Part shown: one piece after another, positions 1-64,000 of the stretch
Layout: each line of letters begins with the position of its first letter
How positions within the stretch are numbered: position 1 is the stretch's first letter
DNA from: Candidatus Omnitrophota bacterium
GTDB taxonomy: Bacteria; Omnitrophota; Gorgyraeia; Tantalellales; Tantalellaceae
Length of the DNA: 64,000 nucleotides
Assembly (NCBI GenBank): GCA_049642065.1
Contig: JBAROK010000099.1
Location: 85,661-149,660 of the forward strand
Direction: 5' to 3'
Made by a program: the position numbers and the translations under genes
Notes under the pieces: generated by a model
Database searches by the model: none
Seen by the model: only the letters and a program-made list of their open reading frames with translations
Told to the model about the DNA's origin: nothing

Positions 1-153
1 GGTGAGCTAATTCGATACTTTCGGATGGGCGTACAGATCCTGCGTGAAATACTCGATACTCACGCCTCGAAAGCTCTTAAAGACAAAGTTAAAAGAGCTA
101 TTAGACTTATCAATCGTGATATCATTGATGCGGAAAATCAGTTAAGAGAGTGA
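1..153 (+). CDS. 3-prime end of an unidentified CDS entering from upstream (frame 1 ends ...ILREILDTHASKALKDKVKRAIRLINRDIIDAENQLRE, stop at 151-153)
   Basis: Open frame from the window edge to TGA at 151-153; the only plus-strand coding signal here. Product not recognisable from 50 aa. Confidence 0.3.
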   Translation, partial: GELIRYFRMGVQILREILDTHASKALKDKVKRAIRLINRDIIDAENQLRE

Positions 154-194
154 ATATCGCAAGAAGAAGACCGCCAACATCTTCAACTATGTCG

Positions 195-389
195 TTACTT
201 CCCCCTTTTTGCGGAGCCTAAAGTCGCCATGCCCGCGCCTACGATAGCGCCAAGCAGAGTACTTGTCGCAGGATCCCTCGTCAAAGGACATGTCCCGCTT
301 AGAAAATTATTACACACAAAACTTGCGCCAAGACCAACTACTGCTCCGACGAACAGACCGGTCAATATCAACCAAATGTTCTTTTTCAT
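195..389 (-). CDS. small glycine-zipper membrane protein (64 aa)
   Basis: Two hydrophobic G/A-rich helices (GLFVGAVVGLGA, LLGAIVGAGMA). ATG overlaps the tex stop as ATGA (386-389), suggesting translational coupling. Confidence 0.45.
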   Translation of the reverse strand: MKKNIWLILTGLFVGAVVGLGASFVCNNFLSGTCPLTRDPATSTLLGAIVGAGMATLGSAKRGK

Positions 390-2566
390 ATCCGCTCCAG
401 GTCTATTTGATTAAGTTCGGTGTCTACCGAAAGTACTTTTACGCGTACTTTATCCCCTACAGCTATAACATCATGCGGATCTTTCACGAACTTTTTGCTC
501 AGGTTAGAAATATGTATAAGACCGTCATGATGTACTCCGATATCCACGAAAGCACCAAAATTCGTAACGTTAGTTACCTTCCCAAAAAGCCGCATGTCAG
601 ACTTAAGGTCTTCTATATCCATTATATCCTGCCTGAATTCAATATTCTCGAATTTTTTTCTGGGATCCAGGCCGGGTTTTTCCAACTCTCTTATAATGTC
701 CTGCAAGGTCGGCAATCCCACATCTTCCGAGACGTAATCCTTCGGGGATATCCGGGCGATAAGGTCCGGGGTGCCGATAAGTTTATCTACCGATACTGAA
801 AGGTTCTTCGCCATCTCTTCTACGATATGATAACTCTCCGGGTGTATGGCTGAGTTATCAAACGGATTATCGCTATTACGTATCCTAAGAAAGCCTGCAC
901 ACTGCTCAAACGCTTTTTCTCCCAGCATGAACACGTTTAACAGTTCTTGCCTCGTTTTGAACGGACCTTTTTGTTTTCTGTGTTCAACGATCTTCTCCGC
1001 CAGGAAAGAACCTACACCCGCAACATAGGTCAAAAGCTCCCCTGAAGCCGTGTTGAGCTCAACACCTACAAAGTTAACGCAAGATTCCACTACCGACTGC
1101 AGGGACTTTTTGAGGTAAGACTGGTTCACATCGTGCTGATACTGCCCTACACCTATGGATTTAGGGTCTATTTTTACAAGTTCCGATAGCGGATCCTGTA
1201 GCCTGCGAGCGATACTTATCGCGCCCCGGATAGTCACATCAAGATCCGGAAACTCGTTTATCGCAATCTCCGAAGCCGAATATACCGAAGCACCTGCTTC
1301 GCTTACCACAACCATTTTTACCTTATCCTCGAATTTTTCTTTGATAATCCTTTTAACAAAAAGAGCTGTCTCCCTGGAAGCGGTACCATTACCTATAGCG
1401 ATAAGTTCGACTTTATATTTCTGTATAAGCTGCACTATGGCCTGGGCGGCTTCTTTTTTATATTCCTGTGGAGGATGCGGGAATATCGGCAAATACTCCT
1501 TGTAATGTCCGTAATCGTCAATAACGATCACTTTGCAGCCCGTCCTGAACCCCGGATCTATACCCATTATAACCTTATGACCTGCAGGCGGATCCAGAAG
1601 AAGGTTCCTGAGGTTCTTGGAAAAAACTTTTATGGACTCTTCTTCCGCTTCTTGAAGCCGTTTATTGAATATCTCGAATTCAAGCGATATAGCGATCTTT
1701 GTATAAGCATTATTGACAGCTGTTTTTACAGCATCTACAAATATGAAACCCGGATCTTTTACCACCCTCGACTCTACATGACAAACTGCTTCTCCCTTAT
1801 CTACTTCTATCCTCCAGGAAATAACCTTTTCGTTATTGCCGCGCCTTATGGCTAAAAGCCGATGTGATGGAGCATCTTTAATGTATTCTCTTGCGTTATA
1901 ATACATCTCGTACTTGGATTTCTGGCCTTCCCATTCTTTGCGCACTTTAGTTGTAATCAAACCTTTTCTCTCAAAAAGTGAACGTATCCATCCCCTTATT
2001 TCGGCATTCTCCGCAATAGTCTCGGCAACAATGTCTACAGCACCCTGTAAAGCTTCCGAAACGGTTTTCACGCCTTTATCTTCATCCACAAAGGAATTAA
2101 GCACCTCTTCCCGCGTACCCTTAACCGGATCCTGCTTGATAAGTATCCCCGCCAAAGGTTCCAACCCTTTATCCCGGGCTATTGAAGCTTTCGTGTTCTT
2201 CTTTGGCTTATACGGCAGGTAAAGATCCTCAAGCTCTTGTTTTTCACGGCATTTTATGATTTTTTCTTTAAGCTCATCCGTTAACTTATCCTGGGAATCT
2301 ATCGTGTTAAGCACAGTTTCTTTACGCTGCTCAAGCTCAGCATAATAATGAAGTTTTTGTTGCACGTTGCGTATCTGCGTTTCATCCAAACCGCCTGTCT
2401 TCTCTTTCCTGTAACGGGCAATGAATGGCACTGTCCCACCACCCACAAGCAATTCAATGGTACTTACCACCAGAGCAATATCCAGGCCCAGGTCTTCAAC
2501 GATATTTTTGTATATCAGTTTTCTGCTAGTTGCATAAACGCTTTTCTTTGCGGTTTCTTCTGTCAC
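386..2566 (-). CDS. tex: Tex-like transcription accessory protein (YqgF + HhH + S1 domains)
   Basis: 726 aa; FIARYRKE motif and C-terminal S1-like region typical of Tex. Confidence 0.9.
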
Positions 2567-4590
2567 TTTTTCCCCGTTTTCTTCTTGTATTTCGCCTGCT
2601 GATGAGCAGACTCCCTTTCGTCGTTGCTCAGCAATTTCTTCAGGCGATGAATCTGATCGCGATAGACTATTGCTTTTTCAAATTGCAGATTCCTCGCAGC
2701 TTCTTCCATCTCGCCTTCAAGCTGCGCAAGCACTTCAAGAATATCATATTCTTCTTCCGTCTCACCGGTAACATCTTGGACTATCTCTTTAGCCTGCCTG
2801 TAAGCCTCAATCCCGTCTTTTATAGCCTTTTTGATGGTCTTAGGCTCTATGCCATGTTCTTCGTTATATTTGATCTGTTTTTTTCTTCTCGCATCGGTAA
2901 CATCAATGGTCCTTTTCATCGAGCCTGTTATATTATCAGCATAAAGGATAACTTCACCATTAATGTTCCTGGCAGCCCTCCCAGCTACTTGTATCAAAGA
3001 CGTCTCGCTCCTAAGGAATCCTTCCTTATCGGCATCAAGTACCGCTACAAGAGATACCTCCGGTAGATCCAGCCCTTCTCTTAAAAGGTTTATCCCAACA
3101 AGGCAGTCGAATTTACCAAGACGCAGATCTCGTATAATGTCGATCCGGTCTAGTGCATTTATTTCAGAATGAAGGTACCGCACGCGCAGTTTCATCTCTT
3201 TTAAATAACGTGTAAGCTCTTCTGCCATACGTTTTGTAAGGGTGGTAACAAGCACCCTTTCTTTTTTATCGGCACGCCCCTTTATTTCTTCAACAAGATC
3301 ATATATCTGGTTCTTCGTGGGCCGTACGGTAATCGGTGGATCTATCAGCCCCGTCGGTCTAATGATCTGCTCGGCGATTACCGAACTTTTCGAAATCTCC
3401 AAATTCCCCGGGGTTGCCGATACAAAAAGCAGCTGTTTAACAATATCCATGAACTCCTCGTATTTAAGCGGCCGGTTATCCAGCGCAGAAGGCAACCGGA
3501 AACCGTATTCCACCAGCGTCTTCTTGCGCGCCTGATCACCGTTATACATAGCGTGCAGCTGCGGTAAAGTCACATGGGATTCGTCTATTATCACAAGAAA
3601 ATCTTTCCCCAAATAATCCAGAAGACACCACGGTCGGCTCCCAGGCTCTCTGCCGGAAATATGCCTTGAATAGTTCTCGATACCGTTACAGTACCCCAAC
3701 TCGCCCAACATATCCATATCGTATTTGGTTCTCGTCTCAAGCCGCTGCGCCTCCAAAAGCTTCCCATCATCCCTCAGTTCCGCAAGCCGCTCTTTAAGCT
3801 CTACAGCTATTGACCTTATAGCGGTTTTTATTTTGTCTTCGGTGGTAACGAAGTGTTTAGCGGGATATACCGCGACTTTATCCAGATCCGTAAGGATATC
3901 TCCGCTAACAACATGTATCTCCGATATACGTGTAACCTCGTCACCAAAAAATTCCACCCGATAAGCCGTTTCCTTGTACGCCGGAAGTATCTCCACGATA
4001 TCACCGCGTACCCTGAATTTGCCGCGCTGAAGTTCCACATTATTGCGTTCGTACTGGATATCAACCAGCTTTTTCAGAAACTCTTCCCTGTCTATCTCCT
4101 GCCCCTTTTCCAGGTTAACAAGCATAGTAGAATAATCTTCCGGAGAACCTAACCCGTATATGCAGGATACACTCGCAACGATAAGAACATCATTGCGCGA
4201 AAAAAGCGAACTCGTAGCAGATAACCGCAGACGGTCTATGTCATCGTTTATTGAAGCGTCTTTCTCAATATAAACGTCGGTTTGCGGGACATACGCTTCC
4301 GGCTGGTAATAATCGTAATAACTGACGAAATATTCAACCGCGTTATTGGGAAAAAACGCTTTGAATTCCGAGTAAAGTTGCGCTGCAAGAGTTTTATTAT
4401 GCGATAGAACAAGTGTGGGTTTATTGAGGTGTTCTACGATGTTCGCCATCGTGAACGTCTTGCCGCTACCGGTGACGCCAAGAAGCGTCTGGTAAGGATG
4501 TTGCTTCCTTATGGACGCAGCGATCTCTTCTATCGCCTGACCTTGATCTCCCGCGGGTTTCAGTTCAGTGACAAGTTGGAATTTATCCAT
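2563..4590 (-). CDS. uvrB: excinuclease ABC subunit B
   Basis: 675 aa; Walker [11 protein letters not shown], helicase motifs and C-terminal UvrB/UvrC interaction region. Confidence 0.95.
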
Positions 4591-5480
4591 TATTTCACGA
4601 TGATCTCAAGACTAAAATCCAGTGGCTCTATAGTTCCTGTAAGGGAACCGGAAGATATGATATCTACTCCCGTAGAAGCATAATCCTCGATATTGTCCAG
4701 TGTTATGCCGCCGGAAACTTCGAAGAGAACTTTCTTATCCAGTCCTTTTTCTTTCCGTAAGGCAACTGCTTGCTTTATCGTATCAGGCGCCATATTATCA
4801 AGCAATATGACATCCGGCCCTTCTTCCAAGGCGTATTCGCATTCTTTGAGGGTTTCTACTTCTATCTCCACCTTTATGTTCTTCTGAACAAAAGCCTTTG
4901 CGCGCTTTATGATCTCCTTTATTATCTTGGAGCTGTCACGCGTCTTCATCTGATACCCGAACGCTCTTATATGGTTATCTTTTATGAGAACCATATCCCA
5001 CAGACCTTTCCTGTGGTTATGCCCTCCACCTACCGTAACGGCGTACTTGTGAAGATATCTGTGAAGAGGTATAGTCTTTCTCGTATCATATATCTTAATA
5101 GCAGCACTGCCTGCAGCATCCACCATTTCTCTGGTCTTTGTAGCAACCCCGCTCATAATGCTCAAGAAATTAAGTGCTACTCTTTCACCTTTCATGATAG
5201 ACCTGGCACAACCTTCAACAAAAGCTATTTCCTGATCCGGTTCGATACGGTCCCCTTCCGCTACTTGCGGGCGGAACCTTACCTCAGGATCGACCGCCGC
5301 AAACACCTTCTCCATAACATCTATCCCACACACTATACCTCTGCCTCGTGAGATCACCACGGCATCCGCGACCAAAGATTCTTCAAGCACCGCTTGTGAA
5401 GTAAGATCTCCTGTCCAGATATCTTCTTTCAGGGCGAATCTGATTATCGTTTCTATTCTTTTTCTATCAATATCTGTCAT
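4590..5480 (-). CDS. nadC: nicotinate-nucleotide pyrophosphorylase (quinolinate phosphoribosyltransferase)
   Basis: 296 aa; typical NadC core (KDNHI, TRKT motifs). Confidence 0.9.
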
Positions 5481-6199
5481 ACCTGACCTACATTAAATAG
5501 TTTTTCTACTTCTTTTTGTGTCAACTCCCGGTATTCGCCAGGTTTAAGACAGCCCAGTGTCAGGTTGGCATAACGAGTGCGTTCCAGTGCCGTTACCTTT
5601 GCTCCCACTTCTTCGAGCATCAACCTTATCTGCCTCTTCCGTCCTTCATGAAGAACTATTTTCAGGACGTCACCTTTTACGGTCCTTTTTACTCTACGTA
5701 TAATGCAAGGAGCCGTCTTTTTCCCTTCCAGATCTATTCCCCTTTCAAGCCGTTTTGAATCTTTCTGGCTTAAATATCCGGTTATAGTTACACGATATTC
5801 CTTTTCGATCTCAAAGCTGGGATGCGCCAATCTGTGCGTAAGCGTACCGTCATTCGTTACGACAAGTAAACCCGTAGTATCCTTGTCCAGCCGACCCACA
5901 GGATAAAGCCGCGCTTTTATCTTCTTGAAATAATCAGTGACTTTCTTACGGTCATGCGTATCGCTAACGGTAGATATGACGTTTTCGGGTTTATTGAAAA
6001 GAAAATAGTATTTCTTCTCTTCCTTCGGAAGAGGACGCCCGTCGATAAGTATCTTGTGCTCTTCGGGGTCTATCCTATGCCCCTTCTCAGTAACGACTTT
6101 GCCGTCTACTTTTACCTTACCATTCTCAATAAGCTGCGCTGCGCGTCTTCTTGAAGCGATTCCAGCATGGGCAAGGACATTTTGTAAGCGTTTCTTCAT
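5477..6199 (-). CDS. rluB: 23S rRNA pseudouridine synthase, RluB/RsuA family
   Basis: 240 aa; N-terminal S4 domain (GIASRR) and catalytic GRLD motif. Confidence 0.85.
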   Translation of the reverse strand: MKKRLQNVLAHAGIASRRRAAQLIENGKVKVDGKVVTEKGHRIDPEEHKILIDGRPLPKEEKKYYFLFNKPENVISTVSDTHDRKKVTDYFKKIKARLYPVGRLDKDTTGLLVVTNDGTLTHRLAHPSFEIEKEYRVTITGYLSQKDSKRLERGIDLEGKKTAPCIIRRVKRTVKGDVLKIVLHEGRKRQIRLMLEEVGAKVTALERTRYANLTLGCLKPGEYRELTQKEVEKLFNVGQV

Positions 6200-6205
6200 A
6201 ACGCG

Positions 6206-8896
6206 TTATTTAAGGGCTGCTACGTTCTCTTTGAGGTTGGCCACTTCCGCTTGAAATTTATCCCGTTTGGCCTTTTCCTTATCAACTACATCCTCGGGAG
6301 CGTTCTTAATAAAATTCTTGTTAGAGAGTTTCTTGTCGATACCACTAAGGTATTTTTCAATATCATCTATCTTCTTGTTTATGCGGGACACCTCTTTATC
6401 GATATCCACGGCATTCCCCAGAGGAACGAAAAGCTTTATTTTCTCAACCAGTGCCGCTACAGATTTTTCGGGCCTATCTATATTTTTGTCGACAGTATTC
6501 ACCTTACAGCGGCCCAGCCGTTCAATATAAGGCATATTCTCTTCGAGTATCTGTTTATCTGTTCCCGATGCGACACTAAAAAGAACGTCGACAACTGCTT
6601 TAGTCTCTATGTTCCAGAAAGCCCTTATATTGCGAATAGAGGTAATGGAACTGATCAGTTTTTCCATCTCGGCTACGGCTTTGTCATCATCATGCTCAGG
6701 ATTAGACTCCGGCCAGGCAGAAACCATTATCCATTTATCCGCATCGCCCGGAATGTTCTGCCATATCTCCTCGGTAATGAACGGCATAAAGGGATGTAAA
6801 AGCTGTAAACAACCTCTGAGTACTTTCACCAGAATTTTTTGTGTAGTCTCTTTGTCTTCCGATAGTTTCGACACTTCAAGGTACCAGTCACAGTATTTGT
6901 GCCAGATAAAATCATACAAAGCCGAAGAGGCATCATTAAACCTGTACGCTTCAAGGCTTTTGGTGACCTTCTCTATCGTACGGTTAAAACTGCTGAGTAT
7001 CCACTTATCGGCAAGTGTAAGACGGTCTGCATCTATATCCCCTTCCAGGAGGCTTTCGTCAAGGTTCATCAGGACATATCGCGAAGCGTTCCACAGCTTA
7101 TTAGCAAAGTTCCTACCCAGTTCGAATTTTTCTTTTGAAAGAAAAACGTCCTGCCCCTGGGACGTTATGGAGATAATACTGAACCTCAGCGCATCGCTGC
7201 CTACCTCAGATATCACGTCAAGCGGATCGATAACGTTACCCAAAGATTTAGACATTTTAGTACCAGTCGCATCGCGAACAGTTCCGTGGATATAAACGTC
7301 TTTGAACGGTATGTCGTTCCTGAATTTAAGACCCGCCATTATCATCCTGGCTACCCAGAAGAATATTATCTCCTGAGCTGTAACCAAAGCATCCGTCGGG
7401 TAGAATGTATCAAGCTCTTTTGTCTTTTCGGGCCAACCCATTGTAGAGAACGGCCAAAGCCAAGAACTGAACCAGGTATCAAGCACATCTGGATCCTGCT
7501 CCATATCCGTCCCTCCGCAATGAGGGCATTTTTCGGGAGCCTCTTCACCTACGTAGATGCCTTTGCCACCGGGACCGTCTACATTAACGTCTCTAACGAT
7601 ATCGTATTTAAGGCAGTCTTTACAGTACCATACAGGTATACGGTGCCCCCACCATATCTGACGGGAGATACACCAGTCGCGTATATTCTCCATCCAGTTG
7701 AGATAAACCTTGGTCCACCTTTCGGGATAAAACTTTATCTTACCGTCCTTTACTACTCTAATGCCTTCTTTCGCCAAAGGTTTCATCTTAACAAACCACT
7801 GTTTGGAAAGACGCGGCTCAACCACTACATGACAACGGTAACAATGACCTACAGCATGACGATGGTCCTCGGACTTAACGAAAAGCTGCCGTTGTTTGAG
7901 GTCTTCTACTATGGTCTCCCGGCACTCGAATCTGTCCAGCCCTTCGTATTCTCCACCGATCTCGTTTATGGTGCCATCGGGATTCATAGCGATCACACTT
8001 TGGAGGTTATGCTTAACGCCAAGTTCGAAGTCTACCGGATCATGCGCAGGAGTAACCTTAAGAGCTCCTGTACCGAATTCAGGATCAACATCTTCATCGA
8101 ATATTATTTTTAGTTCCCGCTTCAGGATAGGAAGTATAAGCGTTTTTCCTTCAAGTTTCTCACGTCTCGGATCTTTAGGATTCATCGCAACAGCCACGTC
8201 CCCCAGCATGGTTTCAGGACGAGTCGTAGCAACCACAATATAATCCTCGTTCTCTTTCTCAAGCTTTTCCTTCCCCTTTACCGGATACTTGATATAGTAA
8301 AGCATGCCGTCTACGTCGCGGTGCTCGGCTTCTTCATCGCTAAGTGCGGTCCCACAACGAGGACACCAGTTGATTATATAATCACCTTTATAAATCAGGC
8401 CGTCCTCATAAAGACGTATGAAAACTTCCTTAACCGCCCTCGAAAGACCATCATCCATTGTGAACCGTTCTCGCTCCCAATCACAAGAACATCCCAGTTT
8501 TTTAAGCTGACGTATTATGGTAGAACCGTATTCTTCTTTCCATTCCCACACCTTTTCAAGGAACTTTTCGCGCCCAAGATCGGTCCTCTTTGCCCCTTCT
8601 TTGGCAAGCTTCCTCTCCACCACATTCTGGGTAGCTATACCGGCATGATCTGTACCGGGCATCCACATAGCTTCATAACCCTGCATGCGTTTCCATCTCA
8701 TGAGTATATCCTGAATGGTATTGTTAAGAGCATGACCCATGTGCAGTATACCGGTCACATTAGGAGGAGGTATAACTATACTGTAAGGCGTAGCTTCAGT
8801 TTTCTCGTCTGCATGAAACAATTTTTCTTCAGACCACGCATTGTATGTTTTCTCTTCTATCTGATGAGGGTCGTACTTTGTGGGGATCTCTTTCAT
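6206..8896 (-). CDS. valS: valine--tRNA ligase
   Basis: HIGH-type motif GHALN and KMSKS motif present. The six-frame ORF extends to 8977, but the conserved N-terminus begins at the internal Met (MKEIPTKYDP) at 8896, one nt after the cimA stop. Confidence 0.95.
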   Translation of the reverse strand: MKEIPTKYDPHQIEEKTYNAWSEEKLFHADEKTEATPYSIVIPPPNVTGILHMGHALNNTIQDILMRWKRMQGYEAMWMPGTDHAGIATQNVVERKLAKEGAKRTDLGREKFLEKVWEWKEEYGSTIIRQLKKLGCSCDWERERFTMDDGLSRAVKEVFIRLYEDGLIYKGDYIINWCPRCGTALSDEEAEHRDVDGMLYYIKYPVKGKEKLEKENEDYIVVATTRPETMLGDVAVAMNPKDPRREKLEGKTLILPILKRELKIIFDEDVDPEFGTGALKVTPAHDPVDFELGVKHNLQSVIAMNPDGTINEIGGEYEGLDRFECRETIVEDLKQRQLFVKSEDHRHAVGHCYRCHVVVEPRLSKQWFVKMKPLAKEGIRVVKDGKIKFYPERWTKVYLNWMENIRDWCISRQIWWGHRIPVWYCKDCLKYDIVRDVNVDGPGGKGIYVGEEAPEKCPHCGGTDMEQDPDVLDTWFSSWLWPFSTMGWPEKTKELDTFYPTDALVTAQEIIFFWVARMIMAGLKFRNDIPFKDVYIHGTVRDATGTKMSKSLGNVIDPLDVISEVGSDALRFSIISITSQGQDVFLSKEKFELGRNFANKLWNASRYVLMNLDESLLEGDIDADRLTLADKWILSSFNRTIEKVTKSLEAYRFNDASSALYDFIWHKYCDWYLEVSKLSEDKETTQKILVKVLRGCLQLLHPFMPFITEEIWQNIPGDADKWIMVSAWPESNPEHDDDKAVAEMEKLISSITSIRNIRAFWNIETKAVVDVLFSVASGTDKQILEENMPYIERLGRCKVNTVDKNIDRPEKSVAALVEKIKLFVPLGNAVDIDKEVSRINKKIDDIEKYLSGIDKKLSNKNFIKNAPEDVVDKEKAKRDKFQAEVANLKENVAALK

Positions 8897-8897
8897 A

Positions 8898-10502
8898 TTA
8901 TTTCTTTTTCTTCTTCTTTTTTGTATTCCTGCTCTCGTCCTTAACGAACTTATATTCAATAGAATCTCTGAGAGCAAGCCAGCTGGCTTCGATGATATTC
9001 TCGGAAACCCCTACCGTCCACCAGGAATCGTCCTTGTCATGCGACTGGATAAGAACTCTTACTTTTGCCGCTGTACCAGATTTTTCGTCAAGCACTCTGA
9101 CCCTGAAATCCGTCAAGTGCATCTCAGAAAGCGACGGAAAGAACTCTTTCAGGCTCTTTCTGATAGCCTGGTCCATCGCATGAACCGGGCCGTCACCCAA
9201 AGATACGGTATGCCTGAGCTTACTACCGATCTTCAGTTTCACGGTAGCCTCGGAAATAATTGGCCCATCGGCTCTTTTTTCAACAATGACCCTGAAATCG
9301 TTCATATCAAAATGTTGTTTAAAAGTTTTTGATGCTTTTCTCATCAAAAGCATAAGGGATGCCTCCGCTAACTCAAATTGGAACCCCTCTTTTTCAAGAT
9401 CCTGTACGTGGGTTAAGATATCCTTTGCCTTATCTGATTCTTTTTCGATCTCTATGCCCAGCTCTTCAGCTTTACTGATAATACTGGATTTACCTGAAAG
9501 CTCAGAGATAAGCATTCTTCTTTTGTTTCCGACTTTCACGGGATCGAGATGTTCGTACGTCTTTGAATTCTTAAGCATCGCGTTAACATGAACCCCCGCT
9601 TTGTGGGCAAAAGCGCTTTTACCCACATATGGCTGCGAATCTTCAAGCTTAACATTAGAAATCTCAGCGATATACATAGCGGCTTCTGTAAGCTCTTTAA
9701 ATTCGAATTTGGAAAGACAATCCATTCCAAGCTTGAATTTCAGTGCTGGCAGGATCGATACGAGGTTAGCATTACCGCACCTTTCGCCATAACCGTTAAA
9801 AGTTCCCTGTACATGAACACAACCAGCCTGAACCGCAGCAACTGAATTCGCAACAGCCATATCGGCATCGTTATGCACATGGATACCCAGAGGCGCCTTT
9901 ACTTTTTCGGCAACATCCTCCACGATCTCAAAGATGCGGCTAGTAATAGTGCCACCATTGGTATCGCAAAGCACCAGACACTCAGCACCGCCCCTGCGAG
10001 CAGCTCTAAGAGTCTCAACAGCATATTCCGGGTTATCTTTATAACCATCGAAAAAATGTTCGGCATCAAAAAATACTTTCTTGCCCTTTTTCTTGAGGTA
10101 TTTTACCGAATCCTCGATCATGTTAAGATTCTCTTTAAGTGATGTTTTGAGAACCGTCTTAACGTGAAGGTCCCAACTTTTTCCGAAAATGGTTATATAT
10201 TTGGTCTTTGCCTTAAGAAGGTTCTTGATGACAGGATCTGTCGCCGGTTTTGAGTTCGCTCTTCTTGTGCTACCAAAAGCCGTAAGTTTGGAGTTCTTAA
10301 GTTTTAGCGACTTAGCGGCTTCTTTAAAGAACGTGTCATCCTTAGGGTTAGAACCCGGCCATCCACCTTCAATAAAATCGACACCTAATTCGTCCAGTTT
10401 CTGGGCTATCCTGACCTTATCCTTTACAGTAAAGGATATGCCTTCGAACTGAGCCCCGTCCCTTAACGTAGTATCGTATATGAACACCTTTTTGTTTTTC
10501 AT
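8898..10502 (-). CDS. cimA: (R)-citramalate synthase / 2-isopropylmalate synthase family (long form with LeuA dimer domain)
   Basis: 534 aa; LRDGAQ and HVHNDAD HMGL-like motifs plus C-terminal regulatory domain. Ends in an unusual poly-lysine tail NTKKKKKKK. Confidence 0.75.
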   Translation of the reverse strand: MKNKKVFIYDTTLRDGAQFEGISFTVKDKVRIAQKLDELGVDFIEGGWPGSNPKDDTFFKEAAKSLKLKNSKLTAFGSTRRANSKPATDPVIKNLLKAKTKYITIFGKSWDLHVKTVLKTSLKENLNMIEDSVKYLKKKGKKVFFDAEHFFDGYKDNPEYAVETLRAARRGGAECLVLCDTNGGTITSRIFEIVEDVAEKVKAPLGIHVHNDADMAVANSVAAVQAGCVHVQGTFNGYGERCGNANLVSILPALKFKLGMDCLSKFEFKELTEAAMYIAEISNVKLEDSQPYVGKSAFAHKAGVHVNAMLKNSKTYEHLDPVKVGNKRRMLISELSGKSSIISKAEELGIEIEKESDKAKDILTHVQDLEKEGFQFELAEASLMLLMRKASKTFKQHFDMNDFRVIVEKRADGPIISEATVKLKIGSKLRHTVSLGDGPVHAMDQAIRKSLKEFFPSLSEMHLTDFRVRVLDEKSGTAAKVRVLIQSHDKDDSWWTVGVSENIIEASWLALRDSIEYKFVKDESRNTKKKKKKK

Positions 10503-10525
10503 GGTAAACCTCTTATTAGTTCCAG

Positions 10526-11773
10526 TTATCTTACTGCCTTTTTTCTCGGTTTCTTGCCTAGTTCAAAAGCCTTATGTATCGCCTTTACAGCGGCATCCGC
10601 ATGTTTATTGCTAATAACACAGGATATTTTGATCTCGCTGGTGGAGATCATCTCAATGTTTATTTTCTTTGAAGCCAGGGCTCTGAACATTCTGGCGGCT
10701 ACACCGGAATGACTACGCATGCCAATACCAACAACCGATACTTTAGCGATGTTTTTATCGAACTTTACGCCTTTTGCCCCTATCTGCTTACCTATCTTTT
10801 CAATCACTCCCTGGGTCTTATGCAAATCCTTCTTTGATGCCGTAAAAGAAATGTCCGTGGAACCTGTACGGGATACGTTCTGGATGATCATATCTACGTT
10901 CACGTTAGCTTTGGCCAGTTTTTCGAACATCCTGCTGGCTTCCCCAGGCTTATCCGGCACATCACAGATAGTAACTTTAGCTTCGCTTTTATCAGCGGTA
11001 ACTCCTCTTACAAGAACATCTTCCATCGCTTTGACCTCCCTAGTTATCATAGTACCGGCATCCGGATGCATGCTGGACCTCACGTGCATGGGAATGTTGA
11101 ATTTACCCGCTACTTCCATGCTTCTGGCCTGCATAACCTGCGCCCCCAACGACGCCAGCTCAAGCATCTCTTCATAACTTATTGTTTTAAGTTTCCGGGC
11201 GTTTTTGACCAATCTTGGATCCGCCGTATACACACCCTTGACATCGGTATATATTTCGCACATATTAGCATTCAAGACTTTCGCAAGGGCGACTGCCGTC
11301 ATATCTGAACCGCCCCTACCGAGAGTAGTAATCTCCTGGTCCAGATTGACCCCCTGGAATCCCGCAACGATAACAATCCTGTCTTTTTTTAATTCTTTCT
11401 TGATCCTGGTAGTACTAACATCGAGTATCTTCGCCTTCGTATGCGAAGAATCGGTCTTAATGCCTACCTGAGCCCCGGTGAAAGAAATAGCTTCGTATCC
11501 TATCTTATGCAAAGCCATCGCCAACAAAGCTACCGAAACCTGTTCACCCGTAGCCAGAAGCATATCAAGTTCCCTCTCAGGAGGATTCTTGGTTATCTGG
11601 TCCGCCAACTCCAAAAGCTCATTAGTCGTGTCCCCGAGCGCAGAAACTACAACAACCACGTCGTAGCCTTTTTTCTTGCAAACGGCAACTCTTCTAGCCA
11701 CACCTTTTATCCTTTCAGGATTAGCTACACTCGTTCCGCCAAATTTCTGGACTATCACTCCTTTTTTTCTCAT
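10526..11773 (-). CDS. lysC: aspartate kinase
   Basis: KFGGTSV N-terminal motif and ACT domains. Likely start is the internal Met (MRKKGVIVQKFGG) at 11773, overlapping the upstream stop as TAATG. Confidence 0.9.
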   Translation of the reverse strand: MRKKGVIVQKFGGTSVANPERIKGVARRVAVCKKKGYDVVVVVSALGDTTNELLELADQITKNPPERELDMLLATGEQVSVALLAMALHKIGYEAISFTGAQVGIKTDSSHTKAKILDVSTTRIKKELKKDRIVIVAGFQGVNLDQEITTLGRGGSDMTAVALAKVLNANMCEIYTDVKGVYTADPRLVKNARKLKTISYEEMLELASLGAQVMQARSMEVAGKFNIPMHVRSSMHPDAGTMITREVKAMEDVLVRGVTADKSEAKVTICDVPDKPGEASRMFEKLAKANVNVDMIIQNVSRTGSTDISFTASKKDLHKTQGVIEKIGKQIGAKGVKFDKNIAKVSVVGIGMRSHSGVAARMFRALASKKINIEMISTSEIKISCVISNKHADAAVKAIHKAFELGKKPRKKAVR

Positions 11774-12978
11774 TATCTTGTTCCTTCCAAGAGCATGTTC
11801 ATAAGTTCCCAACCCTCGTCCACCGAAATGCTTCCGGCTCTAGCTGACTTTTCAGTAAATACCGCAACATCGTCAGGATCTATCCCTTTACCCGCAATAG
11901 CAAAAGGTACAGGATCAGAGGTATGTGTCCTTTTCTTTATCGGCGTAGGGTGGTCAGGAAGTATCATTACCCTGTAATCCTCTTCCTTATCCTGAAGCTC
12001 TTTGATTATCCTAGCGGTTATCTTATGGTCAAAGTTCTCTATAGCTTTAATCTTTTCCATAATGTCGCCGTTATGTCCAGCTTCGTCCGGAGCTTCAACA
12101 TGGACGAAGACCAAATCGTTTCTTGTGAGTATATCAAGTGCCGCTTCCGCCTTACCTTCGTAATTGGTATCGTAATATCCGGTAGCCCCCGGTACGTTCA
12201 CGACTTCAAGACCCAACACACGCCCCATACCCTTAAGTAGATCCACCGCAGAAATTATACCTCCCGTAATACCATAAGCGTCTTCAAAAAGCGGCATATC
12301 CGGTTTCCTGCCCTGCCCCCAGATCCATATCATGTTAGCCGGGTTCTGCCCCAGATCTATCCGAACCTTGTTTATGTCGTGACCTTCTAGCAGGGCCTTC
12401 GACTTCTCCATAAGATCCACCAGCTCAGGTTCGTCGGGATAGTGCTTGGAAATAGACTGGTCAAGGATATCATGCGGAGGATAACACATCACTTTCGATA
12501 AGGCATTCGCTTCTTTCGGTGAAGCGCAATGCACCATCAAGAGGTTGCGATAACTCGTTCCCGTATAAAAGCTGAACTTTTCGTTGCCGAGTTTCTCGTT
12601 CAAAAGTTTTACGATCTCGGCGGTTTCGTTGGTGGTGATATGGCCCGCACTGTAATCAACCATCTTATCGTCATGCACGGTTATCGTATTGAACCGAAAT
12701 GCCACATCACTTTCCCCGAGGTCTACTCCCAGATTTGCAGCTTCCAGCGGACCACGTCCACAATAATATTTTTTCGGATCATATCCAAGAATGGATAAAT
12801 TCGCTACATCACTCGCCGGGGTCATACCTTTTGGAACGTTATTGACCATACCAACCTTTCCTTTTCTTGCGATCATATCCATGTTAGGCGCATTGGCCGC
12901 TTCCATGCACGTTCTGTCATTAAGTTCTTCAAGAGGAACTCCTGACATTCCATCCGGTACTAAAACAACATACTTCAT
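11773..12978 (-). CDS. cofactor-independent phosphoglycerate mutase, archaeal type (ApgM-like metalloenzyme); putative non-orthologous homoserine kinase
   Basis: 401 aa metalloenzyme-superfamily protein sitting between lysC and thrC where thrB would be expected. Confidence 0.7.
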   Translation of the reverse strand: MKYVVLVPDGMSGVPLEELNDRTCMEAANAPNMDMIARKGKVGMVNNVPKGMTPASDVANLSILGYDPKKYYCGRGPLEAANLGVDLGESDVAFRFNTITVHDDKMVDYSAGHITTNETAEIVKLLNEKLGNEKFSFYTGTSYRNLLMVHCASPKEANALSKVMCYPPHDILDQSISKHYPDEPELVDLMEKSKALLEGHDINKVRIDLGQNPANMIWIWGQGRKPDMPLFEDAYGITGGIISAVDLLKGMGRVLGLEVVNVPGATGYYDTNYEGKAEAALDILTRNDLVFVHVEAPDEAGHNGDIMEKIKAIENFDHKITARIIKELQDKEEDYRVMILPDHPTPIKKRTHTSDPVPFAIAGKGIDPDDVAVFTEKSARAGSISVDEGWELMNMLLEGTR

Positions 12979-13003
12979 GCTATCCCCATGCTTTTAGTTT
13001 ATG

Positions 13004-14071
13004 TTAAATTCCAGCTGCTTTAACCACTTCTTTCAAGGTCGGATCCACGACCACAGGATTCTCAAGACACTTGATAGCCCTGTCCGGATCCTTAAGCCCG
13101 TGACCCGTAAGCACACATACAATATCCTTTACCGGTCCTGACGAATTATCCGGAAAATATCCTTCCTTGGCTTTTTTAATTACCCCAGCTACGCTAGCCG
13201 CCGATGCGGGTTCTGCAAATATACCCACCTTCCCGGCAAGAAGTTTATACGCTTCCAGTATCTCGTCATCCGTAACTTTATCTATAAGCCCTCCAGACTC
13301 ATCCCGAGCCTCTTCTGCCTGTTTCCAGCTGGCAGGATTGCCTATCTTTATCGCTGTAGCTATAGTCTTCGGATCTTTTATCGGATGACCATCGACTATA
13401 GGAGCCGAACCGGCCGCCTGGAACCCAATCATCTTTGGCAGGCTATCCGTCACTCCTTTTTCCTTATACTCTTTGTATCCTTTCCAGTAAGCGGTTATGT
13501 TCCCAGCATTACCCACAGGTAAAAAATGATATTCGGGTACGCGCCCTAAACGGTCACATATTTCAAAAGCTCCTGTTTTCTGCCCTTCTATCCTGTACGG
13601 GTTAATGGAATTGACGAGGGTTATCGGATATTTTTCAGTCAACTCGCATACAATTTCCAGCGCCTGGTCAAAATTACCCCTTATCGCTATAACAGTAGCT
13701 CCATGAATAAGCGCCTGTGCTAATTTACCCAACGCTATCGCGCCTTCCGGGATAACAACGATACATTTTATCTTAGCCCTTACCGCAAAAGCTGCCGCCG
13801 AAGCCGAAGTATTCCCGGTAGAAGCGCAGGCAACAGCTTTTGACCCTTCTTCAACGGCCTTTGATACAGCCATTGTCATACCCCTATCCTTGAAACTGCC
13901 CGTTGGATTCAACCCTTCGTATTTCAGCCATACGTTGTAACCCGGACCCACTATCTCCGCTACAGGATCCGCTTTTACCAGAGGCGTATCTCCTTCCTCA
14001 ATGCTAATAATAGGCGTCTTGTCAGTTACAGGAAGATACTTTTTATACTTTTCAATTACTCCCATTTTCAC
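13004..14071 (-). CDS. thrC: threonine synthase
   Basis: PLP-lysine motif GSFKDRGMT; 355 aa. Confidence 0.9.
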
Positions 14072-14073
14072 TC

Positions 14074-15375
14074 CTATTCTTCCATACGTATAACAACCGT
14101 TTTATCCGAGACGAAATCCAGTCCGTCTATTTTTGCAATAGCTTTTTTCATCTTGCCCTCTTCAGCTTTATGGGTCAGGATTATTACGGGAACAGTCTCT
14201 CCTATGTTCCTCTCTTCCTGAGAAACATTAGCTATACTGATACCGTTTTCCGCAAGCACCGAAGATATCCCTGCAAGCACACCGGGTTTATCGATAACCG
14301 AGAACCTCAGATAATAAGATATTGCAAGATCTTCCATGGCCTGGATCTTCTTTTTTCCGGAAGCATAATCCAACGCGCACGGGGCCGGATCATCTTTCCC
14401 GTAGAACGCTACGTGTTTGGCGATCCCTACTATATCTCCCATAACCGAACTTGTAGTCGGCTTACGTCCAGCGCCCTGCCCAAAAAGAAGCGATTCTCCA
14501 AGAAGATCGCCCTTCACGAAAATAGCATTATCCACACCCCTAACATCTGAAAGCAGATGCGCAAGCGGCAGAAGAGTCGGGTGCACTCTAAGCTGAACTC
14601 CTTCGGGAGTATCTTTGGCGATAGCAAGAAGCTTAACGCCGTACCCCCATCTAAGAGCGTTTTCAAGATCCTGCGCCTCAATGTTGGTTATGCCTTCGGT
14701 ATAAACATCATCAGGCCGCACATCAAGGCCGAAACCCAAAAGCGCAAGCAACGCAAGCTTATGTGCGCTGTCTTTACCGCTTATGTCAAGCTCGGGATCT
14801 TTTTCAGCTATACCTTTCTCCTGGGCAACTTCAAGCGCTTCGCTAAAGGAACACTCGGTCGCTTCCATCATGCTAAGAATAAAGTTAGTGGTCCCGTTCA
14901 GTATCCCGTAAATGGTATCAATGTTATTAGCAACTAGGCTCTCCCGCAGGGTACTGATGATGGGAATAGCACCCCCCACGCTGGCCTCAAAATTAACAAT
15001 TACACCGTTCTCGCGAGCAGCAGTGAATATCTCTTTCCAATGTTCAGAAAGCAGCGCTTTGTTCGCAGTAACAACGTGTTTCTTGTTGCTGATAGCCTTA
15101 AGTATAATATCCTTCGCCGGGTTCACTCCTCCAATAAGCTCAACAATGATATCTATATCCGCATCATTGATAAGATCATCCGCTGAAGAAGTTATTATCT
15201 CCACCTTCTTCGGATCGATATCTTCCAATGCTTTTTTATCTTTATCGCATATACCTTTTATCTGGAGAGATACCCCGGTCCTTTCGGTGATAAGACCTCC
15301 GTTAGAAAGAACAGCGTCATATACACCTCTACCAATGGTCCCGACTCCTATCAGGCCTATCTTTACCGGCTTCAT
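14074..15375 (-). CDS. hom: homoserine dehydrogenase
   Basis: NAD-binding [11 protein letters not shown] and C-terminal ACT domain. Start taken at the internal Met ([10 protein letters not shown]); the longer ORF would run into the tRNA. Confidence 0.9.
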
Positions 15376-15399
15376 GCCAACTCCTTTATGCTTAAAAGA

Positions 15400-15477
15400 T
15401 GGTCGGGACGGCCGGATTCGAACCGGCGACCCCAAGTCCCCCAGACTTGTACGCTAACCAGACTGCGCTACGTCCCG
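15400..15477 (-). tRNA. tRNA-Pro (anticodon GGG)
   Basis: Manual cloverleaf: acceptor CGGGACG/CGTCCCG, D-stem GCGC/GCGT, anticodon stem CAAGT/ACTTG with loop CTGGGGG, T-arm GCCGG-TTCGAAT-CCGGC, discriminator A and encoded CCA. Confidence 0.8.
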
Positions 15478-15492
15478 ACGTTTGCTTAAAAA

Positions 15493-16479
15493 CTAACCGT
15501 AATCTTCGTCTTTAGGATCCCTTGTCATCAGCTCTCTAACAGCTAAGCCGGGATCTTTATCCTCGTAAATTATCTCGTATACCTTCTGTGTTATCGGCAT
15601 ATCGACTCCATACTTCTTAGCCAGCTCATATGCCGATTTGCAGGTAGCCCTGCCTTCAACAACCATCTCGGTCTCAGCGAGTATCTCTTTTATATCCCGT
15701 CCAAGTCCGATCTGTTCACCGAACCAGCGGTTCCTGCTATGAGAACTGATACAGGTAGTAGCAAGATCACCCACACCGCTCAGGCCGCTGAACGTCATCT
15801 GCTCGGCACCCATTTTCACTCCGAGCCTGGAAATCTCCGCCAGGCCCCTCGTCAAGATGGCAGCTTTTGCGTTAGTGCCGAACCCCAGACCGTCCGAAAT
15901 ACCTGCCGCTATTGCAATGATGTTCTTAAGAGCCCCGCCCATCTCGACACCCACAACATCTTTCGAAGTATATACACGAAACCGATCGGTCATTAAAAGA
16001 TCCCTGACATCTACATGTCCGGAACCTTTACTGGCAACGACAACGGTAGTAGGAACTTCTCTGGCAACTTCGAACGATATACTGGGACCAGAGAGAACAT
16101 TGATCTTATCCTCATCAAAATACTCGCCCAGTATTTCAGAAGGCCGTTCCAAAGAACCGTTCTCTATCCCCTTCGTAGCGCTCACTATATAAACAAAAGG
16201 CGCAGTCTTGAACCTTTTGACTACTGAACGCAGGTACTCGCAAGGTACCGCGAAAATAGCAAATTCAGCTTCTGCGGCAAGCTTATCATCCGAAGTTATT
16301 TTTAGGTCTTCCGGCAGACGTACCCCTTCAAGAAATTTAGTATTTTCTCGTTTTTCAGCAAGCTGTTCAGCGTATTCGGGTGAAACGCTCCACAGGGTAG
16401 TATCTATCCCCTTCCGGCTCAAAAGAATTGCCAGGGCAGTACCCCAACCGCCGTCTCCTATAATAGTTATTTTACTCAT
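15493..16479 (-). CDS. gpsA: NAD(P)H-dependent glycerol-3-phosphate dehydrogenase
   Basis: 328 aa; N-terminal GDGGWGTALA Rossmann motif. Confidence 0.9.
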   Translation of the reverse strand: MSKITIIGDGGWGTALAILLSRKGIDTTLWSVSPEYAEQLAEKRENTKFLEGVRLPEDLKITSDDKLAAEAEFAIFAVPCEYLRSVVKRFKTAPFVYIVSATKGIENGSLERPSEILGEYFDEDKINVLSGPSISFEVAREVPTTVVVASKGSGHVDVRDLLMTDRFRVYTSKDVVGVEMGGALKNIIAIAAGISDGLGFGTNAKAAILTRGLAEISRLGVKMGAEQMTFSGLSGVGDLATTCISSHSRNRWFGEQIGLGRDIKEILAETEMVVEGRATCKSAYELAKKYGVDMPITQKVYEIIYEDKDPGLAVRELMTRDPKDEDYG

Positions 16480-16535
16480 AATAGTTCAGGAAAGTCTAAC
16501 ATATATGATATTAATAGTCAATATAACTTGAATTG

Positions 16536-16581
16536 GCTAAAAAAAGGAGAGGAATGGTTACACACCACTCCTCTCCTTTGG
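16536..16581 (-). terminator. rho-independent terminator (13-bp stem AAAGGAGAGGA..TCCTCTCCTTT, U-run on minus strand)
   Basis: Perfect inverted repeat 16541-16553 / 16569-16581 with A-run 16536-16545 on the plus strand; lies downstream of the RelE-like gene and upstream of gpsA. Confidence 0.6.
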
Positions 16582-16729
16582 AGGTAGGACCACACTACAC
16601 GTGCAGTCTTTGGGAATCACCTTTTTGTAGTTATCTCAGTTAAGAGCATCTGGCACTTAAGCATATTAAGCTTCCAGACTGCGACAGCTACTATCAAAAA
16701 ATGTGTTACTTTGTGTATTGAATTGTTCA

Positions 16730-17119
16730 TCAGTACCTCTTGTTTATAAAACCCTTGTCCCTCTTGAGCCCTCCAAGTATCTGTATCTTTATCTCATTCA
16801 CATAAACTATCCTATAAGCTGCATTTCCCTGTATTATGTAGAAATCTCCTAGAACCTTGCATATTATTTTGTTCTCTCCGGTGCGTTTATCATAGTTCCT
16901 GAGAATATGGCAATCCTTGGAAGCCGCCCTTCTTTTCTGAACGGCCACCCAGGCCTTAAGCTCAGCCATTACATCCGACGAATACGAATCCTTGATAAAA
17001 TATTTAGTGATCCATTTCTTCGCTACCCTTGAATCCGACTGATCACTTATTTCCTCAATGGATACTTCGTGTTTCTTAGGATTATTCCCACAAATGTTCC
17101 TGTAAACTACCTCTTTCAT
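16730..17119 (-). CDS. RelE/ParE-superfamily toxin homolog with ~40-aa N-terminal extension
   Basis: C-terminus YRIVYVNEIKIQILGGLKRD parallels E. coli RelE YRLVYQVIDEKVVVFVISVGKRE. Flanked by its own promoter/operator and terminator, with no adjacent antitoxin ORF. Confidence 0.55.
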   Translation of the reverse strand: MKEVVYRNICGNNPKKHEVSIEEISDQSDSRVAKKWITKYFIKDSYSSDVMAELKAWVAVQKRRAASKDCHILRNYDKRTGENKIICKVLGDFYIIQGNAAYRIVYVNEIKIQILGGLKRDKGFINKRY

Positions 17120-17185
17120 TTCGCACCTTCTTAAACGACTTTTTAAAAGTTTTAAATTTCTTGTCTAAAAAAAATCTCCTTTTGT

Positions 17186-17209
17186 GTATACTAACTATTC
17201 TTAGTATAC
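17186..17209 (-). promoter_or_regulatory. perfect palindromic operator GTATACTAA-N6-TTAGTATAC overlapping the -10/+1 of the RelE-like gene promoter
   Basis: 9-bp arms with 6-bp spacer, seen directly. Upstream -35 TTGCAA and -10 TATACT on the minus strand. Confidence 0.45.
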
Positions 17210-17240
17210 CTTATTTCCAGGAAATTGCAAGTGTTACATT

Positions 17241-17867
17241 CTAGCTTTTTTTTACCTTAACTATTCTGGTTTCTTCCCCCCGTAAAAGGCGTTTAATGTT
17301 GGTTCTATGGCCATAAACACCTAAAATGCAGATTATACCGCTAAATACCACAAAACCCAGGTCTTTTCCAGTAATAACAGCCAATATCGGCAAGGCTACC
17401 GCAGCAGAAATCGAGGCCAAAGAGACGTATTTCCAGACAGCAAAAACCGCTATCCAGACGATGAGCCCCCCGACCAGTATGGTGGGATGAAGACCAGCCA
17501 TAACGCCAGCAGTTGTGGAGACGCCTTTTCCTCCCTTAAATTTGAGAAAAATCGTCCACATATGGCCAATTATCGAAGCTCCCCCCGATAGGACCAGCAT
17601 AAGCTCTGAAGGCGTCCCAGATGAAGCAAAAATATTATGAAAAAATGTAGGGATAACCGTCACCGCGACAAGCCCCTTCGCCAAGTCCAGGATGAATACC
17701 ACAATACCTACTTTCTTGCCCATCACCCTGGCAATATTCGTCGCACCAACGTTACCGCTACCATGCTCGCGTATATCTATCCCCTTGAAAACCTTCCCGA
17801 ATATGTATGCCATCGGTATGGACCCCACAAGATACGCTGTTATAACCGATAATATTATACTGATCAT
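17241..17867 (-). CDS. plsY: glycerol-3-phosphate acyltransferase PlsY
   Basis: 208 aa polytopic membrane protein with conserved HGSGNVGATN motif. Confidence 0.9.
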   Translation of the reverse strand: MISIILSVITAYLVGSIPMAYIFGKVFKGIDIREHGSGNVGATNIARVMGKKVGIVVFILDLAKGLVAVTVIPTFFHNIFASSGTPSELMLVLSGGASIIGHMWTIFLKFKGGKGVSTTAGVMAGLHPTILVGGLIVWIAVFAVWKYVSLASISAAVALPILAVITGKDLGFVVFSGIICILGVYGHRTNIKRLLRGEETRIVKVKKS

Positions 17868-19210
17868 ATTTTCCTCTTTTTTGATCTACGTATTAGTATC
17901 TTGATCGGTATACCTTTTAGCGGAAGATTCGCCCGTAGCTGATTCTCTATAAAACTGATATGGGACGGTAATACCCGTATTGGATCATTAACAAAATATT
18001 TGAACTCTACGGGCCTGTGGCTGCTCTGGACTGCGTACAGGAAATTAGGCCTCTTCTTTTTCCTGGGTATAGGAACTCGTGACGGATCATTCTTCTCAAA
18101 AATCTTATTGAGATATGCCGTGGAAGTCTTAAGATCAAGATTTGAATCCAACACATTCGCCATCTGCAGGCTTTTCAGTACGTTCCTTCCTGATTTGGAA
18201 GATATAAACTCCATGGGGAATTTACTAAGCTCGTTTGCCGCGTACATGAGATGCTTGGTATAATCTTCCATAGTAACAGCACCTGACTGCTTTGCAAGAT
18301 CCCATTTATTGACAAGCACCAAACATGCCTGGCCGCTTTCTTCAACGAACTTTAATATTCCAATATCATCCTTGGTAATACCATCCGCTGCATCCAGCAA
18401 AAGGAACACCACGTCGGCTTTCTGTATGGACTCTTTAGATCGCATAACGCTGTAAGTATCTACCGCGGTCTTGATCTTTCTCCTGTGCCTGATACCAGCG
18501 GTATCTATTAATATATAGTCATCTCCTTCACAAGTAAAATGCGTGTCAATCGAATCCCTCGTAGTACCCGGGATATCACTTACTATTACGCGGTTGCGAT
18601 CGAGTAGATTATTCACAAAAGAAGATTTACCGACATTCGGACGTCCTACCACGGCAATTTTAAGCATCTTCTCCGTCTGTTCTGCACGGGGCATCTCCAC
18701 GCCCTCCAGCGACTCCATTATCTTATTCTTCAGGCTCCTTATGCCCCTGCGATGCAGACACGATATGTTCTCGGGCTCCCCGAAACCCAGCTGGAAAAAT
18801 TCATAGGCATGGGTCTTTAATTTTTCGTTATCGGTCTTGTTAGCTACCAGAATGACTGGTTTACTGAACTTCCTAAGAAGGGTCGCTACCTCCTTATCCA
18901 TGGGAGTAGCTCCAGCAATGGTATCTGTCACCAAAAGTATGACCGTAGCCTCTTCCATAGCCCTGTAGATCTGGTCCTTTACCAACACTGCGAACTGATC
19001 GCTGTCACTTGAAATATACCCTCCGGTATCCACAAACTTAAGATGAGATCCCTTCATAGTGACGATAGACTCCACCCGGTCACGGGTAGTGCCCGATTGC
19101 TCGACCACTACAGCCCGCCTTTCACCGAGCAAGCAGTTGAAAAGTGAGGATTTTCCAACATTAGGCCTGCCCACTATGCATATTGTAGGGATACCGCTAT
19201 AGTTTTCCAT
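17864..19210 (-). CDS. der: ribosome-associated GTPase Der (EngA), tandem GTPase domains + KH-like domain
   Basis: Two G1 motifs GRPNVGKSS. Confidence 0.95.
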   Translation of the reverse strand: MENYSGIPTICIVGRPNVGKSSLFNCLLGERRAVVVEQSGTTRDRVESIVTMKGSHLKFVDTGGYISSDSDQFAVLVKDQIYRAMEEATVILLVTDTIAGATPMDKEVATLLRKFSKPVILVANKTDNEKLKTHAYEFFQLGFGEPENISCLHRRGIRSLKNKIMESLEGVEMPRAEQTEKMLKIAVVGRPNVGKSSFVNNLLDRNRVIVSDIPGTTRDSIDTHFTCEGDDYILIDTAGIRHRRKIKTAVDTYSVMRSKESIQKADVVFLLLDAADGITKDDIGILKFVEESGQACLVLVNKWDLAKQSGAVTMEDYTKHLMYAANELSKFPMEFISSKSGRNVLKSLQMANVLDSNLDLKTSTAYLNKIFEKNDPSRVPIPRKKKRPNFLYAVQSSHRPVEFKYFVNDPIRVLPSHISFIENQLRANLPLKGIPIKILIRRSKKRKI

Positions 19211-19730
19211 TGATAGAATTTGACCCTATTCTGATGTAATCCAAACCAGACACGACCGTAAGAATCGCTGTTGTGTTCCAGAGCCAGCTCGCATAAACGA
19301 ACTTAAGCAGCAAGGCAATAACGGTCACCATCTGAAAGACCGTGGTGAGTTTACCTATCACCGTGGGTTTTATTTCGATGCCACCCGCAAGGATATATAT
19401 AAGCATAACACCCAAAAGTATTATGACGTCCCGGGAAATGACGATAATTGGGACATAAACGGGCATCTTCAGATATTCAGGCAGGCCTGAAACCAGGCTG
19501 AAACATATAAAGGCGCTACCGATAAGCATCTTATCGGCGATCGGATCCAGTATCGCACCCAATCGGGTCTTTTCTTTACGAACGCGCGCTATATAACCGT
19601 CAAGCGCATCAGTGATCGTAGCGACAAGAAATATCACGAACGCCGCATTCAGCCGATGGTACAGGATAGCTGTAATGAACACCGGAACGAGAACTATCCG
19701 GAATATTGTCAGTCTATTGGCCCAGTTCAT
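19197..19730 (-). CDS. pgsA: CDP-diacylglycerol--glycerol-3-phosphate 3-phosphatidyltransferase
   Basis: CDP-alcohol phosphatidyltransferase motif DALDGYIAR...GAILDPIADK. Own sigma70-like promoter TTGACT-17-TATAAA just upstream. Confidence 0.85.
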   Translation of the reverse strand: MNWANRLTIFRIVLVPVFITAILYHRLNAAFVIFLVATITDALDGYIARVRKEKTRLGAILDPIADKMLIGSAFICFSLVSGLPEYLKMPVYVPIIVISRDVIILLGVMLIYILAGGIEIKPTVIGKLTTVFQMVTVIALLLKFVYASWLWNTTAILTVVSGLDYIRIGSNSINGKL

Positions 19731-19835
19731 AACCTTAACTTTCTTTATATTTTAATGTAAATTTTATAACATAGCGTATTTTGCAAGTCAAGGAATACAG
19801 TATATCTTGTCGGGCCATTCTTTTATAGTATTATT

Positions 19836-19997
19836 TCAGCTTATTTCTGCGTGGTGACGAGAACTTACTCTGTCGGTCTTGCAGGTCATCATGATGCCGA
19901 ACTCTTCGTTGCCGCGCAGGTATTCTCCAGCGATATGATATGCTTCATCTTCGTCGTACGCATCGCACACTATCTCAATAACAGTCTTGTACTTCAC
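19836..19997 (-). CDS. hypothetical small acidic protein (53 aa, GTG start)
   Basis: ORF below the 60-aa track cutoff (VKYKTVIEIVCDAYDEDEAYHIAGEYLRGNEEFGIMMTCKTDRVSSRHHAEIS). RBS-like GAAAGGTGGG 5 nt upstream; 44 bp downstream of the basic small gene. Confidence 0.25.
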   Translation of the reverse strand: MKYKTVIEIVCDAYDEDEAYHIAGEYLRGNEEFGIMMTCKTDRVSSRHHAEIS

Positions 19998-20041
19998 TCT
20001 TCCCACCTTTCTGAGTGTCCTCGTATTGGATAACCCTTTAA

Positions 20042-20212
20042 TTAATCATTGTTAATTGCGCGGTAAAGAGCCGTAACCTGATCACGATAGAATTTGTTGT
20101 ATACGTCGGTTAGGGCTTTTTTGCTTACCTTTGTCCTCGAAGGCCTGGACTTTTTTTCGTTAGCCCGGGTCCGCCCGCTCATGTTGCACGACTGGACGAA
20201 TTTCTTTTTCAT
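20042..20212 (-). CDS. hypothetical small basic protein (56 aa)
   Basis: MKKKFVQSCNMSGRTRANEKKSRPSRTKVSKKALTDVYNKFYRDQVTALYRAINND. ATG overlaps the stop of the upstream AbrB-like gene (ATGA). Not in the ORF track because it is under 60 aa. Confidence 0.4.
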   Translation of the reverse strand: MKKKFVQSCNMSGRTRANEKKSRPSRTKVSKKALTDVYNKFYRDQVTALYRAINND

Positions 20213-20385
20213 GATTTGCTCGATCCCTCCTTCCTCGTAAAGACCACCTTGCCGTCGCCATCGACTATGAAGGCGACCTTATCCCTGTTCTTGATATGAA
20301 AATAATTCTGCAAAGCCTTGGGTATAAATATCTGCCCCCTGTCCGATACAGTGGCAAAAAATCTGAACCTTGTTTTTTTTTTCAT
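20209..20385 (-). CDS. AbrB/MazE/SpoVT-family DNA-binding protein (58 aa; antitoxin- or transition-state-regulator-like)
   Basis: MKKKTRFRFFATVSDRGQIFIPKALQNYFHIKNRDKVAFIVDGDGKVVF matches the swapped-hairpin AbrB/MazE signature (RGQITIPKEIRE...GD.V). Preceded by a strong promoter with palindromic operator. Confidence 0.55.
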   Translation of the reverse strand: MKKKTRFRFFATVSDRGQIFIPKALQNYFHIKNRDKVAFIVDGDGKVVFTRKEGSSKS

Positions 20386-20412
20386 TCTTCCCTTACCTCT
20401 CTACGTTTTACA

Positions 20413-20441
20413 AGTATATAACAAGTATTTATACTTGTCAA
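20413..20441 (-). promoter_or_regulatory. sigma70-like promoter (-35 TTGACA, 17-nt spacer, -10 TATACT) with embedded CAAGTAT/ATACTTG inverted repeats
   Basis: On the minus strand: CTTGACAAGTATAAATACTTGTTATATACTTGTAAAAC. Perfect palindrome ACAAGTAT-AA-ATACTTGT lies between -35 and -10. Confidence 0.45.
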
Positions 20442-20448
20442 GTCAGAA

Positions 20449-20478
20449 CAAAAAAAACAGGCGGTTATTATCCGCCTG
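20449..20478 (-). terminator. rho-independent terminator after lepB (stem CAGGCGG/CCGCCTG, 7-nt loop, U8 tail); A/T runs on both sides, so possibly bidirectional
   Basis: AAAAAAAACAGGCGGTTATTATCCGCCTGTTTT seen directly. Confidence 0.65.
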
Positions 20479-20491
20479 TTTTAAGGTTACT

Positions 20492-21091
20492 CTATTCGCC
20501 TTCAGACATTATGCGTATGCGTTTTATCGGCCAGTGTATGAGGAAGGCTTTACCTACAAGATTTCTGTCGGGGACGAACCCCCAATACCTCGAATCCATT
20601 GAGTTTGCGCTGTTATCGCCAAGAGCATAAAAATATCCTTCCGGGACGTTTATGACTTTATCGCTCTCTCCGTATTCTCCCCTGTTGTAATAGAATATGC
20701 CCCTTAAAGGAGTCTCTTCCACTTTTTTCCCGTTCACAAAAAGTTCGCCATCCGTTATCTGCACGGACTGGCCGCCGCTAGCGATGAACCGTTTGACCAG
20801 ATATTTTTTCTTTTCTACCGGAGACGTAAATACTACGATGTCACCGATATGGGGCTCACGCACATCCGGAAGCCTTATGTTCGTCAGCGGTATCCTGGCA
20901 CCATACAAGAATTTGTTGACGAAGATCCTGTCCCCTGGTTTCAGCGTCGGGTACATAGAGTTTGACGGTATCTTGAAAGGTTGAACAATGAACGTCCTTA
21001 TGAACAAAGCAAGTACTGCCGCTATTAGTATAGGTTTGATCCATTCTTCCCACCAGTAGAGCCATGCGTTTCGGTTAAATTGAAATTTCAT
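20492..21091 (-). CDS. lepB: signal peptidase I
   Basis: S26 motifs ([20 protein letters not shown]). Start taken at [10 protein letters not shown], whose ATG overlaps the lepA stop as ATGA (21088-21091); the longer track ORF is an N-terminal shadow. Confidence 0.85.
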
Positions 21092-22887
21092 GAGATTCTC
21101 ATCGCTTTTAAGAACGCTTCTTTCGGGACGTCCACCTTCCCGATCCGGCGCATCTTCTTTTTCCCTTCCTTTTGTTTCTCCCAGAGTTTTCGTTTTCGTG
21201 TTATGTCCCCGCCGTAACATTTTCCCGTAACATGTTTCTTTAAGGCAGAGATGTTCTCTCTCGCCAGAACCTCCCCACCTACCGCTGCCTGCAGCGCTAC
21301 CTTGAAGAGATGCTTAGGGATCGTCTCCTTCAGCTTATGCACCAGCTCCATGCCCATACGCCTAGCCTTATCCTTGTGCACTATCGCCGAAAGAGCGTCA
21401 CAAGGGATAGCGTTTATGAGGATCTCAAGCTTAACGATATCCGAGCGCCTGTAACCTATAACCTCATAATCTAAAGAACCGTACCCTTGCGTGGACGATT
21501 TTATCTTATCGTAGAAATCTATTATTATCTCGGCAAGCGGAAGATTATACGTAAGCTGCACCTTTGTCGGATCCAGATACTTCGTGCTTACGAATTCGCC
21601 ACGCTTGCTTTCACATAATTTCATTAAAGCTCCCATCGAGTCAGCCGGAGCGAAAACATAACATCTCACAAAAGGTTCTTCAATATATTCGATATTCTCC
21701 TTTGGGGGATATTTCGTGGGGTTATCAACCTCTATCAACTCACCGTCAGTCAACTTCATCTTGTAATTAACGCTCGGCGATGATGCGATAAGATCAAGAT
21801 CGAATTCACGTTCGAGCCTTTCCTGGATGATCTCCATATGCAATAGCCCTAAAAATCCGCAACGAAACCCGAACCCAAGAGCTGCTGAAGTTTCAGGTTC
21901 GTATATGAAAGATGAATCCGAGAGGCGTAGTTTTTCCATAGCGCTTTTAAGATCCTCATAATCTTCGTTGCTTACAGGATAAATGCCGCTGTAAACCATG
22001 GGTTTCACCTGTTTATATCCCGACAGCGGCTCTTCCGAGGGATGCGCAACGTCAGCTATCGTGTCACCCACGACCACCTCTTTAGCTTCTTTAATATTGC
22101 AGACAATGTATCCTACCTGACCGCAATCAAGCTGATCAACAGACTGCTCGGTTGGCGTGAACACGCCGACTTCTTTTATTTCGTATTCAGTGCCCATATT
22201 CATCATCTCTATCTGCATACCACTTTTAAGGCAGCCGCTCATAACACGCACATAGATAATAACTCCCCTGTAGGTATCATATGAAGAATCAAATATAAGC
22301 GCCTGCAAAGGTGCGTCCTGTTTACCTGTCGGCGGAGGCACTCTCTTAACTATCTCTTCAAGCACTTCTTGCGTTCCCGTACCTTCCTTAGCACTTATAA
22401 GTATTATCTCATCCCCATCGACGCCAGCAATCTCTTCCATCTGGCGCGTGACTTCTTCTATCCTCGCACTTTTTAAGTCTATCTTGTTTATTATTGGGAT
22501 TATTTTCAGGTCATGCTCCATGGCAAGATACAAATTAGCGATCGTCTGGGCTTCAACGCCCTGAACCGCATCCACCACTAAAAGAGCTCCCTCACATGCG
22601 GCTATACTTTTTGAGACCTCATAGGAGAAATCTACGTGCCCCGGAGTATCTATGAGATTTAAAATGTAGGTGTTTCCGTCTTTTGCTTTGTAGATTATCC
22701 TGACCGCGCTGGACTTAATGGTTATTCCTCTTTCTCTCTCGAGGTCCATATTATCCAGGAACTGGTCACGGAATTCCCTGCCGTTGACGGTATCAGTAAG
22801 CTGTATGATCCTGTCGGCAAGAGTACTCTTGCCATGATCAATATGGGCAATTATGCAAAAATTCCTTATTCTTGAAAGGTTATCCAT
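21088..22887 (-). CDS. lepA: elongation factor 4 (LepA)
   Basis: 599 aa; G-domain AHIDHGKST and LepA-specific C-terminal domain. Confidence 0.95.
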
Positions 22888-22931
22888 AATACTAATTTGA
22901 GTCGCAAGACTAAATGCTGCAACTTCTTTAA

Positions 22932-24356
22932 TTACAGCAGTTTACCTGCGTATTTCTTGCCAAACTCGATGTATTCGAGTGACTTCTTTTTTGAGCTTGT
23001 TTCACTATATATTCTGAGTTTTGGTTCTGTCCCGGATAACCTTACCAGGAGCCAGCTTCCGTCTTCACAAATAAATTTCGTACCGTCAGAATCGTTGATG
23101 CTTACGACTTTCTTATCCAGCACTTTATCTAGCGGATTTTTCTTTAGGCCGCTAACAAGCTTTGCTCTTTTAGATCCGGGAAAAACCATATCGTTCCTTT
23201 CGTAAACGAAGTTCCCGTATTTCTTGTTCATCTGTTCAATTATCTTGGAAAGTTTTTTCTTCTCAGCTATAACCAGTTCCATTACCAAAAGCGCCGACAT
23301 GAAACCGTCCCTGTCCGGAATGTATCCCTTGAAAGTTATACCGCCGGTCTCTTCGCCGCCTATGAGTATATCTTTCTTTCTCATAATGTCACAGATGTAC
23401 TTAAACCCGACAGCAGTTTCATACGCTTTAAGGCCGTATTCCTCGCACATCTTGGTTATCAGACCCGTACCGCATATCGTCTGTACCACACCTCCTCTCA
23501 TCTTCCTGTTCTTAAAAAGATGTAGCAGCAGTATTGACATCAGCTTGTGCCCGGAAAGTATCTGGCCTTTTTCATCGACTACAGCCAACCTGTCGCTGTC
23601 ACCGTCGGTTGCAATACCCAGATCATATTTGCCGGTTTTCACCTTTTTCATAAGTTCCTTAAGATGGTTCTCGTTAGGTTCAGGCGCTCTTCCATGAAAC
23701 CCGGGATTGATATCTGCGTACATGAAATCCAGTTTTATTTTAGTGTTCTTCAGTATATCTTTCAAATATGTCTGCCCGGTCCCGTTCATCGAATCGACCA
23801 ATACTTTTAATTTCCCTTTCTTGAGAAGCCGCACGTTGGAATACTTCTTAATAACTCCAAGATGCACCTTGACTATATCATCAAGAATTATCTTTTTCTT
23901 TTTCACGGCTTCATCGAACGGCATTGTTTTTATCTTCGATTTGTTAAGGCGTTCCTCTATTTTATCGACGATATCGTTATTCGCAGAACCGGCGAAAAAG
24001 CCTTTGTATTTTATGCCGTTATACTGATATGGATTATGACTGGAGGTAATAATAACTCCTCCAGTAAGTTTTTTCTGATTGATGTACACGCACACTGAAG
24101 GCGTCGGGCTGGGCCTGTCGGTAAGGATAACCTTAATGCCATTAGCCGCAAGTACGCATGCCATGGTTTGGGCATATTTATCTGAAAGAAACCGGGTATC
24201 ATACCCGATAACCAGTTTCTTTTTCTTATAAATCTTTTCTTTACGCGACTTTATGAAATCTGCTACCGCCTGGCCTACTATAGCCACGTTTTCAAACGTA
24301 AAATCTTCGCTTATTACCGCTCTCCACCCATCAGTACCAAACTTGATCTTCGACAT
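22932..24356 (-). CDS. phosphoglucomutase/phosphomannomutase (alpha-D-phosphohexomutase family)
   Basis: 474 aa; catalytic serine loop TSSHNP and N-terminal FGTDGWR. Confidence 0.85.
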
Positions 24357-24371
24357 TAATTTCCTCCTGTT

Positions 24372-25013
24372 CTACACTCTGAGACTTCTTATTGCCTTCG
24401 CATAATCTTCGTGCTTGAATACGTAAGAACCGGCTACCAGAACATTAGCGCCTGCCTCAACGGCTCTATGTGCCGTACTCGAATTTATTCCACCGTCTAC
24501 CTCTATGTACCCATCAAAACGGTTCTTAATATGCGTTACCTTATCCATCATATCTTCCATAAAATCCTGTCCACCGAACCCGGGTTCCACCGTCATCACA
24601 AGGACCATATCCACAAGCCCAAAAAAAGGTTCGATATCACCAACATTAGTGCCCGGTTTCAGCGTTACACCCACCTGTTTACCCTTGTTCCTGATCATTT
24701 CAATAACACCGCGTGGATCTTCCGTCGCTTCAACATGAAAAGTTATGAGATCGCTGCCGGCATCTGCAAACTCGTTAATGTACTTTTCCGGTTTGTCTAT
24801 CATAAGATGCACGTCAAAGAAAAGATCCGTTACGGACCTTATTTTCTTAACTACCGGAGCGCCTATCGTCAGGTTCGGAACAAAATGGCCGTCCATTACA
24901 TCAACATGTACCCAATCAGCACCGGCCTTTTCGATCTCCCTGATCTCTTCACCCAGTCTACTGAAATCCGCCGATAATATGCTCGGCGCAATTAATATTT
25001 TCTTTTCATCCAT
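24372..25013 (-). CDS. rpe: ribulose-phosphate 3-epimerase
   Basis: 213 aa; PSILSADF...HVDVMDGHFVPN signature. Confidence 0.9.
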   Translation of the reverse strand: MDEKKILIAPSILSADFSRLGEEIREIEKAGADWVHVDVMDGHFVPNLTIGAPVVKKIRSVTDLFFDVHLMIDKPEKYINEFADAGSDLITFHVEATEDPRGVIEMIRNKGKQVGVTLKPGTNVGDIEPFFGLVDMVLVMTVEPGFGGQDFMEDMMDKVTHIKNRFDGYIEVDGGINSSTAHRAVEAGANVLVAGSYVFKHEDYAKAIRSLRV

Positions 25014-25033
25014 AATACTATTCCTTATTTAAG

Positions 25034-26113
25034 CTATGTTCCTTGTTCATGCACCATTACATATACCCTGTTTATATCATCCAGGGTCACAATACCCACT
25101 ATCACGCTTTTTCTTTCAACGGGCATCGCGCCGGTACCGTGTTTCATCATGAGTTTTCTCACCTCATGTAATCTGTCATTGACCTGAACCGTCGGTATAT
25201 CCGTTCTCATGATCTCGCCCGCCGTTATTTCTTTACCCTTTACATGCATACCGTGAAGTATTTCTTTTCTAGTAACGAACCCTTTAAGAGATCCTTCTTC
25301 TATTACCGGAAAATCTTCCTGATGAGCGTGGAACATCAGCTCCAAAAGCCTCGATAACGGCGTATCCGTATTCACATGAATAAAATCCCGTGCCAGGACA
25401 TCCCTTATCGAATATTTCTTTATGGTCTCTACCACATCCACCTGGAGCCCCTCACTTGATGCCGCCATGTATATGAATACGGCGATTATCAGAAGAAATA
25501 TGTGTCCGTAAACTATACCCAAGTAAGCGAACATAAGAGCAAATATATGCCCTAGCCGTACCGCTACGGCAGTAGCCCGTTTGAAGCCCATCCTTGAAGT
25601 TAGTATCGCACGCAGCACACGACCGCCATCCATTGGAAACGCAGGTATCATGTTAAAGACCGCCAGTACCAGGTTGATCCAGTATATGTGCGCCCATACA
25701 TTAAAACTTCCCGAATACTTGATTTGGCCCGTCAAAACCTGGAATGGATACATCAAGGTCTCTTTCCCGAGAATCAGGTAAAGAGGATAATAAAAAACCA
25801 CTACAATGATCAGATTGGATAACGGTCCCGCAAGAGATATGACCATCTCTTGATAAGGCTTTTTGGGAATTTCCTGCATCGATGCCACTCCACCTATAGG
25901 CAAAAGCGTTATCCGTTTAACTTTTATCCCGAAATGTGCTGCGGCAAGGCTGTGACAGAGCTCGTGAACAGTCACGAAAAAGAATATCCCGATTATCAAG
26001 ATAATACCTTTTCCCCCCAAAAGCAGAGCAAAAAACGCCAATAGCAGAAAGAACGTCACGTGTATGTCTATATCTATACCGAACACTCTGGCAAATCGAA
26101 TCGAGCCTCTCAT
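25034..26113 (-). CDS. site-2 protease family (M50) metalloprotease with tandem CBS domains
   Basis: HELCH zinc motif within TM helices; C-terminal CBS pair. Confidence 0.8.
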
Positions 26114-27381
26114 AATTTTCCCAGTTCCTTTTTCACTTTGATCTTTTCGTTATCTCTAAGTTTGCCTACCATAGCAAGATTGACGGCTTCCGGGCAAAAA
26201 ATCCTGCTGCACGCTTTTTTTATATCATCCCCCGTAACGCACTCTATCCTTTTGAGGATGTCCTTTACATCTGGAATATTGTTGTGCGTCATCAGACGAT
26301 CTCCCAGCCACACCATCCTGGTCGAAGTACCTTCCATAGCCAAAAGAAACTGGCCTTGCGCGTATTTTTTCGCTCTCTCCAGCTCTTCACTGGTTACCCC
26401 AAGATCTCTCAACTTTTTAAGTTCGTCCAAAATGGCCCTTAAGGACCTTACGGTATTGCCGGTATCCACACCAGCATGTATCTGCACTTCACCAAGATCG
26501 CTATGTCTCTTATAGGTCGAAGATATGTCATAACAGAGACCGTGTTTCTCGCGCAGCTCTTCAAAAAGACGCGATGACATGTTCCCGCCAAGTATCACGT
26601 TCATTATCTTTGTCGCGAACCTTTCGCGTATGTTGCTATCTTGCGCCCGGAACCCGATAGCTATATGCGTCTGCTGGGTGTTACCACGGCACACTTTCAT
26701 ATGCGGGCCTTTCTTTGAGGCTTGCGGGCCCTTAAATGAAAGTTTCTTTTTCTTTTTCTGGCCAGCGAACTTTTCCATAGCGTACCGGGAAACTTTCTCA
26801 GGATTAACCTTACCAGAAGCGACGACAGCGATATTGCCAGGATGATAACTGCTCTCCTTGAACCTGATAAGTTCATCTCTAGTGAACCGTTTCACGGTAG
26901 TCATGCTTCCCGTCAGGGGCCGACCCAGAGCGTTCCCGGGCCACATGATACCGCTCAAGACGTCCAGAACATGATCTGCCGGCTGGTCGCGGTACATCTT
27001 TATTTCCTCGCACACGACAAACTTTTCCCGGGCTATGTCATCTTTGTCGAATTTCGCGTTCATTACCATATCGGAAAGAACATCCACCCCCAGCTCCATA
27101 TACTGCGAAGGAACTTTTACCATATAACAAGTCACTTCATCAGAAGTAAACCCGTTAAAAGATCCCCCTACGCCTTCTATTGACTCTTTCAGGTCCTTAG
27201 TAGTACGCGTATGCGTACCCTTGAAAAGCATATGCTCAACAAGATGGCTTATGCCACTTTGGCGTTCCTGCTCATAGCGCCCGCCTATACCTATCCATAC
27301 GCCCAGTGATACCGAACTCATCTGCGGCATCGGCGAAACTACTACCCTTAGACCGTTCTTTGCCTGTGTCTTATTGTACAT
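26110..27381 (-). CDS. M16-family (pitrilysin/insulinase-like) zinc peptidase
   Basis: Inverted zinc motif HLVEH...E; 423 aa. Confidence 0.8.
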
Positions 27382-27386
27382 ACACC

Positions 27387-27797
27387 CTACTTCCTGCTGT
27401 CCAGATACGACTGCAGTATTATCTGCGCCGCAAGTTTATCAATTGCTTTTTTCCGTTTACTTCGCGTAACGTCAGCCTCGAGCATAACCGATTCCGCTTC
27501 CTTAGTGCTCAAACGTTCGTCCCACAACTTTACCGGTAGATGCGTCCGTTCCTTAAGCATCTCAGCGAACCGTTCGCTGTCAGCGGCACGTTCACCCATA
27601 GTCCCGTCCATATTTATGGGGAGCCCAACAACTATCTCCTCAACGCTGAAATCCTTAAGTATCTCTTCTATCCGTTCTATAGCCTCTTTATCTGTCGTCC
27701 TCCGGACGACTTCCCTGCCCTGCGCCAACGTACCGCTTTCGTCGCTTACGGCTACGCCTATATTCTTCGTCCCAAGATCCAGTCCCATTATCCGCAT
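27387..27797 (-). CDS. ruvX: YqgF/RuvX putative pre-16S rRNA nuclease (Holliday junction resolvase-like)
   Basis: 136 aa; GLDLGTKNIGVAVSD N-terminus. Confidence 0.85.
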   Translation of the reverse strand: MRIMGLDLGTKNIGVAVSDESGTLAQGREVVRRTTDKEAIERIEEILKDFSVEEIVVGLPINMDGTMGERAADSERFAEMLKERTHLPVKLWDERLSTKEAESVMLEADVTRSKRKKAIDKLAAQIILQSYLDSRK

Positions 27798-27803
27798 GAT
27801 CAG

Positions 27804-28607
27804 CTAACCCCCATGAACCGCTTTGGAAATGGACCTGGCGAATCTCTCTATATTTGATACCATCTTTTTCTTATTGGCCAGATTCTTCTCAAGAACCTTT
27901 ATGATAGCGCTTCCCACTATCACGCCGTCAGCTGCTTTTGCGATATCTTTTGCCTGGGACGCATTAGATATACCGAACCCGACGCATACAGGTTTGGTTG
28001 TCATCTTCTTAAGTTTTCTAATATCGGTTTTTAGTTTCTTCGAAAGCTCTTTTCTGACACCTGTTACTCCCGTAAGAGACACATAATAAATGAACCCCCT
28101 GGAACGAGCAGCTATTTTTTTGAACCTGTCGGGCGGCGTAGTAGGCGCAGCTAAGAGTATTACGCTGAAATCCTCCTTATCCGCCACTTTCGTCAGTTCT
28201 CCCGACTCTTCCATAGGAAGGTCCGGAACGATCACACCATCCGCGCCGCACGCTTTGGCATCTTTTATAAAATTCGGAATACCGTAATTGAACACTATGT
28301 TGTAATACGTCATGAAGACCAGAGGTGTATCTATTTCACGTCTCAGCTGTTTGACCATAGCTAGCACTTTTTTGACCGTGCAACCCGCTTTAAGCGACCT
28401 CTGGGTAGCTTTCTGGATGGTCGGCCCATCAGCCAAAGGATCCGAAAAAGGTATACCCAGCTCTATAAGGTCCGCACCTGCTTTTGCCAGAGAGAGGACT
28501 ATTTTTTCTGTAGTCTTCATATCCGGATCACCCGCAGCAACATAGGCTATAAACGCTTTTTTCTTATCTTTCTTCAACCTCTTGAACGTCTGATCGATTC
28601 TATTCAT
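27804..28607 (-). CDS. trpA: tryptophan synthase alpha chain
   Basis: 267 aa; GADLIELGIPFSDPLADGP motif. Confidence 0.9.
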   Translation of the reverse strand: MNRIDQTFKRLKKDKKKAFIAYVAAGDPDMKTTEKIVLSLAKAGADLIELGIPFSDPLADGPTIQKATQRSLKAGCTVKKVLAMVKQLRREIDTPLVFMTYYNIVFNYGIPNFIKDAKACGADGVIVPDLPMEESGELTKVADKEDFSVILLAAPTTPPDRFKKIAARSRGFIYYVSLTGVTGVRKELSKKLKTDIRKLKKMTTKPVCVGFGISNASQAKDIAKAADGVIVGSAIIKVLEKNLANKKKMVSNIERFARSISKAVHGG

Positions 28608-28617
28608 TTTTTTGCCT

Positions 28618-29817
28618 TTACGTTACATATAGATATTCCTTCAGGATATCTATATCCTTATCGCCCCTGCCCGAAAGACAAACCACGATAAGATCATTCT
28701 TCTTCGTTTTCTTGATGAGTTTGGGTAAGTAAGCTATCGCATGAGCGCTTTCAAGCGCTGGGATTATACCTTCAACTTCTGAAAGAAGTTTTGTGGCTTC
28801 AAGCGCCTCTTTATCCGTAGCGTACACGTACTCAGCCCTTTTTATCACCTTGTAATAAGAGTGCTCCGGCCCTACACCCGGATAATCAAGACCCGCTGAT
28901 ACCGAATGCGCTAAATGCACCTGACCGTCACTATCCTCCAAGAGAAAACTCTTGCTGCCGTGAAGTACACCTACCCTTCCCTTAAGAAGCGCAGCTCCAT
29001 GCTTGCCAGTATTTATCCCCAATCCGGCAGCTTCCACTCCTACGAACTTGATCTTCTTTTCTTTGAAAAAAGTGTGGAACAATCCCATAGCGTTACTTCC
29101 TCCGCCTACACAAGCCAATAGATGCGTAGGAAGCCTACCTTCGGTTTTCATGATCTGTGCGCGGACTTCTTTACCTATGACGCTCTGAAAATCCCTTACC
29201 ATCATAGGATACGGATGCGGACCGGCAACCGACCCTATGATATAAAAAGTGTTACGCACGTTAGTGACCCAATCCCTGATCGCTTCGTTCATAGCATCCT
29301 TTAGTGTGCAGGATCCGCTTTCAACGGGTATAACGTTCGCCCCCAGCATCTTCATGCGAAAGACGTTCAGGCTCTGCCTGTGTATATCTTCAGTACCCAT
29401 ATACACGTCGCATTTAAGCCCAAAAAGCGCCGCTACCGTCGCAGTAGCCACCCCATGCTGTCCCGCACCAGTCTCTGCAATCACCCGCTCTTTACCCATC
29501 TCAACAGCCAAAAGAGCCTGTCCGATGGTATTATTGATCTTATGAGCTCCTGTGTGCAGAAGATCCTCACGTTTTAAGTATATTTTTGCACCACCGAATT
29601 TTTTAGTAAGTTTTTCCGCGAAATATAGCGGCGTAGGCCGACCGGCATAGTCATCCAGATAATGCTTCAGGCGCTTCTTGAAAGCAGCAGTTTTCGCTAT
29701 CTTTTTATACGCATCGGTAAGTTCCCTAACAGCCGGCATCAGGGTCTCAGGCACATACTCGCCTCCAAAGATACCGAAATATCCTTTAGCGTCTGGCAAT
29801 TTAGACTTTTTTCGCAT
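28618..29817 (-). CDS. trpB: tryptophan synthase beta chain
   Basis: PLP lysine motif HTGAHKINN; 399 aa. Confidence 0.95.
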
Positions 29818-30451
29818 TTTCGATGAACTCCTTCAATAATTTATCGTCTTTCTTCCCGGGGCTTTCCTCTACTCCGCTTGAAACATCCACCCCGTAAGGC
29901 TTGACCGTCCGTACGGCTTCGGCAACGTTATCCGGAGCGAGCCCTCCGGCAACAAAAGAACGCCCGCGTATATCATCATTTAAACCCGAGAGAGCATCCC
30001 AATCGAACTGTACACCAGTCCCTCCCGCTACTAGAGGATGATATGTGTCAAAAACAAAATAATCCGCATCAGCGTAATCGCTTATCCTATGCGAACCGTG
30101 CGACAGTATATCCCCATCCACTTTGAACGCTTTTATGATCTTTACTCCCGTAACCGCTTTCAACTCACGGCAATAACCGGGCAGTTCCCCGCCATGGAGC
30201 TGCACATGATCAAGATTACAGGAAGAAACAACCTCCCTTACTTTAACAATATCTTCGTCCTTAAAAAGACCGACCATACCTACATGATCGAACCTCTCCT
30301 TTAATTTCTGTATGATATCACTCGCTTCAAAGGGATCTATACATCTCGGGGTGCCCTTAACAAAGATAAACCCGAGAAAATCGGCACCGTATTCACAAGC
30401 CTTATCAGCATCTTCAAAGCTCGTTATCCCACAGATCTTTACCTTGACCAA
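29801..30451 (-). CDS. trpF: phosphoribosylanthranilate isomerase
   Basis: 216 aa; KICGIT motif. Confidence 0.85.
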
Positions 30452-30460
30452 GAAAACTCC

Positions 30461-31252
30461 TTACTCTCTTATCAGTTCCCTTACTTTTTCGCCAATATTA
30501 TCAGATTTCATGAACGTCTCACCGATCAAGACGGAATTGACTCCAAGGCTCTTAAGGAACATGACCTGTTCATAGGTCTCAATACCGCTTTCAGAAACTA
30601 TTACTTTCGTATCAGGGATAAGCCGTATGAGCCTCTGCGTAGTTGAAATATCAACGTGAAAGTTCGTGAGATCACGGTTATTTATGCCTATTATCGCCGC
30701 ATTACTGTTAAGAGATTTTTCCACGTCCTCTTCGTTATGTACCTCTACAAGAGCCTCCATGCCGAGCTCCTTGGTCAGGTTCAGATACCTGGTAAGCTCT
30801 TCCTGAGTAAGTATCTGTGCGATCAGAAGTATCGCATCTGCCCCGTTAACAAGGGTTTCGTATATTTGGTACTCATCTATGATGAAATCTTTACGAAGAA
30901 CGGGTATTGTAACTCTTTCTTTGACCTGTTTAAGGTATTCAAGTTTCCCGTCAAAGAAGCGCTCGTCTGTCAGGACACTTATCGCACTTGCCCCGGAAGC
31001 CTGGTAAGCAAGCGCTATCCTGGTCGGATTGAAATCAACCCGGATAACACCCCTTGAAGGGGACGACTTCTTTATTTCCGCTATGAGGTTAACATGCCCT
31101 CTTCTTGAGATGTTCTTCTTGAACGCGCTCTTTATGTATATGTTTGACGCTTTTCCCTTAAGATCGTTCAAGGAAATTTGCTTCTGCGCCCTGTCTATCT
31201 CGCGTCTTTTCTCTTCTATAATCTTTGAAAGTATCATCCTTAATGTCCTCAA
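30461..31252 (-). CDS. trpC: indole-3-glycerol phosphate synthase
   Basis: 263 aa; IAEIKKSSPSRG motif. Confidence 0.9.
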   Translation of the reverse strand: MRTLRMILSKIIEEKRREIDRAQKQISLNDLKGKASNIYIKSAFKKNISRRGHVNLIAEIKKSSPSRGVIRVDFNPTRIALAYQASGASAISVLTDERFFDGKLEYLKQVKERVTIPVLRKDFIIDEYQIYETLVNGADAILLIAQILTQEELTRYLNLTKELGMEALVEVHNEEDVEKSLNSNAAIIGINNRDLTNFHVDISTTQRLIRLIPDTKVIVSESGIETYEQVMFLKSLGVNSVLIGETFMKSDNIGEKVRELIRE

Positions 31253-32268
31253 TTTGTCATCTTGATAAGTTTCTTCAAACTCTCCATCGCCTTACCCGAA
31301 TCTATCGATTCGGCTGCTAAGCGAACACCTTCTTTAAAACTTTTTACCTTCCCGGCCGCCATCAAAGCGACACTGGAGTTCATTAAAACTATGTTCCGCC
31401 TGGCACCTTTCTTGCCGGAAAGCACGTCCTTCACCATTTTCGCGTTATCTCTCGCTGTACCCCCTTTTATGCTCGTAAGCGAAACGCGTTTAAAACCGAA
31501 AGTTGCCGGGCTCACGTAATAAGACTTTGTCTTTCCGGATCTCAATTCGCTGACCTTTGTCTTACCCGTTATCGTGACCTCGTCCAATCCGTCTTTACCG
31601 TGCACTACAAAAGCGCGTTTTGCGCCCAGTTTTTTCAGAACACGTATCAACGTATCCGTTAATTTTTCGTCATACACGCCAAGTACCTGGCAATTAGCCG
31701 AAGCCGGATTGGATAAAGGTCCCAGGATATTGAAAATGGTCCGTATTCCTATTTCTCTGCGCGGCGTTATAGCGTATTTCATGGCACCGTGATAAAGAGG
31801 CGCGAATAGAAACCCGATGTTTATCTTATTCATACATTTTTCCGTTACCTTGGCCGATACGTTCAGTTTTACGCCCAGTTTTTCTAGCACGTCGGCACTA
31901 CCGCACTTGGAGGAAGCGGACCTGTTACCGTGCTTAGCCACTTTCACTCCGCATCCGGCAAGAACAAAAGCTACCGTAGTAGATATGTTGAACGTATGCT
32001 TGCCGCTTCCGCCTGTTCCGCATGTATCAAGCACCGTCCCGGTCACTTTTACCTTAAGCGCCTTTTCCCGCATGACCTTTGCCGCACCAGTTATCTCTTC
32101 TACCGTCTCGCCTTTCATTCTAAGCGCCGTTATGAACGAACCTATCTGTGCGGGCGTAACCTTACCGCTCATAATATCGCCAAAGACCGACCGCATCTCT
32201 TTCTCTGAAAGGTCTTTATGATCAATGACTTTTTGAATGGCCTTTTTTATGTCCATGCTATCCCTCAT
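31249..32268 (-). CDS. trpD: anthranilate phosphoribosyltransferase
   Basis: [15 protein letters not shown] motif. Start placed at the Met whose ATG overlaps the trpG stop as ATGA (32265-32268); the longer track ORF is a shadow extension. Confidence 0.9.
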
Positions 32269-32828
32269 ATTTCGATAAAGTTCTTTAATATATTCATTCC
32301 TTCGACAGTTAATATTGATTCCGGATGGAACTGAACACCCCATATCGGCATATCTTTATGGGCAACTGCCATTATTTCTTTTTCTTCGGTCCAAGCGATT
32401 AGCTTAAGAGGATCCTTCAATGTCGCCGGGTCCACAATGAGCGAATGGTATCTCGTAGCGATAAAAGGAGACGGTATCCCCTTAAAAATACCTTCACCCT
32501 GGTGATAGACCTCACTCACTTTACCGTGCATGATACGGTCACCCCGGACTATATCTGAACCGTAAACGTCGCCTATACACTGATGCCCAAGACATACGCC
32601 CAGAATCGGAACTTTTCCTTCAAACCGGCGTATAACATCCTTTGAAATACCCGCGTCATCCGGATTGCCCGGTCCAGGTGAAATGATTATTCTTTCCGGT
32701 TTCAGTTTTTCTATTTCTTCCGGCGTTATTTTATCGTTACGATACACGAGAACCTCTTCACCCAGTTCTCCAAGATACTGGACAAGGTTATACGTGAACG
32801 AATCGTAGTTATCAATAACAAATATCAT
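32265..32828 (-). CDS. trpG: anthranilate synthase component II (glutamine amidotransferase)
   Basis: 187 aa; GVCLGHQ catalytic Cys motif. Confidence 0.85.
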
Positions 32829-34303
32829 TCCAACCCGCCTTCGGCAAACTCAATAGCTTTGATCATGGCCCTGGCTTTATTTTTTGTCTCTTTGTATTCA
32901 AGCTTCGGGTCCGAATCCAGGACTATACCAGCACCCGCCTGGACGTATGCGGTAGTATCCGTCATGACAATGGTCCTTATGGTTATACACATGTCGATGT
33001 TACCCGAAAAACTTATATACCCGACACAACCGGCATACGGGCCTCTCCTGGTCTTCTCAAGCTGGTCGATAAGCTCCATAGCCCTTACCTTTGGAGCCCC
33101 CGTTACCGTGCCTGCGGGAAAAGTTGCGCGTATCAGGCTGTATATATCTTCCTCTTTCCTGAGCTGACCCACAACATCACTCACTATATGCATAACATGC
33201 GAATATCTTTCTATACGCATCAGCTCCCTGGGTTTTACCGTGGAATATTCGCATACCCTGCCGATATCGTTACGTCCCAAGTCCACAAGCATTATATGTT
33301 CAGCCCGTTCCTTAGGATCCGCCAACAGTTCTGTCTCCATACGCGCATCTTCTTCGTCATCCTCGCCGCGTTTACGCGTACCTGCTATAGGCCGCACTTC
33401 CACAACACCTTCTTCACATCTTACGAGTATCTCGGGAGAAGAACCGATGATCCTGTAGCCGCCAAACTTAAGATAGAACATATATGGGGACGGGTTTATT
33501 GACCTGAGCGCCCGGTATATCGTAAAAGGATCAGCTTCTGTCTTTCTGCTGAACCTCTGGGAAAGCACAAGCTGGATAACCTCCCCGGCTCTTATATATT
33601 CTTTGGTCTTTTCAACCGCTTCATGGAATTCATCTTCGGTAAAATTGGATTCCGTTTCGTTGTTTGACTTTTTCACAGGAACATCTTCCGGCTCCGACAT
33701 GTCCCTCTTAAGCTTTTCCATTATCTTGTCTATCTTAGCGCAGGCTTTGTCATACGCATCAGCCGGATCGTTTTTCTCGACCAGCGAATTCGAAACGATC
33801 TTTATCTTATGGTCCACATGGTCAAATATAAGAATGGTATCGGTAAGGACCAGCTGCATATCCGGTATATCGAAATCCTCAGGATTCTCATCGGGTATCC
33901 GTTCAATGAACCGGACCATATCGTATCCCATATAACCCACCAACCCACCGCAGAACCTGGGCAGGCCTTTGACGTCCACGAACTTGAACTTACCCATAAA
34001 ATCCCTTATCTCGTTTATGGGGTCTTCCTTGGCGATACGTTTTTCTACTTTTTCACCTCTTGTAAAAGTAACCTCATTACCTTTACTCTCTATAGCAAGA
34101 GACGGTTCGCTCCCCAAGAAAGAATACCTGGCCATATGAGCGCCACCTTCAACGGACTCCAGCAGATATGCGAACTTACTGTCATCTATCTTCTGGAACG
34201 CCGAAAGCGGCGTATCAAAATCAGCCAGAACTTCCCTATAAACAGGAATAACGTTACCCTTTTTTGAAAGCTCTATGAATTCTTCTTTAGTCGGATAATA
34301 CAT
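32825..34303 (-). CDS. trpE: anthranilate synthase component I
   Basis: 492 aa; chorismate-binding domain. ATG overlaps the hisI stop (TAATG at 34301-34305). Confidence 0.9.
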
Positions 34304-34686
34304 TATTCTTTATACACATCCTTTGGATCGAAGATCCTTTCTTCATCCACTACCTTGTTGCCGCTATCATCTATCTTATTAAAATAACAGCTGAAATACC
34401 CTTTGTGACATGCAGCGCGGTTCTGCTCTACCTTAAAGAGAACGGAATTGTTCGCGCAATCTACCGCGATTTCCTTTACTGCCTGTACGCATCCTGAAGT
34501 CTCGCCTTTAAGCATCAGGCGTCCCTTGGACCTGCGGAACACGTATATCTTCTTCTCTTGCATGGTCTTCTCAACAGCTTCTCTTGTCATGTAACAAAGA
34601 GTAAGCACACGTGAAGACTTCTCGTCCTGTATGATCGCAGGGATCAGCCCCTTCTCATCAAAATTCAGTTCATCAATAAAACTCAT
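34303..34686 (-). CDS. hisI: phosphoribosyl-AMP cyclohydrolase (monofunctional, no HisE domain)
   Basis: C...HKGYFSCYF zinc-site motif. Start taken at the ATG (MSFIDELNF) with AGGAG RBS 5 nt upstream; the track start is TTG 15 nt further up. Confidence 0.85.
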
Positions 34687-34697
34687 GTAAACTCCTC

Positions 34698-35456
34698 TCA
34701 ATCTCTTACAAGCACACCGTTCTCGCGCAAATATTCTTTTACTTCCCCAATCGAATATTCCTTAAAATGGAATATAGATGCCGCAAGCGCAGCATCAGCC
34801 TTCCCGTCCGTTAGAACCTCCAGAATATGTTCTCTGTTACCGCATCCGCCTGAAGCTATAACGGGTATCGATACAGCCTCGCTGACTGTTCGCGTTAAAT
34901 CTATGTCAAAACCATCCTTGGTCCCATCACGATCCATGCTGGTGAGAAGTATCTCACCGGCTCCCAGCTTCTCGACTTTCTTAGCCCATTCCAAAGCGTC
35001 TATGCCCGTAGCTTCCCGACCGCCTTTTACATAAACTTCCCAGGTGCCATCACCTCTACTTTTCGCATCGATCGCGACCACAATACACTGAGAACCGAAC
35101 TTCTGGCTACCTTCTTGAACCAGTTCGGGTCTTTCAACAGCGGAAGTATTCACAGATATCTTGTCACAGCCCGCGTTCAACAGTTCCCGTATATCCTCGG
35201 TCGTAGATATGCCTCCTCCAACCGTATACGGCATAAATACCTTTTCAGCCACCCGTTCAGCCACGTCCACCATCGTCTTGCGTTTCTCATGGCTGGCGGT
35301 TATATCAAGGAATACCAGCTCATCCGCCCCCTCATTGTTATAGATCTCGGCGTTCTGGACAGGATCCCCTGCATCTACCAGGTTAACAAAATTCACCCCT
35401 TTGACCACGCGCCCTTCTTTAACATCAAGACACGGTATTATCCGCTTTGCCAGCAT
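34698..35456 (-). CDS. hisF: imidazole glycerol phosphate synthase cyclase subunit
   Basis: [14 protein letters not shown]-terminus; 252 aa. Confidence 0.9.
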
Positions 35457-36165
35457 CTATGGCCTCCTTAAGGTCTATGGTGCCTTCGTAAAGAGCTCTA
35501 CCAACGATAACGCCGACTAGACCCAATGGTTCCAGCTTCTTAAGCTGTTTTATATGCTCAACTGTTTTTACTCCGCCTGCGGAAATGAGTTTTATATCCA
35601 CTTCCTGCAGTATCTTTTCCAAATGATCAGTACTGGGACCTGTAAGCATACCGTCTTTCTGGATATCAGTATAGATCAGCTCCTTGGATCCGAAAGATAC
35701 GAGCTTTCTCAATATATCGAATAGATCCAGGTCCACACCTTCTTCCCATCCCTGTACCCTGAGTTCGAAATTGCTGGCATCGGCACTAAAGATGACTCTT
35801 TCCCTGAAATCCTGAATACATGCCCTGGCGAAATCCAGTTCCTGGAACGCCTTTGACCCGACAATTACTCTCCATACGCCGTGATCAAGCGCGCTCTTTA
35901 TATCAATCTCCTTACGGAAACCGCCACCCACCTCAACAGGTATATTAACGGCTTTAGTTATCTCTCTTACAGTCTCGAGATTAACGGGCCGGCCCTGTCT
36001 TGCCCCGTCCAAATCCACTACGTGAAGCATTTCCGCCCCAATGGCCTCCCATTTCCTGGCAGCTTCTACAGGTGAAACATCATAATTCAATTCACGATCG
36101 TATTTTCCCTGTTCAAGCCTGACGGTCTTACCGCCTATTATGTCTACAGCAGGTATAATTTTCAT
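35425..36165 (-). CDS. hisA: ProFAR isomerase
   Basis: MKIIPAVDI start, whose ATG overlaps the hisH stop as ATGA (36162-36165); the 5-prime-extended track ORF is a shadow. Confidence 0.85.
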
Positions 36166-36770
36166 AGTTTTGTGAAATTCTCCAACATCTTTAATCCGTT
36201 TTTCTGTGACCTTTCGGGATGGAACTGAACCGCATAGATATTGTCCTTCCATAAAGCGGACGTATACTCTAAACCATACTCGGTAATACCGCAGGTGCTT
36301 TCCTCTTCGGCATTATCACAATAATACGAGTGCACGAAATAGAAATACGACTCGTCCTTTATCCCCTCAAACAGGGGACACCCCTGTTTGCTTATCTTTA
36401 CCGTGTTCCACCCGATCTGCGGAACTTTCAGGCTACCTCCACCAGGGAAAAGCTTGACGCTACCGCCAACTATACCAAGAGCATCACAACCGCCGCTTTC
36501 CTCGCTGCTCGTAAAAAGCAGCTGGAGCCCCAGGCAAATACCCAGGAACGGTTTCCCGCCTTCAATATACTCTTTTACCGGACTTGTTAAATCCCTGGAT
36601 GCAAGCCCTTCCATCGCATCTTTACTGGATCCAACCCCGGGAAAGACCATCTTGTCGATACCCTTAAGCGCGTCAGGATCCTCGCATATCTTCACATCTT
36701 CCCCGATATACCGAAAAGCGTTGTAAACGCTTCTGAGGTTCCCCGCTCCGTAATCAATAATACCGATCAT
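36162..36770 (-). CDS. hisH: imidazole glycerol phosphate synthase glutamine amidotransferase subunit
   Basis: 202 aa; GICLGLQ catalytic Cys. Confidence 0.9.
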   Translation of the reverse strand: MIGIIDYGAGNLRSVYNAFRYIGEDVKICEDPDALKGIDKMVFPGVGSSKDAMEGLASRDLTSPVKEYIEGGKPFLGICLGLQLLFTSSEESGGCDALGIVGGSVKLFPGGGSLKVPQIGWNTVKISKQGCPLFEGIKDESYFYFVHSYYCDNAEEESTCGITEYGLEYTSALWKDNIYAVQFHPERSQKNGLKMLENFTKL

Positions 36771-36774
36771 ATCC

Positions 36775-37413
36775 TTACAATATCCCTTTACTTGAAGGCA
36801 CTTTACCGGCCCTGCGCGGATCTATGCGCGTAGCGTTATCCATAGCTATCCCCAAAGCCTTGAAAACCGCTTCAAGATAATGATGCATATCACCTTCTCC
36901 GGCGATCTCAACATGAAGGTTCATTGCCATCTTATTAGAAAAACTCGTAAGAAAATCTTCCGCGTAATGCAGCGAATACTCTTCTTCGTCTTTTATTGCA
37001 TACCCGCCTGTCGCTAGTGACTGGGTAAAAACGAACGCAGGCCGATTCGAAAGATCCACAAGTACCTTCGCTTGTGCTTTATCCATCGGCACCTCCGCAG
37101 AAGAGGTTCTCACTATCCCCTTACAATCACCAAGAGCTTTTTTGAAAGCTTCGCCGAGCGCTAGCCCGATATCCTCGTTCAGATGATGATTATCCACGTG
37201 CGTATCCCCTGAAGCTTTCATCTCCAGATCAAAATACCCGTGATACGAGAACAGCGTAAGCATATGATCAAGAAACCCTATAGAAGTGGATATCTTTGTC
37301 TCCCCCGTACCATCAACATTCAACAGGGGTATCTTGATCTGCGTCTCTTTTGATTCCCTTAGGTAATCCGTTTTTCTTTCACCGCCGGATGAGCCTTTAC
37401 CAAAAATTCCCAT
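36775..37413 (-). CDS. hisB: imidazoleglycerol-phosphate dehydratase
   Basis: 212 aa; DxHH metal-binding motifs. Confidence 0.9.
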   Translation of the reverse strand: MGIFGKGSSGGERKTDYLRESKETQIKIPLLNVDGTGETKISTSIGFLDHMLTLFSYHGYFDLEMKASGDTHVDNHHLNEDIGLALGEAFKKALGDCKGIVRTSSAEVPMDKAQAKVLVDLSNRPAFVFTQSLATGGYAIKDEEEYSLHYAEDFLTSFSNKMAMNLHVEIAGEGDMHHYLEAVFKALGIAMDNATRIDPRRAGKVPSSKGIL

Positions 37414-37439
37414 AACTCCTCCAATCCTGAACTCAAATT

Positions 37440-38663
37440 TTATTCACACCGTATTCCCACTGAGTCCCAATGTTTTTCAAGTTTTTCTAGTTCCGTAAGG
37501 TCGCGTACCCATCCCGCAGATTCGGAAAGCGCTTTCCGCGAATACGAGATAATATGCGAACTCTTTATAAAACTCCTTAGGTTAAGCCCCGAAGAGTACC
37601 GGGCCGTTCCGCCTGTAGGCAACACATGACTTGGACCGGCCACGTAATCACCCAAAGCTACCGGAGTATACTGTCCCAGGAAAATAGCACCTGCGTTAGT
37701 TATGTTCTTAAGTATCCTTTTAGGGGACTTCACCATAAGCTGCAAGTGTTCCGGAGCTATTTTGTTCGATACCTCTGCCGCCTCTTCAAGGTTCTTGACC
37801 TTGATTATATAACCTGTGATTTCCGGATCCTTATGCAGCGCATTGAAAACCTTACTTGACGGCGTCACAAGAACCGATAACCCTTTATGATGCTCTGCCT
37901 GCGCCTGGAGATCTTTTTTGAGGTAATCAATGTTCGTGTGCTGGTTAGCAATTATAAGCACCTCGCTGGGTCCAGCAAGCATGTCTATATCACAATAACC
38001 GAAAACCTGCCTTTTAGCTTCGGTAACGTATTCGTTCCCCGGACCTACTATCTTATCCACCCTTGGAATAGTCTTCGTACCATAAGCCAACGCTCCTATC
38101 GCCTGAGCGCCACCTACCTTGTATATCTCATCTACCTTTAAAAGATCCGCCACAACAAGTATGTAAGGATCGATGCTTTTATGTTCATTAGGTGGAGATA
38201 CCAGTATGATCTTTTTCACTCCCGCGATCTTTGCCGGCAGTACCGTCATATAAACGCTTGATACCAAAGGCACCGTCCCGCTGGGCACGTATACACCGAC
38301 TCTTTCTATCGGTTCGAACTTTTCACCGAGCTCTATCCCCGATTCGTGCTGGATAGACCACGACTTGGGAACCTGGTTCTTATAGAACTTGTCGATATTC
38401 CTGATGATCTTTTTAAGCGTGTTCACTATCTCAGGTTTTATCCCCTGATACGCACCGCTTATTTCCGCCTCACTAACGCGGAGATCCTTTTTCTTCATGT
38501 TTACTTTATCGAACCTGTTCGTGTATCTTAAAACGGCATTATCACCTTCTGTGCGGACCTTCTCAAGTATCCCGGCAACCGTTTTCTGAAGACGGATCCT
38601 GCCTTGATCGTGTCTGCTAACCAGACTATCAAAAACTTTACTACCAACTTTTATACTTCTCAT
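37440..38663 (-). CDS. hisD: histidinol dehydrogenase
   Basis: ~407 aa from the internal Met (MRSIKV); typical HisD core. Confidence 0.85.
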   Translation of the reverse strand: MRSIKVGSKVFDSLVSRHDQGRIRLQKTVAGILEKVRTEGDNAVLRYTNRFDKVNMKKKDLRVSEAEISGAYQGIKPEIVNTLKKIIRNIDKFYKNQVPKSWSIQHESGIELGEKFEPIERVGVYVPSGTVPLVSSVYMTVLPAKIAGVKKIILVSPPNEHKSIDPYILVVADLLKVDEIYKVGGAQAIGALAYGTKTIPRVDKIVGPGNEYVTEAKRQVFGYCDIDMLAGPSEVLIIANQHTNIDYLKKDLQAQAEHHKGLSVLVTPSSKVFNALHKDPEITGYIIKVKNLEEAAEVSNKIAPEHLQLMVKSPKRILKNITNAGAIFLGQYTPVALGDYVAGPSHVLPTGGTARYSSGLNLRSFIKSSHIISYSRKALSESAGWVRDLTELEKLEKHWDSVGIRCE

Positions 38664-38664
38664 C

Positions 38665-41364
38665 CTATCCCCTTTGCTCAATAACGTTCTTTGCCTCGTC
38701 TATAGCAGCCTTAAGCCCTTCCGGCTTCTTCCCGCCGGCCTGCGCAAAAACATCTTTACCTCCACCGCTACCTTCGATATTTTTTGAAACCGCACTTATC
38801 ACTTCCTTAGCGCTAAACCCTTTGTTCACCAAGTCAGGCGTTACTGCGCATACCAAATAGGCCTTATCGCCTTCACCCGAACCCATAAGAATAATGCCAG
38901 ACTTTATTTTTTTCTCAAGATACCCTATAACCTTGCGAAGCACTTGCATATCCTGCTCCCTACTTTCTATGATTCCGGCAATAAGATCGACTTCACCGAT
39001 CTTTGTCGGGCTACCCGCTAATTCGTCCGCTTTGTTTTTCGCCTCGCTGAAAGCATCATCCTGTTTTTTCTTCTGATCCTTTTTAGCAGCCTTTTCGAGA
39101 CGTTCACGAGCCCCTAAAAGTGCGGGCCTTATCTTTTCATCAAAAATGCTTATTGTTTTTCTGTCCACTTTCAGTTTTCCGCTAATGATATCTTTAGCGT
39201 TATTTTCTATATCTTTCTCTATACCAATATCTCCCGCTGCAGATTTCTGACATTCCCTTAGAAGGCTTTCAAGTGTTTCACGCACCCACCGGCCCGCATT
39301 CTCGCCAGTCACAGCTTCTATACGCCGTATACCGCTCGCCACAGAACTTTCGGCTATGATCTTGAACGCACCAATATCGGAGGTGTTATCAACATGCGTC
39401 CCTCCGCACAGTTCCTTAGAATAATCGCCTACTGAAACAACGCGTACGGTATCATCGTATTTCTCTCCAAAGAAAGAAAGCGCGCCTTCTTCTTTAGCCT
39501 GGTCCAGAGCTTTAACCTCTTTGCATACCGGAACACTTTCTTCTATCCAGCCATTCACTATATTTTCAACTTTTTCGATCTCCCGCTGTGAAAGTTTTTT
39601 CATATGCGTAAAATCGAACCTGAGCCGTTTATCGTCTACCGCCGAACCTGACTGTTTGACCTGCTCCCCAAGCACTTCACGAAGAGCCGCCTGCAAAAGA
39701 TGCGTAGCCGTATGGTTTAATGCTGTCCTTTGTTTCTTGCCCGCATCAAGATGAAGTGTTACCTTATCACCTTGTGTAAGACTTCCTTTCTTTACAAAAA
39801 CTACCAGCACCTTCCGGCCGTCAGTTTCAAGGGTATCAAGCACTTTTATATCAGAACCCGCTTTTTCAATATGGCCTGTATCCCCTGCCTGGCCTCCTCC
39901 TTCAGCGTAAAACTTGCCGCTTTGCGGCGAGGTTACTATTTCCGCCCTATCACCTTTACCTATACTTTCAACAGCTTCATCTGCGCAAAGGATGAACTCA
40001 ACCGTAGTATTAAGAGGCAGTTCATCAGAATTTTCCGGTTTCTCTACTCCCGAAAACTTATCGGGCTTAAAGATAAAGTCTTCGGTTATATCGCTACCCC
40101 TCCTGGACTGCTCGCGCCTTTCGTCCATAAGACGCTCAAATCCTTCCATGTCCAAAGCTATACTTGATTCTTCTTCTATCACATCAACGGGCAATCCGTA
40201 AGTATCAACCAGTTTAAATATACACTCACCTGAAAGTTTCTCGGGATGGGAAGACAACATCCCTTCAAGTACCGGTACCGCTGAGTTAAGCGTATCGCTG
40301 AATCTCTTCTCTTCTTCCTCGACTATAGCACTTATATGCTCTCTCTTTTCTTCCAGATCAGGATAAGCATCTTTCATCGCACTCACTACAGCAGGAACAA
40401 CGTTGTACAAGAACGGACCTTTCCTATCACCCTTCAGATATGCCCTCCTTATAAGTTTTCTTACAACGTATCCCTGTTTCTCATTAGACGGAGACACCCC
40501 ATCACATATAGCGAACGTTACCGCTCTTATATGATCAGCTATAAGGTTAACTTCTCTCTTATCCAGCTTACCCGCTACAATGGTTTTAATCTGTTTTATG
40601 ATCGGCGCAAATATGTCCGTATCAAAATTCGTCTTAACTGTCTGCATAACTGCAGCTATACGCTCAAGACCCATACCTGTATCAATGTTCTTATTGGGCA
40701 ACGGATCCAGCCTCCCGTCAGGTTTTCTTTCAAACTGCGTGAAAACTAGATTCCATACTTCCAGAAATCTGTCGCAGTCGCAGGCAGGCGTACAATCCTT
40801 TTTCCTACAACCTACGTCCTCACCCTGATCATAGAATATCTCCGAGCACGGTCCGCACGGCCCGTTCGGACCTTTTGAAGGTGCATCAGCAGGCCAGAAA
40901 TTGTCGTGTTCCCCGAGCTTAACGATCTTCCCAGCGGGAACCTTTATATCGTTAACCCATATCTGGTAAGCCTCGTCATCATCCTTGTAAACGGAAACCC
41001 ACAGTTTATCTTCTGGAATAGCCATCTCTTTGGTCATGAACTCCCATGCCCATGCGATAGCTTCTTTCTTGAAATAATCACCGAAAGAAAAATTACCGAG
41101 CATCTCGAAAAAAGTGTGATGCCTCGGCGTCCTGCCCACGTTCTCAAGATCTCCCGTACGAAAACATTTCTGACAGGATGCGGCACGTGAATACGTAATC
41201 TTCTTGCCCATGAACTGTTCTTTGAACTGGTTCATGCCGGCACCGGTAAAAAGTAACGTCGGATCGTTTTGCGGAACAAGAAGGTCGCTTTCAACAACTG
41301 TGTGCTTCTTGCCATCAAAAAAATCCAGAAACCTTTGTCTTATCTCGGAAGTTGAGATTCCCAT
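38665..41364 (-). CDS. alaS: alanine--tRNA ligase
   Basis: Class II motifs and editing-domain HxxxH; C-terminal DHHA1. Start at MGISTSEIRQRFLDFF (canonical AlaS N-terminus) rather than the extended track ORF. Confidence 0.95.
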   Translation of the reverse strand: MGISTSEIRQRFLDFFDGKKHTVVESDLLVPQNDPTLLFTGAGMNQFKEQFMGKKITYSRAASCQKCFRTGDLENVGRTPRHHTFFEMLGNFSFGDYFKKEAIAWAWEFMTKEMAIPEDKLWVSVYKDDDEAYQIWVNDIKVPAGKIVKLGEHDNFWPADAPSKGPNGPCGPCSEIFYDQGEDVGCRKKDCTPACDCDRFLEVWNLVFTQFERKPDGRLDPLPNKNIDTGMGLERIAAVMQTVKTNFDTDIFAPIIKQIKTIVAGKLDKREVNLIADHIRAVTFAICDGVSPSNEKQGYVVRKLIRRAYLKGDRKGPFLYNVVPAVVSAMKDAYPDLEEKREHISAIVEEEEKRFSDTLNSAVPVLEGMLSSHPEKLSGECIFKLVDTYGLPVDVIEEESSIALDMEGFERLMDERREQSRRGSDITEDFIFKPDKFSGVEKPENSDELPLNTTVEFILCADEAVESIGKGDRAEIVTSPQSGKFYAEGGGQAGDTGHIEKAGSDIKVLDTLETDGRKVLVVFVKKGSLTQGDKVTLHLDAGKKQRTALNHTATHLLQAALREVLGEQVKQSGSAVDDKRLRFDFTHMKKLSQREIEKVENIVNGWIEESVPVCKEVKALDQAKEEGALSFFGEKYDDTVRVVSVGDYSKELCGGTHVDNTSDIGAFKIIAESSVASGIRRIEAVTGENAGRWVRETLESLLRECQKSAAGDIGIEKDIENNAKDIISGKLKVDRKTISIFDEKIRPALLGARERLEKAAKKDQKKKQDDAFSEAKNKADELAGSPTKIGEVDLIAGIIESREQDMQVLRKVIGYLEKKIKSGIILMGSGEGDKAYLVCAVTPDLVNKGFSAKEVISAVSKNIEGSGGGKDVFAQAGGKKPEGLKAAIDEAKNVIEQRG

Positions 41365-41365
41365 A

Positions 41366-41845
41366 TCATTCACCAAGCGCTTCGTTAACCGCCTCTTCGG
41401 CAACTTCAGCGTCAAAACCCCTTCTAAGAAGAAAACTGTACAGCCGCGCTTTCATCTTATTGTCAGGCTGGCCGCTTTCTCCCTGCAGCATATCTTTTAA
41501 TAGCTCAAGAGCGATCGCTCTCTCATCAAGTCCTTCTTCTCTCTGCGACATTGCTTCCTCTATAACTTCCTTCGAAACTCCCTTTTTCGTGAGCTCGTCC
41601 TTGAGTCCTTTGACTCCGCGCGGGTTCGTCCTTAACCGCGAATCTATCCAGTCGCCAGCAAACTTAAGGTCATTTACAAGCCCTTCCTCCTTAAGCACGC
41701 CTACTATCCCGGTGATCACTTCATCCGCGTATCCTTTTTCTTCCATCCGGGACTTTAGTTCATATTCTGTTCTGGGCCGTAAAGATATCAGCCGCAGACA
41801 GTAATTCTTACACCTTTTAAGTTCCTTGTCCCTATCTTTGCGCAT
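41366..41845 (-). CDS. recX: RecA regulator RecX
   Basis: Three-helix repeat architecture (RCKNYCLRLISLRPRTEYELKSRMEEKGY). Start at the internal Met downstream of the recA stop. Confidence 0.75.
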   Translation of the reverse strand: MRKDRDKELKRCKNYCLRLISLRPRTEYELKSRMEEKGYADEVITGIVGVLKEEGLVNDLKFAGDWIDSRLRTNPRGVKGLKDELTKKGVSKEVIEEAMSQREEGLDERAIALELLKDMLQGESGQPDNKMKARLYSFLLRRGFDAEVAEEAVNEALGE

Positions 41846-41879
41846 ATGGTCTATACTTTGAGTGGCTCCGAGGATACGC

Positions 41880-42923
41880 TTAATTTGAGGAGCTGATGAC
41901 CTTTTTGACTTCAGTCTCAATCCTCTTCATCAGTTTGGGATTTTCCCTAAGGTACATCCGGGCGTTCTCTTTTCCCTGACCTATCTTCTCTTCCCCGAAT
42001 GAAAGCCAAGTCCCGCTCTTCTTTATCACTCCGGTCTCTTCTCCCATATCGATGATCCCCGATGAACGTGATATCCCTTCGTCGAACATGATATCAAACT
42101 CGGCCTGTTTGAAGGGCGCCGCGACCTTGTTCTTTACGACTTTTGCTCTGACGCGGCTGCCGATAACTTGATCCCCTTTCTTAAGGGATGCTATACGCCT
42201 TAAATCTATCCTTACCGAAGAATAAAACTTAAGTGCCCTGCCTCCAGTGGTCGTCTCAGGATTACCGAACATGACGCCTATCTTCATGCGGATCTGGTTT
42301 ATAAAAATAACGCATGTTTTGGATTTGCTTATAGCTCCTGTCAATTTACGCAGTGCCTGGCTCATAAGACGTGCCTGGAGTCCCACGTGGGAATCCCCCA
42401 TATCGCCTTCAAGCTCTTTCCTCGGAGTTAATGCCGCGACTGAGTCTATAACGACGACGTCCACCGCGTTGCTTCTTACCAGGGTTTCCGCAATCTCAAG
42501 CGCCTGTTCACCGCTATCCGGCTGCGATATCAGCAAGCTATCCAGGTTAACCCCGATCTTCTTAGCGTAAGGGGGATCGAACGCGTGTTCAGCATCTATG
42601 AATGCTGTCTCCCCGCCCGCCTTCTGTGCCTGAGCAAGTATACTTAACGTAAGTGTGGTCTTCCCGCTGGATTCAGGTCCGAATATCTCTATTACTCTGC
42701 CGCGCGGCACACCGTTTACCCCTAAAGCAAGGTCAAGACCAAGCGCACCGGTAGATATAGCATCTACCTCGGCCTTGTAGCCTTGTCCCATCTTCATAAT
42801 GGCGCCTGCGCCGAAATCTTTTTCAATCTTGCTAAGCGCCGTCTCCAGTGCTTTTTTCTTGCCGGATTCACCTGCAGTTGAAACACTTTTCTCAGAAGCT
42901 TGCCCCTTGGATGTTCTAGTCAT
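41880..42923 (-). CDS. recA: recombinase RecA
   Basis: Walker [10 protein letters not shown] and L2 loop; 347 aa. Confidence 0.95.
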
Positions 42924-42962
42924 ATCACCCTCCTATGTAATTATTAATATTATTTTTCGTCT

Positions 42963-42990
42963 ATTATACTATAGGTCCTGAATAATTCAA
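42963..42990 (-). promoter_or_regulatory. sigma70-like recA promoter (-35 TTGAAT, 16-nt spacer, extended -10 TATAGTATAAT)
   Basis: Read on the minus strand in the 209-bp thpR-recA intergenic region. AGGAGGGTGA RBS follows. Confidence 0.5.
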
Positions 42991-43132
42991 TAAATAATAT
43001 GCGGATTAACTCGCCCCCCTTGCCAGGCGGTCAGCTGTCTGGCTTTAAGTTCCCCTAAAAGAGAAGAAAAGGATCCACTGTAAGAAGACACATTTACCGG
43101 GAATATCCTTTCACAATTTGTGGGAACGGGGA

Positions 43133-43711
43133 TTACCCTTCAAGTTCTGCGGTCGCCAAGGCCGTATATACGGCGCCTTGGGAAGAAAGTTCTGACTTAA
43201 AAAGGATTATCTTCGAGATATGATTTGAAACGGGCTCAACCTTTACGGTCTCTGCCTGTTTTTTTAGCTCATTTTTATTCTTTGCGCTTCTTATCCTACC
43301 AAGAGTAAGATGCGGGCTGTATTCTCTTTTCTCTTTTTCGAAGCCTTCTGCTTGCATAGCCTCTTCCGCTTTCAATGACAGCTCTTTTACTTTATCTGCA
43401 CCCTCTCCCAACCCTACCCAGATCACCTTAACGTAATCCCATTTAGGGAATACTCCTATACCTTCCAGAACAACATTGAACGGTGCTACCCCAAGCACGA
43501 TATCTTTTAACTTTTCTGAGATTCTAACGACTTTATCTTCTTCCACATACCCGAGGAATTTCAAGGTAAGATGTATAGAGCCGGGTTTGACCCATTTCAC
43601 GTCAGCGTTCGATTCTTCCAGGATACCGGTTATGCGTGCGAACTCTTCCCGGGCCTCATCTGAAAGTTCCAGCGCAATGAACGTACGTATTTTCTGGGCC
43701 TTCTCGTTCAT
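43133..43711 (-). CDS. thpR: RNA 2-prime,3-prime-cyclic phosphodiesterase (2H phosphoesterase, LigT/ThpR)
   Basis: Two H-x-T-x motifs (HLTLKF, HLTLGR). Confidence 0.8.
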   Translation of the reverse strand: MNEKAQKIRTFIALELSDEAREEFARITGILEESNADVKWVKPGSIHLTLKFLGYVEEDKVVRISEKLKDIVLGVAPFNVVLEGIGVFPKWDYVKVIWVGLGEGADKVKELSLKAEEAMQAEGFEKEKREYSPHLTLGRIRSAKNKNELKKQAETVKVEPVSNHISKIILFKSELSSQGAVYTALATAELEG

Positions 43712-44175
43712 ATGTTCTCTGCTATCAGTTTCAGGACAGCTTCTGCGAACTTTTGTTTTATCTCTCGTCGGGTACCTTTAAAGTTCACTTTTTTCGTCTT
43801 TTTTCGCTTACCAGAAACGACTGCTATATACGCCGTGCCAACAGGTTTGCTGGCACTTCCGCCAGTGGGGCCTGCTATACCTGTCACTGCGGCAGCCACA
43901 TCCGAATCCAACTCTGCTTTTATCCCTTCGGCCATTGACTGAGCCACCTGCCGGCTGACCGCTCCGTATTCTTTTATAAGCGATTGCGGTACCTTTAAAA
44001 CAGACGTCTTAACATCGTTCGAATACGCTACAACTCCTCCTGAAAAATATCTAGAACTACCTGATATATCCGTAATACGGCTAGCAATAAGGCCTCCCGT
44101 ACACGATTCTGCAACAGCAAGAGTCTTCTTTTTGCGTTTAAGAATTTTAGCTATTTTTATTTCGAGTGAGTCCAT
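43708..44175 (-). CDS. pncC: CinA C-terminal domain protein / NMN amidohydrolase
   Basis: 155 aa; AVAESCTGGLIA motif. Confidence 0.8.
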   Translation of the reverse strand: MDSLEIKIAKILKRKKKTLAVAESCTGGLIASRITDISGSSRYFSGGVVAYSNDVKTSVLKVPQSLIKEYGAVSRQVAQSMAEGIKAELDSDVAAAVTGIAGPTGGSASKPVGTAYIAVVSGKRKKTKKVNFKGTRREIKQKFAEAVLKLIAENI

Positions 44176-44215
44176 GAAAGCATTATAACATGCTGGGGTG
44201 AAATTCGAAACTCGA

Positions 44216-47200
44216 TTACGCTCTTGAAGCTATATATTGGCGTATGTCTCTGTAAAGGCCTCTGTCTCCGGGAAGCTTGACCGCCCCGGGTATGAGTTTA
44301 ATGACCATTGTGGTCCTGTAGGTTTCTGTTACAGGGTCCCAACACCTTTGCCAGATGGCGTCATCATCCAGATTGAGACTGTTGCTTATGTTCCTGTAAC
44401 AGCGTATGAGGTTCTCCCTGTCATACTTGAGCGCGCGGGCAACCGTAAAGAGAACTATTTCTACTAACGGGTAATAAAAACCGTCCGTAAGTTCCTCATC
44501 ATCTATTCCGGTGATAGTTGAAGCGCCTTCAAACCCCTTGAAATACGCCTCGCGGTTCGTTTCGTTAGTGATTATTATGATGTTCTCCTTGCCTACATCG
44601 CCTCTATCTACAAGAGATTCCAAACCGCTCGAAAGAGAGTCGGCCTTGCCGTGGCGTATCACTACGTTACGCAGTAAATCGCTCAGCTGGTCATCCCCTA
44701 ACGCAAGATGGCTTAGCGCGTCCATTGTTTTGCGAAGCTGTTTTCGTGTCCAGCCAGAACCAAGTTCCTGGTCGATCGCTATAACTATTTTTTTGCCGTG
44801 ACCAGCTGTCATGAATCCATTCACCATTTCCGGTACCACGTGTTCCATCTTGCCCATTACGTCCGTACTGGGCAGCTCTTCGTAAGCGGGGCCGTCTGTA
44901 GCGGTAAACTCGTATTTCTTTTCATCAAGCTCCCAAAAACACGCACCGCCTTCGTCTTCAGCCAGCGTCTCCCATTCATAATCTGTATCATCAAAAACAA
45001 CGCTCTGCCATCCTTTTCTTTTGAACGGGAACTCATAATGTTCCCACAGGTTGACAGGCCTCAGTGATATCTTCATATTCCTGTATCTTCTTTCGATCCG
45101 GTCCTTATGCGAGGCGTAAAACAATTCTATCCCTAGGTCCTTAGCTGTATTGACCATACACCTCAGAGCGCTTTCTACCCATTTTCTGTGTCTCTCTCTG
45201 ACCTTACTATCGGTCATTTCCCTGTAACCCCTAGAAGCCTGCATTTCATCGAACACAATCGCCGGCCTTCTGTCTACAATCTCGAACTTGACCTCTATCT
45301 GGCCAAACGACCCTTCCGGACCGATAAACATCTGGGCCGCAGCCGCGTCAAGCACCCCAAGTTCCGGATGTTCTTCCCTGTAAGATGTTTCCGGAGCCAC
45401 AACAAAATTTTCAAAATCCTCGTCATATACAACAGTGGCATGTACTTTATGACCGCGAGCTATCCAGGAAATATCCTGTTTTTCACTAAAAACCTTAATA
45501 AACCGCGCTTCTATCTCTTCAATGTCCAGTCGCGATTTTTCTGTCCCCACCGGCTGGTCTGCTTCTAAAGATTCAACGAGAGCTTCTTCAGCATCTTCGT
45601 ATATATGTCTTTTTAGGTTCATGCGGACAGTCGTTCCACTGCCGGTTCCCGGTTGCGATGTGACTACGCCCTCTGGTATTCCATTAGCATCCCTTATCCC
45701 GTTGAACATGAGTTCCTTCCCTAAAGAAATTAAAGTAAGGCTGTCTTCATTGAGGTTTTTCAAAGGAATAGCAGCAACAAATATACCCCTGCCTCCGGGC
45801 AAGAAGAGACCTTCATCTTTGATATGTTTCATTTGCCTCATCATCCCACTGAGGTCGCATCCTATACCGTTATCTTTCGCAAAAAACTCTATAAGAATCT
45901 TGTCATCTTCACGTCGTGCCCTGCAAGCTATCACCCCAAAAACATCTCTCTCATTTTCGGCTATACCCTCCTTGGAATGCTCTATTATATTCAACGCGAA
46001 CTCTCCGAACGACTGCTTAAGCTCAAGAGCTTCATCAACCGAAAGGCCCATACCTGTTAGCCACTCGGTTACACTATACTGAAAAGCTATCAGCTTATCG
46101 GCCGGGGCATTAAGATGCTCCGCGTCTTTTATGCTTTGACCCATCAGGGCAATAGCTTTAATATCACTCTGTTCATTCACCTTAGCTAAGAGCTCTTCAG
46201 TCTTTTCGATAACTCCATATTCTACAGATTCTTCTAAATCACAGAACACGTCTTCCGAAAGTCCTACATCAAAATCTTCAGGAATCTCCTCAGGTTGAGG
46301 CCTGTTCCTGTAAATAAGCATACGTGTCTTTCCAAACCTTGCATCATCAACCATCTCCAGCCTGCTGAAAGGACCTCCCGGCATAGGACTATTAATAACA
46401 AACAGCGCTCCCGGCTTGAGTTCTCTTACCAACTTATCTTCAAGTCTTCTTTTCATCTCACGTTCCACATTCCTGTGATATAGCGGCCAGAATATGTACA
46501 CCAGATCGTACTGTGAAAAATCTTCATCAAAATAATTACCTTCCTCAAGCTCTACATTGCTCATATCCATCTTATCACTAAGATCACGTATACACGCTTC
46601 GCCTTCGGCATGTAAGGGTGCGTCCTGCTCTATACCTTTAACGTATCCGGCATACCTTGAGAAAATAGAAACAGCCTTGGCAGTCCCACTGCCAAGGTCA
46701 AGTGCACGTTTGTCTTCATCCAGGAATGCCTTTGCCACTAAGGCTATGTCTGGTGTCTTTGAAGAGGTAAAAATACCCCCTCTTGCTGTGGCTTTTGCCA
46801 CGGTGAGGGTTTTAGTGTTTTCCCCTGTCTGGTAATACCTGTCTATTAAACCAACGGCTTCATCGGGTGATCCCGGTACTTTTGAATGAGTAAGAACGTC
46901 TTTCAAGGTTACTCTTCCCAGTTTGGTGCCAGAAATGCCGCATATGATATGGCTTATAAAGGCTGGCACAAATGATTTTCTAAAGATCTTATTAAAAAAT
47001 CCGTCAATCACAGGATGCCTTCTGGCAAAGCCACGCACTCTCTTCCGGATCCAAACCTGTCTTGCAACTTCGTGAAGGATCGCGATTACAGCCAAAGCAC
47101 CAAGCACTACACCGATAGTGATACCGCTATCTGCAAAACCTAACCCTACTAATGAGTGTGCATAGGAAGTACGGCTCTCACCGGTATACGTAAGAGAACC

Positions 47201-50200
47201 CAAGTTCACATCCGGTATGTGGTCTACTACTGCAAACCCTTTATCCAAAGTATCAACGGTCATATCAATCTCTTCCTGCAATCCTGCTAAGAGAGCCCCT
47301 CTGTGACCACTCGGATGAGATATAGTCCTTATCATCTCTACCTCTATCTCTATCATCTTCTTGTGATTCGCAAGGATCCGCTCAAGAAACTTTATATTCG
47401 GTATAAACTCAATATAATCTTTTGCGAAGTTCATATACCCGATTGTCCTTACCCATTCGCGCGTACTTGTTAGCCTGTTCCGTAACCAATCAAGGATCTT
47501 TGCCGGATCAGACTCGGCATGGATCCTGTTATTCTCATCTTCCATTTCCAGGATCTCTCTACTAAGCTTTGACATCCGGCCGGTAATATCTTCTACCTTG
47601 ACTTTATCTTCACCCGCATTACCAAGCTCTACTCTCAAGGATCTGAGTTTATTGTGCGCAAAACCTGTCTCAATGTTACATCTCTCTACAGCCTGTGCTA
47701 ACAATAAATCCCTTTCTCCAAAAAGACGGAGAATCCTCGCAGCCAGTGCAGACATGTTCTCCGGATCCACCTCTATTAATTTCTCGAACGCTTCTTTTGT
47801 GATATATATATCACTTGTATCAACCTCTACATGCGTATCCTGCCCTGTCGAAAAGACAGGCGACTTAACATCACAGATGAATATACCTTTCTCTCCAGCC
47901 CGATAGTCCTTATCCGCGGAAAAGTTATCGAGTCTATTAGCTACAGTTTCGATAAACATGCGCTTCTCAACTGCTTTTGTCTTACTGGAATCATACGAAT
48001 CCCTGTGGGTATGAGCTTCTGCATACTGCCTCTCCATCTTCTGATATATATCTCTGAGGGTTTGGACCTGAGCATCCCTCATCTTTCGGAAGCTGCCAAG
48101 ATAATCTCCCCATAATGTTGAAAGCATCTTGGCATGCCCTTTCTTATATATTGTTTCATTTATTCCTATTTCTTTTCTGACTGTGTTAATAGCTCTCTGT
48201 ACAGTAAGCAGTTTTATCACCATCGCAGAATCAAGGTACCTGGCGGCACCCTTAGCGTTTCTGCTCTGCACGAATCCGTGCATATCATCCGTCACTAACT
48301 TTAAATGACGTTCTATTGCCACCCTTGATACTTCGACCACTCTAGCGTTAGCGTTATCTTCCCTGGCACCAAAAAGCCACCACATCATGACATTAATATT
48401 CTTCAAAATAACGTTTTCACGGGGATCAAGAGTATGCGTCTGCGAATACGTGTTGAGTTGTTCGAGACATTTCGCCATCCTGTAAACGTTCTCAAGGAAC
48501 ATGTCCAGCGACGCTTCGTCTATCCTGACTGTATCGACATTCTGAGTAAACTGAAGCATATGTTCGTAAGCTTCTTCTCCTGCGATTACTGTTGTATTAG
48601 ACCTAGAAAAAGATGATGGGTCACCTTGACTGCCAGCATCGTTAAGTAAATTTATTTCGGCCGCAATAGCATCCATCTTTGTCTTAATAGCGAAAATCTG
48701 CTTAGAAATACCCTGCATAGCGTTAAGATAAGTAGTTTCTTCCTCGCGTATCCTCATCGATTCTTTTCTCAGGTAAGATACCATGCTCCTTAACACGTTC
48801 TTGCCAAGCTTCTGTTCGGCGCCCTTAAGATGTGTGGTCTTTTTCTTGCTAAGACGTTTTATTTCTGCATCCAGTTTTTCGTGTTCACCCATAATGTCCA
48901 GATACCCCGGCATGGTACCAGCGGACCGCTTGGATCTACCCCCGAACAGGCTACCAACATCTTCACCTCTTCCGATACGAGATATACCCCGCATTCTTGT
49001 ATCCAGAGTTACTCCCACACCCGTCGCTTCTACCGCCCGGTTATGAGCTTCCGTCCAATGCATAGACGGGTTCAACCTCCTCTCTTGGACTTCTTTTAGC
49101 TCATGACTTATAACATCTTTATTCAGTTCAGACTGGAACCCTACTATCCTCCATATACCGTCAGAGCCTTTAAAATTTATCGCACTTACTCCGCCTTCGG
49201 GTTTTATTACCCGTCTGCGGACGGTCCTTGCCACCCTCATGATCGAGACGGCTAACTTTTCATCCACCGTAGTCTTATCGATATAATCAACTGTTTCATC
49301 CTTAATAGTAACTATCCAGGTCCCATCCTTAAATTCTCTCTCCGTAAGACCACGCTTGTCGAGATACCTTAGCCAGGCTTCTACAACATCCCCGCTAAAC
49401 GCCATACCTTTTTTATCCCTGAGTATACTAAGAATACTTTCTAAACGGTTAAACGCGCTTATATCGGAAACTTCTGCGCCAAGATCTTTTTCTGATGGGC
49501 CCTCTTCCGCCTTCGGTTCGGTTTCAACAGGACTACTTGAAGGTTCTTCAGGTTTTCTGTATATCGTTAATCTCCTTACATCTGGTACCGTAAATGGCGG
49601 TTCCACCTCTTCAAGCTCCGAAAATTTTTCGGTATCCGTGGCGCTTATTATCACAAAATGAGCTCCGGGCTTAAGTTCTTCTAAGAGTTTTTCCTGCAAT
49701 CTATCTTTTACATAATCCCTGTATTTGTCTTCACCGTATTCCGGCCAAAAAATATAAATAAGATCGTATTTTGAGAGGTCTTCATCAATAAGGCTACCGT
49801 AATACAGTTCTATCTTTCCGTTATCCACGATATCAGCAAGATCTACAACACAACTCTCACTTTCCGCGAGAAGACTAAGATCGTTTTCCACCCCCTTAAC
49901 ATGTCCGGCATACCGGGAGAATACCGCTACAGCTTTACCTGTGCCGCTACCCATATCAAGCGCGCTCTTATTCTCATCCAACAGCCACTCTGACAATAGC
50001 TTGAGATGCCCAGTGGGAGAAGCTATGAAATGTCCGTCACCTACGGTATGTTTATATCCAGTCACTCTCCCTGCTCCTTCACCTTCATCGTAATACCTGC
50101 CAATGTGCGCTACAGCTTCATCTTGAGAAAGCTTGCCTGAAATATCCTCCATCCCCACAGTCCGGCTGATAACATCATAAGACCTTTCCCTGGGAGATCC

Positions 50201-53200
50201 GTTCCAATGCCTGTATATCCATTCGCGGAGTATCCATATGCGTTCTTTAGTGCTCTTTATTGTTTCGGGAGGGAGTCCCGGAGTCAAACCCACCAGCATA
50301 TTCGTGTATATATCGTTCATGGTGGCTTTTGCACCGTTAAAAGCGGTTACTTTTCTCAAGTCCTTGCGAAACCAGTTGATTCCGGGATAATGCGACAGGA
50401 ATCTTTTCGCAAGATCATCCATTGAAAGTGCCGAATTTTCCTTAACGAACCCTTCTTCCCAGTCTTCTTCAAATATTCCCGGCCATTTCACAGGATTAAG
50501 CGCTTCGCCGATCAGCTGCCTGTATCTCTCCGCCATGTCACCTGTTAGCTTCCGCTGGGCTACGGTATCAATGTACTCTTTCCACATTTCGCGCCAATAT
50601 ATGTCAAGACGCGCAACGTCCGTAAGGTTCTCTACCTGGGGCGGAACTGACGCAACCTTTAAAAGCTCTCCCTCTTGTTCTTCGTTCAACCCTGCATCCT
50701 TTGACAAGGCGCTTAAGAACCTCCTCCAATGCACGCTTGAAAGTGCGTCTAAGCTGGTAAACCCTTTCAAATCATATTCAAGTAAAATTTCATACACATT
50801 AGCGTATTTCTTTTTCTTTTTCTCGATGGCTTTCGTAAGATCAGGTATACTGTCCGCTTCGATCATTCTTACCAAGTCAAGCATCGCCGGGAATAACGGA
50901 CTATCGATCTTTTTGGAGGGTTTCGCAGGATCAGGCATATTCATACTTACATACGCGGCAAGATAAAACGTTGTCCATAGAAGGCGTGGCGATCCCCTTC
51001 CTATATTATTATCGCGCGCAAATTTTAGATACCGGTTAAAGTCTTCGGTAAATATCCTGTCATAATACGCTTCAGCTTTTCCCTGAAGTCTTGCGTCCAC
51101 ATACTTCTCTCTTAATCCATCCATAAAGGAATCCAGAAGCACCATTGACCTAACTCTTTCTTTCATTATTCCGATATTTCTTCTTACAGTGTTTTCCTTG
51201 CCAGCAGTATCAATATTGTTTATAGCCTGCCATAACACGGGAAGCATGCGGTGGAATTCAGGTTCGCTTTTAATATCGTTATCACGGGTCATGCCCATCA
51301 TCCAGTCGCGTGCTTTCTGCCTGTTACCCGCCTCGAACATCTCGAGTATTCTATCCAGTTTCCATATAGTCCTGCTGTTGCGCGCACGTACGTACTCACG
51401 CAATATAGCAAGCCGGCCGGTTCTTATCTTATCTATCTGTTTAGTAAGCGAAAAATGACGTCTTCTGAGGAGGCTCCTTGCGGCCATCATCTCTTCCAGC
51501 ATGCTGCGATATTCGCCCAGATCCAATAGTTCCAGCGCGAATTCACAAGCGGTATGAGTAATAACCTTCTCCTCCACCTGGGCTCTTTTTAATGACTCTG
51601 TTATCTCTGAAAGCAATACCCTCATGCATTCTTTTTCTTCATCAGATACTTCCGGCTGCGGAAGAGGTTCTCCTGTTTTAGCAGAAGGAAGAGTTCTCCT
51701 CCTCTGGTCAAGAATATCTATATATTCCTTCATTCTCTTGCCGATACTAAGCACCCAGTCCCGTTCCCTGAGTATATTATCGATCTCCCTATCACATGAG
51801 CGTATACCCTGCCAGATAGTCTCAGATCTATGAGGTATCCATTCTTTTATAAGCACGTCCCTATCAGCGCTTATTCCATGGCTTATATACTGCCCGCGAA
51901 GCACATTATGGAGTTTATCTTCAACATCTTTCCAAACCCTTGGCCCACGCATTTTGACCTTCGTTTTGGACAGCTGTAGAAGCTCTTCTGCGAACCTCTG
52001 TTTAGCAGCACGAAGCAAAGCCGAGGCAGCAGGCTCGTTCTTCTTTTCCATCATTTCAATAGCCCTGCGCATTTTATCCTTGGCTTCTGCGCGATAATCC
52101 CTGTCCCCGGTACGCTTAAGCTCATAATCAGGCGGGGTTATAAGTTCTTCTTCCAGAGTTATCTCAGTTTTAAGAACCTGTATCCTTTGCTGGCATTTTT
52201 CAAGCTGTTCTTTCTTATCCGCGTTCTCTGGATCCTGTTTTAATTCTTTTTCCAGGGTAACCCTTTCAGCACCCAGACGTATAAGACGAAGGTTCATCTT
52301 CGGAAGAGCTCTGAGATAATAATAGGTAAGATCCTCCCCTTCAGCAAAGACTTGGCTGTCTAATTTCGCTTTTACCCATACCAGTTCTTCCTCGCTGGGC
52401 CTCGGTGAAAGCAAATCAAGAACTTTCCTTATCGAATCCAAATGCTTGCCAGCCCTGCGGTATCTTTCAGTGAGGGTAAATTCTATAGGTTCAAAAGGCT
52501 CTGAAGGCCTACCTGCGTTCAATATGCCCAGAGCTACCATACCGTCAAGTTCTGATTTTATCGTCCTGTAAGAAAAAGGGTTCCCATCTTCATTCAGTCT
52601 GCACGGTCCGAATGTAATGCTGGTGAAAACTGATTCCCTGAAGTCCTTGTTAGCCATTACTGTATTAAATCCATCAAGGACATTTCCCGAAGCCGGACGC
52701 CTTTTCTTCTTCTTTGCCATGCTCTCCGGCATCTCGGAATCCTCTTCTTCCGATTCTTCCTTTTCTTCCCGTCTGGTGCGATGTCCATGTCTTAACAAAA
52801 GAAGCACTGTAACCAGAAGCAGATATGGTATCAGTGTCCCAAAAATAGAATTAGAGGACATTTTGCCATCTGCCATACTGCAACTACCGCCTGAACGGCC
52901 TTCATCGGGAGACTGCCCTGCTGATATCGTTACAGGTGTTGAATAATCGCTGTCCCTTTGCGGGTCAGGCACTTCAGTGCGTATGCTAAGGTTATAAGTT
53001 CCCGAATAGATATGATCAGGAAGGTCTATGACGGCTGAGAAAGTTCCCGCACCTGCGATATAGAAAGTCTCCCCTCCTATATTAATGGTGTAACCTGTCA
53101 CAGATCCGGCCAATGCGCCCGTATACGGCTGCCAGGTAACTGTAAAGGTCCTGCTTCCGTTGCTGTCGGTCACACTCACTAAGTCTGGCGGGAACGGTCT

Positions 53201-56200
53201 TTGCGCTGCCGAATCGTACCAGTGCCTTATCGTATCGGCCTGAGGGTCTGTTATGGTAAAACCTGTAGTATCCTGCCAGAAGAGTCCACCACCATCAACG
53301 GCACTCCCATAGATATCGTCCAGTTTTCCTGAAACACCGGTCGGTTCAAGTTCCCCGAAAAAGAATCCAAAACTCGTTAGCCCGGAACCCCAGGTCGATA
53401 TATCATCCGTAAGAGGATACCACGGCACCATATAATCATAATAATGCGCCTGGTCAATATCCTGGCCAAGTCCTGTCCAGTTATCAAGAAGTATCTGCCG
53501 GCTCTGGGCCCCTATAGTAACTCGAGACCCGGAATCTTCCGCGTGTATCATATTAATGAAATCGGTTATAAAGATCTGTACCTGCGCGACGGTCAGGGAA
53601 GTAGAAGTGGTTATTTCTATAGGCTCGTTTAAAACGTCCCACATCTCTATCTCAGGACGTCCCGCATAACGCTGGATAAACGGCCTTATGACGTTGATCA
53701 AAGCGGCTCGCTTAGCATTATCTGTTATAAGATCCGGATATTCGCCTACCGGATTAGGCCCTTCCATGTTGATATTATCGGCTATCATGTAATCGAGTAC
53801 TACAGGGATAAGTCTTATTCCCAGAACCTGCGCCGCTTCCACAAGAGCATCCATATCGTCAAACACGTGTGTGCTTAGACCCGTAGGAGTTCCGCCACCA
53901 TCAAAAGTAACACCGCTTCTTAAGTCACAGAAAATAAATACACGTACCGCAGAGCCCTTGAACCTGTTGAGCTGCTGCAAAAGCTGCGCCCTTTTCGTGT
54001 TCAGCCCTTCGTATGTCTCACCGTTAACGCCGTCACCAATGTCGTACCCATACTTTAACCATGGCAGGTTAGCCCCGCGATAGAATTTCCAGCCCGGAGT
54101 TAATTCTTCCACTACTTCCTGTATATAATCATGCCTATCCTGCCTGCCGTCAGGATGATAAGCCATCATCTCCGTAAGATTCCAGGACCCGTCGTACTCA
54201 TAAGTACGTATAGTCCCATCAGTATCCCTTTCGGCGTTTACATACTGGTTACCCGAATCAAGATGATACGAAGCTCCCGCGCCACTGGTATAAGTTTTAA
54301 TAGCAAAAGTAGCACTTATCGTTTCGTAAACGAAAACCGGACTTCCTCCGGAGGTGTATCCTCTTATGTAATGTATGTTATCAGTTCCCGTGTAATATTC
54401 GTATTCCTCATAACTCCCGTCAGGATGCGTTTTCCTGTCAGGCCTTCCGTAATCGTCTGAAAGGTTGACGGGCGTACCGTTATCATAAAAAGCTTCATCT
54501 ATCCTATGAACAACGGTTCCCGCAGGCACATCGTCCGAAGGATCTGCCGGTGTATCACCATCCCAGTCATCTAGGTACGTTTCAGTTTCGATATATCCTG
54601 ACGGTGAATGATAAGTGTACGAAAGGTTCGCCGGCGCCGCAAAAGCCGTAAATGGTAAAAGCAATAAGACAAGTATAGAAAGAAGAGTATTCGGGAATAT
54701 ACGGTCTATACGGCTTTTTCTTTGTTTCGGCGTATCGGTCTCCCTCGCCCCCAACCCTTTTATCATGATCAGAATATGATAGATCTCCCACATCTTTTCG
54801 ACTTCGAAATATTCGAAATTCATGTTGCCAAGCTTTTTATGAAGAAGCCTGGCAACCTTAAGAAAGTTTACCTCTTTACCGCTGTCCAGAGCTTTCTTGA
54901 CCGTTAGGCCCTTCTCCAATTCTATGGTGTTCCATGGCACTCTACCGTCGGGTTCCGTGATAGTAAAGGTTCGGTACCCATCTTTCAACAAAAGACTGAT
55001 ATTAACACTTACCACTCCGAGCTTTTCTACAAGGTCTGGATAGAACGTATACGCAACTGCTTTATCCAGGAATATCTCCATACCCGGAGTATTAAAAAGT
55101 TCGTTCTTTTTAAGTTCATCACGCAACCTTTTATTTTTAGCTTTTTTCTCACGGGCTTCGCGCCACTCTTTCATGATGTTAGCTATACTTGCTTTTTTCT
55201 CACGAATATTATTCTTGCACCTTGCCAGAGTATCCGCTGCGAACTGCCGGATCCATATGACCAAACCCAACGGAGAATACCATAGAGCCACTCCCAGATT
55301 CCTTACTCTTACATCTACCTTGACCCGGTTTTTACCCGCTTTCCAACCGTAAACATGGATACCAGGCGCTATATGCTTGTAATACCCCCGGCTATCTTTC
55401 TTTATATCGTGATTAAGCCCTACTCTCCGGTGATCACCCTCGGGCAATAGCAGATACTTCTTCCATTCTTTTCTGGCCGTAACTATAGACATTAGCAGCT
55501 TTGCGTTCTTTACAGGTATGGCTACCACTAAAGCAATAATGACTCTACCTATTCCCCTCACGAGTATTATGGGAAGATACAATAGTTGGGCAAGGAATTT
55601 GAAAAATACCGTTTCTGTTCTAGCTTTTCCGTTCGCATCTTTTGACACCTCTACTACTACACCTCTGGCAATACTCACGAAATGGTTATACCCCTGGTAC
55701 CGGGCATTGTATCCGGCCTTCTCCTCCAACTTTCTACGTTCTTCCGGATCCTTTTCAAGAAGATATTTTTTGAGGAATATCTTCGCCTTGAGGATCTTCA
55801 CACACAGGTTCAGGTTCAGAAGAGCTATAATGCCAGCTCCTACTGTCAGGAACGCAGTGAACCCGCTGACCTCGGCAGGGAAAAACGGTACTGTTCCGTA
55901 CGCATAATTCCGCGGGTTGGGTCCACCACCTTTCGAATCCCAGAGCACTTTCTCAATATAAGTTTTCGTATCGAAAACTGATTGAGGGTCAATTTCATCG
56001 CCTAAGTTATAGAGAACGGTCCTTATAATCTCTATCCTGTCCTGCGGCAAGGTGTAAAACCTGTCATCCAGCTGGTATACCGGTGGTTTCATGCGCGAAG
56101 CAGTTGCACAAAGAACTCCCATCTTTCCCAGGAGTTCAAGCATATAAACCACCGTTCCCATCCCGAACTCTGACTGTCTTGCTTGCATAAATTCGGCTAC

Positions 56201-58372
56201 AGTAAAAGAATTCCTGCTCAAGATATCATCCGCCATCACAGCATCGAACACTTTAAGGATGTTGTTTCTTCTATCTACGAACTCCTGCGGAGGCTGCTCC
56301 TGGGCCGGGCTTACAATAGTTGGACCTTCTTGGGGTTTTATCAGAACGGGTTCTAGTGTACGTTTAGGTTGCGCTTGCGGCTTATTTGCCGGCTGCACCG
56401 GTTTCCTTACTATGCCTTGCTTAAGTTTTTCATCGATCATCCTCTCCCACAGAGGTTTCGCTTCTGTTTCCAGCCTAGCGCGTTCCCGTTTAGCATCTTC
56501 ATCGGAAAAATCCCTTATAGCCACCAGAAGCAAGTAAAGCTCTTCAGCATCAGCCGGTTTTGGATCCAATACGTTTACTGAAGCAGCCAGAGCACTGAGC
56601 ATCTTGTAAAGGCCCAAAAGATCATTGGGTTCCTTGTGCAGTAATACTGTTCCCAGCCTCTTCTTATCGCTTCCTACCTTCAGTGAATCAAGCGCCTTTG
56701 CCTGCGGCACCTTTATAAAATTATATCCATCATCCTGCACACGGCACATTTCCATACAAGCGCTGCGAAGATGTGTCATGACCGTGGAAACGGATTTTGT
56801 GCTAAGCCCCTGGGTAGCCCCTACTCTTGCTACCAGGTCTTTAAAATTCATATTCGAGAGCAACAATGTATCTTCCAGCATAGCCGTCAGCTGTTTTTCT
56901 CTCTCTGCTTTAACCTTCTTTTTCTTAAGTGCAAGCAATATCCTGACGGGAAAATATATAAAAAACATCCTGCGGCCTAAATACAAAGTTTCTGTACGTC
57001 CGGTCTTACTAAATCCTCTTGGAGTAAATACCCTGACGCCCCTGGTAATTACTATCGATAACCTGCCTTCTTTGGGCTGGATATTCCATTTAAACATCAG
57101 CTTTTTCTTTTTCTCCGCGTCCTCTTCAGCCATGTATTTTGAAAGGCGACCTTTAGCCCGGTATATCTTTACTAGGACCTTTACGTTATCAATAAGAAGT
57201 ATCGTCAGTATAAATGCCGGGATAAGAAGCCATGGGCTTATATTTGCCACTAAGGACATTGGGAGAACGGCTGGCGCGACAGAAAGGTCGGTATCGTCTT
57301 CATCCTCATCTGCTCCACCTTCTCTAGCTTTTCTTGTAAAAATATAATCGTATCCTGCTATGAGATCATATTGTTTCTGTTGTTTTATACTTGTCCTTGC
57401 CTCGAAAACAGCCCTTGAGTGAGAAGATTGTCTTAAAAACGCTATCCTGTCCTCTTCCTTTTCGACCCTGGTTCTCACGCTAACAACGGATCTTTGCATA
57501 TCTTCATAAACATATCCGCCGAGACCCGCGTTCATTTTCATTAATTCGTTGAGAGAGTACTGGAGATTAAGACCTTCAAACACTATTATCTGAACGCCCT
57601 TCCTGTGAGGCGTCCAAAGATCTCGACTGAGCCTAGGAATATTTATAGTCCGATCCGGCTTAACGTAATTGTCGATCGATATCACCTTACACGAGCTTAT
57701 TTTGTCCTTTATCCCTCGTGCAACAATAGTGGTCTTTCCCGAGCCCGGATTTCCATCAATAAGCACCATGACTTTTTTGCCGGAGCCAGTTACATCCTGT
57801 ATGCGGGTGATTATCGGATCGATCGTATCCGTTTTAACATCGCGTTGCAGTTTTTTAGCTTTTTTCTTTATGGGCGCAGGAGAAGCTTCCTTCTCCTCTT
57901 TCTTTAAAAGCTGGCAGCTCAGATAATCGTTTATGGTCTTTTCCCATGCCACTTTCGTAATACCATCAGGCAAAACTAGTCCCGTCATGCGTGGGTTAAA
58001 ATATCTCAGAACACAATCATCCGATATGCGGACAAATACCTGCCCTTCCTCGGCGCCACCTTCCACGCGGATACTCGGCTGGTCTAATTGTTCGGAAGCG
58101 ATCTTGCGGATACGATCCAGCATCTCTTGCACTCCGGCAAGCGGCATATTCCTGAAATCCTTTGACATTACCAGTTCCAGATATTTAGCCGTAGCCCTGG
58201 CTATAGAGTCTGAAGTATCGTCTGAAGTTAAGAGTGTCTGTTGTGCAAGAGTATTTACTGAAGGTCTTGAGGAAGGATATGCCCATGCAAAATCGTAGGA
58301 AATAAAGCATATAAGCGTTATTACCGCGACTACACGAAACAGTATTCTTTGTCTGGTCCTCTCCAAAAACAT
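44216..58372 (-). CDS. giant (4718 aa) multidomain polytopic membrane protein
   Basis: Single uninterrupted 14,157-nt ORF on the minus strand. Domains in order: N-terminal signal-anchor TM; uridine-kinase/PRK-like P-loop (Walker A GNPGSGKTT); several TM helices; extracytoplasmic segment with YD-repeat-like motifs, a clan GH-A (GH5 mannanase-like) core (RGANLPW, WDVLNEP, HYY, GELEP) and a beta-rich Ig/FN3-like region; long helical cytoplasmic regions; two duplicated PCMT-like SAM-methyltransferase modules (IASPTGH...LDMGSGTGKAV and LDLGSGTAKAV); a GHKL ATPase-like module (DNGIG, GGRGIF). Confidence 0.85.
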   Translation of the reverse strand: MFLERTRQRILFRVVAVITLICFISYDFAWAYPSSRPSVNTLAQQTLLTSDDTSDSIARATAKYLELVMSKDFRNMPLAGVQEMLDRIRKIASEQLDQPSIRVEGGAEEGQVFVRISDDCVLRYFNPRMTGLVLPDGITKVAWEKTINDYLSCQLLKKEEKEASPAPIKKKAKKLQRDVKTDTIDPIITRIQDVTGSGKKVMVLIDGNPGSGKTTIVARGIKDKISSCKVISIDNYVKPDRTINIPRLSRDLWTPHRKGVQIIVFEGLNLQYSLNELMKMNAGLGGYVYEDMQRSVVSVRTRVEKEEDRIAFLRQSSHSRAVFEARTSIKQQKQYDLIAGYDYIFTRKAREGGADEDEDDTDLSVAPAVLPMSLVANISPWLLIPAFILTILLIDNVKVLVKIYRAKGRLSKYMAEEDAEKKKKLMFKWNIQPKEGRLSIVITRGVRVFTPRGFSKTGRTETLYLGRRMFFIYFPVRILLALKKKKVKAEREKQLTAMLEDTLLLSNMNFKDLVARVGATQGLSTKSVSTVMTHLRSACMEMCRVQDDGYNFIKVPQAKALDSLKVGSDKKRLGTVLLHKEPNDLLGLYKMLSALAASVNVLDPKPADAEELYLLLVAIRDFSDEDAKRERARLETEAKPLWERMIDEKLKQGIVRKPVQPANKPQAQPKRTLEPVLIKPQEGPTIVSPAQEQPPQEFVDRRNNILKVFDAVMADDILSRNSFTVAEFMQARQSEFGMGTVVYMLELLGKMGVLCATASRMKPPVYQLDDRFYTLPQDRIEIIRTVLYNLGDEIDPQSVFDTKTYIEKVLWDSKGGGPNPRNYAYGTVPFFPAEVSGFTAFLTVGAGIIALLNLNLCVKILKAKIFLKKYLLEKDPEERRKLEEKAGYNARYQGYNHFVSIARGVVVEVSKDANGKARTETVFFKFLAQLLYLPIILVRGIGRVIIALVVAIPVKNAKLLMSIVTARKEWKKYLLLPEGDHRRVGLNHDIKKDSRGYYKHIAPGIHVYGWKAGKNRVKVDVRVRNLGVALWYSPLGLVIWIRQFAADTLARCKNNIREKKASIANIMKEWREAREKKAKNKRLRDELKKNELFNTPGMEIFLDKAVAYTFYPDLVEKLGVVSVNISLLLKDGYRTFTITEPDGRVPWNTIELEKGLTVKKALDSGKEVNFLKVARLLHKKLGNMNFEYFEVEKMWEIYHILIMIKGLGARETDTPKQRKSRIDRIFPNTLLSILVLLLLPFTAFAAPANLSYTYHSPSGYIETETYLDDWDGDTPADPSDDVPAGTVVHRIDEAFYDNGTPVNLSDDYGRPDRKTHPDGSYEEYEYYTGTDNIHYIRGYTSGGSPVFVYETISATFAIKTYTSGAGASYHLDSGNQYVNAERDTDGTIRTYEYDGSWNLTEMMAYHPDGRQDRHDYIQEVVEELTPGWKFYRGANLPWLKYGYDIGDGVNGETYEGLNTKRAQLLQQLNRFKGSAVRVFIFCDLRSGVTFDGGGTPTGLSTHVFDDMDALVEAAQVLGIRLIPVVLDYMIADNINMEGPNPVGEYPDLITDNAKRAALINVIRPFIQRYAGRPEIEMWDVLNEPIEITTSTSLTVAQVQIFITDFINMIHAEDSGSRVTIGAQSRQILLDNWTGLGQDIDQAHYYDYMVPWYPLTDDISTWGSGLTSFGFFFGELEPTGVSGKLDDIYGSAVDGGGLFWQDTTGFTITDPQADTIRHWYDSAAQRPFPPDLVSVTDSNGSRTFTVTWQPYTGALAGSVTGYTINIGGETFYIAGAGTFSAVIDLPDHIYSGTYNLSIRTEVPDPQRDSDYSTPVTISAGQSPDEGRSGGSCSMADGKMSSNSIFGTLIPYLLLVTVLLLLRHGHRTRREEKEESEEEDSEMPESMAKKKKRRPASGNVLDGFNTVMANKDFRESVFTSITFGPCRLNEDGNPFSYRTIKSELDGMVALGILNAGRPSEPFEPIEFTLTERYRRAGKHLDSIRKVLDLLSPRPSEEELVWVKAKLDSQVFAEGEDLTYYYLRALPKMNLRLIRLGAERVTLEKELKQDPENADKKEQLEKCQQRIQVLKTEITLEEELITPPDYELKRTGDRDYRAEAKDKMRRAIEMMEKKNEPAASALLRAAKQRFAEELLQLSKTKVKMRGPRVWKDVEDKLHNVLRGQYISHGISADRDVLIKEWIPHRSETIWQGIRSCDREIDNILRERDWVLSIGKRMKEYIDILDQRRRTLPSAKTGEPLPQPEVSDEEKECMRVLLSEITESLKRAQVEEKVITHTACEFALELLDLGEYRSMLEEMMAARSLLRRRHFSLTKQIDKIRTGRLAILREYVRARNSRTIWKLDRILEMFEAGNRQKARDWMMGMTRDNDIKSEPEFHRMLPVLWQAINNIDTAGKENTVRRNIGIMKERVRSMVLLDSFMDGLREKYVDARLQGKAEAYYDRIFTEDFNRYLKFARDNNIGRGSPRLLWTTFYLAAYVSMNMPDPAKPSKKIDSPLFPAMLDLVRMIEADSIPDLTKAIEKKKKKYANVYEILLEYDLKGFTSLDALSSVHWRRFLSALSKDAGLNEEQEGELLKVASVPPQVENLTDVARLDIYWREMWKEYIDTVAQRKLTGDMAERYRQLIGEALNPVKWPGIFEEDWEEGFVKENSALSMDDLAKRFLSHYPGINWFRKDLRKVTAFNGAKATMNDIYTNMLVGLTPGLPPETIKSTKERIWILREWIYRHWNGSPRERSYDVISRTVGMEDISGKLSQDEAVAHIGRYYDEGEGAGRVTGYKHTVGDGHFIASPTGHLKLLSEWLLDENKSALDMGSGTGKAVAVFSRYAGHVKGVENDLSLLAESESCVVDLADIVDNGKIELYYGSLIDEDLSKYDLIYIFWPEYGEDKYRDYVKDRLQEKLLEELKPGAHFVIISATDTEKFSELEEVEPPFTVPDVRRLTIYRKPEEPSSSPVETEPKAEEGPSEKDLGAEVSDISAFNRLESILSILRDKKGMAFSGDVVEAWLRYLDKRGLTEREFKDGTWIVTIKDETVDYIDKTTVDEKLAVSIMRVARTVRRRVIKPEGGVSAINFKGSDGIWRIVGFQSELNKDVISHELKEVQERRLNPSMHWTEAHNRAVEATGVGVTLDTRMRGISRIGRGEDVGSLFGGRSKRSAGTMPGYLDIMGEHEKLDAEIKRLSKKKTTHLKGAEQKLGKNVLRSMVSYLRKESMRIREEETTYLNAMQGISKQIFAIKTKMDAIAAEINLLNDAGSQGDPSSFSRSNTTVIAGEEAYEHMLQFTQNVDTVRIDEASLDMFLENVYRMAKCLEQLNTYSQTHTLDPRENVILKNINVMMWWLFGAREDNANARVVEVSRVAIERHLKLVTDDMHGFVQSRNAKGAARYLDSAMVIKLLTVQRAINTVRKEIGINETIYKKGHAKMLSTLWGDYLGSFRKMRDAQVQTLRDIYQKMERQYAEAHTHRDSYDSSKTKAVEKRMFIETVANRLDNFSADKDYRAGEKGIFICDVKSPVFSTGQDTHVEVDTSDIYITKEAFEKLIEVDPENMSALAARILRLFGERDLLLAQAVERCNIETGFAHNKLRSLRVELGNAGEDKVKVEDITGRMSKLSREILEMEDENNRIHAESDPAKILDWLRNRLTSTREWVRTIGYMNFAKDYIEFIPNIKFLERILANHKKMIEIEVEMIRTISHPSGHRGALLAGLQEEIDMTVDTLDKGFAVVDHIPDVNLGSLTYTGESRTSYAHSLVGLGFADSGITIGVVLGALAVIAILHEVARQVWIRKRVRGFARRHPVIDGFFNKIFRKSFVPAFISHIICGISGTKLGRVTLKDVLTHSKVPGSPDEAVGLIDRYYQTGENTKTLTVAKATARGGIFTSSKTPDIALVAKAFLDEDKRALDLGSGTAKAVSIFSRYAGYVKGIEQDAPLHAEGEACIRDLSDKMDMSNVELEEGNYFDEDFSQYDLVYIFWPLYHRNVEREMKRRLEDKLVRELKPGALFVINSPMPGGPFSRLEMVDDARFGKTRMLIYRNRPQPEEIPEDFDVGLSEDVFCDLEESVEYGVIEKTEELLAKVNEQSDIKAIALMGQSIKDAEHLNAPADKLIAFQYSVTEWLTGMGLSVDEALELKQSFGEFALNIIEHSKEGIAENERDVFGVIACRARREDDKILIEFFAKDNGIGCDLSGMMRQMKHIKDEGLFLPGGRGIFVAAIPLKNLNEDSLTLISLGKELMFNGIRDANGIPEGVVTSQPGTGSGTTVRMNLKRHIYEDAEEALVESLEADQPVGTEKSRLDIEEIEARFIKVFSEKQDISWIARGHKVHATVVYDEDFENFVVAPETSYREEHPELGVLDAAAAQMFIGPEGSFGQIEVKFEIVDRRPAIVFDEMQASRGYREMTDSKVRERHRKWVESALRCMVNTAKDLGIELFYASHKDRIERRYRNMKISLRPVNLWEHYEFPFKRKGWQSVVFDDTDYEWETLAEDEGGACFWELDEKKYEFTATDGPAYEELPSTDVMGKMEHVVPEMVNGFMTAGHGKKIVIAIDQELGSGWTRKQLRKTMDALSHLALGDDQLSDLLRNVVIRHGKADSLSSGLESLVDRGDVGKENIIIITNETNREAYFKGFEGASTITGIDDEELTDGFYYPLVEIVLFTVARALKYDRENLIRCYRNISNSLNLDDDAIWQRCWDPVTETYRTTMVIKLIPGAVKLPGDRGLYRDIRQYIASRA

Positions 58373-58440
58373 ACTTTTCCTTATATTAAAAACTTGATTC
58401 GTCTAGGTGTTTTTTCTCTTAACCTTTATAAGTTTATAAT

Positions 58441-58469
58441 ACTATAGCACTTATAATATAGAATGTCAA
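58441..58469 (-). promoter_or_regulatory. sigma70-like promoter for the giant gene (-35 TTGACA, 17-nt spacer, -10 TATAGT) in the AT-rich divergent intergenic region
   Basis: Minus-strand reading CCAATTGACATTCTATATTATAAGTGCTATAGT; the AAGGAAAAGT RBS precedes the ATG at 58372. Confidence 0.45.
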
Positions 58470-58562
58470 TTGGCTTTTCTGGCTATTTTATAACTTAACT
58501 TTTATTCTCTTAACCCCTTTAAGATATTGACTTTAAAAGGGTATTGTTATAAACTTTTTTAT

Positions 58563-59768
58563 ATGCGAAAGATTGAAAAATTGCAAAAAGAGGACCTTTC
58601 AAAAGCTGACCTCGAGCAGCTTTTTGAAAAAACAAAGAACGAGCTGGCGATGCTGTCTGAGATCACTCACGCTATCATGCAATCGCTTGAACTTGACCAG
58701 GTTCTCTATACCATACTTACCGCGCTTACCTCACATGAAGGATTGGGCTTCGACAGGGGCATGTTCTTTCTTATTAACGAAGAGAACAACTCCCTTGAAG
58801 GAAAGATGGGGTTAGGACCCCTTTCTATCGAAGAGGTTGAAAAAGGCTGGCATAAAATGGCAGATCCCAGGTTCACTCTGCAAAACCTTATGAACGCTTA
58901 CCTGGAATTTAAAACAGCTCCAGAATCAAAGCTGAACGGTGTGATAAAAAGTATATCCCTCCCCCTGCGGGAAGACGCCGGCATACTAGTACTTACGGGC
59001 CTCGAAGGAATGCCGTTTGAGATTAATAACGAAGAAGCGAGATCTTTAGTCAACCGTCAGATCGAAAACCTTTTGAATTTAAAGAATTTCGCAACAGTAC
59101 CGCTTAAGACAAGGAACCGCACTCTAGGCGTGATAGCCGTTGATAATATCTTTTCAGAAAACCCTATAACAAAAGATAATATCCGCATACTGAACATGTT
59201 CGCCGATCACGCGGCTCTTGCTATAGAAAATTCAAGGCTCTACGGAGAAACCGTTCACCTTTCCAGGACCGACTGGCTTACCGGATTGTGGAATACGCGT
59301 TATTTTAATAACGTGCTGGACAGCGCCTTAAAAGACGCTGCAGACGAAGAGACTTGCCTCAGTCTCCTGATGATAGACATAGATAATTTCAAGAAATATA
59401 ACGATACCCTGGGACATCAAAAAGGCGACCAGGCTATCAAAAAGGTCGCACATCTCCTTGACTCTTCTTCCCGGAAAAGCGATTTCGTGTGCCGTTACGG
59501 CGGCGAAGAGTTCTGCGTAATAATGTCGGAAATCGATAAGAGCGATGCAAAAATGATCGCTGAAAGGCTGCGCGAAAAAGTTGAGGATTCATTCAAGAAT
59601 GATGACTCTACACCCGAGGAACTTAAACTTACCGTAAGCCTTGGGCTTGCCACTTTCCCGTATGACGGATCCGAGAAGAAGGACCTTATACAGAACGCGG
59701 ATCTTGCGCTTTACCACGCTAAACAAAGCGGAAAAAACAGGACCTGTCAATACCCCGTTGGAACCTAA
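58563..59768 (+). CDS. GAF-domain diguanylate cyclase (GGDEF)
   Basis: C-terminal GGDEF domain with intact active site RYGGEEF and an N-terminal GAF-like region. ATG at 58563 preferred over the upstream TTG of the track ORF. Confidence 0.85.
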   Translation: MRKIEKLQKEDLSKADLEQLFEKTKNELAMLSEITHAIMQSLELDQVLYTILTALTSHEGLGFDRGMFFLINEENNSLEGKMGLGPLSIEEVEKGWHKMADPRFTLQNLMNAYLEFKTAPESKLNGVIKSISLPLREDAGILVLTGLEGMPFEINNEEARSLVNRQIENLLNLKNFATVPLKTRNRTLGVIAVDNIFSENPITKDNIRILNMFADHAALAIENSRLYGETVHLSRTDWLTGLWNTRYFNNVLDSALKDAADEETCLSLLMIDIDNFKKYNDTLGHQKGDQAIKKVAHLLDSSSRKSDFVCRYGGEEFCVIMSEIDKSDAKMIAERLREKVEDSFKNDDSTPEELKLTVSLGLATFPYDGSEKKDLIQNADLALYHAKQSGKNRTCQYPVGT

Positions 59769-59788
59769 AGACTCTTTTCGCCACTAAA

Positions 59789-59827
59789 CAAAAAAGAGGC
59801 CGAATAATATTCGGCCTCTTTTTTTCT
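59789..59827. terminator. bidirectional rho-independent terminator between the convergent GGDEF gene and smc
   Basis: AAAAAAGAGGCCGAATAATATTCGGCCTCTTTTTTT: 10-bp perfect stem with A-run and T-run flanks. Confidence 0.7.
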
Positions 59828-59843
59828 TCCACCTGGGATCTTG

Positions 59844-62800
59844 CTATGCGCTTACTGGTATTGTTTCAGCGCCTGCGCCTTCTGTTTCTTCAGTAAACTT
59901 AACAGACACTATCTTCGATACGCCTTTTTCCTCCATGGTAATACCGTAGAGGACATCCGCAAGCTGTATCGTCATCCTGTTGTGGGTCACTATAATGAAC
60001 TGTGAGAGCTTCAAGAATTCCTGGAGCACCCGGCAGAACCTCACGATATTGGATTCATCAAGCGGAGCGTCAATTTCGTCCAATATACAGAACGGGCTGG
60101 GATTGACCTTGAATATCGCAAAGATCAAGGCGATAGCGGTCATGGCTTTTTCACCGCCGGAAAGCTGCATTATATTATGCAGTTTTTTACCCGGAGGCCT
60201 TACCACTATATCGATACCGCATTCGAGCACATTCGATTCGTCTTCAAGAACAAGCTCAGCTTTACCTCCGTTAAAAAGCATCCTGAAGTAATTGTTGAAC
60301 TCTTTCCGTATACTTTCAAAGGTCTCCATGAAGAGCTTGCGGGTAGTGCGGTTTATCTTTGTAATGGCCTGAAGAAGCGCTTCCCGGCCGTTCGTAAGGT
60401 CTTCCCGCTGCTGGGTAAGGAACTGGAACCTCTCCTCAAGCTGCTTGTGCTCTTCCATCGCGCCCAAGCTGACATCACCCATCTTCTCCAGCTGCTCCTT
60501 AAGATCTTCTATCTGGGAAACTATCTGGTCCCAGTCCTCGTTCTCGTCTATCTGAATATCGAGCTGCGTGATGTCCACCTTATAAGTATCCAGCATCTTG
60601 TCTATAATAGCGCTGCGTTTATACTCGATCTCCTTTTTCATGATGTCCTGGTCTCTAGTTTTGTCCCTTAGAGCCTCTAGCTCTTTTTCTTTCCGCCTTA
60701 AAGACTCTTCCTCCCACTGTATCTCTTGAGCCAGTTCGTCTTTTCTTTCCTTCTTACCATCTATCTCGCGGTCCTTAATCTCGACCAAAGCTTTATGTTC
60801 AAGGTTGTCCCCTTCGAGCTTACGGCTCTCTTCATCCAACGCTTTGATGCGTTCACCGTTCTCGTTTATACGTTTACGTTTATCTTCTACCTCGCTACTC
60901 ATCCGCACACAGGTTTCTCGTTCCCTTCCGAGGTTCTCCGATAGGTTCTCCTCGTCCCTCAAAAGACCCGAAAGCTCTATCTTTAGATCCGATATAAGAT
61001 AAAAGGTCTCTTCTTTATACCGCGTGCTTTCCTGAACCTCGTTCTGAGATTCCTCTATAGCCTGCTGTAGCTTTGAATTCTCTTCTTCTAATCCCTTCAG
61101 CACATGCTCATGACTGTCGCGTTCTTCTTGCAGCTGCCTTATTGCTTCCTCTTCTTCTTCGATATCCGAGTTCAGGATAAGGAGCTCTTCGCTGAGTGAA
61201 TTGAACTTTTCTTTTACAGAAACTCTCCGGGAAGATATGCTGGCAGCTTCAACTTCTTTAGCCCTTAATTCCGACTCTAATCTGCCCTTTTTCTCGGCGG
61301 AATCTTTTAACCACCCTTCAAGTTCGGCTATCTGAATGTCTATCCCTTCGATCTGACCGGTCAGGGTATTTTCTTCCTCAACCATCTGGTTAACTTTTTC
61401 CTGGCGACCGAAAAGCGGAACAACATCCTTGGTAGAATAATTCCTACTGCGCCTCATGCCTTTCTGATAGATCTCGCCTTTTTCTCCTATCACCCGGCCA
61501 TTGAAATCACGGTTATTATCTATAAATATGCGAGCTGCATCCGGGGATACCGCTATAAAAGCGTCCTTAAAAAGCTCAGCCAAAGCCGAATCATAAGGCT
61601 CCTTAGCAATAAGTACCTTGTTAAGATCACCGAGAGAACCTCCTGCTGCCGGTATACTTTCACGACTTTGAGTAACTTTCCTGAGCTCTTCCAAGATAAT
61701 AAGGTTAACACTCTCCATAGAGTTCTCCGCAAGATAAGCTATTATCTTTTCGGCTGCTTCCCTGTCCTCAACAACAATTGCATGAGCTGCATCACCGAAA
61801 AGTGACTCCAGAGACTCTTCATAAGTCTCTCTCACGTCGATAAGCTCCGAAAGTATCCCATGCACCCCCGCAAAACGCGGATCATTGGATTCTACCTGTT
61901 TTATGATATTCTTGACACTGCTATTTGCCCCTTCACGTTCAGCGATCAGTTTTTGCAGAAACTGCCTACGGGGCTTTATCTCGTTAATGCGCTTCTCCTT
62001 TCCCCGCTTCTCTTCGTTGAACATAGAAAGTTTCTGTTGCTTGGAAATATACTCAGTGTTAAATGTATTGAACTCGCGCCGTTTTTCTTCAAGCTCCCTA
62101 CTTGAAACCTCCGCCAGCTCCTCAACCCGGTTAAGTTCTTCGGATACGTTGTCCCTTTCGGTACTGACGTTACGTCTTTCCATCTTGAGCCTTTTTTCTC
62201 TGGAAAGAGTGTTCTGGATATCCGCGTTTATCTTGATAAGCGCGTTCTTTGTCTTTGTCTGTTCGGTAACTAAATCAACTGTCTTATCCCTATTAACCTT
62301 CAGTTCGTTGCGATGCTTCTCCAGCTTCTCAGTAAGTTCTCTAACATTCTCTTCAGCTGAAGCAAGTTCTTCCTGTTTGCTAGTACGTCTTGTGCTTACT
62401 TCAGAGAACTTCACTTCCAACCCCTCAAGCCGGATTTTAAGCGAATCATTTCTCTCGGTAGCTTCTTCTATCTCCCAATCCAGACGTTCTACATAACGTT
62501 GAAGCTCCTGTATCCTTTCTTTATTTACCTCTATTACATGGCTATTCTTGTCCAGATCCGAAGAAAGCTGCATGACCTCACCTTGTGACTTCTGCAACTC
62601 ATCCACGGTAATGTTAAATTCTTCTCTCAACCTCGCGAGATTAACAGTAGATTCTTCCAGTTCGGTTGCTAATCTTTCTGAGGTATCTTTCAGTTTTCCA
62701 TGTTCAGTATCCACAGAACTGTCATCTGTGCTCAGTCCCATGAACTTCTTGTAGTTCATCTTAACATCAAGAGATTTAAGTTCATCAAAACGCGCCTTGT

Positions 62801-63443
62801 ATCTTTCGGCCTTTCTTGCTTTACGTTCGATAGAGTTTATCTGCCTTTCGACTTCGCGTATGATATCGTTTATCCTTGTAAGGTTCTCCTGAGTGCGTTC
62901 CAGTTTGAGCATGGCCTCACGCTTCTTTGACTTGTACCGGGTTATTCCGCTGGCTTCTTCGAATATGTAACGGCGGTCTTCCGGTTTGGAGCTCAGAATC
63001 ATATCCATCTTACCTTGCTCAACGATCGAATAGGAGCTTGTGCCTATACCGGTACCCATTAAAAGATGCCGGACATCGGCTAGCCTGACAGGCGTCTTGT
63101 TAAGCAGATACTCACTTTCCCCTGACCGGAAAAGCCGGCGGCTTATGATTACCTCATCGTAATCCACAGGAAGCGACCTATCCTCGTTGGATAAGGTCAG
63201 AGACACTTCCGCGAGACTCACCGGATCCTGCTTCTCTGTACCATTGAAGATAACATCCTGCATCGAAGAAGATCTCATGGATTTAGACGACTGTTCTCCG
63301 AGCACCCATTTTATCGCGTCAACTATGTTGCTTTTGCCGCATCCGTTAGGTCCGACAACAGCCGTGACGCCAGGTTCGAATTTCAGTTTCGTCTTGTTTA
63401 AAAATGATTTAAAACCTACTATATCAAGTTTTTTTAGATGCAT
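59844..63443 (-). CDS. smc: chromosome segregation protein SMC
   Basis: 1199 aa; Walker A GPNGCGKSN, long coiled coils, hinge, C-terminal signature LSGGEK and Walker B. Confidence 0.95.
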   Translation of the reverse strand: MHLKKLDIVGFKSFLNKTKLKFEPGVTAVVGPNGCGKSNIVDAIKWVLGEQSSKSMRSSSMQDVIFNGTEKQDPVSLAEVSLTLSNEDRSLPVDYDEVIISRRLFRSGESEYLLNKTPVRLADVRHLLMGTGIGTSSYSIVEQGKMDMILSSKPEDRRYIFEEASGITRYKSKKREAMLKLERTQENLTRINDIIREVERQINSIERKARKAERYKARFDELKSLDVKMNYKKFMGLSTDDSSVDTEHGKLKDTSERLATELEESTVNLARLREEFNITVDELQKSQGEVMQLSSDLDKNSHVIEVNKERIQELQRYVERLDWEIEEATERNDSLKIRLEGLEVKFSEVSTRRTSKQEELASAEENVRELTEKLEKHRNELKVNRDKTVDLVTEQTKTKNALIKINADIQNTLSREKRLKMERRNVSTERDNVSEELNRVEELAEVSSRELEEKRREFNTFNTEYISKQQKLSMFNEEKRGKEKRINEIKPRRQFLQKLIAEREGANSSVKNIIKQVESNDPRFAGVHGILSELIDVRETYEESLESLFGDAAHAIVVEDREAAEKIIAYLAENSMESVNLIILEELRKVTQSRESIPAAGGSLGDLNKVLIAKEPYDSALAELFKDAFIAVSPDAARIFIDNNRDFNGRVIGEKGEIYQKGMRRSRNYSTKDVVPLFGRQEKVNQMVEEENTLTGQIEGIDIQIAELEGWLKDSAEKKGRLESELRAKEVEAASISSRRVSVKEKFNSLSEELLILNSDIEEEEEAIRQLQEERDSHEHVLKGLEEENSKLQQAIEESQNEVQESTRYKEETFYLISDLKIELSGLLRDEENLSENLGRERETCVRMSSEVEDKRKRINENGERIKALDEESRKLEGDNLEHKALVEIKDREIDGKKERKDELAQEIQWEEESLRRKEKELEALRDKTRDQDIMKKEIEYKRSAIIDKMLDTYKVDITQLDIQIDENEDWDQIVSQIEDLKEQLEKMGDVSLGAMEEHKQLEERFQFLTQQREDLTNGREALLQAITKINRTTRKLFMETFESIRKEFNNYFRMLFNGGKAELVLEDESNVLECGIDIVVRPPGKKLHNIMQLSGGEKAMTAIALIFAIFKVNPSPFCILDEIDAPLDESNIVRFCRVLQEFLKLSQFIIVTHNRMTIQLADVLYGITMEEKGVSKIVSVKFTEETEGAGAETIPVSA

Positions 63444-63453
63444 GTTTCCCCTT

Positions 63454-63660
63454 TCATATGCCCTTAAAGGGCTTTCCCTCTATAATTTCTCTAAGATTAT
63501 TTACGTCTTCTTCGGTATATTCTCTATACCCATTTATGGGGTTTCTCCGTGGATCCGGGAAAATACCCTTCTTTTCATAATTGATTACCGTACCGCGATA
63601 CAGGCCAAGACTATCAGCTACCTGCTGTACAGTATACTTTTTCAATCCTCTAGCTATCAT
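63454..63660 (-). CDS. small MerR/excisionase-type helix-turn-helix DNA-binding protein (68 aa)
   Basis: YTVQQVADSLGLYRGTVINYEKKGIF matches the MerR-family HTH. Own promoter TTGACA-17-TATACT and AAGAGGT RBS upstream. Confidence 0.6.
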   Translation of the reverse strand: MIARGLKKYTVQQVADSLGLYRGTVINYEKKGIFPDPRRNPINGYREYTEEDVNNLREIIEGKPFKGI

Positions 63661-63846
63661 ATATACCTCTTGTTCTAGTTTGAAGTGCTTTATATGGGTT
63701 TATATACCTTTAATCAACCTTGTACAAGTATACTCAAGTATGCCTAACTTGTCAAGCATCACTATAATTTTTTTATATATATAATAATAAAAACCCCGGT
63801 CTGTTAGGGGCCGGAGTCAGGGAAAGCTCTGTTAAGTACTGACTTT

Positions 63847-64000
63847 CTATTTAAGCGTGCTCTTGAAGTGCTCTGTAAGGCGCGGAATAACCTTGAAAAG
63901 GTCGTCTACTATGCCGTAAGTAGCGACACTAAAGATTGGAGCTTCGGGATCTTTATTAATGGCAACAATTATATCTGATGATTTCATGCCTATCAGGTGC
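63847..64000 (-). CDS. etfA: electron transfer flavoprotein alpha subunit, C-terminal fragment (gene continues beyond window)
   Basis: Minus-strand translation ...[42 protein letters not shown] matches the conserved EtfA C-terminal FAD-binding tail. Confidence 0.6.

Follow-up and report, generated by a model that had tools for sequence, protein, structure and literature searches.

Omnitrophota are widespread, ultra-small and mostly uncultured bacteria and, to our knowledge, their very long genes are still unexplained. The 64,000-nucleotide stretch of Omnitrophota DNA analysed here (the window) contains a single frame of 4,718 codons, which raises the question of whether such a frame is a real gene and, if it is, what kind of protein it encodes. 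The giant gene is real, and its frame, its expression signals and its divergent neighbour lie as follows.

44216..58372, minus strand: whole giant ORF, 4,718 aa plus stop, ATG start (ORF listing, translation)
58378..58382, minus strand: Shine-Dalgarno sequence AAGGA, 5 nt 5' of the ATG, read from the sequence
58441..58469, minus strand: sigma-70-like promoter TTGACA-17-TATAGT with extended -10 TG, score 11/12, about 70 nt 5' of the ATG
58527..59768, plus strand: GAF-GGDEF diguanylate cyclase gene, divergent from the giant gene

An earlier sequence-only reading had described one uninterrupted frame preceded by a promoter and a ribosome-binding site, and both claims hold: the translation contains one stop only, at its end, AAGGA is suitably placed, and the promoter is the top-scoring sigma-70-like site across 43-60 kb (17 kb scanned), where the total of such sites is not above chance and it is rank and position that single this one out. 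The position given in that reading stands with one amendment, that the gene is on the minus strand and the protein is read from the 58372 end towards 44216. The ORF has a GC content of 0.44-0.47, like the remaining window, and no tandem DNA repeats were found in it; chance cannot account for an open frame this long (about 4,700 codons) at 45% GC.

Comparison with other genomes places the gene within the phylum. A protein recorded from a Candidatus Omnitrophota metagenome-assembled genome (MAG) (WBD00_07825) is 100% identical, which bears out the earlier comparison with Omnitrophota giant genes. Collinear full-length orthologues, each a single ORF, occur at 88% identity (5,404 aa) and 54% identity (4,986 aa) in independent assemblies from NCBI and JGI, and a fourth genome has an orthologue that is about 56% identical in part and occupies the same slot. 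The syntenic homologues that the sequence-only reading had suggested searching for thus exist: the order SMC, giant gene, CinA-LigT-RecA is conserved in other Omnitrophota MAGs, and the fuller context at the loci of the 88% and 54% orthologues is SMC, GGDEF, giant gene, CinA-LigT-RecA-RecX-AlaRS-his. In 18 of 19 segments dN/dS is 0.04-0.26, indicative of purifying selection, the one segment without a score being the hel2 block, in which dS is saturated; an internal block at aa ~3130-3820 is a mosaic when compared with the closest relative.

The GAF-GGDEF gene is likewise adjacent to the giant gene at the loci of the two close orthologues. In P0061, a member of the protein family described below, a GGDEF domain (36.5% identity) is fused inside the long protein and the locus has no separate GGDEF gene. 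Judging from this synteny in two close relatives and one fusion, a functional tie between the conserved neighbour and the giant gene is possible, and through it a link to c-di-GMP signalling. The other neighbours are housekeeping genes, with no T2SS, T4P or other secretion genes in the window or the orthologous loci; a LepB gene is present in the window.

Hydrophobicity analysis identifies seven strong hydrophobic segments, the signal peptide and six further helices, in agreement with the earlier description of a composite multi-pass membrane protein. The N-terminal part, which comprises the first of these segments, is organized as follows.

58277..58372, minus strand: predicted Sec-type signal peptide, aa 1-32 (family statistics)
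57848..58276, minus strand: head domain, aa 33-175, two helices plus a 5-stranded sheet, 'RYFNP' motif
57248..57847, minus strand: P-loop NTPase-like region, aa 176-375, Walker A GNPGSGKT at 207-214
55223..57247, minus strand: three membrane-hairpin modules, aa 376-1050 (hydrophobicity, flank charges)

The signal peptide is comprised of an n-region (MFLERTRQRILFR), a 12-aa h-region and the c-region YDFAWA, with a putative SPase I site between AWA and YP. Related proteins have the same organization, with a mean of 3.4 flanking K+R on the N side versus 0.95 on the C side, a median apolar core of 12 aa and an AxA-like site in 61 of 80 members. Two other kinds of N-terminal signal were rejected on inspection of the sequence, a type IV pilin-like signal for want of the G/F-E motif and a Tat signal for want of the twin-arginine motif. 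The head that follows is matched by its family HMM over aa 1-165 at E 2e-51.

For the next region, a uridine-kinase/PRK-like P-loop had been proposed. The Walker A motif stands, while the family identity is far less secure: matches to Zeta_toxin, nSTAND3, udk and NRK1 are all below threshold (udk 12.8 vs 220 bits, PRK09270 14.7 vs 227, NRK1 at E 0.011) and span only ~40-65 aa around Walker A, and STAND and Zeta-toxin models score as well as nucleoside kinases. The region has a low-confidence structure model and is common to the two orthologues only. Each hairpin module consists of a strong TM helix, a basic loop of ~60 aa and a weaker hydrophobic segment; the copies (aa ~376-485, 836-940 and 940-1046) match each other and also P0013, and the 335-aa region separating them appears, on our reading, to carry winged-helix-like repeats.

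Beyond the hairpins lies a cassette bounded by two membrane helices.

54629..54688, minus strand: TM5, aa 1229-1248, signal-like helix opening the cassette, N flank net charge +4
54098..54628, minus strand: YD/RHS-like beta-rich region, aa 1249-1425, two YD-type motifs
53198..54097, minus strand: predicted GH5 (clan GH-A) domain, aa 1426-1725 (profile and motif evidence)
52913..53197, minus strand: FN3/Ig-like beta domain, aa 1726-1820 (Pfam Ig_RIMBP2 E 6e-4, sub-threshold)
52787..52852, minus strand: TM6, aa 1841-1862, stop-transfer helix closing the cassette

The evidence for a glycoside hydrolase of family GH5, nearest to endo-beta-1,4-mannanases, is strong, as judged from profiles and motifs. 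A profile of 8 homologues searched against PDB sequences finds 5y6t at E 5.7e-37 over chain residues 17-355, that is, across the barrel, and 2c0h, 3vup and 4oou at E 1e-28 to 1e-35, while a single-sequence PDB phmmer search yields E 1.6e-7. The putative acid/base E1583 lies in an NEP motif (1582-1584) that is invariant in 8/8 aligned sequences, as are R and other hallmark residues, and the putative nucleophile E1674 lies in GELE (1673-1676), which aligns with GEF of 5y6t. Pfam PF00150 (Cellulase) does not match the 4,718-aa protein at E<=1; it is carried by P0009, with 43% identity in the N-terminal half of the barrel. A Nannocystis homologue carries PF00150. Relative to P0003, GH5 is the most conserved part of the protein (78% identity, dN/dS 0.06). 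The GH5-like core of the sequence-only reading is thereby borne out. The likeness to the four solved mannanases consists of the (beta/alpha)8 barrel alignment with NEP and GE kept; in contrast to those enzymes, GH5 here lies in a loop within a giant membrane-bound chain, between two TM helices and flanked by YD-like and FN3-like regions.

Those neighbours, also called in that reading, are more tentative assignments. No Pfam match was found in the YD-like region itself, where two motifs and the PF05593 RHS_repeat of one homologue (P0007) suggest the relationship, and the Ig/FN3-like call corresponds to an Ig_RIMBP2 score of 20.2 bits vs a cut-off of 27. The whole TM-YD-GH5-FN3-TM arrangement recurs in P0013 and P0061, the TM5-type helix included, and the charges flanking TM5 and TM6 place the 590-aa loop outside the cytoplasm, which fits export of the GH5 cassette.

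From TM6 to the C-terminus, helical blocks alternate with candidate enzyme modules.

50153..52786, minus strand: winged-helix-like module plus helical module 'hel1', aa 1863-2740 (recurrence in the family)
49538..50152, minus strand: SAM methyltransferase-like module 1, aa 2741-2945, motif I ALDMGSGTG at 2804-2812
47153..49537, minus strand: linker plus helical module 'hel2', aa 2946-3740, mosaic, divergent from ~aa 3130
47060..47143, minus strand: TM7, aa 3744-3771, C flank +6 K/R, kept in P0002, P0003 and P0011
46268..46870, minus strand: SAM methyltransferase-like module 2, aa 3835-4035, motif I ALDLGSGTA at 3890-3898
45578..46105, minus strand: GHKL ATPase/kinase-like module of RsbW/SpoIIAB type, aa 4090-4265 (motifs, sub-threshold PF13581)
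44918..45565, minus strand: predicted GNAT-like fold ('pre-tail'), aa 4270-4485 (similarity of a confident model to GNAT domains)
44219..44875, minus strand: tail, aa 4500-4718, Rossmann-like alpha/beta, ends ...IASRA

The first helical block, hel1, is a conserved family module shared with 14 further long proteins (P0005 and P0006 among them), and the winged-helix module is present in 6; no Pfam match was found in aa 1863-2740. The two methyltransferase-like modules are ~47% identical to each other, both have motif I and an acidic residue after beta2 (GVEND and GIEQD by inspection), and Pfam PCMT (PF01135) scores 32.2 bits vs a cut-off of 20.3, in 2 stretches. The PCMT profile is matched only over positions 53-121 of 210, NCBIfam pimt reaches 19.9 vs 159 bits, and the nearest PDB sequences are phosphoethanolamine N-methyltransferases (E 0.013). 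These data support the earlier call of two PCMT-like modules, which we take to be class I SAM methyltransferases and do not file as PCMT.

The GHKL module possesses the N-box EFALNIIEH (4124-4132), G1 box DNGIG (4167-4171) and G2 box GGRGI (4193-4197) expected from its earlier assignment, but falls below the curated Pfam threshold (PF13581, E 0.0017, 18.8 vs 27.4 bits); precomputed PF13581/PF02518 matches in the orthologues are graded 'weak' or 'faint'. The three boxes, together with the region's best Pfam match (HATPase_c_2, PF13581), constitute the likeness to RsbW/SpoIIAB anti-sigma serine kinases, and the JGI name of the 88% orthologue follows this RsbW-type match. In contrast to those kinases, the score is sub-threshold and the module is fused inside a giant chain; neither a STAS-type partner nor a sigma factor was found in the giant gene or its neighbourhood.

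The C-terminal ~470 aa had been left unassigned, and they now divide into the pre-tail and the family-defining tail. A confident model of aa 4270-4485 resembles GNAT domains and points to a GNAT-like fold, although no Pfam match occurs in any member carrying it, its profile finds no PDB sequence, and the Q/RxxGxG/A acetyl-CoA motif is not clear in the sequence, which has QASRGYR. The tail is modeled with AF2 pLDDT > 90 and its HMM aligns to the final 217 aa (E 2e-133), but it has no Pfam match and no PDB sequence match, and a fold search returns generic matches only. Receiver and Toprim identities were rejected for the tail on a misfit of motif order. Neither head nor tail has a detectable homologue of known function.

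These two ends define a protein family. The tail profile matches at least 209 protein clusters (cluster representatives at E<=1e-3), and among the 150 listed matches it ends <=24 aa from the C-terminus in three quarters and never >70 aa from it. Head and tail occur together in 81 of 106 apparently complete proteins, which range from 657 to 6377 aa, and the 4,718-aa protein has both, its signal peptide and head at one end and the tail at the extreme C-terminus. Four of the five members from named organisms are Omnitrophota according to their source records, a taxonomic range that rests on few named cluster members. Between fixed head and tail the modules are shuffled: the cargo of small members includes HATPase_c, CofD, GH130 and Pkinase, that of P0004 nucleases, HD, DeoC and PRTase, and about half of the members (35-45 of 80) have no hydrophobic segment after the signal peptide. 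In other genomes, tandem head-tail genes that keep separate stops and starts fill the same chromosomal slot. One member, P0027, comes from the same MAG as the giant gene. By these sequence comparisons, a large family in which fixed ends bracket shuffled enzyme cargo appears to exist and has apparently not been described before.

The claim that the architecture matches no characterised family is overstated. Long Omnitrophota proteins with methyltransferase, HATPase, GNAT and glycoside hydrolase domains and many TM helices appear in two preprints: in West-Roberts et al. 2023 (10.1101/2023.11.21.568195) as 'Archaeovorin'-type giant proteins, and in Nielsen & Lui 2026 (10.64898/2026.06.07.730766) as class 1 'multi-enzyme clusters', Pfam co-occurrence Module 1. 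The likeness covers the phylum, unrelated enzyme domains tiled between TM helices in one ORF, a signal peptide and TM helices (roughly one every several hundred residues), divergent domains that Pfam mostly misses, and a GGDEF association; with the Archaeovorin type the 4,718-aa protein shares its origin in Omnitrophota, its many TM helices, and the presence of both methyltransferase and glycosyl hydrolase domains. It differs in size, since its 4.7 kAA lie below the cut-offs of both catalogues (>=30 kAA in 10.1101/2023.11.21.568195 and >=10 kAA in 10.64898/2026.06.07.730766), and in having no SecA_DEAD, C39/S8 peptidase, glycosyltransferase or NUDIX domain. Archaeovorin-type proteins are characterized there by >30 kAA, SecA_DEAD, an upstream T2SS/T4P cluster and downstream PilZ genes (10.1101/2023.11.21.568195), whereas the present gene has no upstream T2SS/T4P and no downstream PilZ, only housekeeping neighbours. 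A further difference is the presence of head and tail; conserved N- or C-terminal modules are not mentioned in the sections consulted of, or found by term search in, 10.1101/2023.11.21.568195 and 10.64898/2026.06.07.730766. We read the protein as a variant of these published long multi-enzyme proteins, with the head/tail family being new here. T9SS substrates and autotransporters offer an analogy only, in their Sec signal peptide, variable enzyme cargo and conserved near-C-terminal domain. The present tail is Rossmann-like alpha/beta, neither a T9SS beta-sandwich nor a beta-barrel, and both identities were rejected for it on that ground; a conserved head is also present, and no such secretion genes are nearby.

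The arrangement of the modules relative to the membrane is less easily read. Because a single TM helix separates the two methyltransferase modules, simple alternation would leave everything from module 2 onward (GHKL module, GNAT-like fold and tail included) on the non-cytoplasmic side, which has no SAM, ATP or acetyl-CoA. The charges flanking TM7 put its C side inside, contrary to simple alternation, and positive-inside reasoning yields no self-consistent topology for the protein. Across the family, even numbers of internal TM helices are not favored (p 0.26-1, with a crude Kyte-Doolittle caller), a bias that would have fixed the tail's side of the membrane. Given that about half of the members have no later hydrophobic segment and yet carry ATP-dependent enzymes, export of the whole protein fits better than a cytoplasmic scaffold.

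With about as much doubt as conviction, we favor the reading that this is a genuine, vertically inherited Omnitrophota gene encoding one multi-pass membrane protein that works as a single-chain multi-enzyme assembly. The exported GH5 domain would act in the periplasm or on the cell surface, cutting a beta-linked glycan of mannan or glucan type that is part of either the producer's own envelope or a host or prey cell, and the methyltransferase, kinase-like and acetyltransferase-like modules may modify proteins across the membrane from it. Purely by inference, head and tail would not be cargo and would act throughout the family in targeting, docking or assembly. The 'surface-remodelling or signalling machine' suggested by the sequence-only reading is plausible as a candidate function.

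It is possible, if somewhat unlikely, that the members of the head-tail family are instead exported or delivered effectors, for which a Sec step would be followed by reading of the head and/or tail by a second secretion or attachment system, much as happens with a T9SS C-terminal domain or an autotransporter. The canonical tripartite signal peptide with its AxA-like site across the family favors such a route, whereas the window and the orthologous loci are without T2SS, T4P or other secretion genes, and a 220-aa Rossmann-like tail resembles no known C-terminal sorting or translocator domain. Cargo dependent on ATP and SAM would then act inside a host or prey cell, which accords with Pkinase, HATPase_c and CofD cargo in a family in which 35-45 of 80 members lack any further hydrophobic segment, with the nucleases, HD, DeoC and PRTase of P0004, suited to scavenging of prey nucleic acid, and with published work that proposes predatory or episymbiotic Omnitrophota and places secretion systems beside giant genes. 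The hydrophobic hairpins of the 4,718-aa protein would insert into outer layers, those of the target or of the producing cell, and would not make up a conventional inner-membrane topology; simple TM alternation does put its tail outside, but its seven strong TM helices point instead to a protein that stays in the membrane.

We consider it very unlikely that the chain is a polyprotein, made in one piece and later cut at its linkers into enzymes of ordinary size, with the architecture as a whole having no function. Acidic and low-complexity linkers do separate modules, and one 'SSSPV' motif (aa 2945-2948) recurs at least 15 times between the enzyme domains of P0005. Cleavage by C39/S8 peptidases is raised for larger giants by West-Roberts et al. 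(10.1101/2023.11.21.568195), but domain-profile searches detect no peptidase domain in the 4,718-aa protein. The strictly terminal position of head and tail across the family suggests selection on the intact chain, and tandem family genes retain their separate stops and starts rather than being fused. Finally, a chimeric assembly, or a row of ordinary genes whose stops disappeared in one MAG, is effectively refuted: the source is a metagenome-assembled genome and the aa ~3130-3820 block is mosaic, but the same collinear ORF with identical synteny is found at 88% and 54% identity in independent NCBI and JGI assemblies, under purifying selection in 18 of 19 segments (dS saturated in hel2), with uniform GC and no repeats.

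The present protein offers a tractable entry point to the giant genes of Omnitrophota, at 4.7 kAA vs 30-150 kAA, with orthologues at several distances and an assayable GH5 cassette whose catalytic motifs are intact. Its head and tail bring together long proteins that look unrelated, as a single family of at least 209 clusters, and make testable how such proteins are targeted, whether ATP- and SAM-dependent domains work outside the producer cell, and how giant genes grow through module shuffling at a fixed chromosomal slot. An unlikely but consequential extension is that the signal peptide-head and the tail are the recognition or docking ends of an Omnitrophota-specific system for export, surface attachment or head-to-tail assembly. 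If true, ultra-small host-dependent bacteria would be using a new principle of secretion or assembly for many interchangeable cargos, among them kinases, methyltransferases, nucleases and glycanases, and the 4,718-aa protein would be among its largest membrane-embedded members. If the ends are secretion or docking signals, they would define a new protein-sorting system; otherwise the protein would be a well-documented member of a reported phenomenon.

The giant gene and the features around it are, in window coordinates:

44216-58372, minus strand: giant gene, ATG start, 4718-aa product (the window protein)
58469-58441, minus strand: sigma-70-like site, TTGACA-17-TATAGT with an extended-10 TG
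58527-59768, plus strand: divergent GAF-GGDEF diguanylate cyclase gene
46913-48985, minus strand: mosaic block, aa ~3130-3820
49529-49540, minus strand: SSSP[VI]-type motif after the first methyltransferase module, aa 2945-2948
20492-21220: signal peptidase I gene (LepB)

The sequence-only reading had described one uninterrupted reading frame with a good promoter and RBS, and this description holds. The only stop is the terminal one, GC content inside the ORF (0.44-0.47) is the same as in the remainder of the window, and Tandem Repeats Finder found no tandem repeats in it. The promoter site, ~70 nt upstream of the ATG with an AAGGA RBS between the two, is the top-ranked sigma-70-like site in 43-60 kb; because the total number of promoter-like sites across the region is not above chance, the evidence for it consists of this rank and position. 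The NCBI annotation of the identical protein omits the first two codons (4716 aa, 'MERTRQ...'; window 58367-58372); the JGI and GF409 orthologues start at the upstream ATG, whose spacing from the RBS is correct. Downstream, CinA starts 40 nt past the giant-gene stop with no terminator seen in between, so that the two genes are likely co-transcribed.

Searching with the full-length protein recovered a match of 100% identity in a Candidatus Omnitrophota MAG (WBD00_07825), together with a JGI protein of 5404 aa at 88% identity (P0002) and an Omnitrophica protein of 4986 aa at 54% (P0003). By BLAST, the latter two are collinear with the window protein from end to end except for one insertion each, and both are syntenic homologues, sharing a neighbourhood of MerR, SMC, the divergent GAF-GGDEF gene, the giant gene, CinA, LigT/ThpR, RecA, RecX, AlaRS and the his operon. 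Relative to P0002, all but one of the 19 segments defined in this analysis (18) have dN/dS values of 0.04-0.26, the exception being the block of the second helical module (hel2), where dS is saturated and dN/dS is not computable. Single-ORF orthologues that are collinear in the same synteny, together with dN/dS this low, rule out for practical purposes both an assembly artefact and a decayed operon, and we assign the artefact explanation a negligible probability. In a fourth genome (L003, CAZMEZ010000001.1), a C-terminal part at 56% identity precedes CinA (63%), LigT (67%) and RecA (83%), the giant-CinA-LigT-RecA order of the window. Its record is titled 'uncultured Planctomycetia bacterium', a label that is probably wrong given the RecA identity and the matching gene arrangement.

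The remaining window genes are housekeeping genes (Tex, UvrB, ValRS, LeuA, LepA, LepB, Der, his and trp genes), and no T2SS, pilus or PilZ genes occur within the 64-kb window. Across the window (1-64000), the GGDEF gene is the one substantial gene that is not encoded on the minus strand, and GC skew stays negative, consistent with housekeeping genes co-oriented on a single replichore. The GAF-GGDEF gene adjoins the giant gene in both close orthologous loci (L001 8602-9810; L002 5626-6831). A more distant genome (L005) has no separate GGDEF gene; there, the protein occupying the slot (P0061) itself contains PAS-GGDEF (aa 5873-6011), with 36.5% identity across the GGDEF domain. These arrangements hint at a c-di-GMP link of the giant gene.

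The ends of the window protein define a family. A weak match in the first search, the 5146-aa protein P0004, resembles the window protein solely over ~170 residues at its N-terminus and ~240 at its C-terminus, and its middle carries DeoC, HD, metallo-β-lactamase, PD-(D/E)XK and PRTase domains. We refer to the shared N-terminal domain after the signal peptide as the head (signal and head, ~aa 1-175) and to the C-terminal α/β domain (aa 4500-4718) as the tail. An exhaustive search with a tail profile, in which each 50% identity cluster was represented once, matched 209 cluster representatives at E<=1e-3 and 119 at <=1e-10, in proteins ranging from fragments of <100 aa up to 6377 aa. Among the 150 matches listed, the tail ends <=24 aa from the C-terminus in three quarters and never >70 aa from it. 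The head is present at the N-terminus of 81 of the 106 tail matches that start with Met and are >=600 aa long, and several of the other 25 are visibly truncated at contig ends. No Pfam match to head or tail was obtained in the 34 members checked for each. The organism is named in the source record for five members, four of them Omnitrophota; one is from the window's own MAG. The extreme C-terminus, at the end of the tail's last helix (window 44219-44233), is nearly always Ala (...SRA, ...TAA, ...RKA, ...NA).

At the other end, family members carry a mean of 3.4 K/R in the n-region versus 0.95 after the core. The apolar core (median 12 aa) gives way to a polar residue, and 61 of 80 members then show a 'W-A-x-P' or AxA-like site (AWA|YP at residues 31/32 of the window protein). 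Judged from sequence, these features suggest a cleavable Sec signal peptide. Between head and tail the cargo varies from member to member. Small members hold a HATPase_c, CofD, GH130 or Ser/Thr kinase domain, and modules of the window protein reappear in other members in differing orders, including the hairpin, winged-helix-like, first helical (hel1), methyltransferase, GHKL and GNAT-like (aa 4270-4485) modules and the whole TM-YD-GH5-FN3-TM cassette.

The chromosomal slot persists in two more distant Omnitrophota genomes, where the interval SMC ... CinA-RecA holds different family members in tandem. One encodes a 6814-aa tail-ending protein and then a 1315-aa head-HATPase-CofD-tail protein before CinA-RecA; in the other, a 6377-aa member follows SMC and is succeeded by another head-bearing gene. 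The tandem order is tail, stop, head, with a gap of 58 nt in L004 (1-11948) and 4 nt in L005 (8001-35134).

Among the domains proposed from sequence alone, GH5 is the best documented: aa 1429-1589 match four solved GH5 β-mannanases (E 1.6e-7 to 1.2e-4), and an eight-homologue profile gives E 5.7e-37, its alignment spanning ~300 residues and bringing the NEP acid/base and GE nucleophile motifs into register. A Pfam scan of the window protein did not detect the GH5 domain; a Nannocystis homologue of the region carries PF00150. The two PCMT-like modules (MT1 and MT2), ~47% identical paralogues each with motif I, stand as class I SAM methyltransferases, the Pfam PCMT match (32.2 versus a cut-off of 20.3 bits) being confined to the SAM-binding third of the model. 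The GHKL module has its N, G1 and G2 boxes, with PF13581 below cut-off. The P-loop retains Walker A, but 'uridine kinase/PRK' is not established as its label, as nucleoside kinases, Zeta toxin and STAND NTPases all match equally below threshold. Support for the YD and FN3 calls is weak. The first helical block proved to be a conserved module recurring in 14 other long proteins. The earlier interpretation was mostly correct about identity and partly correct about domains.

The clearest element of how the protein may work is the exported cassette around the GH5 region, bracketed by TM5 and TM6, which would act as a membrane-tethered extracytoplasmic endo-β-glycanase, as judged from the flank charges (+4 N-terminal to TM5, K/R-rich C-terminal to TM6), its movement as a unit between family members, and its standing as the most conserved part of the protein (77-78% identity versus 54% overall; dN/dS 0.06-0.08). 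The other modules resemble enzymes that modify proteins or bind nucleotides. Seven strong hydrophobic segments come after the signal-peptide-like N-terminus, but no self-consistent topology can be drawn from them: simple alternation places the C-terminal 950 aa (MT2, GHKL, GNAT-like fold and tail) outside the cytoplasm and the paralogous MT1 and MT2 on opposite sides of the membrane, and is contradicted by the +6 C-flank of TM7, the hydrophobic helix between them. This inconsistency tells against a resident membrane multi-enzyme protein, to which we nevertheless give an even chance. Family members could instead be exported or delivered effectors whose head and/or tail serve as secretion or attachment signals, a tentative proposal that draws its main support from the roughly half of the family with no hydrophobic segment beyond the signal peptide, yet carrying ATP-dependent enzymes; a crude test of the parity of internal TM counts across the family was uninformative. 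That the product is a cleaved polyprotein is improbable.

MT1 is the segment least conserved relative to P0003 (35% identity), in which its motif I is degenerate (VLAVNTRDGKA versus ALDMGSGTGKA, window aa 2804-2812); MT1 may for this reason be inactive in that orthologue, with MT2 kept. At the mosaic block, identity to P0002 drops from 98% to ~43% within ~100 aa and returns to 92% at ~aa 3820, with dS saturated inside the block and 0.1-0.4 outside; P0002 has an extra ~670 aa there, whose last stretch, immediately ahead of TM7, is β-sandwich-like. The pattern suggests either recombination with a divergent allele or a cassette that varies. P0005, a 7967-aa protein, has at least 15 SSSP[VI]-type motifs between nearly all its enzyme domains, and the window protein has a single one; such motifs may serve as linkers or as processing sites.

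The sequence-only reading recognised no matching architecture. In kind, the window protein matches the Omnitrophota giants described in two preprints, West-Roberts et al. 2023 (10.1101/2023.11.21.568195; >30 kAA) and Nielsen & Lui 2026 (10.64898/2026.06.07.730766; >=10 kAA). Those proteins string together methyltransferase, HATPase, GNAT, HD, glycoside-hydrolase and other domains, interspersed with many TM helices; most have a signal peptide or TM helices, with T2SS/pilus genes and PilZ on their flanks. The window protein differs in falling below the size cut-off of either catalogue, in its lack of SecA_DEAD and peptidase domains, in its housekeeping context, and in its head and tail. Term searches of the two preprints and the sections consulted gave no mention of conserved N- or C-terminal modules; the head-tail family is undescribed only in the sense of not being found in these two sources. 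What the present analysis adds is this head-cargo-tail family and its fixed chromosomal slot.

Follow-up and report, generated by a model that had tools for sequence, protein, structure and literature searches.

The window, by which we mean the whole stretch of 64,000 nucleotides that was analysed, carries on its minus strand a giant ORF, whose product is a multi-pass membrane protein built as a multi-domain mosaic. It matches at 100% P0001, the NCBI entry 'MAG: hypothetical protein WBD00_07825 [Candidatus Omnitrophota bacterium]', and the gene is chromosomal, in a Candidatus Omnitrophota MAG. The gene order around it is SMC, GGDEF (a GAF-GGDEF gene adjoining the giant gene), the giant gene itself, CinA, LigT and RecA; the orthologue loci L001 and L002 keep the same synteny. 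The comparison of the whole protein with its orthologue P0002, which is 88% identical, gave a dN/dS of 0.20. Residue n corresponds to nucleotide 58372-3(n-1), and the residue-to-nucleotide mapping of the first-pass annotation proved correct. The features are the following:

44216..58372, minus strand: giant ORF, 4,718 aa, uninterrupted (ORF list and translation)
57893..58372, minus strand: N-terminal cap, aa 1-160, with a signal-peptide-like start (...FISYDFAWA|YP)
52850..54628, minus strand: extracytoplasmic loop, aa 1249-1841, between two strong TM helices (TM flanks, K/R counts)
49529..50128, minus strand: MTase copy 1, aa 2749-2948, likely class I SAM-MTase domain
47057..47140, minus strand: hydrophobic membrane segment, aa 3745-3772 (hydropathy scan)
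46280..46870, minus strand: MTase copy 2, aa 3835-4031, paralogous to copy 1
45623..46096, minus strand: probable GHKL (HATPase_c_2-like) ATP-binding module, aa 4093-4250 (motifs and sub-threshold PF13581)
44219..44935, minus strand: C-terminal cap, aa 4480-4718 (phmmer of segments against the collected homologues)

The extracytoplasmic loop contains a GH5 beta-mannanase-like domain, with WDVLNEP at 1578-1584 and PDB sequence matches to 3vup, 4oou and 2c0h (E 1.7e-8 to 9e-6), together with an Ig/FN3-like domain (Ig_RIMBP2-like match). The phmmer comparison of segments with the collected homologues revealed that the two caps are common to otherwise unrelated giant proteins, the N-terminal one including P0004, and the C-terminal one P0004, P0024, P0028, P0035, P0013 and P0015. 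Besides the MTase domains, the protein comprises a P-loop kinase-like domain, the GH5 mannanase-like ecto-domain and the probable GHKL ATPase.

Copy 1 and copy 2 are homologous, with 49% identity and 63% positives over about 196 residues (BLASTP E 2e-58) at an offset of 1,086 aa; a masked self-comparison of the whole protein found the same pair (E 7e-45 and 2e-41 per 200-aa chunk). The internal duplication of two MTase modules, which the first-pass annotation had proposed, is thus borne out, and the motifs that it listed (DEAV..I.RYY, LD.GSGT.KAV..FSRYAG.VKG.E.D, YDL.YIFWP, ELKPGA.FVI.S and ..IYR) are all found in both copies. In copy 1 these are the N-helix DEAVAHIGRYY (2751-2761), the pre-motif GHFIASP (2780-2786), motif I LDMGSGTGK (2805-2813), the acidic motif II VKGVEND (2825-2831), YDLIYIFWP (2869-2877) and ELKPGAHFVI (2899-2908); their counterparts in copy 2 are DEAVGLIDRYY (3837-3847), GIFTSSK (3866-3872), LDLGSGTAK (3891-3899), VKGIEQD (3911-3917), YDLVYIFWP (3955-3963) and ELKPGALFVI (3984-3993). 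Both retain the whole SAM-binding set, with the Ser of the pre-motif, LDxGSG, an acidic residue that closes strand 2, and GD/NxF.EDF, and the AF2 model of copy 2 has a pLDDT of 78.8 and a pTM of 0.80, a medium-confidence result from a 6-sequence alignment. It is therefore likely that both copies are class I (Rossmann-fold) SAM-dependent methyltransferase domains of a membrane-anchored giant mosaic protein; judging from the motifs and the medium-confidence model, in the window genome both would bind SAM and transfer methyl groups.

The domain represents a distinct, uncurated MTase subfamily, having the consensus I..YY / G.F..S / vLDlGSG.GKAVA.FS..A..V.G.EID / GDFF.EDFS.YDLIYIYWP / KLL.ELKPGA.FV. 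It comprises 207 cluster representatives at E<1e-3 (58 at E<1e-10), most of them within proteins 1,000-6,500 aa long, of which several are matched twice; stand-alone members of about 300 aa also occur (P0018 and P0042), and the members with an organism name are all Candidatus Omnitrophota/Omnitrophica (4/4). In an alignment of 40 members, S51, G74, G76, G93, E95, D136, W142 and K160 reach a conservation of 90% or more; the motif I glycines, whose variation in homologues had been named as an argument against the modules, are conserved at this level across the 40 family members.

The duplication covers no more than the MTase domain (about 200 aa), and the regions upstream of the two copies have no homology to each other (hhalign E 0.79). 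The duplication is old, having taken place before at least four orthologue lineages diverged: the two-copy layout is present in the window protein, P0002, P0003 and P0010, and at the DNA level the copies have only 64% identity, over 240 nt. P0002, P0003 and P0010 come from three other assemblies with the same layout, and therefore an assembly artefact is excluded. An NJ tree, calculated without support values, unites the three copies 1 (window protein, P0002, P0003) in one cluster and the three copies 2 in another; both P0010 modules fall outside the two. In the same tree the clades of copy 1 and copy 2 are separated by interleaved modules of other giant proteins, as would be expected if the protein had acquired two family modules independently by domain shuffling, instead of by intragenic duplication; this origin is conceivable, but the window copies are 46% alike, versus at most 42% for any cross-protein pair.

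The hydrophobic segment lies about 60 aa upstream of copy 2 and is followed by the very basic stretch RKRVRGFARRH; P0002, P0003 and P0010 have a hydrophobic segment at the corresponding position. By the positive-inside rule its flanks look cytoplasmic on both sides; if it truly crossed the membrane once, it would put both copy 2 and the GHKL module on the side opposite to copy 1, possibly without SAM and ATP. Residues 4093-4250 probably form a GHKL ATP-binding module, as suggested by the N box EFALNIIEHS (4124-4133), G1 DNGIG (4167-4171), G2 GGRGIF (4193-4198) and G3 GTGSGTTV (4242-4249). Thus, the earlier description of a TM helix before copy 2 and of GHKL-type motifs after it agrees with the hydrophobic aa 3745-3772 and with the boxes within aa 4124-4249. 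The four boxes have the order and spacing of HATPase_c_2 (PF13581; RsbW/SpoIIAB-type anti-sigma Ser kinases), which is the best and only Pfam match of the segment; however, the score is 22.5 bits (E 1.2e-4) against a cutoff of 27.4, and there is no STAS partner or sigma-factor context. 

The first-pass annotation saw in this region a hint of a methylation-plus-kinase/ATPase signalling unit; in such a case copy 2 and the GHKL module would form a dedicated, TM-anchored cassette, similar to CheR/CheA or to an anti-sigma kinase. The TM, MTase, GHKL order is indeed kept in the window protein, P0002 and P0003, a GAF-GGDEF gene is adjacent, and a second lineage, P0039, independently has an MTase, a linker of about 87 aa and a HATPase_c (47 bits) with similar spacing, so that some functional MTase-HATPase coupling may exist there. 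Moreover, a statistical association links the MTase and HATPase Pfams in long proteins of Omnitrophota, where PF08241 and PF02518 are the two most frequent members of a single co-occurrence module ('Module 1'; Nielsen & Lui 2026). On the other hand, P0010 keeps the TM-MTase and the C-terminal domains, yet an unrelated 338-aa region replaces GHKL; a HATPase lies within 300 aa downstream in only 1/23 other family modules, and the window GHKL has no detectable homology with the P0039 HATPase beyond the fold (hhalign E 0.11). The GHKL match is below the Pfam threshold, its AF2 model (pLDDT 51.9) is too poor to use, and the Pfam scan of the giant protein found no STAS, HisKA, receiver or MCP-like partner domain. 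The dedicated cassette is thus unlikely, and for the MTase domains a signalling pair of this kind appears best rejected.

Both copies are under purifying selection, copy 1 having a dN/dS of 0.175 and copy 2 one of 0.092 against the 88%-identical orthologue. In P0003, copy 1 shows LAVNTRDGK where LDxGSGTxK is expected, with loss of the glycine loop, and it also lacks the acidic Asp after motif II; its identity with the window sequence is 33-36%, versus 57% for copy 2, and dN is 0.59 versus 0.33. Copy 2 appears to be the more constrained, core catalytic copy, and copy 1 may be partly dispensable, because its glycine loop is missing in one orthologue. A further step would be to regard copy 1 as a catalytically dead pseudo-enzyme, acting as scaffold or partner of an active copy 2 in the manner of METTL3/METTL14 or Trm61/Trm6; the loss of the GxGxG loop and of the Asp in P0003, the faster evolution of copy 1 and the presence of TrmI/Trm61-type MTases among the structural neighbours are consistent with it. 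It is nevertheless very unlikely, since copy 1 of the window protein, P0002 and P0010 keeps every SAM-binding motif, its dN/dS indicates constraint, and 1,086 aa plus a hydrophobic segment separate the copies.

The modules had also been likened to PCMT/PIMT, and they might be genuine protein-L-isoaspartate O-methyltransferases, repairing damaged aspartyl residues, perhaps in the long-lived giant protein itself. Of all Pfam models, PF01135 matches best both the whole protein (32.2 bits summed) and copy 1 (26.3 bits versus a 20.3 cutoff), PCMT is matched at E<0.01 by 14/40 family members, and the JGI auto-annotation of P0002 is PIMT. The likeness holds for the class I fold, the pre-motif Ser, motif I and the acidic motif II, and copy 1 exceeds the gathering score on the SAM-binding half only (profile positions 53-121 of 210). 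It fails for copy 2, which reaches 16.7 bits and so stays below the cutoff, all its Pfam MTase matches being below threshold (16.7-18 bits); moreover, the equivalog TIGR00080, with a cutoff of 159, gives 18.5, and the other PIMT equivalogs, with cutoffs of 188-282, give 14.9-16.1. The C-terminal half of the PIMT profile and the region of PIMT after motif III are unmatched, and PIMT lacks the YDLIYIYWP motif and the I..YY N-terminal helix of the family; 'ELKPGA.FV' and 'YDxIx', listed at first among the likenesses to PCMT, are generic class I motifs, and Methyltransf_25 is matched by more family members than PCMT (16 versus 14). When the profile is aligned with T. maritima PIMT, the invariant Ser falls on the isoaspartyl-binding position, the second Ser of TSSQP; however, it aligns equally well with the Thr of YVPT, motif X of aKMT, and therefore may be a contact to the cofactor rather than to isoaspartate. 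Against solved structures, the family profile matched bacterial DOT1L (1.3e-7) and phosphoethanolamine MTase (9e-7) better than T. maritima PIMT (1.5e-6), followed by aKMT (4.2e-6); in profile and fold searches DOT1-like enzymes, aKMT and 5BXY were level with or above PIMT, which is not the closest fold. Isoaspartate repair is thus highly improbable, and the MTase domains do not appear to be enzymes of this kind.

More probably, each MTase domain works independently, as one enzymatic bead of a multi-enzyme string tethered to the membrane, whose other beads would be the P-loop kinase-like domain, the mannanase-like ecto-domain and the GHKL ATPase; as such, it would be neither an isoaspartate-repair enzyme nor half of a dedicated MTase-kinase pair.

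Among known systems, DOT1-like lysine methyltransferases (PF08123; human DOT1L 1NW3) provide the best solved-structure profile match, 9ne1 (E 1.3e-7), over the region DLGSGxGKAV ... GvE ... GDFl..d.s...lI, and PF08123 is matched by 5/40 family members. However, the window copies have no DOT1 Pfam match at E <=0.1, and the family lacks the DOT1 N-terminal helical domain; after strand 4, where DOT1L has its catalytic motif VNNFAF, the family has IYWP. The 9NE1 structure is probably Legionella LpDot1 (bioRxiv 10.64898/2026.01.11.698932). Archaeal aKMT and PrmA-like lysine MTases follow, with 5fa8, the aKMT SAM complex (E 4.2e-6; aKMT is also represented by 5FAD), and 5jwj (3.1e-5), and then the uncharacterised Salinibacter 'RNA methyltransferase' 5BXY (1.3e-4). 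The pre-motif F..S aligns with the aKMT Y-V-P-T, but identity is 19-24%, and these are minimal proteins of about 155-160 aa, devoid of the I..YY helix and of the YWP motif. The nearest solved relatives (DOT1/LpDot1, aKMT, PIMT, PrmA-like) would favour a protein side chain as the putative acceptor, although RNA and small-molecule MTases are structurally about as close.

The closest parallel for the whole protein is found in the giant mosaic proteins of Omnitrophota ('Archaeovorin'-type / multi-enzyme class), which typically carry MTase and HATPase modules as well as domains in more than one copy (West-Roberts et al. 2023, bioRxiv 10.1101/2023.11.21.568195; Nielsen & Lui 2026, bioRxiv 10.64898/2026.06.07.730766). 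Neither study describes the MTase subfamily with its motifs, nor the layout with two copies that is conserved here, and at 4,718 aa the protein falls well short of the published giants, of at least 30,000 aa in the former and at least 10,000 aa in the catalogue of the latter. It shares with them the Omnitrophota origin, the multi-kiloresidue TM-anchored polypeptide, the stringing together of unrelated enzyme domains (glycoside hydrolase, methyltransferases, HATPase, P-loop domain), the repetition of domains within one protein and a 5BXY-like domain, 5BXY being also the structural match of a domain of one Omnitrophota giant protein (West-Roberts et al. 2023). Repeated modules, initially regarded as unusual, occur as repeated Pfam domains in 65% of Omnitrophota long proteins (Nielsen & Lui 2026); the duplication is real, but repeats are the rule in giant mosaic proteins already described.

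The two methyltransferase copies lie in one giant protein of 4,718 aa, encoded by a single ORF on the minus strand (window 44216-58372), in which residue n corresponds to nt 58372-3(n-1); this mapping, checked on the ORF, showed the residue and nucleotide coordinates of the first-pass annotation to be correct. The gene neighbours are housekeeping genes, in the series SMC, GAF-GGDEF, giant gene, CinA, LigT, RecA, RecX, AlaRS and his genes, and the gene order is the same around two orthologues, P0002 (5,404 aa, JGI, 88% identical) and P0003 (4,986 aa, Ca. Omnitrophica, 54% identical); the NCBI entry P0001, from a Candidatus Omnitrophota MAG, is identical to the giant protein. The overall dN/dS of the giant gene versus P0002 is 0.20. 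The giant gene is real, conserved and chromosomal, mis-assembly or read-through as its source being ruled out by the orthologues, the gene order and the dN/dS. Its product is of Omnitrophota origin, long and TM-anchored, and carries heterogeneous enzyme domains (P-loop, GH5-like, two methyltransferase domains and a probable GHKL module). Its other features are as follows:

Start of the protein, minus strand: signal-peptide-like N-terminus
aa 1-160 (window 57893-58372), minus strand: N-cap, without Pfam match
aa ~194-240, minus strand: P-loop kinase-like segment
aa 1249-1841 (window 52850-54628), minus strand: extracytoplasmic loop, GH5 beta-1,4-mannanase-like plus Ig/FN3-like (PDB 3vup, E 1.7e-8)
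aa 4480-4718 (window 44219-44935), minus strand: C-cap, without Pfam match
Across the protein, minus strand: at least seven hydrophobic segments (hydropathy scan)
Within the protein, minus strand: long helical regions without family match

Copy 1 (aa 2749-2948) and copy 2 (aa 3835-4031) align over about 196 residues with 49% identity (BLASTP E 2e-58), which bears out the internal duplication proposed at first pass, and every motif then named was found in both copies. The same pair of segments was also recovered by a chunk-wise self-scan of the protein with the query region masked, used in place of whole-protein BLASTP against itself, which returned the identity alignment only. The giant protein, P0002, P0003 and a further orthologue, P0010, each contain two copies, similarly spaced; a ~690-aa insertion lies between the copies of P0002, and those of P0010 are 1,058 aa apart.

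The two copies of the giant protein are closer to each other (46% identity) than to any module of another protein (at most 42%), which favours an intragenic duplication. A neighbour-joining tree lacking support values groups the copy-1 sequences of the giant protein, P0002 and P0003 together, and likewise their copy-2 sequences, and places both P0010 modules outside these clusters; its poor support leaves room for two acquisitions of family modules by domain shuffling. The duplicated unit is the methyltransferase domain alone, since no relation was detectable between the stretches of ~750-800 aa that precede the two copies (hhalign E 0.79), which excludes a larger unit including the helical region. 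At the DNA level the copies share only 64% identity over 240 nt, and the layout recurs in several orthologues, indicating an old event; the same DNA divergence, and the presence of this layout in independent assemblies, rule out a recent duplication or an assembly artefact.

Both copies are class I SAM-dependent methyltransferase domains. The AlphaFold2 model of copy 2, with six orthologous and paralogous modules as input, displays an alternating alpha/beta fold of seven strands (pLDDT 78.8, pTM 0.80), as in the Rossmann-like class I superfamily, and motif I and the acidic residue that closes strand 2 are found in copy 1 (LDMGSGTGK, VKGVE) as well as in copy 2 (LDLGSGTAK, VKGIE); copy 1 of P0003 is the exception. 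The resemblance of the copies to protein-L-isoaspartate O-methyltransferase (PIMT/PCMT), noted in the first-pass annotation, proved unspecific. In Pfam, PCMT (PF01135) matches copy 1 with 26.3 bits (cutoff 20.3), across profile positions 53-121 of 210 only, and gives 16.7 bits on copy 2, below the same cutoff; Methyltransf_11, Methyltransf_25, PCMT and Methyltransf_31 all score 16-18 bits on copy 2, below threshold. The NCBIfam PIMT equivalog TIGR00080, with a cutoff of 159 bits, reaches 18.5; PRK00312 is at 16.1 (cutoff 188) and PRK13942 at 14.9 (cutoff 282). None of these four profiles passes its curated cutoff over most of its length.

A Foldseek search with the copy 2 model returned aKMT, 5BXY and many DOT1L entries on top and PIMT chains further down (ranks 29 and 35), the E-values of all of them lying close together, and PIMT with its specific C-terminal strand topology was not the nearest structural neighbour. 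When the profile of the family to which both copies belong was compared with solved structures, the bacterial DOT1L 9ne1 (1.3e-7) was followed by phosphoethanolamine methyltransferase (9e-7), Thermotoga maritima PIMT (1.5e-6) and the aKMT-like 5fa8 (4.2e-6). In PIMT, the Ser of the pre-region-I motif (T-I/S-S-A/Q-P) binds the isoaspartyl carboxylate. The invariant Ser of the family falls opposite the second Ser of the T. maritima PIMT sequence TSSQP, and equally opposite the Thr of the aKMT YVPT motif X, hence it does not discriminate between the two; its flanking residues (FIASPT in copy 1, FTSSKT in copy 2) do not reproduce the PIMT motif. DOT1 (PF08123) gave no match on either copy at E <=0.1, and strand 4 is followed by the motif IFWP, whereas its DOT1 counterpart is VNNFAF. 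The PIMT assignment is rejected on the distance from the equivalog cutoff, on the partial PF01135 match and on the DOT1L and aKMT structures ranking ahead in the fold search; in our reading of sequences and model, the copies would represent an uncurated subfamily among the DOT1, aKMT and PIMT-type methyltransferases.

When the six-module profile was run against 1.84 billion cluster representatives in an exhaustive HMMER search, 207 proteins came up at E<1e-3, of which 58 reached E<1e-10 and 16 reached E<1e-30. They are mostly 1,000-6,500 aa long, several contain two matches, and the four bearing an organism name all derive from Candidatus Omnitrophota/Omnitrophica. Indexed searches with the domain alignments A1 and A2 yielded only a few short proteins, the word-index prefilter apparently losing giant proteins. 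The consensus of the 40-member alignment A2 reads I..YY / G.F..S / vLDlGSG.GKAVA.FS..A..V.G.EID..L in its N-terminal part and GDFF.EDFS.YDLIYIYWP / KLL.ELKPGA.FV in the rest; S51, G74, G76, G93, E95, L100, D136, W142 and K160 are conserved in at least 90% of members. The motif I glycines, whose variability among homologs would have refuted the proposal according to the first-pass annotation, are conserved at this level in the 40 members, so this objection does not arise. In a Pfam scan the 40 members were assigned to Methyltransf_25 (16), PCMT (14), Methyltransf_23 (12), RrnaAD (9) and DOT1 (5, at E<0.01). Automatic PIMT labels on these giant proteins are, on this evidence, unreliable; a profile of the subfamily, with its sharp signature motifs (I..YY, G.F..S, YDLIYIYWP), could correct them and annotate dark regions of giant proteins.

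Stand-alone members of about 300 aa were also found, for example P0018 (120-kb contig) and P0042 (Spirochaetales MAG). At the P0042 locus a B12-binding radical SAM gene is directly upstream; at the P0018 loci (L003/L005) such a gene is one gene away, past a 1,410-aa unknown protein. The proximity on two unrelated contigs is weak and possibly due to chance, but it may offer a functional lead.

The two copies evolve under different constraints. Between the giant protein and P0002, copy 1 has a dN/dS of 0.175 and copy 2 one of 0.092, and both copies keep all SAM-binding motifs in both proteins. In P0003, copy 1 has LAVNTRDGK in place of LDxGSGTxK and has lost the Asp after motif II; it is 33-36% identical to its counterpart in the giant protein, versus 57% for copy 2, and shows the highest dN of any region (0.59 versus 0.33). 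As copy 1 is degenerate and fast-evolving in P0003 while copy 2 is conserved, sequence comparison marks copy 2 as the core under constraint; copy 1 is likely to be active in the giant protein, but at least one lineage can do without it or is losing it. An orthologue pair in which one copy lacks the cofactor loop provides a natural contrast between active and degenerate forms, and a handle on which copy is essential.

The GHKL ATPase-like module described after copy 2 carries the motifs but falls short of the profile cutoff. In aa 4093-4250 the N, G1, G2 and G3 boxes occur in order and are invariant in three orthologues; HATPase_c_2 (PF13581), the sole Pfam match, scores 22.5 bits on the excised segment and 18.8 bits on the whole protein, against a cutoff of 27.4. 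A profile search of the PDB with the segment found nothing below E 0.19, and its AF2 model (pLDDT 51.9) was too low in confidence for a fold search. The segment is a probable GHKL ATP-binding domain. The suggestion that it forms with copy 2 a unit for methylation and kinase/ATPase signalling fared worse. P0010 retains the TM-methyltransferase and C-terminal domains, with an unrelated 338-aa region where the GHKL module would be. In a Pfam scan of 23 downstream flanks, preferred to a stricter regex box scan that missed known positives, a HATPase lay within 300 aa of one of the 23 other family modules (P0039), and homology of the GHKL module to this HATPase was not detected beyond the fold. Pfam found no STAS, HisKA, receiver or MCP-like domain in the giant protein. 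For these reasons a dedicated methyltransferase-kinase cassette is not supported and seems improbable. It seems very improbable that the methyltransferase module defines a new DOT1/aKMT-like protein methyltransferase clade specific to Omnitrophota giant proteins, acting in cis or on surface or cytoplasmic proteins of prey or host, with the pair as active and regulatory paralogues and copy 2 coupled to the GHKL ATPase; if true, it would amount to a self-contained, methylation-based control unit inside a predatory or episymbiotic effector.

SAM- and ATP-dependent domains are expected on the cytoplasmic side, and for this reason the topology around copy 2 and the GHKL module matters. Of the two strong TM helices on either side of the GH5-like loop, one clearly runs in to out (1230-1248) and the other out to in (1842-1860), which would make aa 1861-3740, and copy 1 with them, cytoplasmic. 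The TM helix noted ahead of copy 2 at first pass is recognizable as a hydrophobic segment (aa 3745-3772; window 47057-47140, minus strand) kept in all four orthologues. Six K/R in the 15 residues that follow it predict, by the positive-inside rule, a cytoplasmic copy 2, in conflict with a single-span reading of the segment, which may be a hairpin or a peripheral anchor. Taken together, hydropathy and K/R counts give an internally inconsistent topology. Parity conflicts likewise arise at aa 376-401 and 834-858, and the P-loop domain lies between the signal-peptide-like start (…FISYDFAWA/YP, which has an AxA site and resembles a Sec signal peptide) and the next TM segment.

The rest of the protein has a mosaic appearance. 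The extracytoplasmic loop, in which the catalytic-type motif WDVLNEP (aa 1578-1584) precedes the Ig/FN3-like domain, is the best-conserved part between distant orthologues (dN 0.15 versus P0003). The N-cap (~160 aa) and C-cap (~240 aa) are common to the otherwise unrelated giant proteins P0004, P0024, P0028, P0035 and P0137, and the C-cap also occurs in P0013 and P0015; the middles of the cap-sharing proteins contain completely different enzyme domains, and these termini resemble caps conserved across a mosaic superfamily. Versus P0002, aa 2950-3740 (window 47153-49525, minus strand) show dS 1.68 and dN 0.27, against dS 0.07-0.44 (mostly about 0.2) and dN 0.005-0.04 in the rest of the gene; this excess, together with the P0002 insertion just before the TM helix, suggests that the block was replaced by recombination and that the gene is a mosaic. 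Two weaker internal repeats were detected: 375-482 with 835-948 (self-scan, 30% identity, E 3e-9; window 55529-57250), comprising a TM helix, a basic helix and a second hydrophobic stretch, with a possible third copy near aa 963-1040, and the winged-helix-like 703-787 with 1896-1985 (E 0.004). P0003 has at about aa 1990-2170, after the third winged-helix-like segment, an extra HATPase_c-type module that is absent from the giant protein. Elsewhere, the sole tRNA of the window, tRNA-Pro (GGG) at 15400-15477 on the minus strand, overlaps by a few bases of its 3' part a mechanical ORF (14074-15435).

Published Omnitrophota giant proteins have the same architecture as the protein described here. 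Methyltransferases and SAM-dependent methylases are consistent constituents of those of the 'Archaeovorin' type, for which a domain matching PDB 5BXY was also shown (West-Roberts et al. 2023, bioRxiv 10.1101/2023.11.21.568195); moreover, one domain co-occurrence module is led by PF08241 methyltransferase, in 137 proteins, and PF02518 HATPase, in 136, and in 65% of the long proteins with a Pfam match some domain is repeated, mostly by old, diverged duplication (Nielsen & Lui 2026, bioRxiv 10.64898/2026.06.07.730766). The repeated methyltransferase-like modules, regarded at first as unusual, are therefore typical of this group, and since repeated methyltransferase and HATPase modules are already documented there, the duplication, though confirmed, adds little by itself. 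With 4,718 aa, the giant protein is at the small end, under the size thresholds of the published catalogues; being relatively small (4.7 kaa) and syntenically stable, it lends itself far better to expression domain by domain than the examples of 30-150 kaa.

Follow-up and report, generated by a model that had tools for sequence, protein, structure and literature searches.

A single unbroken open reading frame of a Candidatus Omnitrophota MAG (44216..58372, minus strand) encodes a protein of 4718 aa, and raises the question of what its segment at 52847-54634 (aa ~1247-1842) does and on which side of the membrane it lies. The reading put forward here is that aa 1249-1841 form an extracytoplasmic cassette of a giant membrane protein, and that the GH5 barrel within it is catalytically complete; we regard this as probable.

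The open reading frame and its setting

The 64-kb window, i.e., the whole stretch of DNA that was analysed, carries the giant gene among those for SMC, GGDEF, CinA, LigT, RecA and AlaRS proteins and a His operon (annotated at 0.4–28.6 kb and 32.8–63.4 kb). Polysaccharide-synthesis, secretion and import genes were not found in these annotated parts, and the context therefore gives no clue to the substrate. An assembly artefact was ruled out, as the same protein occurs on independent assemblies (Logan SRR7066494, Logan SRR28062874 and a 230-kb ENA contig); MGB2652090.1, a 4716-aa protein of an NCBI MAG, falls into the same 90% identity cluster. No competing long ORF was found on either strand in the range 52847-54634 (the largest has 109 aa), nor any Rfam match within 42–60 kb of the window. 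The features are collected in Table 1.

Table 1. Features of the giant protein and of its GH5 cassette.
Feature	Amino acids	Nucleotides	Strand	Remark
Giant ORF	4718 aa	44216..58372	-	7–8 hydrophobic helices
P-loop NTPase motif	194-238
Upstream helix NTLLSILVLLLLPFTAFAAPA	1228-1248	54629..54691	-	Placed by hydropathy and flank charge
Loop, N-terminal part	1249-1346	54335..54628	-	Asp/Tyr/Thr/Gly-rich; (D/N)GTPxxxSDD(Y/F)GR motifs
YD-repeat-like beta-hairpin array	1347-1424	54101..54334	-	Adjoins barrel N-terminally
GH5-type (beta/alpha)8 catalytic barrel	1430-1715	53228..54085	-
RGANLPW	1432-1438
VRVFIFCD	1476-1483
DGGG	1491-1494
WDVLNEP	1578-1584			NEP at nt 53621-53629
N1582-E1583-P1584		53621..53629	-	Asn and predicted acid/base Glu, C-terminal end of strand beta-4
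QAHYY	1641-1645
FGELEPTG	1672-1679
E1674 in FFFGELEP		53351..53353	-	Predicted nucleophile, end of strand beta-7
FN3/Ig-like beta-sandwich	1726-1818	52919..53197	-
Conserved Gly-Gly-Ser-Cys motif	1828-1831	52880..52891	-	~11 residues upstream of downstream helix
Downstream helix and basic cluster RHGHRTRR	1842-1860; 1861-1868	52769..52849	-
Two paralogous SAM-methyltransferase modules	2749-2948; 3835-4031
HATPase-like domain	4093-4199

A GH5-type barrel and its flanks

The initial annotation had proposed a clan GH-A core resembling GH5 mannanases, and the motifs on which it relied were all recovered in place, including the NEP triplet and the second helix. The lone segment already matched the solved GH5 mannanases 3VUP, 4OOU and 2C0H with E values of 1.7e-8 to 9e-6. 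A profile of nine family sequences matched 2C0H, 3VUP, 4OOU and 5Y6T over the whole barrel, across both catalytic Glu positions, at 1e-25 to 1e-27 (best 2.5e-27). The AF2 model shows eight beta/alpha units (pLDDT 89.7), and its best 10 Foldseek matches are all GH5 mannanases, so that the proposed fold was borne out by both routes. The Pfam GH5 model PF00150 does not match the giant protein and is reached by just 7 of the 103 family members. A chance match is excluded, the relationship to GH5 is remote (identity to solved enzymes ~20%), and the barrel is most like the animal-type beta-mannanases of subfamily GH5_10.

The domains on either side of the barrel can be assigned only tentatively. An upstream YD-repeat-like region had been claimed; it contains GTIRTYEYDGSWNLTEMMAYHPDG (aa 1386-1409), and the AF2 whole-loop model places eight beta-strands in aa 1347-1424 (block pLDDT 66–90, mostly 81–90). 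Only in a scan confined to the N-terminal part did TIGR01643 (YD_repeat_2x) score 19.7 bits at loop aa 132-154 (cutoff 15.8); Pfam RHS_repeat is matched by four homologues. The preceding residues 1249-1346 are modelled with low confidence and have their motifs in common with the RHS-repeat homologues P0002 and P0009. Similarly, the Ig/FN3-like stretch claimed downstream matched Ig_RIMBP2 when scanned alone (27.9 bits, cutoff 27), although the fn3 model stayed below threshold in all five orthologues. Weak PDB matches to FN3 domains and AF2 beta-strands of low confidence were also found there.

Location and possible processing of the loop

Both helices bordering the loop have positive charge on the presumed inner side: KQRKSRIDR just before the first, and the basic cluster after the second. 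The loop itself is of secreted-protein-like composition (K+R 5.9%, net charge -50, 37% S/T/G/Y/N), whereas all other segments of the protein have 13–20% K+R and 21–25% S/T/G/Y/N. The close homologues P0002, P0003, P0005 and P0006 bear signal peptides or a lipobox, and the helix-flanked layout is also seen in P0112–P0116 and P0119. Taken together, flank charge, composition and homologues point to an extracytoplasmic loop, as had been proposed. The cassette would accordingly be ordered as an internal signal-anchor helix (aa 1228-1248), an acidic YD-repeat-like beta-hairpin region, the GH5 barrel, an FN3-like domain, a Gly-Cys linker, a stop-transfer helix (aa 1842-1860) and a basic cluster, with the remaining giant protein staying cytoplasmic or in the membrane. 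For that remainder, a simple helix count gave no self-consistent topology, and topology predictions for giant Omnitrophota proteins have been warned to be unreliable (10.1101/2023.11.21.568195).

No other part of the protein is as well conserved as the loop, which is 77–80% identical to that of the ortholog P0112, against 54.6% for the entire protein. Its cassette recurs in other long Omnitrophota proteins; in P0115 the whole of it, both helices included, is 55% identical while the remainder is shuffled.

The host is presumed to be diderm, and a loop tethered to the inner membrane at both ends would be periplasmic. Attack on another cell, one of the two roles first suggested, would therefore need processing, release or further export. 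Such processing is conceivable but unlikely. In a polyprotein of this kind, signal peptidase I (encoded in the window at 20492-21220) would cut between A1245 and A1246, whereas at the other end a MYXO-CTERM-type signal would have its Cys lipidated and its helix removed by a CPBP-type intramembrane protease, and the freed GH5 module could reach the surface. The first helix (LLLPFTAFAAPA at aa 1237-1248) does terminate in Pro...A-x-A (AFA at aa 1243-1245, nt 54638-54646), and eight of the nine listed homologues with flanking helices keep a Pro...small-x-small end despite diverged helix sequence (exceptions given are P0116 and P0205; P0001 reads ...GRAAEG), but A-x-A-like ends are frequent in hydrophobic helices. 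At the second helix, G-G-(S)-C lies 10–17 aa upstream and a K/R cluster follows in seven proteins, all of the same cassette class, and the loop has just one Cys besides C1831. This resembles the CPBP-family myxosortase signals MYXO-CTERM and JDVT-CTERM (10.1101/2023.06.07.544157; PMC11980579). Those Cys-containing, C-terminal signals close an exported domain and are defined by a tripartite architecture: a Gly/Cys signature, a hydrophobic helix and, facing the cytoplasm, an Arg-rich cluster. However, the known sorting tags are all C-terminal, while ~2,850 residues follow the tag in the giant protein. The tag of P0120 scored below threshold (MYXO-CTERM 13.6 bits, cutoff 20; GC_trans_RRR 12.1 bits, cutoff 15.85), and that of the giant protein matched no CTERM model. 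No retrieved GH homologue has such a tag at its true C-terminus, and the annotated ORFs of the window yielded neither a CPBP protease nor a type II secretion gene. Cleavage of giant proteins has been raised as a possibility by West-Roberts et al. (10.1101/2023.11.21.568195); the conserved motifs at the two ends of this loop are a hint of processing rather than a proof.

It is still less probable that the GH5 domain is cytoplasmic, with hydrophobic segments that fail to cross the membrane as supposed and a glycan or glycoconjugate of the cytoplasm as its substrate. Besides the warning on topology predictions, this would match a clade of standalone relatives: 66 of the 102 more distant homologues have 338–355 aa, begin at barrel strand 1 and leave no room for a signal peptide, so part of the GH5-domain family is probably cytoplasmic. 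The homologue P0107 carries a fused SAM methyltransferase, and the giant protein too has methyltransferase modules. The positive-inside pattern on both sides of the loop, its composition sharply unlike every other segment and the nearest relatives, with their signal peptides, lipobox or same two flanking helices, all speak against a cytoplasmic enzyme, as do YD and FN3 domains, which are typical extracellular modules.

Catalytic residues and proposed activity

The conserved residues of GH5 have been listed as R, N, E, H, Y, E and W (PMC4237917), and all seven are found in this order (R1477, N1582, E1583, H1643, Y1645, E1674 and W1699). Over 265 homologous domains they are 98–100% conserved, the Tyr being lower at ~93%. 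Among the domains covering the respective columns, Glu occupies that of E1583 in 254 of 256 and that of E1674 in 238 of 243. The NEP triplet (model strand 163-168) aligns with the NEP of GH5_10 mannanases, and E1674 (model strand 256-261) with the GE of 2C0H and 3VUP; the catalytic Glu pair expected of a GH-A enzyme is thus kept. That a degenerate barrel merely binds a partner or prey glycan is very improbable: giant Omnitrophota proteins have often been proposed as adhesins (PMC10066038), YD and FN3 flanks suit adhesion and NEP is replaced by SEP in the cassette homologue P0115, but all seven residues are intact here, and such near-invariance is the mark of purifying selection acting on catalysis, not on binding alone.

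As an enzyme, the extracytoplasmic module would be an endo-beta-glycanase or transglycosylase of the retaining (double-displacement) type, with E1583 as acid/base and E1674 as nucleophile, directed at a beta-1,4-linked glycan. A mannan-type substrate is only the best guess; subfamily GH5_10 includes at least one xylanase (PMC5576741).

Comparison with known systems

The domain was compared with the GH5_10 endo-beta-1,4-mannanases of Mytilus edulis (Man5A, 2C0H), Aplysia kurodai (AkMan, 3VUP), Cryptopygus antarcticus (CaMan, 4OOU/4OOZ) and Eisenia fetida (5Y6T). Besides the full-length profile match (E ~1e-27), they have the RGxNxxW motif of strand 1 in common and equally placed NEP acid/base, GE nucleophile, H-x-Y and Trp, and presumably the same retaining chemistry (PMC4237917). 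However, those are free, secreted digestive enzymes, whereas the Omnitrophota domain is bacterial, embedded in a giant membrane protein, ~35–45 residues shorter, with no long insertions behind beta-4 and beta-6 in the alignments, missed by PF00150 and only 17–22% identical.

PslG is a periplasmic clan GH-A hydrolase of an exopolysaccharide system, tethered to the inner membrane. The likeness to it, a retaining glycosidase of GH-A type that faces outward from the cytoplasmic membrane, is a functional analogy only, and would fit trimming of a polymer exported by the cell itself. Unlike PslG (PMC9075953), which is a small single-domain protein encoded in a polysaccharide-synthesis gene cluster, the GH5 module forms one loop within a giant protein of many domains, with no such cluster nearby.

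Multi-helix giant proteins that carry glycosyl hydrolase and methyltransferase domains have been reported from Omnitrophota (10.1101/2023.11.21.568195). With the Archaeovorin-type giants (West-Roberts et al. 2023, 10.1101/2023.11.21.568195; Seymour et al. 2023, PMC10066038), the present protein shares the phylum, its encoding by one long ORF, several transmembrane helices, mostly unannotated sequence, and mixed methyltransferase and glycosyl hydrolase modules that are shuffled between homologues. It differs in its length (4,718 aa versus at least 30,000 aa in the published set); Pfam finds no SecA_DEAD domain in it, and type II secretion genes were not found in the annotated parts of the window. 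The GH domains reported for those giants are of other folds (GH76-like, cellobiose 2-epimerase-like), and the text of neither preprint mentions GH5, cellulase or RHS.

The module would act at the outer face of the cytoplasmic membrane, i.e., in the periplasm of a diderm cell. Trimming or remodelling of envelope or exported polysaccharide is a likely role, as is degradation of glycan fragments that reach the periplasm. The cassette gives one concrete, testable activity for giant proteins of mostly obscure function.

The Open Reading Frame and Its Genomic Setting

The giant membrane protein is encoded by an uninterrupted open reading frame, in which residue i begins at nucleotide 58372-3(i-1). 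The interval 52847-54634, for which an exported loop with a glycoside hydrolase core had been proposed in the initial annotation, corresponds to residues ~1247-1842, and all of the motifs quoted there were located in the translated frame at the positions given. No competing frame longer than 109 aa was found over this interval on either strand, and an Rfam scan of 42-60 kb did not return any RNA family. In what follows, the stretch aa 1249-1841 is called the loop, and the loop with its two bordering helices is called the cassette.

Features of the giant protein, with nucleotide positions in the window and residue numbers
Feature	Nucleotides	Strand	Residues	Remarks
Giant ORF, uninterrupted	44216..58372	(-)	4718 aa	
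N-terminal leader	58289-58372	(-)	1-28	ILFRVVAVITLICFISYDFAWAYP
P-loop NTPase motif	57659-57793	(-)	194-238	VLIDGNPGSGKTT; weak nSTAND3 and Zeta_toxin matches
Internal duplication, first copy	56927-57250	(-)	375-482	30% identity between copies, E 6e-9
Internal duplication, second copy	55529-55870	(-)	835-948	
Segment of upstream helix		(-)	1237-1248	LLLPFTAFAAPA
Acidic motif, twice at loop start	54335-54628	(-)	1249-1346	
YD-like stretch		(-)	1386-1409	
RGANLPW		(-)	1432-1438	
VRVFIFCD		(-)	1476-1483	
WDVLNEP	53621-53629 (NEP)	(-)	1578-1584	
QAHYY		(-)	1641-1645	
FGELEPTG		(-)	1672-1679	
Second hydrophobic helix		(-)	1842-1860	
SAM-methyltransferase module, first paralogue	49529-50128	(-)	2749-2948	mutual identity 50%, E 1e-43
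SAM-methyltransferase module, second paralogue	46280-46870	(-)	3835-4031	
HATPase_c_2-like (histidine-kinase-like ATPase)	45776-46096	(-)	4093-4199	E 1.7e-3, below cutoff

The same protein of 4718 aa recurs on independent public assemblies, and the giant protein shares a cluster at ≥90% identity with NCBI MGB2652090.1, 'hypothetical protein [Candidatus Omnitrophota bacterium]'. The RecA of the window is identical to RecA from an Omnitrophota MAG. The neighbouring genes are housekeeping genes (SMC, GGDEF cyclase, CinA, LigT, RecA, AlaRS), accompanied by His, Trp, Thr and Leu biosynthesis genes, LepA, signal peptidase I, UvrB and ValRS; the stretch therefore belongs to a bacterial chromosome and not to a mobile element. 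Among the 2-kb bins of the giant ORF, GC peaks (0.472) in the bin 52001-54000, which holds most of the cassette and whose GC skew, -0.112, is one of the least negative. Both values fit, weakly, a separate history of the cassette.

A Remote GH5 Barrel in the Loop

The GH5 model PF00150 matched neither the giant protein, even at E ≤ 1, nor the barrel (aa 1430-1715) scanned alone, and only seven of the 103 family members were matched by it. When Pfam and NCBIfam were run on the loop, no GH5 model was returned and the sole glycoside hydrolase match was GH10 around the NEP motif, with an E value of 0.19. The family was therefore assigned from profile-to-PDB alignments and from comparisons of structure. 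Against the PDB, the loop sequence alone retrieved 3VUP, 4OOU and 2C0H, which are solved GH5 β-1,4-mannanases, with E values from 1.7e-8 to 9e-6 and alignments that reach as far as the NEP motif. A profile of nine domains aligned over the whole barrel with 2C0H (2.5e-27), 3VUP (5.9e-27), 4OOU (2.1e-26) and 5Y6T (2.4e-25), and it paired NEP with NEP, H-x-Y with H-T-Y, GE with GE and FW with TW of the solved enzymes. An AlphaFold2 model of the barrel, made from a 103-sequence alignment (pLDDT 89.7, pTM 0.89), has eight strand-helix units, i.e., the (β/α)8 TIM barrel fold of GH5 and clan GH-A. In a Foldseek comparison with the PDB, GH5_10 mannanases came out on top (4OOZ_B, E 3.6e-16, TM 0.75), followed by fungal GH5_7 mannanases and GH164 β-mannosidases.

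Seven residues are highly conserved in GH5, namely Arg, Asn-Glu, His, Tyr, Glu and Trp, of which one Glu serves as the acid/base and the other as the nucleophile (PMC4237917). This set was found in the expected order as R1477, N1582-E1583, H1643, Y1645, E1674 and W1699. N1582-E1583 aligned to the NEP of 2C0H, 3VUP and 4OOU, with E1583 at the end of model strand 163-168 (β-4), as expected of the Asn-Glu acid/base; E1674 aligned to the GE of 2C0H and 3VUP and lies at the end of model strand 256-261, the β-7 position of the nucleophile. As modelled, a Glu at the end of β-4 and another at the end of β-7 is the clan GH-A arrangement. Conservation was counted over 265 homologous domains, each column being limited to the domains that cover it: Arg was kept in 256 of 256, the first Glu in 254 of 256, His in 245 of 247, Tyr in 229 of 246, the second Glu in 238 of 243 and Trp in 215 of 216. 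The GH-A core proposed in the initial annotation is thus upheld by strong profile-to-PDB and structural matches, with both catalytic Glu aligned. In one cassette homologue (P0115; P numbers denote homologous proteins from the sequence searches), the motif at aa ~3750 reads SEP instead of NEP, with the Glu kept.

Because of this family membership, the barrel would be expected to act by retaining double displacement, with E1583 as the acid/base and E1674 as the nucleophile. Transglycosylation, which is known for GH5_7 and GH5_10 mannanases (PMC4237917), is by analogy a possibility. The best guess for the substrate is a β-1,4-mannan-type glycan, since all of the top structural neighbours are mannan-active, and this guess is a tentative one. 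The closest solved structures all belong to GH5_10, to which 2C0H, 3VUP and 4OOU are assigned (PMC4237917, PMC5576741), at an identity of only ~20%, and this subfamily includes one xylanase (PMC5576741). The genomic context of the giant protein gave no substrate clue; nor did the neighbours of the standalone homologue P0056, which are a TPR protein, peptidases and kinases.

Modules Flanking the Barrel

YD-like repeats before the barrel and an FN3/Ig-like stretch after it had also been proposed. In the whole-loop AlphaFold2 model (pLDDT 73 overall), loop residues 99-176 (aa 1347-1424), directly before the barrel, form eight β-strands arranged as a β-hairpin array, in a block with pLDDT mostly 81-90. 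N-terminal to this array is an Asp/Tyr/Thr/Gly-rich stretch of ~100 aa, modelled with low confidence. The YD-repeat model TIGR01643 scored 19.7 bits on aa 1249-1414 alone (cutoff 15.8, E 8.9e-4) and only E 0.79 on the whole loop. Pfam RHS_repeat (PF05593) did not match the giant protein and was matched by four homologues. On the C-terminal side, aa 1726-1818 scored 27.9 bits against Ig_RIMBP2 when scanned alone (cutoff 27) and 23.5 in loop context; fn3 was sub-threshold for this region in five of five orthologues, the PDB matches to FN3 domains were weak, and the pLDDT was 45-65. Both flank assignments are plausible but weak.

Two copies of an acidic motif, (D/N)GTP(A/V/G)(D/N)(P/L)SDD(Y/F/V)(G/P), are present where the loop starts, and the motif is shared by the RHS-repeat homologues P0002 and P0009. 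In these YD-type proteins it might bind calcium or serve as a linker.

Recurrence and Conservation of the Cassette

With the barrel as query, exhaustive phmmer searching gave 1017 cluster representatives at E ≤ 1e-3, of which 106 remained at E ≤ 1e-30. Many of these are long proteins of Omnitrophota and relatives, and few are recognised by the Pfam GH5 model. Two architectures were found: multi-helix giants, in which the barrel lies between two helices, and long proteins that have a signal peptide and no flanking helices, several of them with YD motifs. The protein P0112 (4986 aa) is a full-length ortholog, with a barrel identity of 76% and ~54% overall. P0114 (3508 aa) and P0115 (6377 aa) have common modules in a changed order, P0116 (5101 aa) has two barrel copies (~aa 2152-2448 and 3691-4138), and P0205 and P0254 are longer than 7000 aa. 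At the level of genome contigs, a search with the single loop sequence gave no match, and a search with a closer alignment gave seven loci in Omnitrophota, 'Planctomycetia'-labelled MAGs, Hydrogenedentota and Acidobacteria.

Relative to P0112, the loop is the best conserved part, at 77-80% identity versus 54.6% overall and 36-57% for the methyltransferase modules. Relative to P0115, the whole cassette with both helices is 55% identical, whereas the remainder can barely be aligned. These comparisons indicate that the cassette is under purifying selection and may also have been exchanged between proteins.

The GH5-like family also has a large standalone clade (P0007, P0008, P0010 and ~60 others) without a signal peptide, from Acidobacteria/Vicinamibacterales, Eremiobacterota and unlabelled metagenomes. 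Its barrel begins 12-25 residues after Met and is mostly missed by Pfam, and the clade is presumably cytoplasmic. One member, P0107 (569 aa), is a fusion to a SAM methyltransferase.

Location of the Loop

The claim that the loop lies outside the cytoplasm is supported by four indirect lines, i.e., flank charge, composition, close homologues and domain types, and an extracytoplasmic location is likely. Firstly, KQRKSRIDR stands before the upstream helix and an uncharged, acidic stretch after it, and the downstream helix is followed by RHGHRTRR, which is the positive-inside pattern of a predicted in-out-in hairpin. Secondly, the composition of the loop is unlike that of all other segments of the giant protein: Lys makes up 1.5% (6-12% in the others), K+R 5.9% (13-20%) and S/T/G/Y/N 37% (21-25%), and the net charge is -50 (-38 to +22). 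Thirdly, among close homologues, a signal peptide is present in P0002, P0003 and P0005 and a lipobox in P0006, while in P0112-P0116 and P0119 the barrel has one helix ~100-250 aa upstream and another ~30-130 aa downstream. Fourthly, the putative flanking modules, YD and FN3, are of types typical of extracellular proteins. Against this location, of 102 more distant homologues, 66 stand alone with a length of 338-355 aa and have barrel strand 1 directly at their start; these are therefore probably cytoplasmic. Hydropathy and charge counting over all 7-8 helices gave no self-consistent topology for the giant protein, and the same difficulty was described by West-Roberts et al. (10.1101/2023.11.21.568195).

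In the literature, Omnitrophota are regarded as bacteria with an outer membrane and with type II secretion or Tad systems (10.1101/2023.11.21.568195; PMC10066038). A loop tethered at both ends would therefore face the periplasm and not another cell. The suggested attack on another cell surface does not follow from export alone and needs a release mechanism, as do claims of prey-surface attack for such loops in general; the A-x-A and Gly-Cys motifs at the boundaries offer a specific candidate for one. The interpretation of the initial annotation is supported in its outline and corrected in two respects, the certainty about the substrate and the reach of the doubly tethered loop.

Boundary Motifs and Possible Processing

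Of the nine helix-flanked homologues listed, eight have an upstream helix that ends in Pro...small-x-small, which is the pattern of a candidate signal peptidase I site. With '/' as the candidate cut, the giant protein has PFTAFA/AP, and the variants are PVLVYA/AP, PFSAWA/AP, PPRAWA/AA, PFKVLA/AA and PFKSAQA/Q. At the other boundary, seven proteins, all of the cassette class, have G-G-(S)-C 10-17 residues before the downstream helix and a K/R cluster after it. In the giant protein, GGSC (aa 1828-1831) is followed by the helix and by RHGHRTRR, and thus Cys, helix and Arg are all present in order; apart from C1831, the loop has a single Cys.

These motifs allow a reading in which the giant ORF would contain an entire secretory protein, the cassette. 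Its conserved A-x-A would be the cutting site of signal peptidase I, and its conserved Gly-Cys/helix/Arg tag, with the Cys lipidated, that of a sortase-like intramembrane protease; the YD-GH5-FN3 unit would in this way be excised and could be delivered to the cell surface. We consider such processing improbable. MYXO-CTERM and JDVT-CTERM tags are cleaved by CPBP-family myxosortases, with surface display via type II secretion (PMC11980579; 10.1101/2023.06.07.544157), and the Gly-Cys, helix and basic cluster of the giant protein has the same tripartite layout. However, the tag is internal, with 2,850 residues after it, unlike the C-terminal MYXO-CTERM type. None of the homologues retrieved has the cassette tag at a true C-terminus, and no CPBP protease was found among the annotated ORFs of the window. 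The NCBIfam CTERM models did not match the giant protein, and only the tag of the homologue P0120 gave matches, all below threshold. Membership of the CTERM class is not supported by an internal motif with neither an NCBIfam match nor a C-terminal homologue. A separate secreted protein started internally at Met1203 was rejected, as this Met has no upstream Shine-Dalgarno-like sequence and is not conserved in P0113 and P0114.

Other Modules of the Giant Protein

The N-terminal leader consists of a basic start, a hydrophobic stretch and then (F/L)xW..Q..(A/V)WA(G/Y/S/N). The corresponding regular expression matched 19 of 96 long GH-bearing proteins, and the motif is clear in ~14 distinct proteins of both architectural classes (P0112, P0114, P0115, P0116, P0122, P0128, P0130, P0135, P0136, P0143, P0165, P0214, P0218 and P0242). 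The leader resembles a signal peptide or a sorting motif specific to the lineage.

A self-BLAST of the whole giant protein gave the self-match only, and a chunked search exposed two internal duplications. The duplicated module in the N-terminal part has a hydrophobic helix, a Lys-rich 'AK..LKKYL', a β-like stretch 'RGV.V...RTET' and a second hydrophobic segment, which complicates simple topology counting. The other pair consists of the paralogous methyltransferase modules, with weak Pfam matches to PCMT, Methyltransf_11 and Methyltransf_25; their identities to P0112 are 36% and 57%, below that of the GH loop. Positive-inside counting from helix 1 would place the P-loop segment outside the cell, an implausible position for an NTPase; in composition, the segment is cytoplasm-like. 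A module in which methyltransferase and HATPase co-occur has been described in long Omnitrophota proteins (10.64898/2026.06.07.730766).

Relation to Known Giant Proteins and Significance

GH and methyltransferase modules on multi-helix giant proteins of Omnitrophota have been reported (10.1101/2023.11.21.568195; PMC10066038; 10.64898/2026.06.07.730766). Like the Archaeovorin type (West-Roberts 2023), the giant protein has many helices, methyltransferase and GH modules, and an origin in the phylum Omnitrophota. However, the Archaeovorin type has at least 30,000 aa and a divergent SecA_DEAD, whereas the giant protein, at 4,718 aa, gave no match to SecA_DEAD. It is best described as a smaller architectural relative of that type and not as a member as defined. 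GH5, cellulase and RHS are absent from the text of 10.1101/2023.11.21.568195 and of 10.64898/2026.06.07.730766. The barrel represents a remote GH5 clade within a known class of modular giant proteins, and the protein is annotated as hypothetical.

Omnitrophota giant proteins are abundant and almost wholly unannotated, and their proposed roles in predation and cell-wall degradation rest on few identifiable domains. A domain of ~290 aa with all catalytic residues intact is a compact target for assays, and this GH5-like module represents ~1,000 sequence clusters. The closest solved relatives of the barrel are animal GH5_10 mannanases, for which a bacterial origin is suspected, with too few bacterial sequences to settle the matter (PMC5576741). 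The boundary motifs provide specific handles for asking whether giant proteins undergo processing. If the cassette were indeed excised, a CTERM-type sorting signal would here be used internally for the first time, and the giant proteins of Omnitrophota would be polyproteins, whose exported modules are freed by the secretion machinery.
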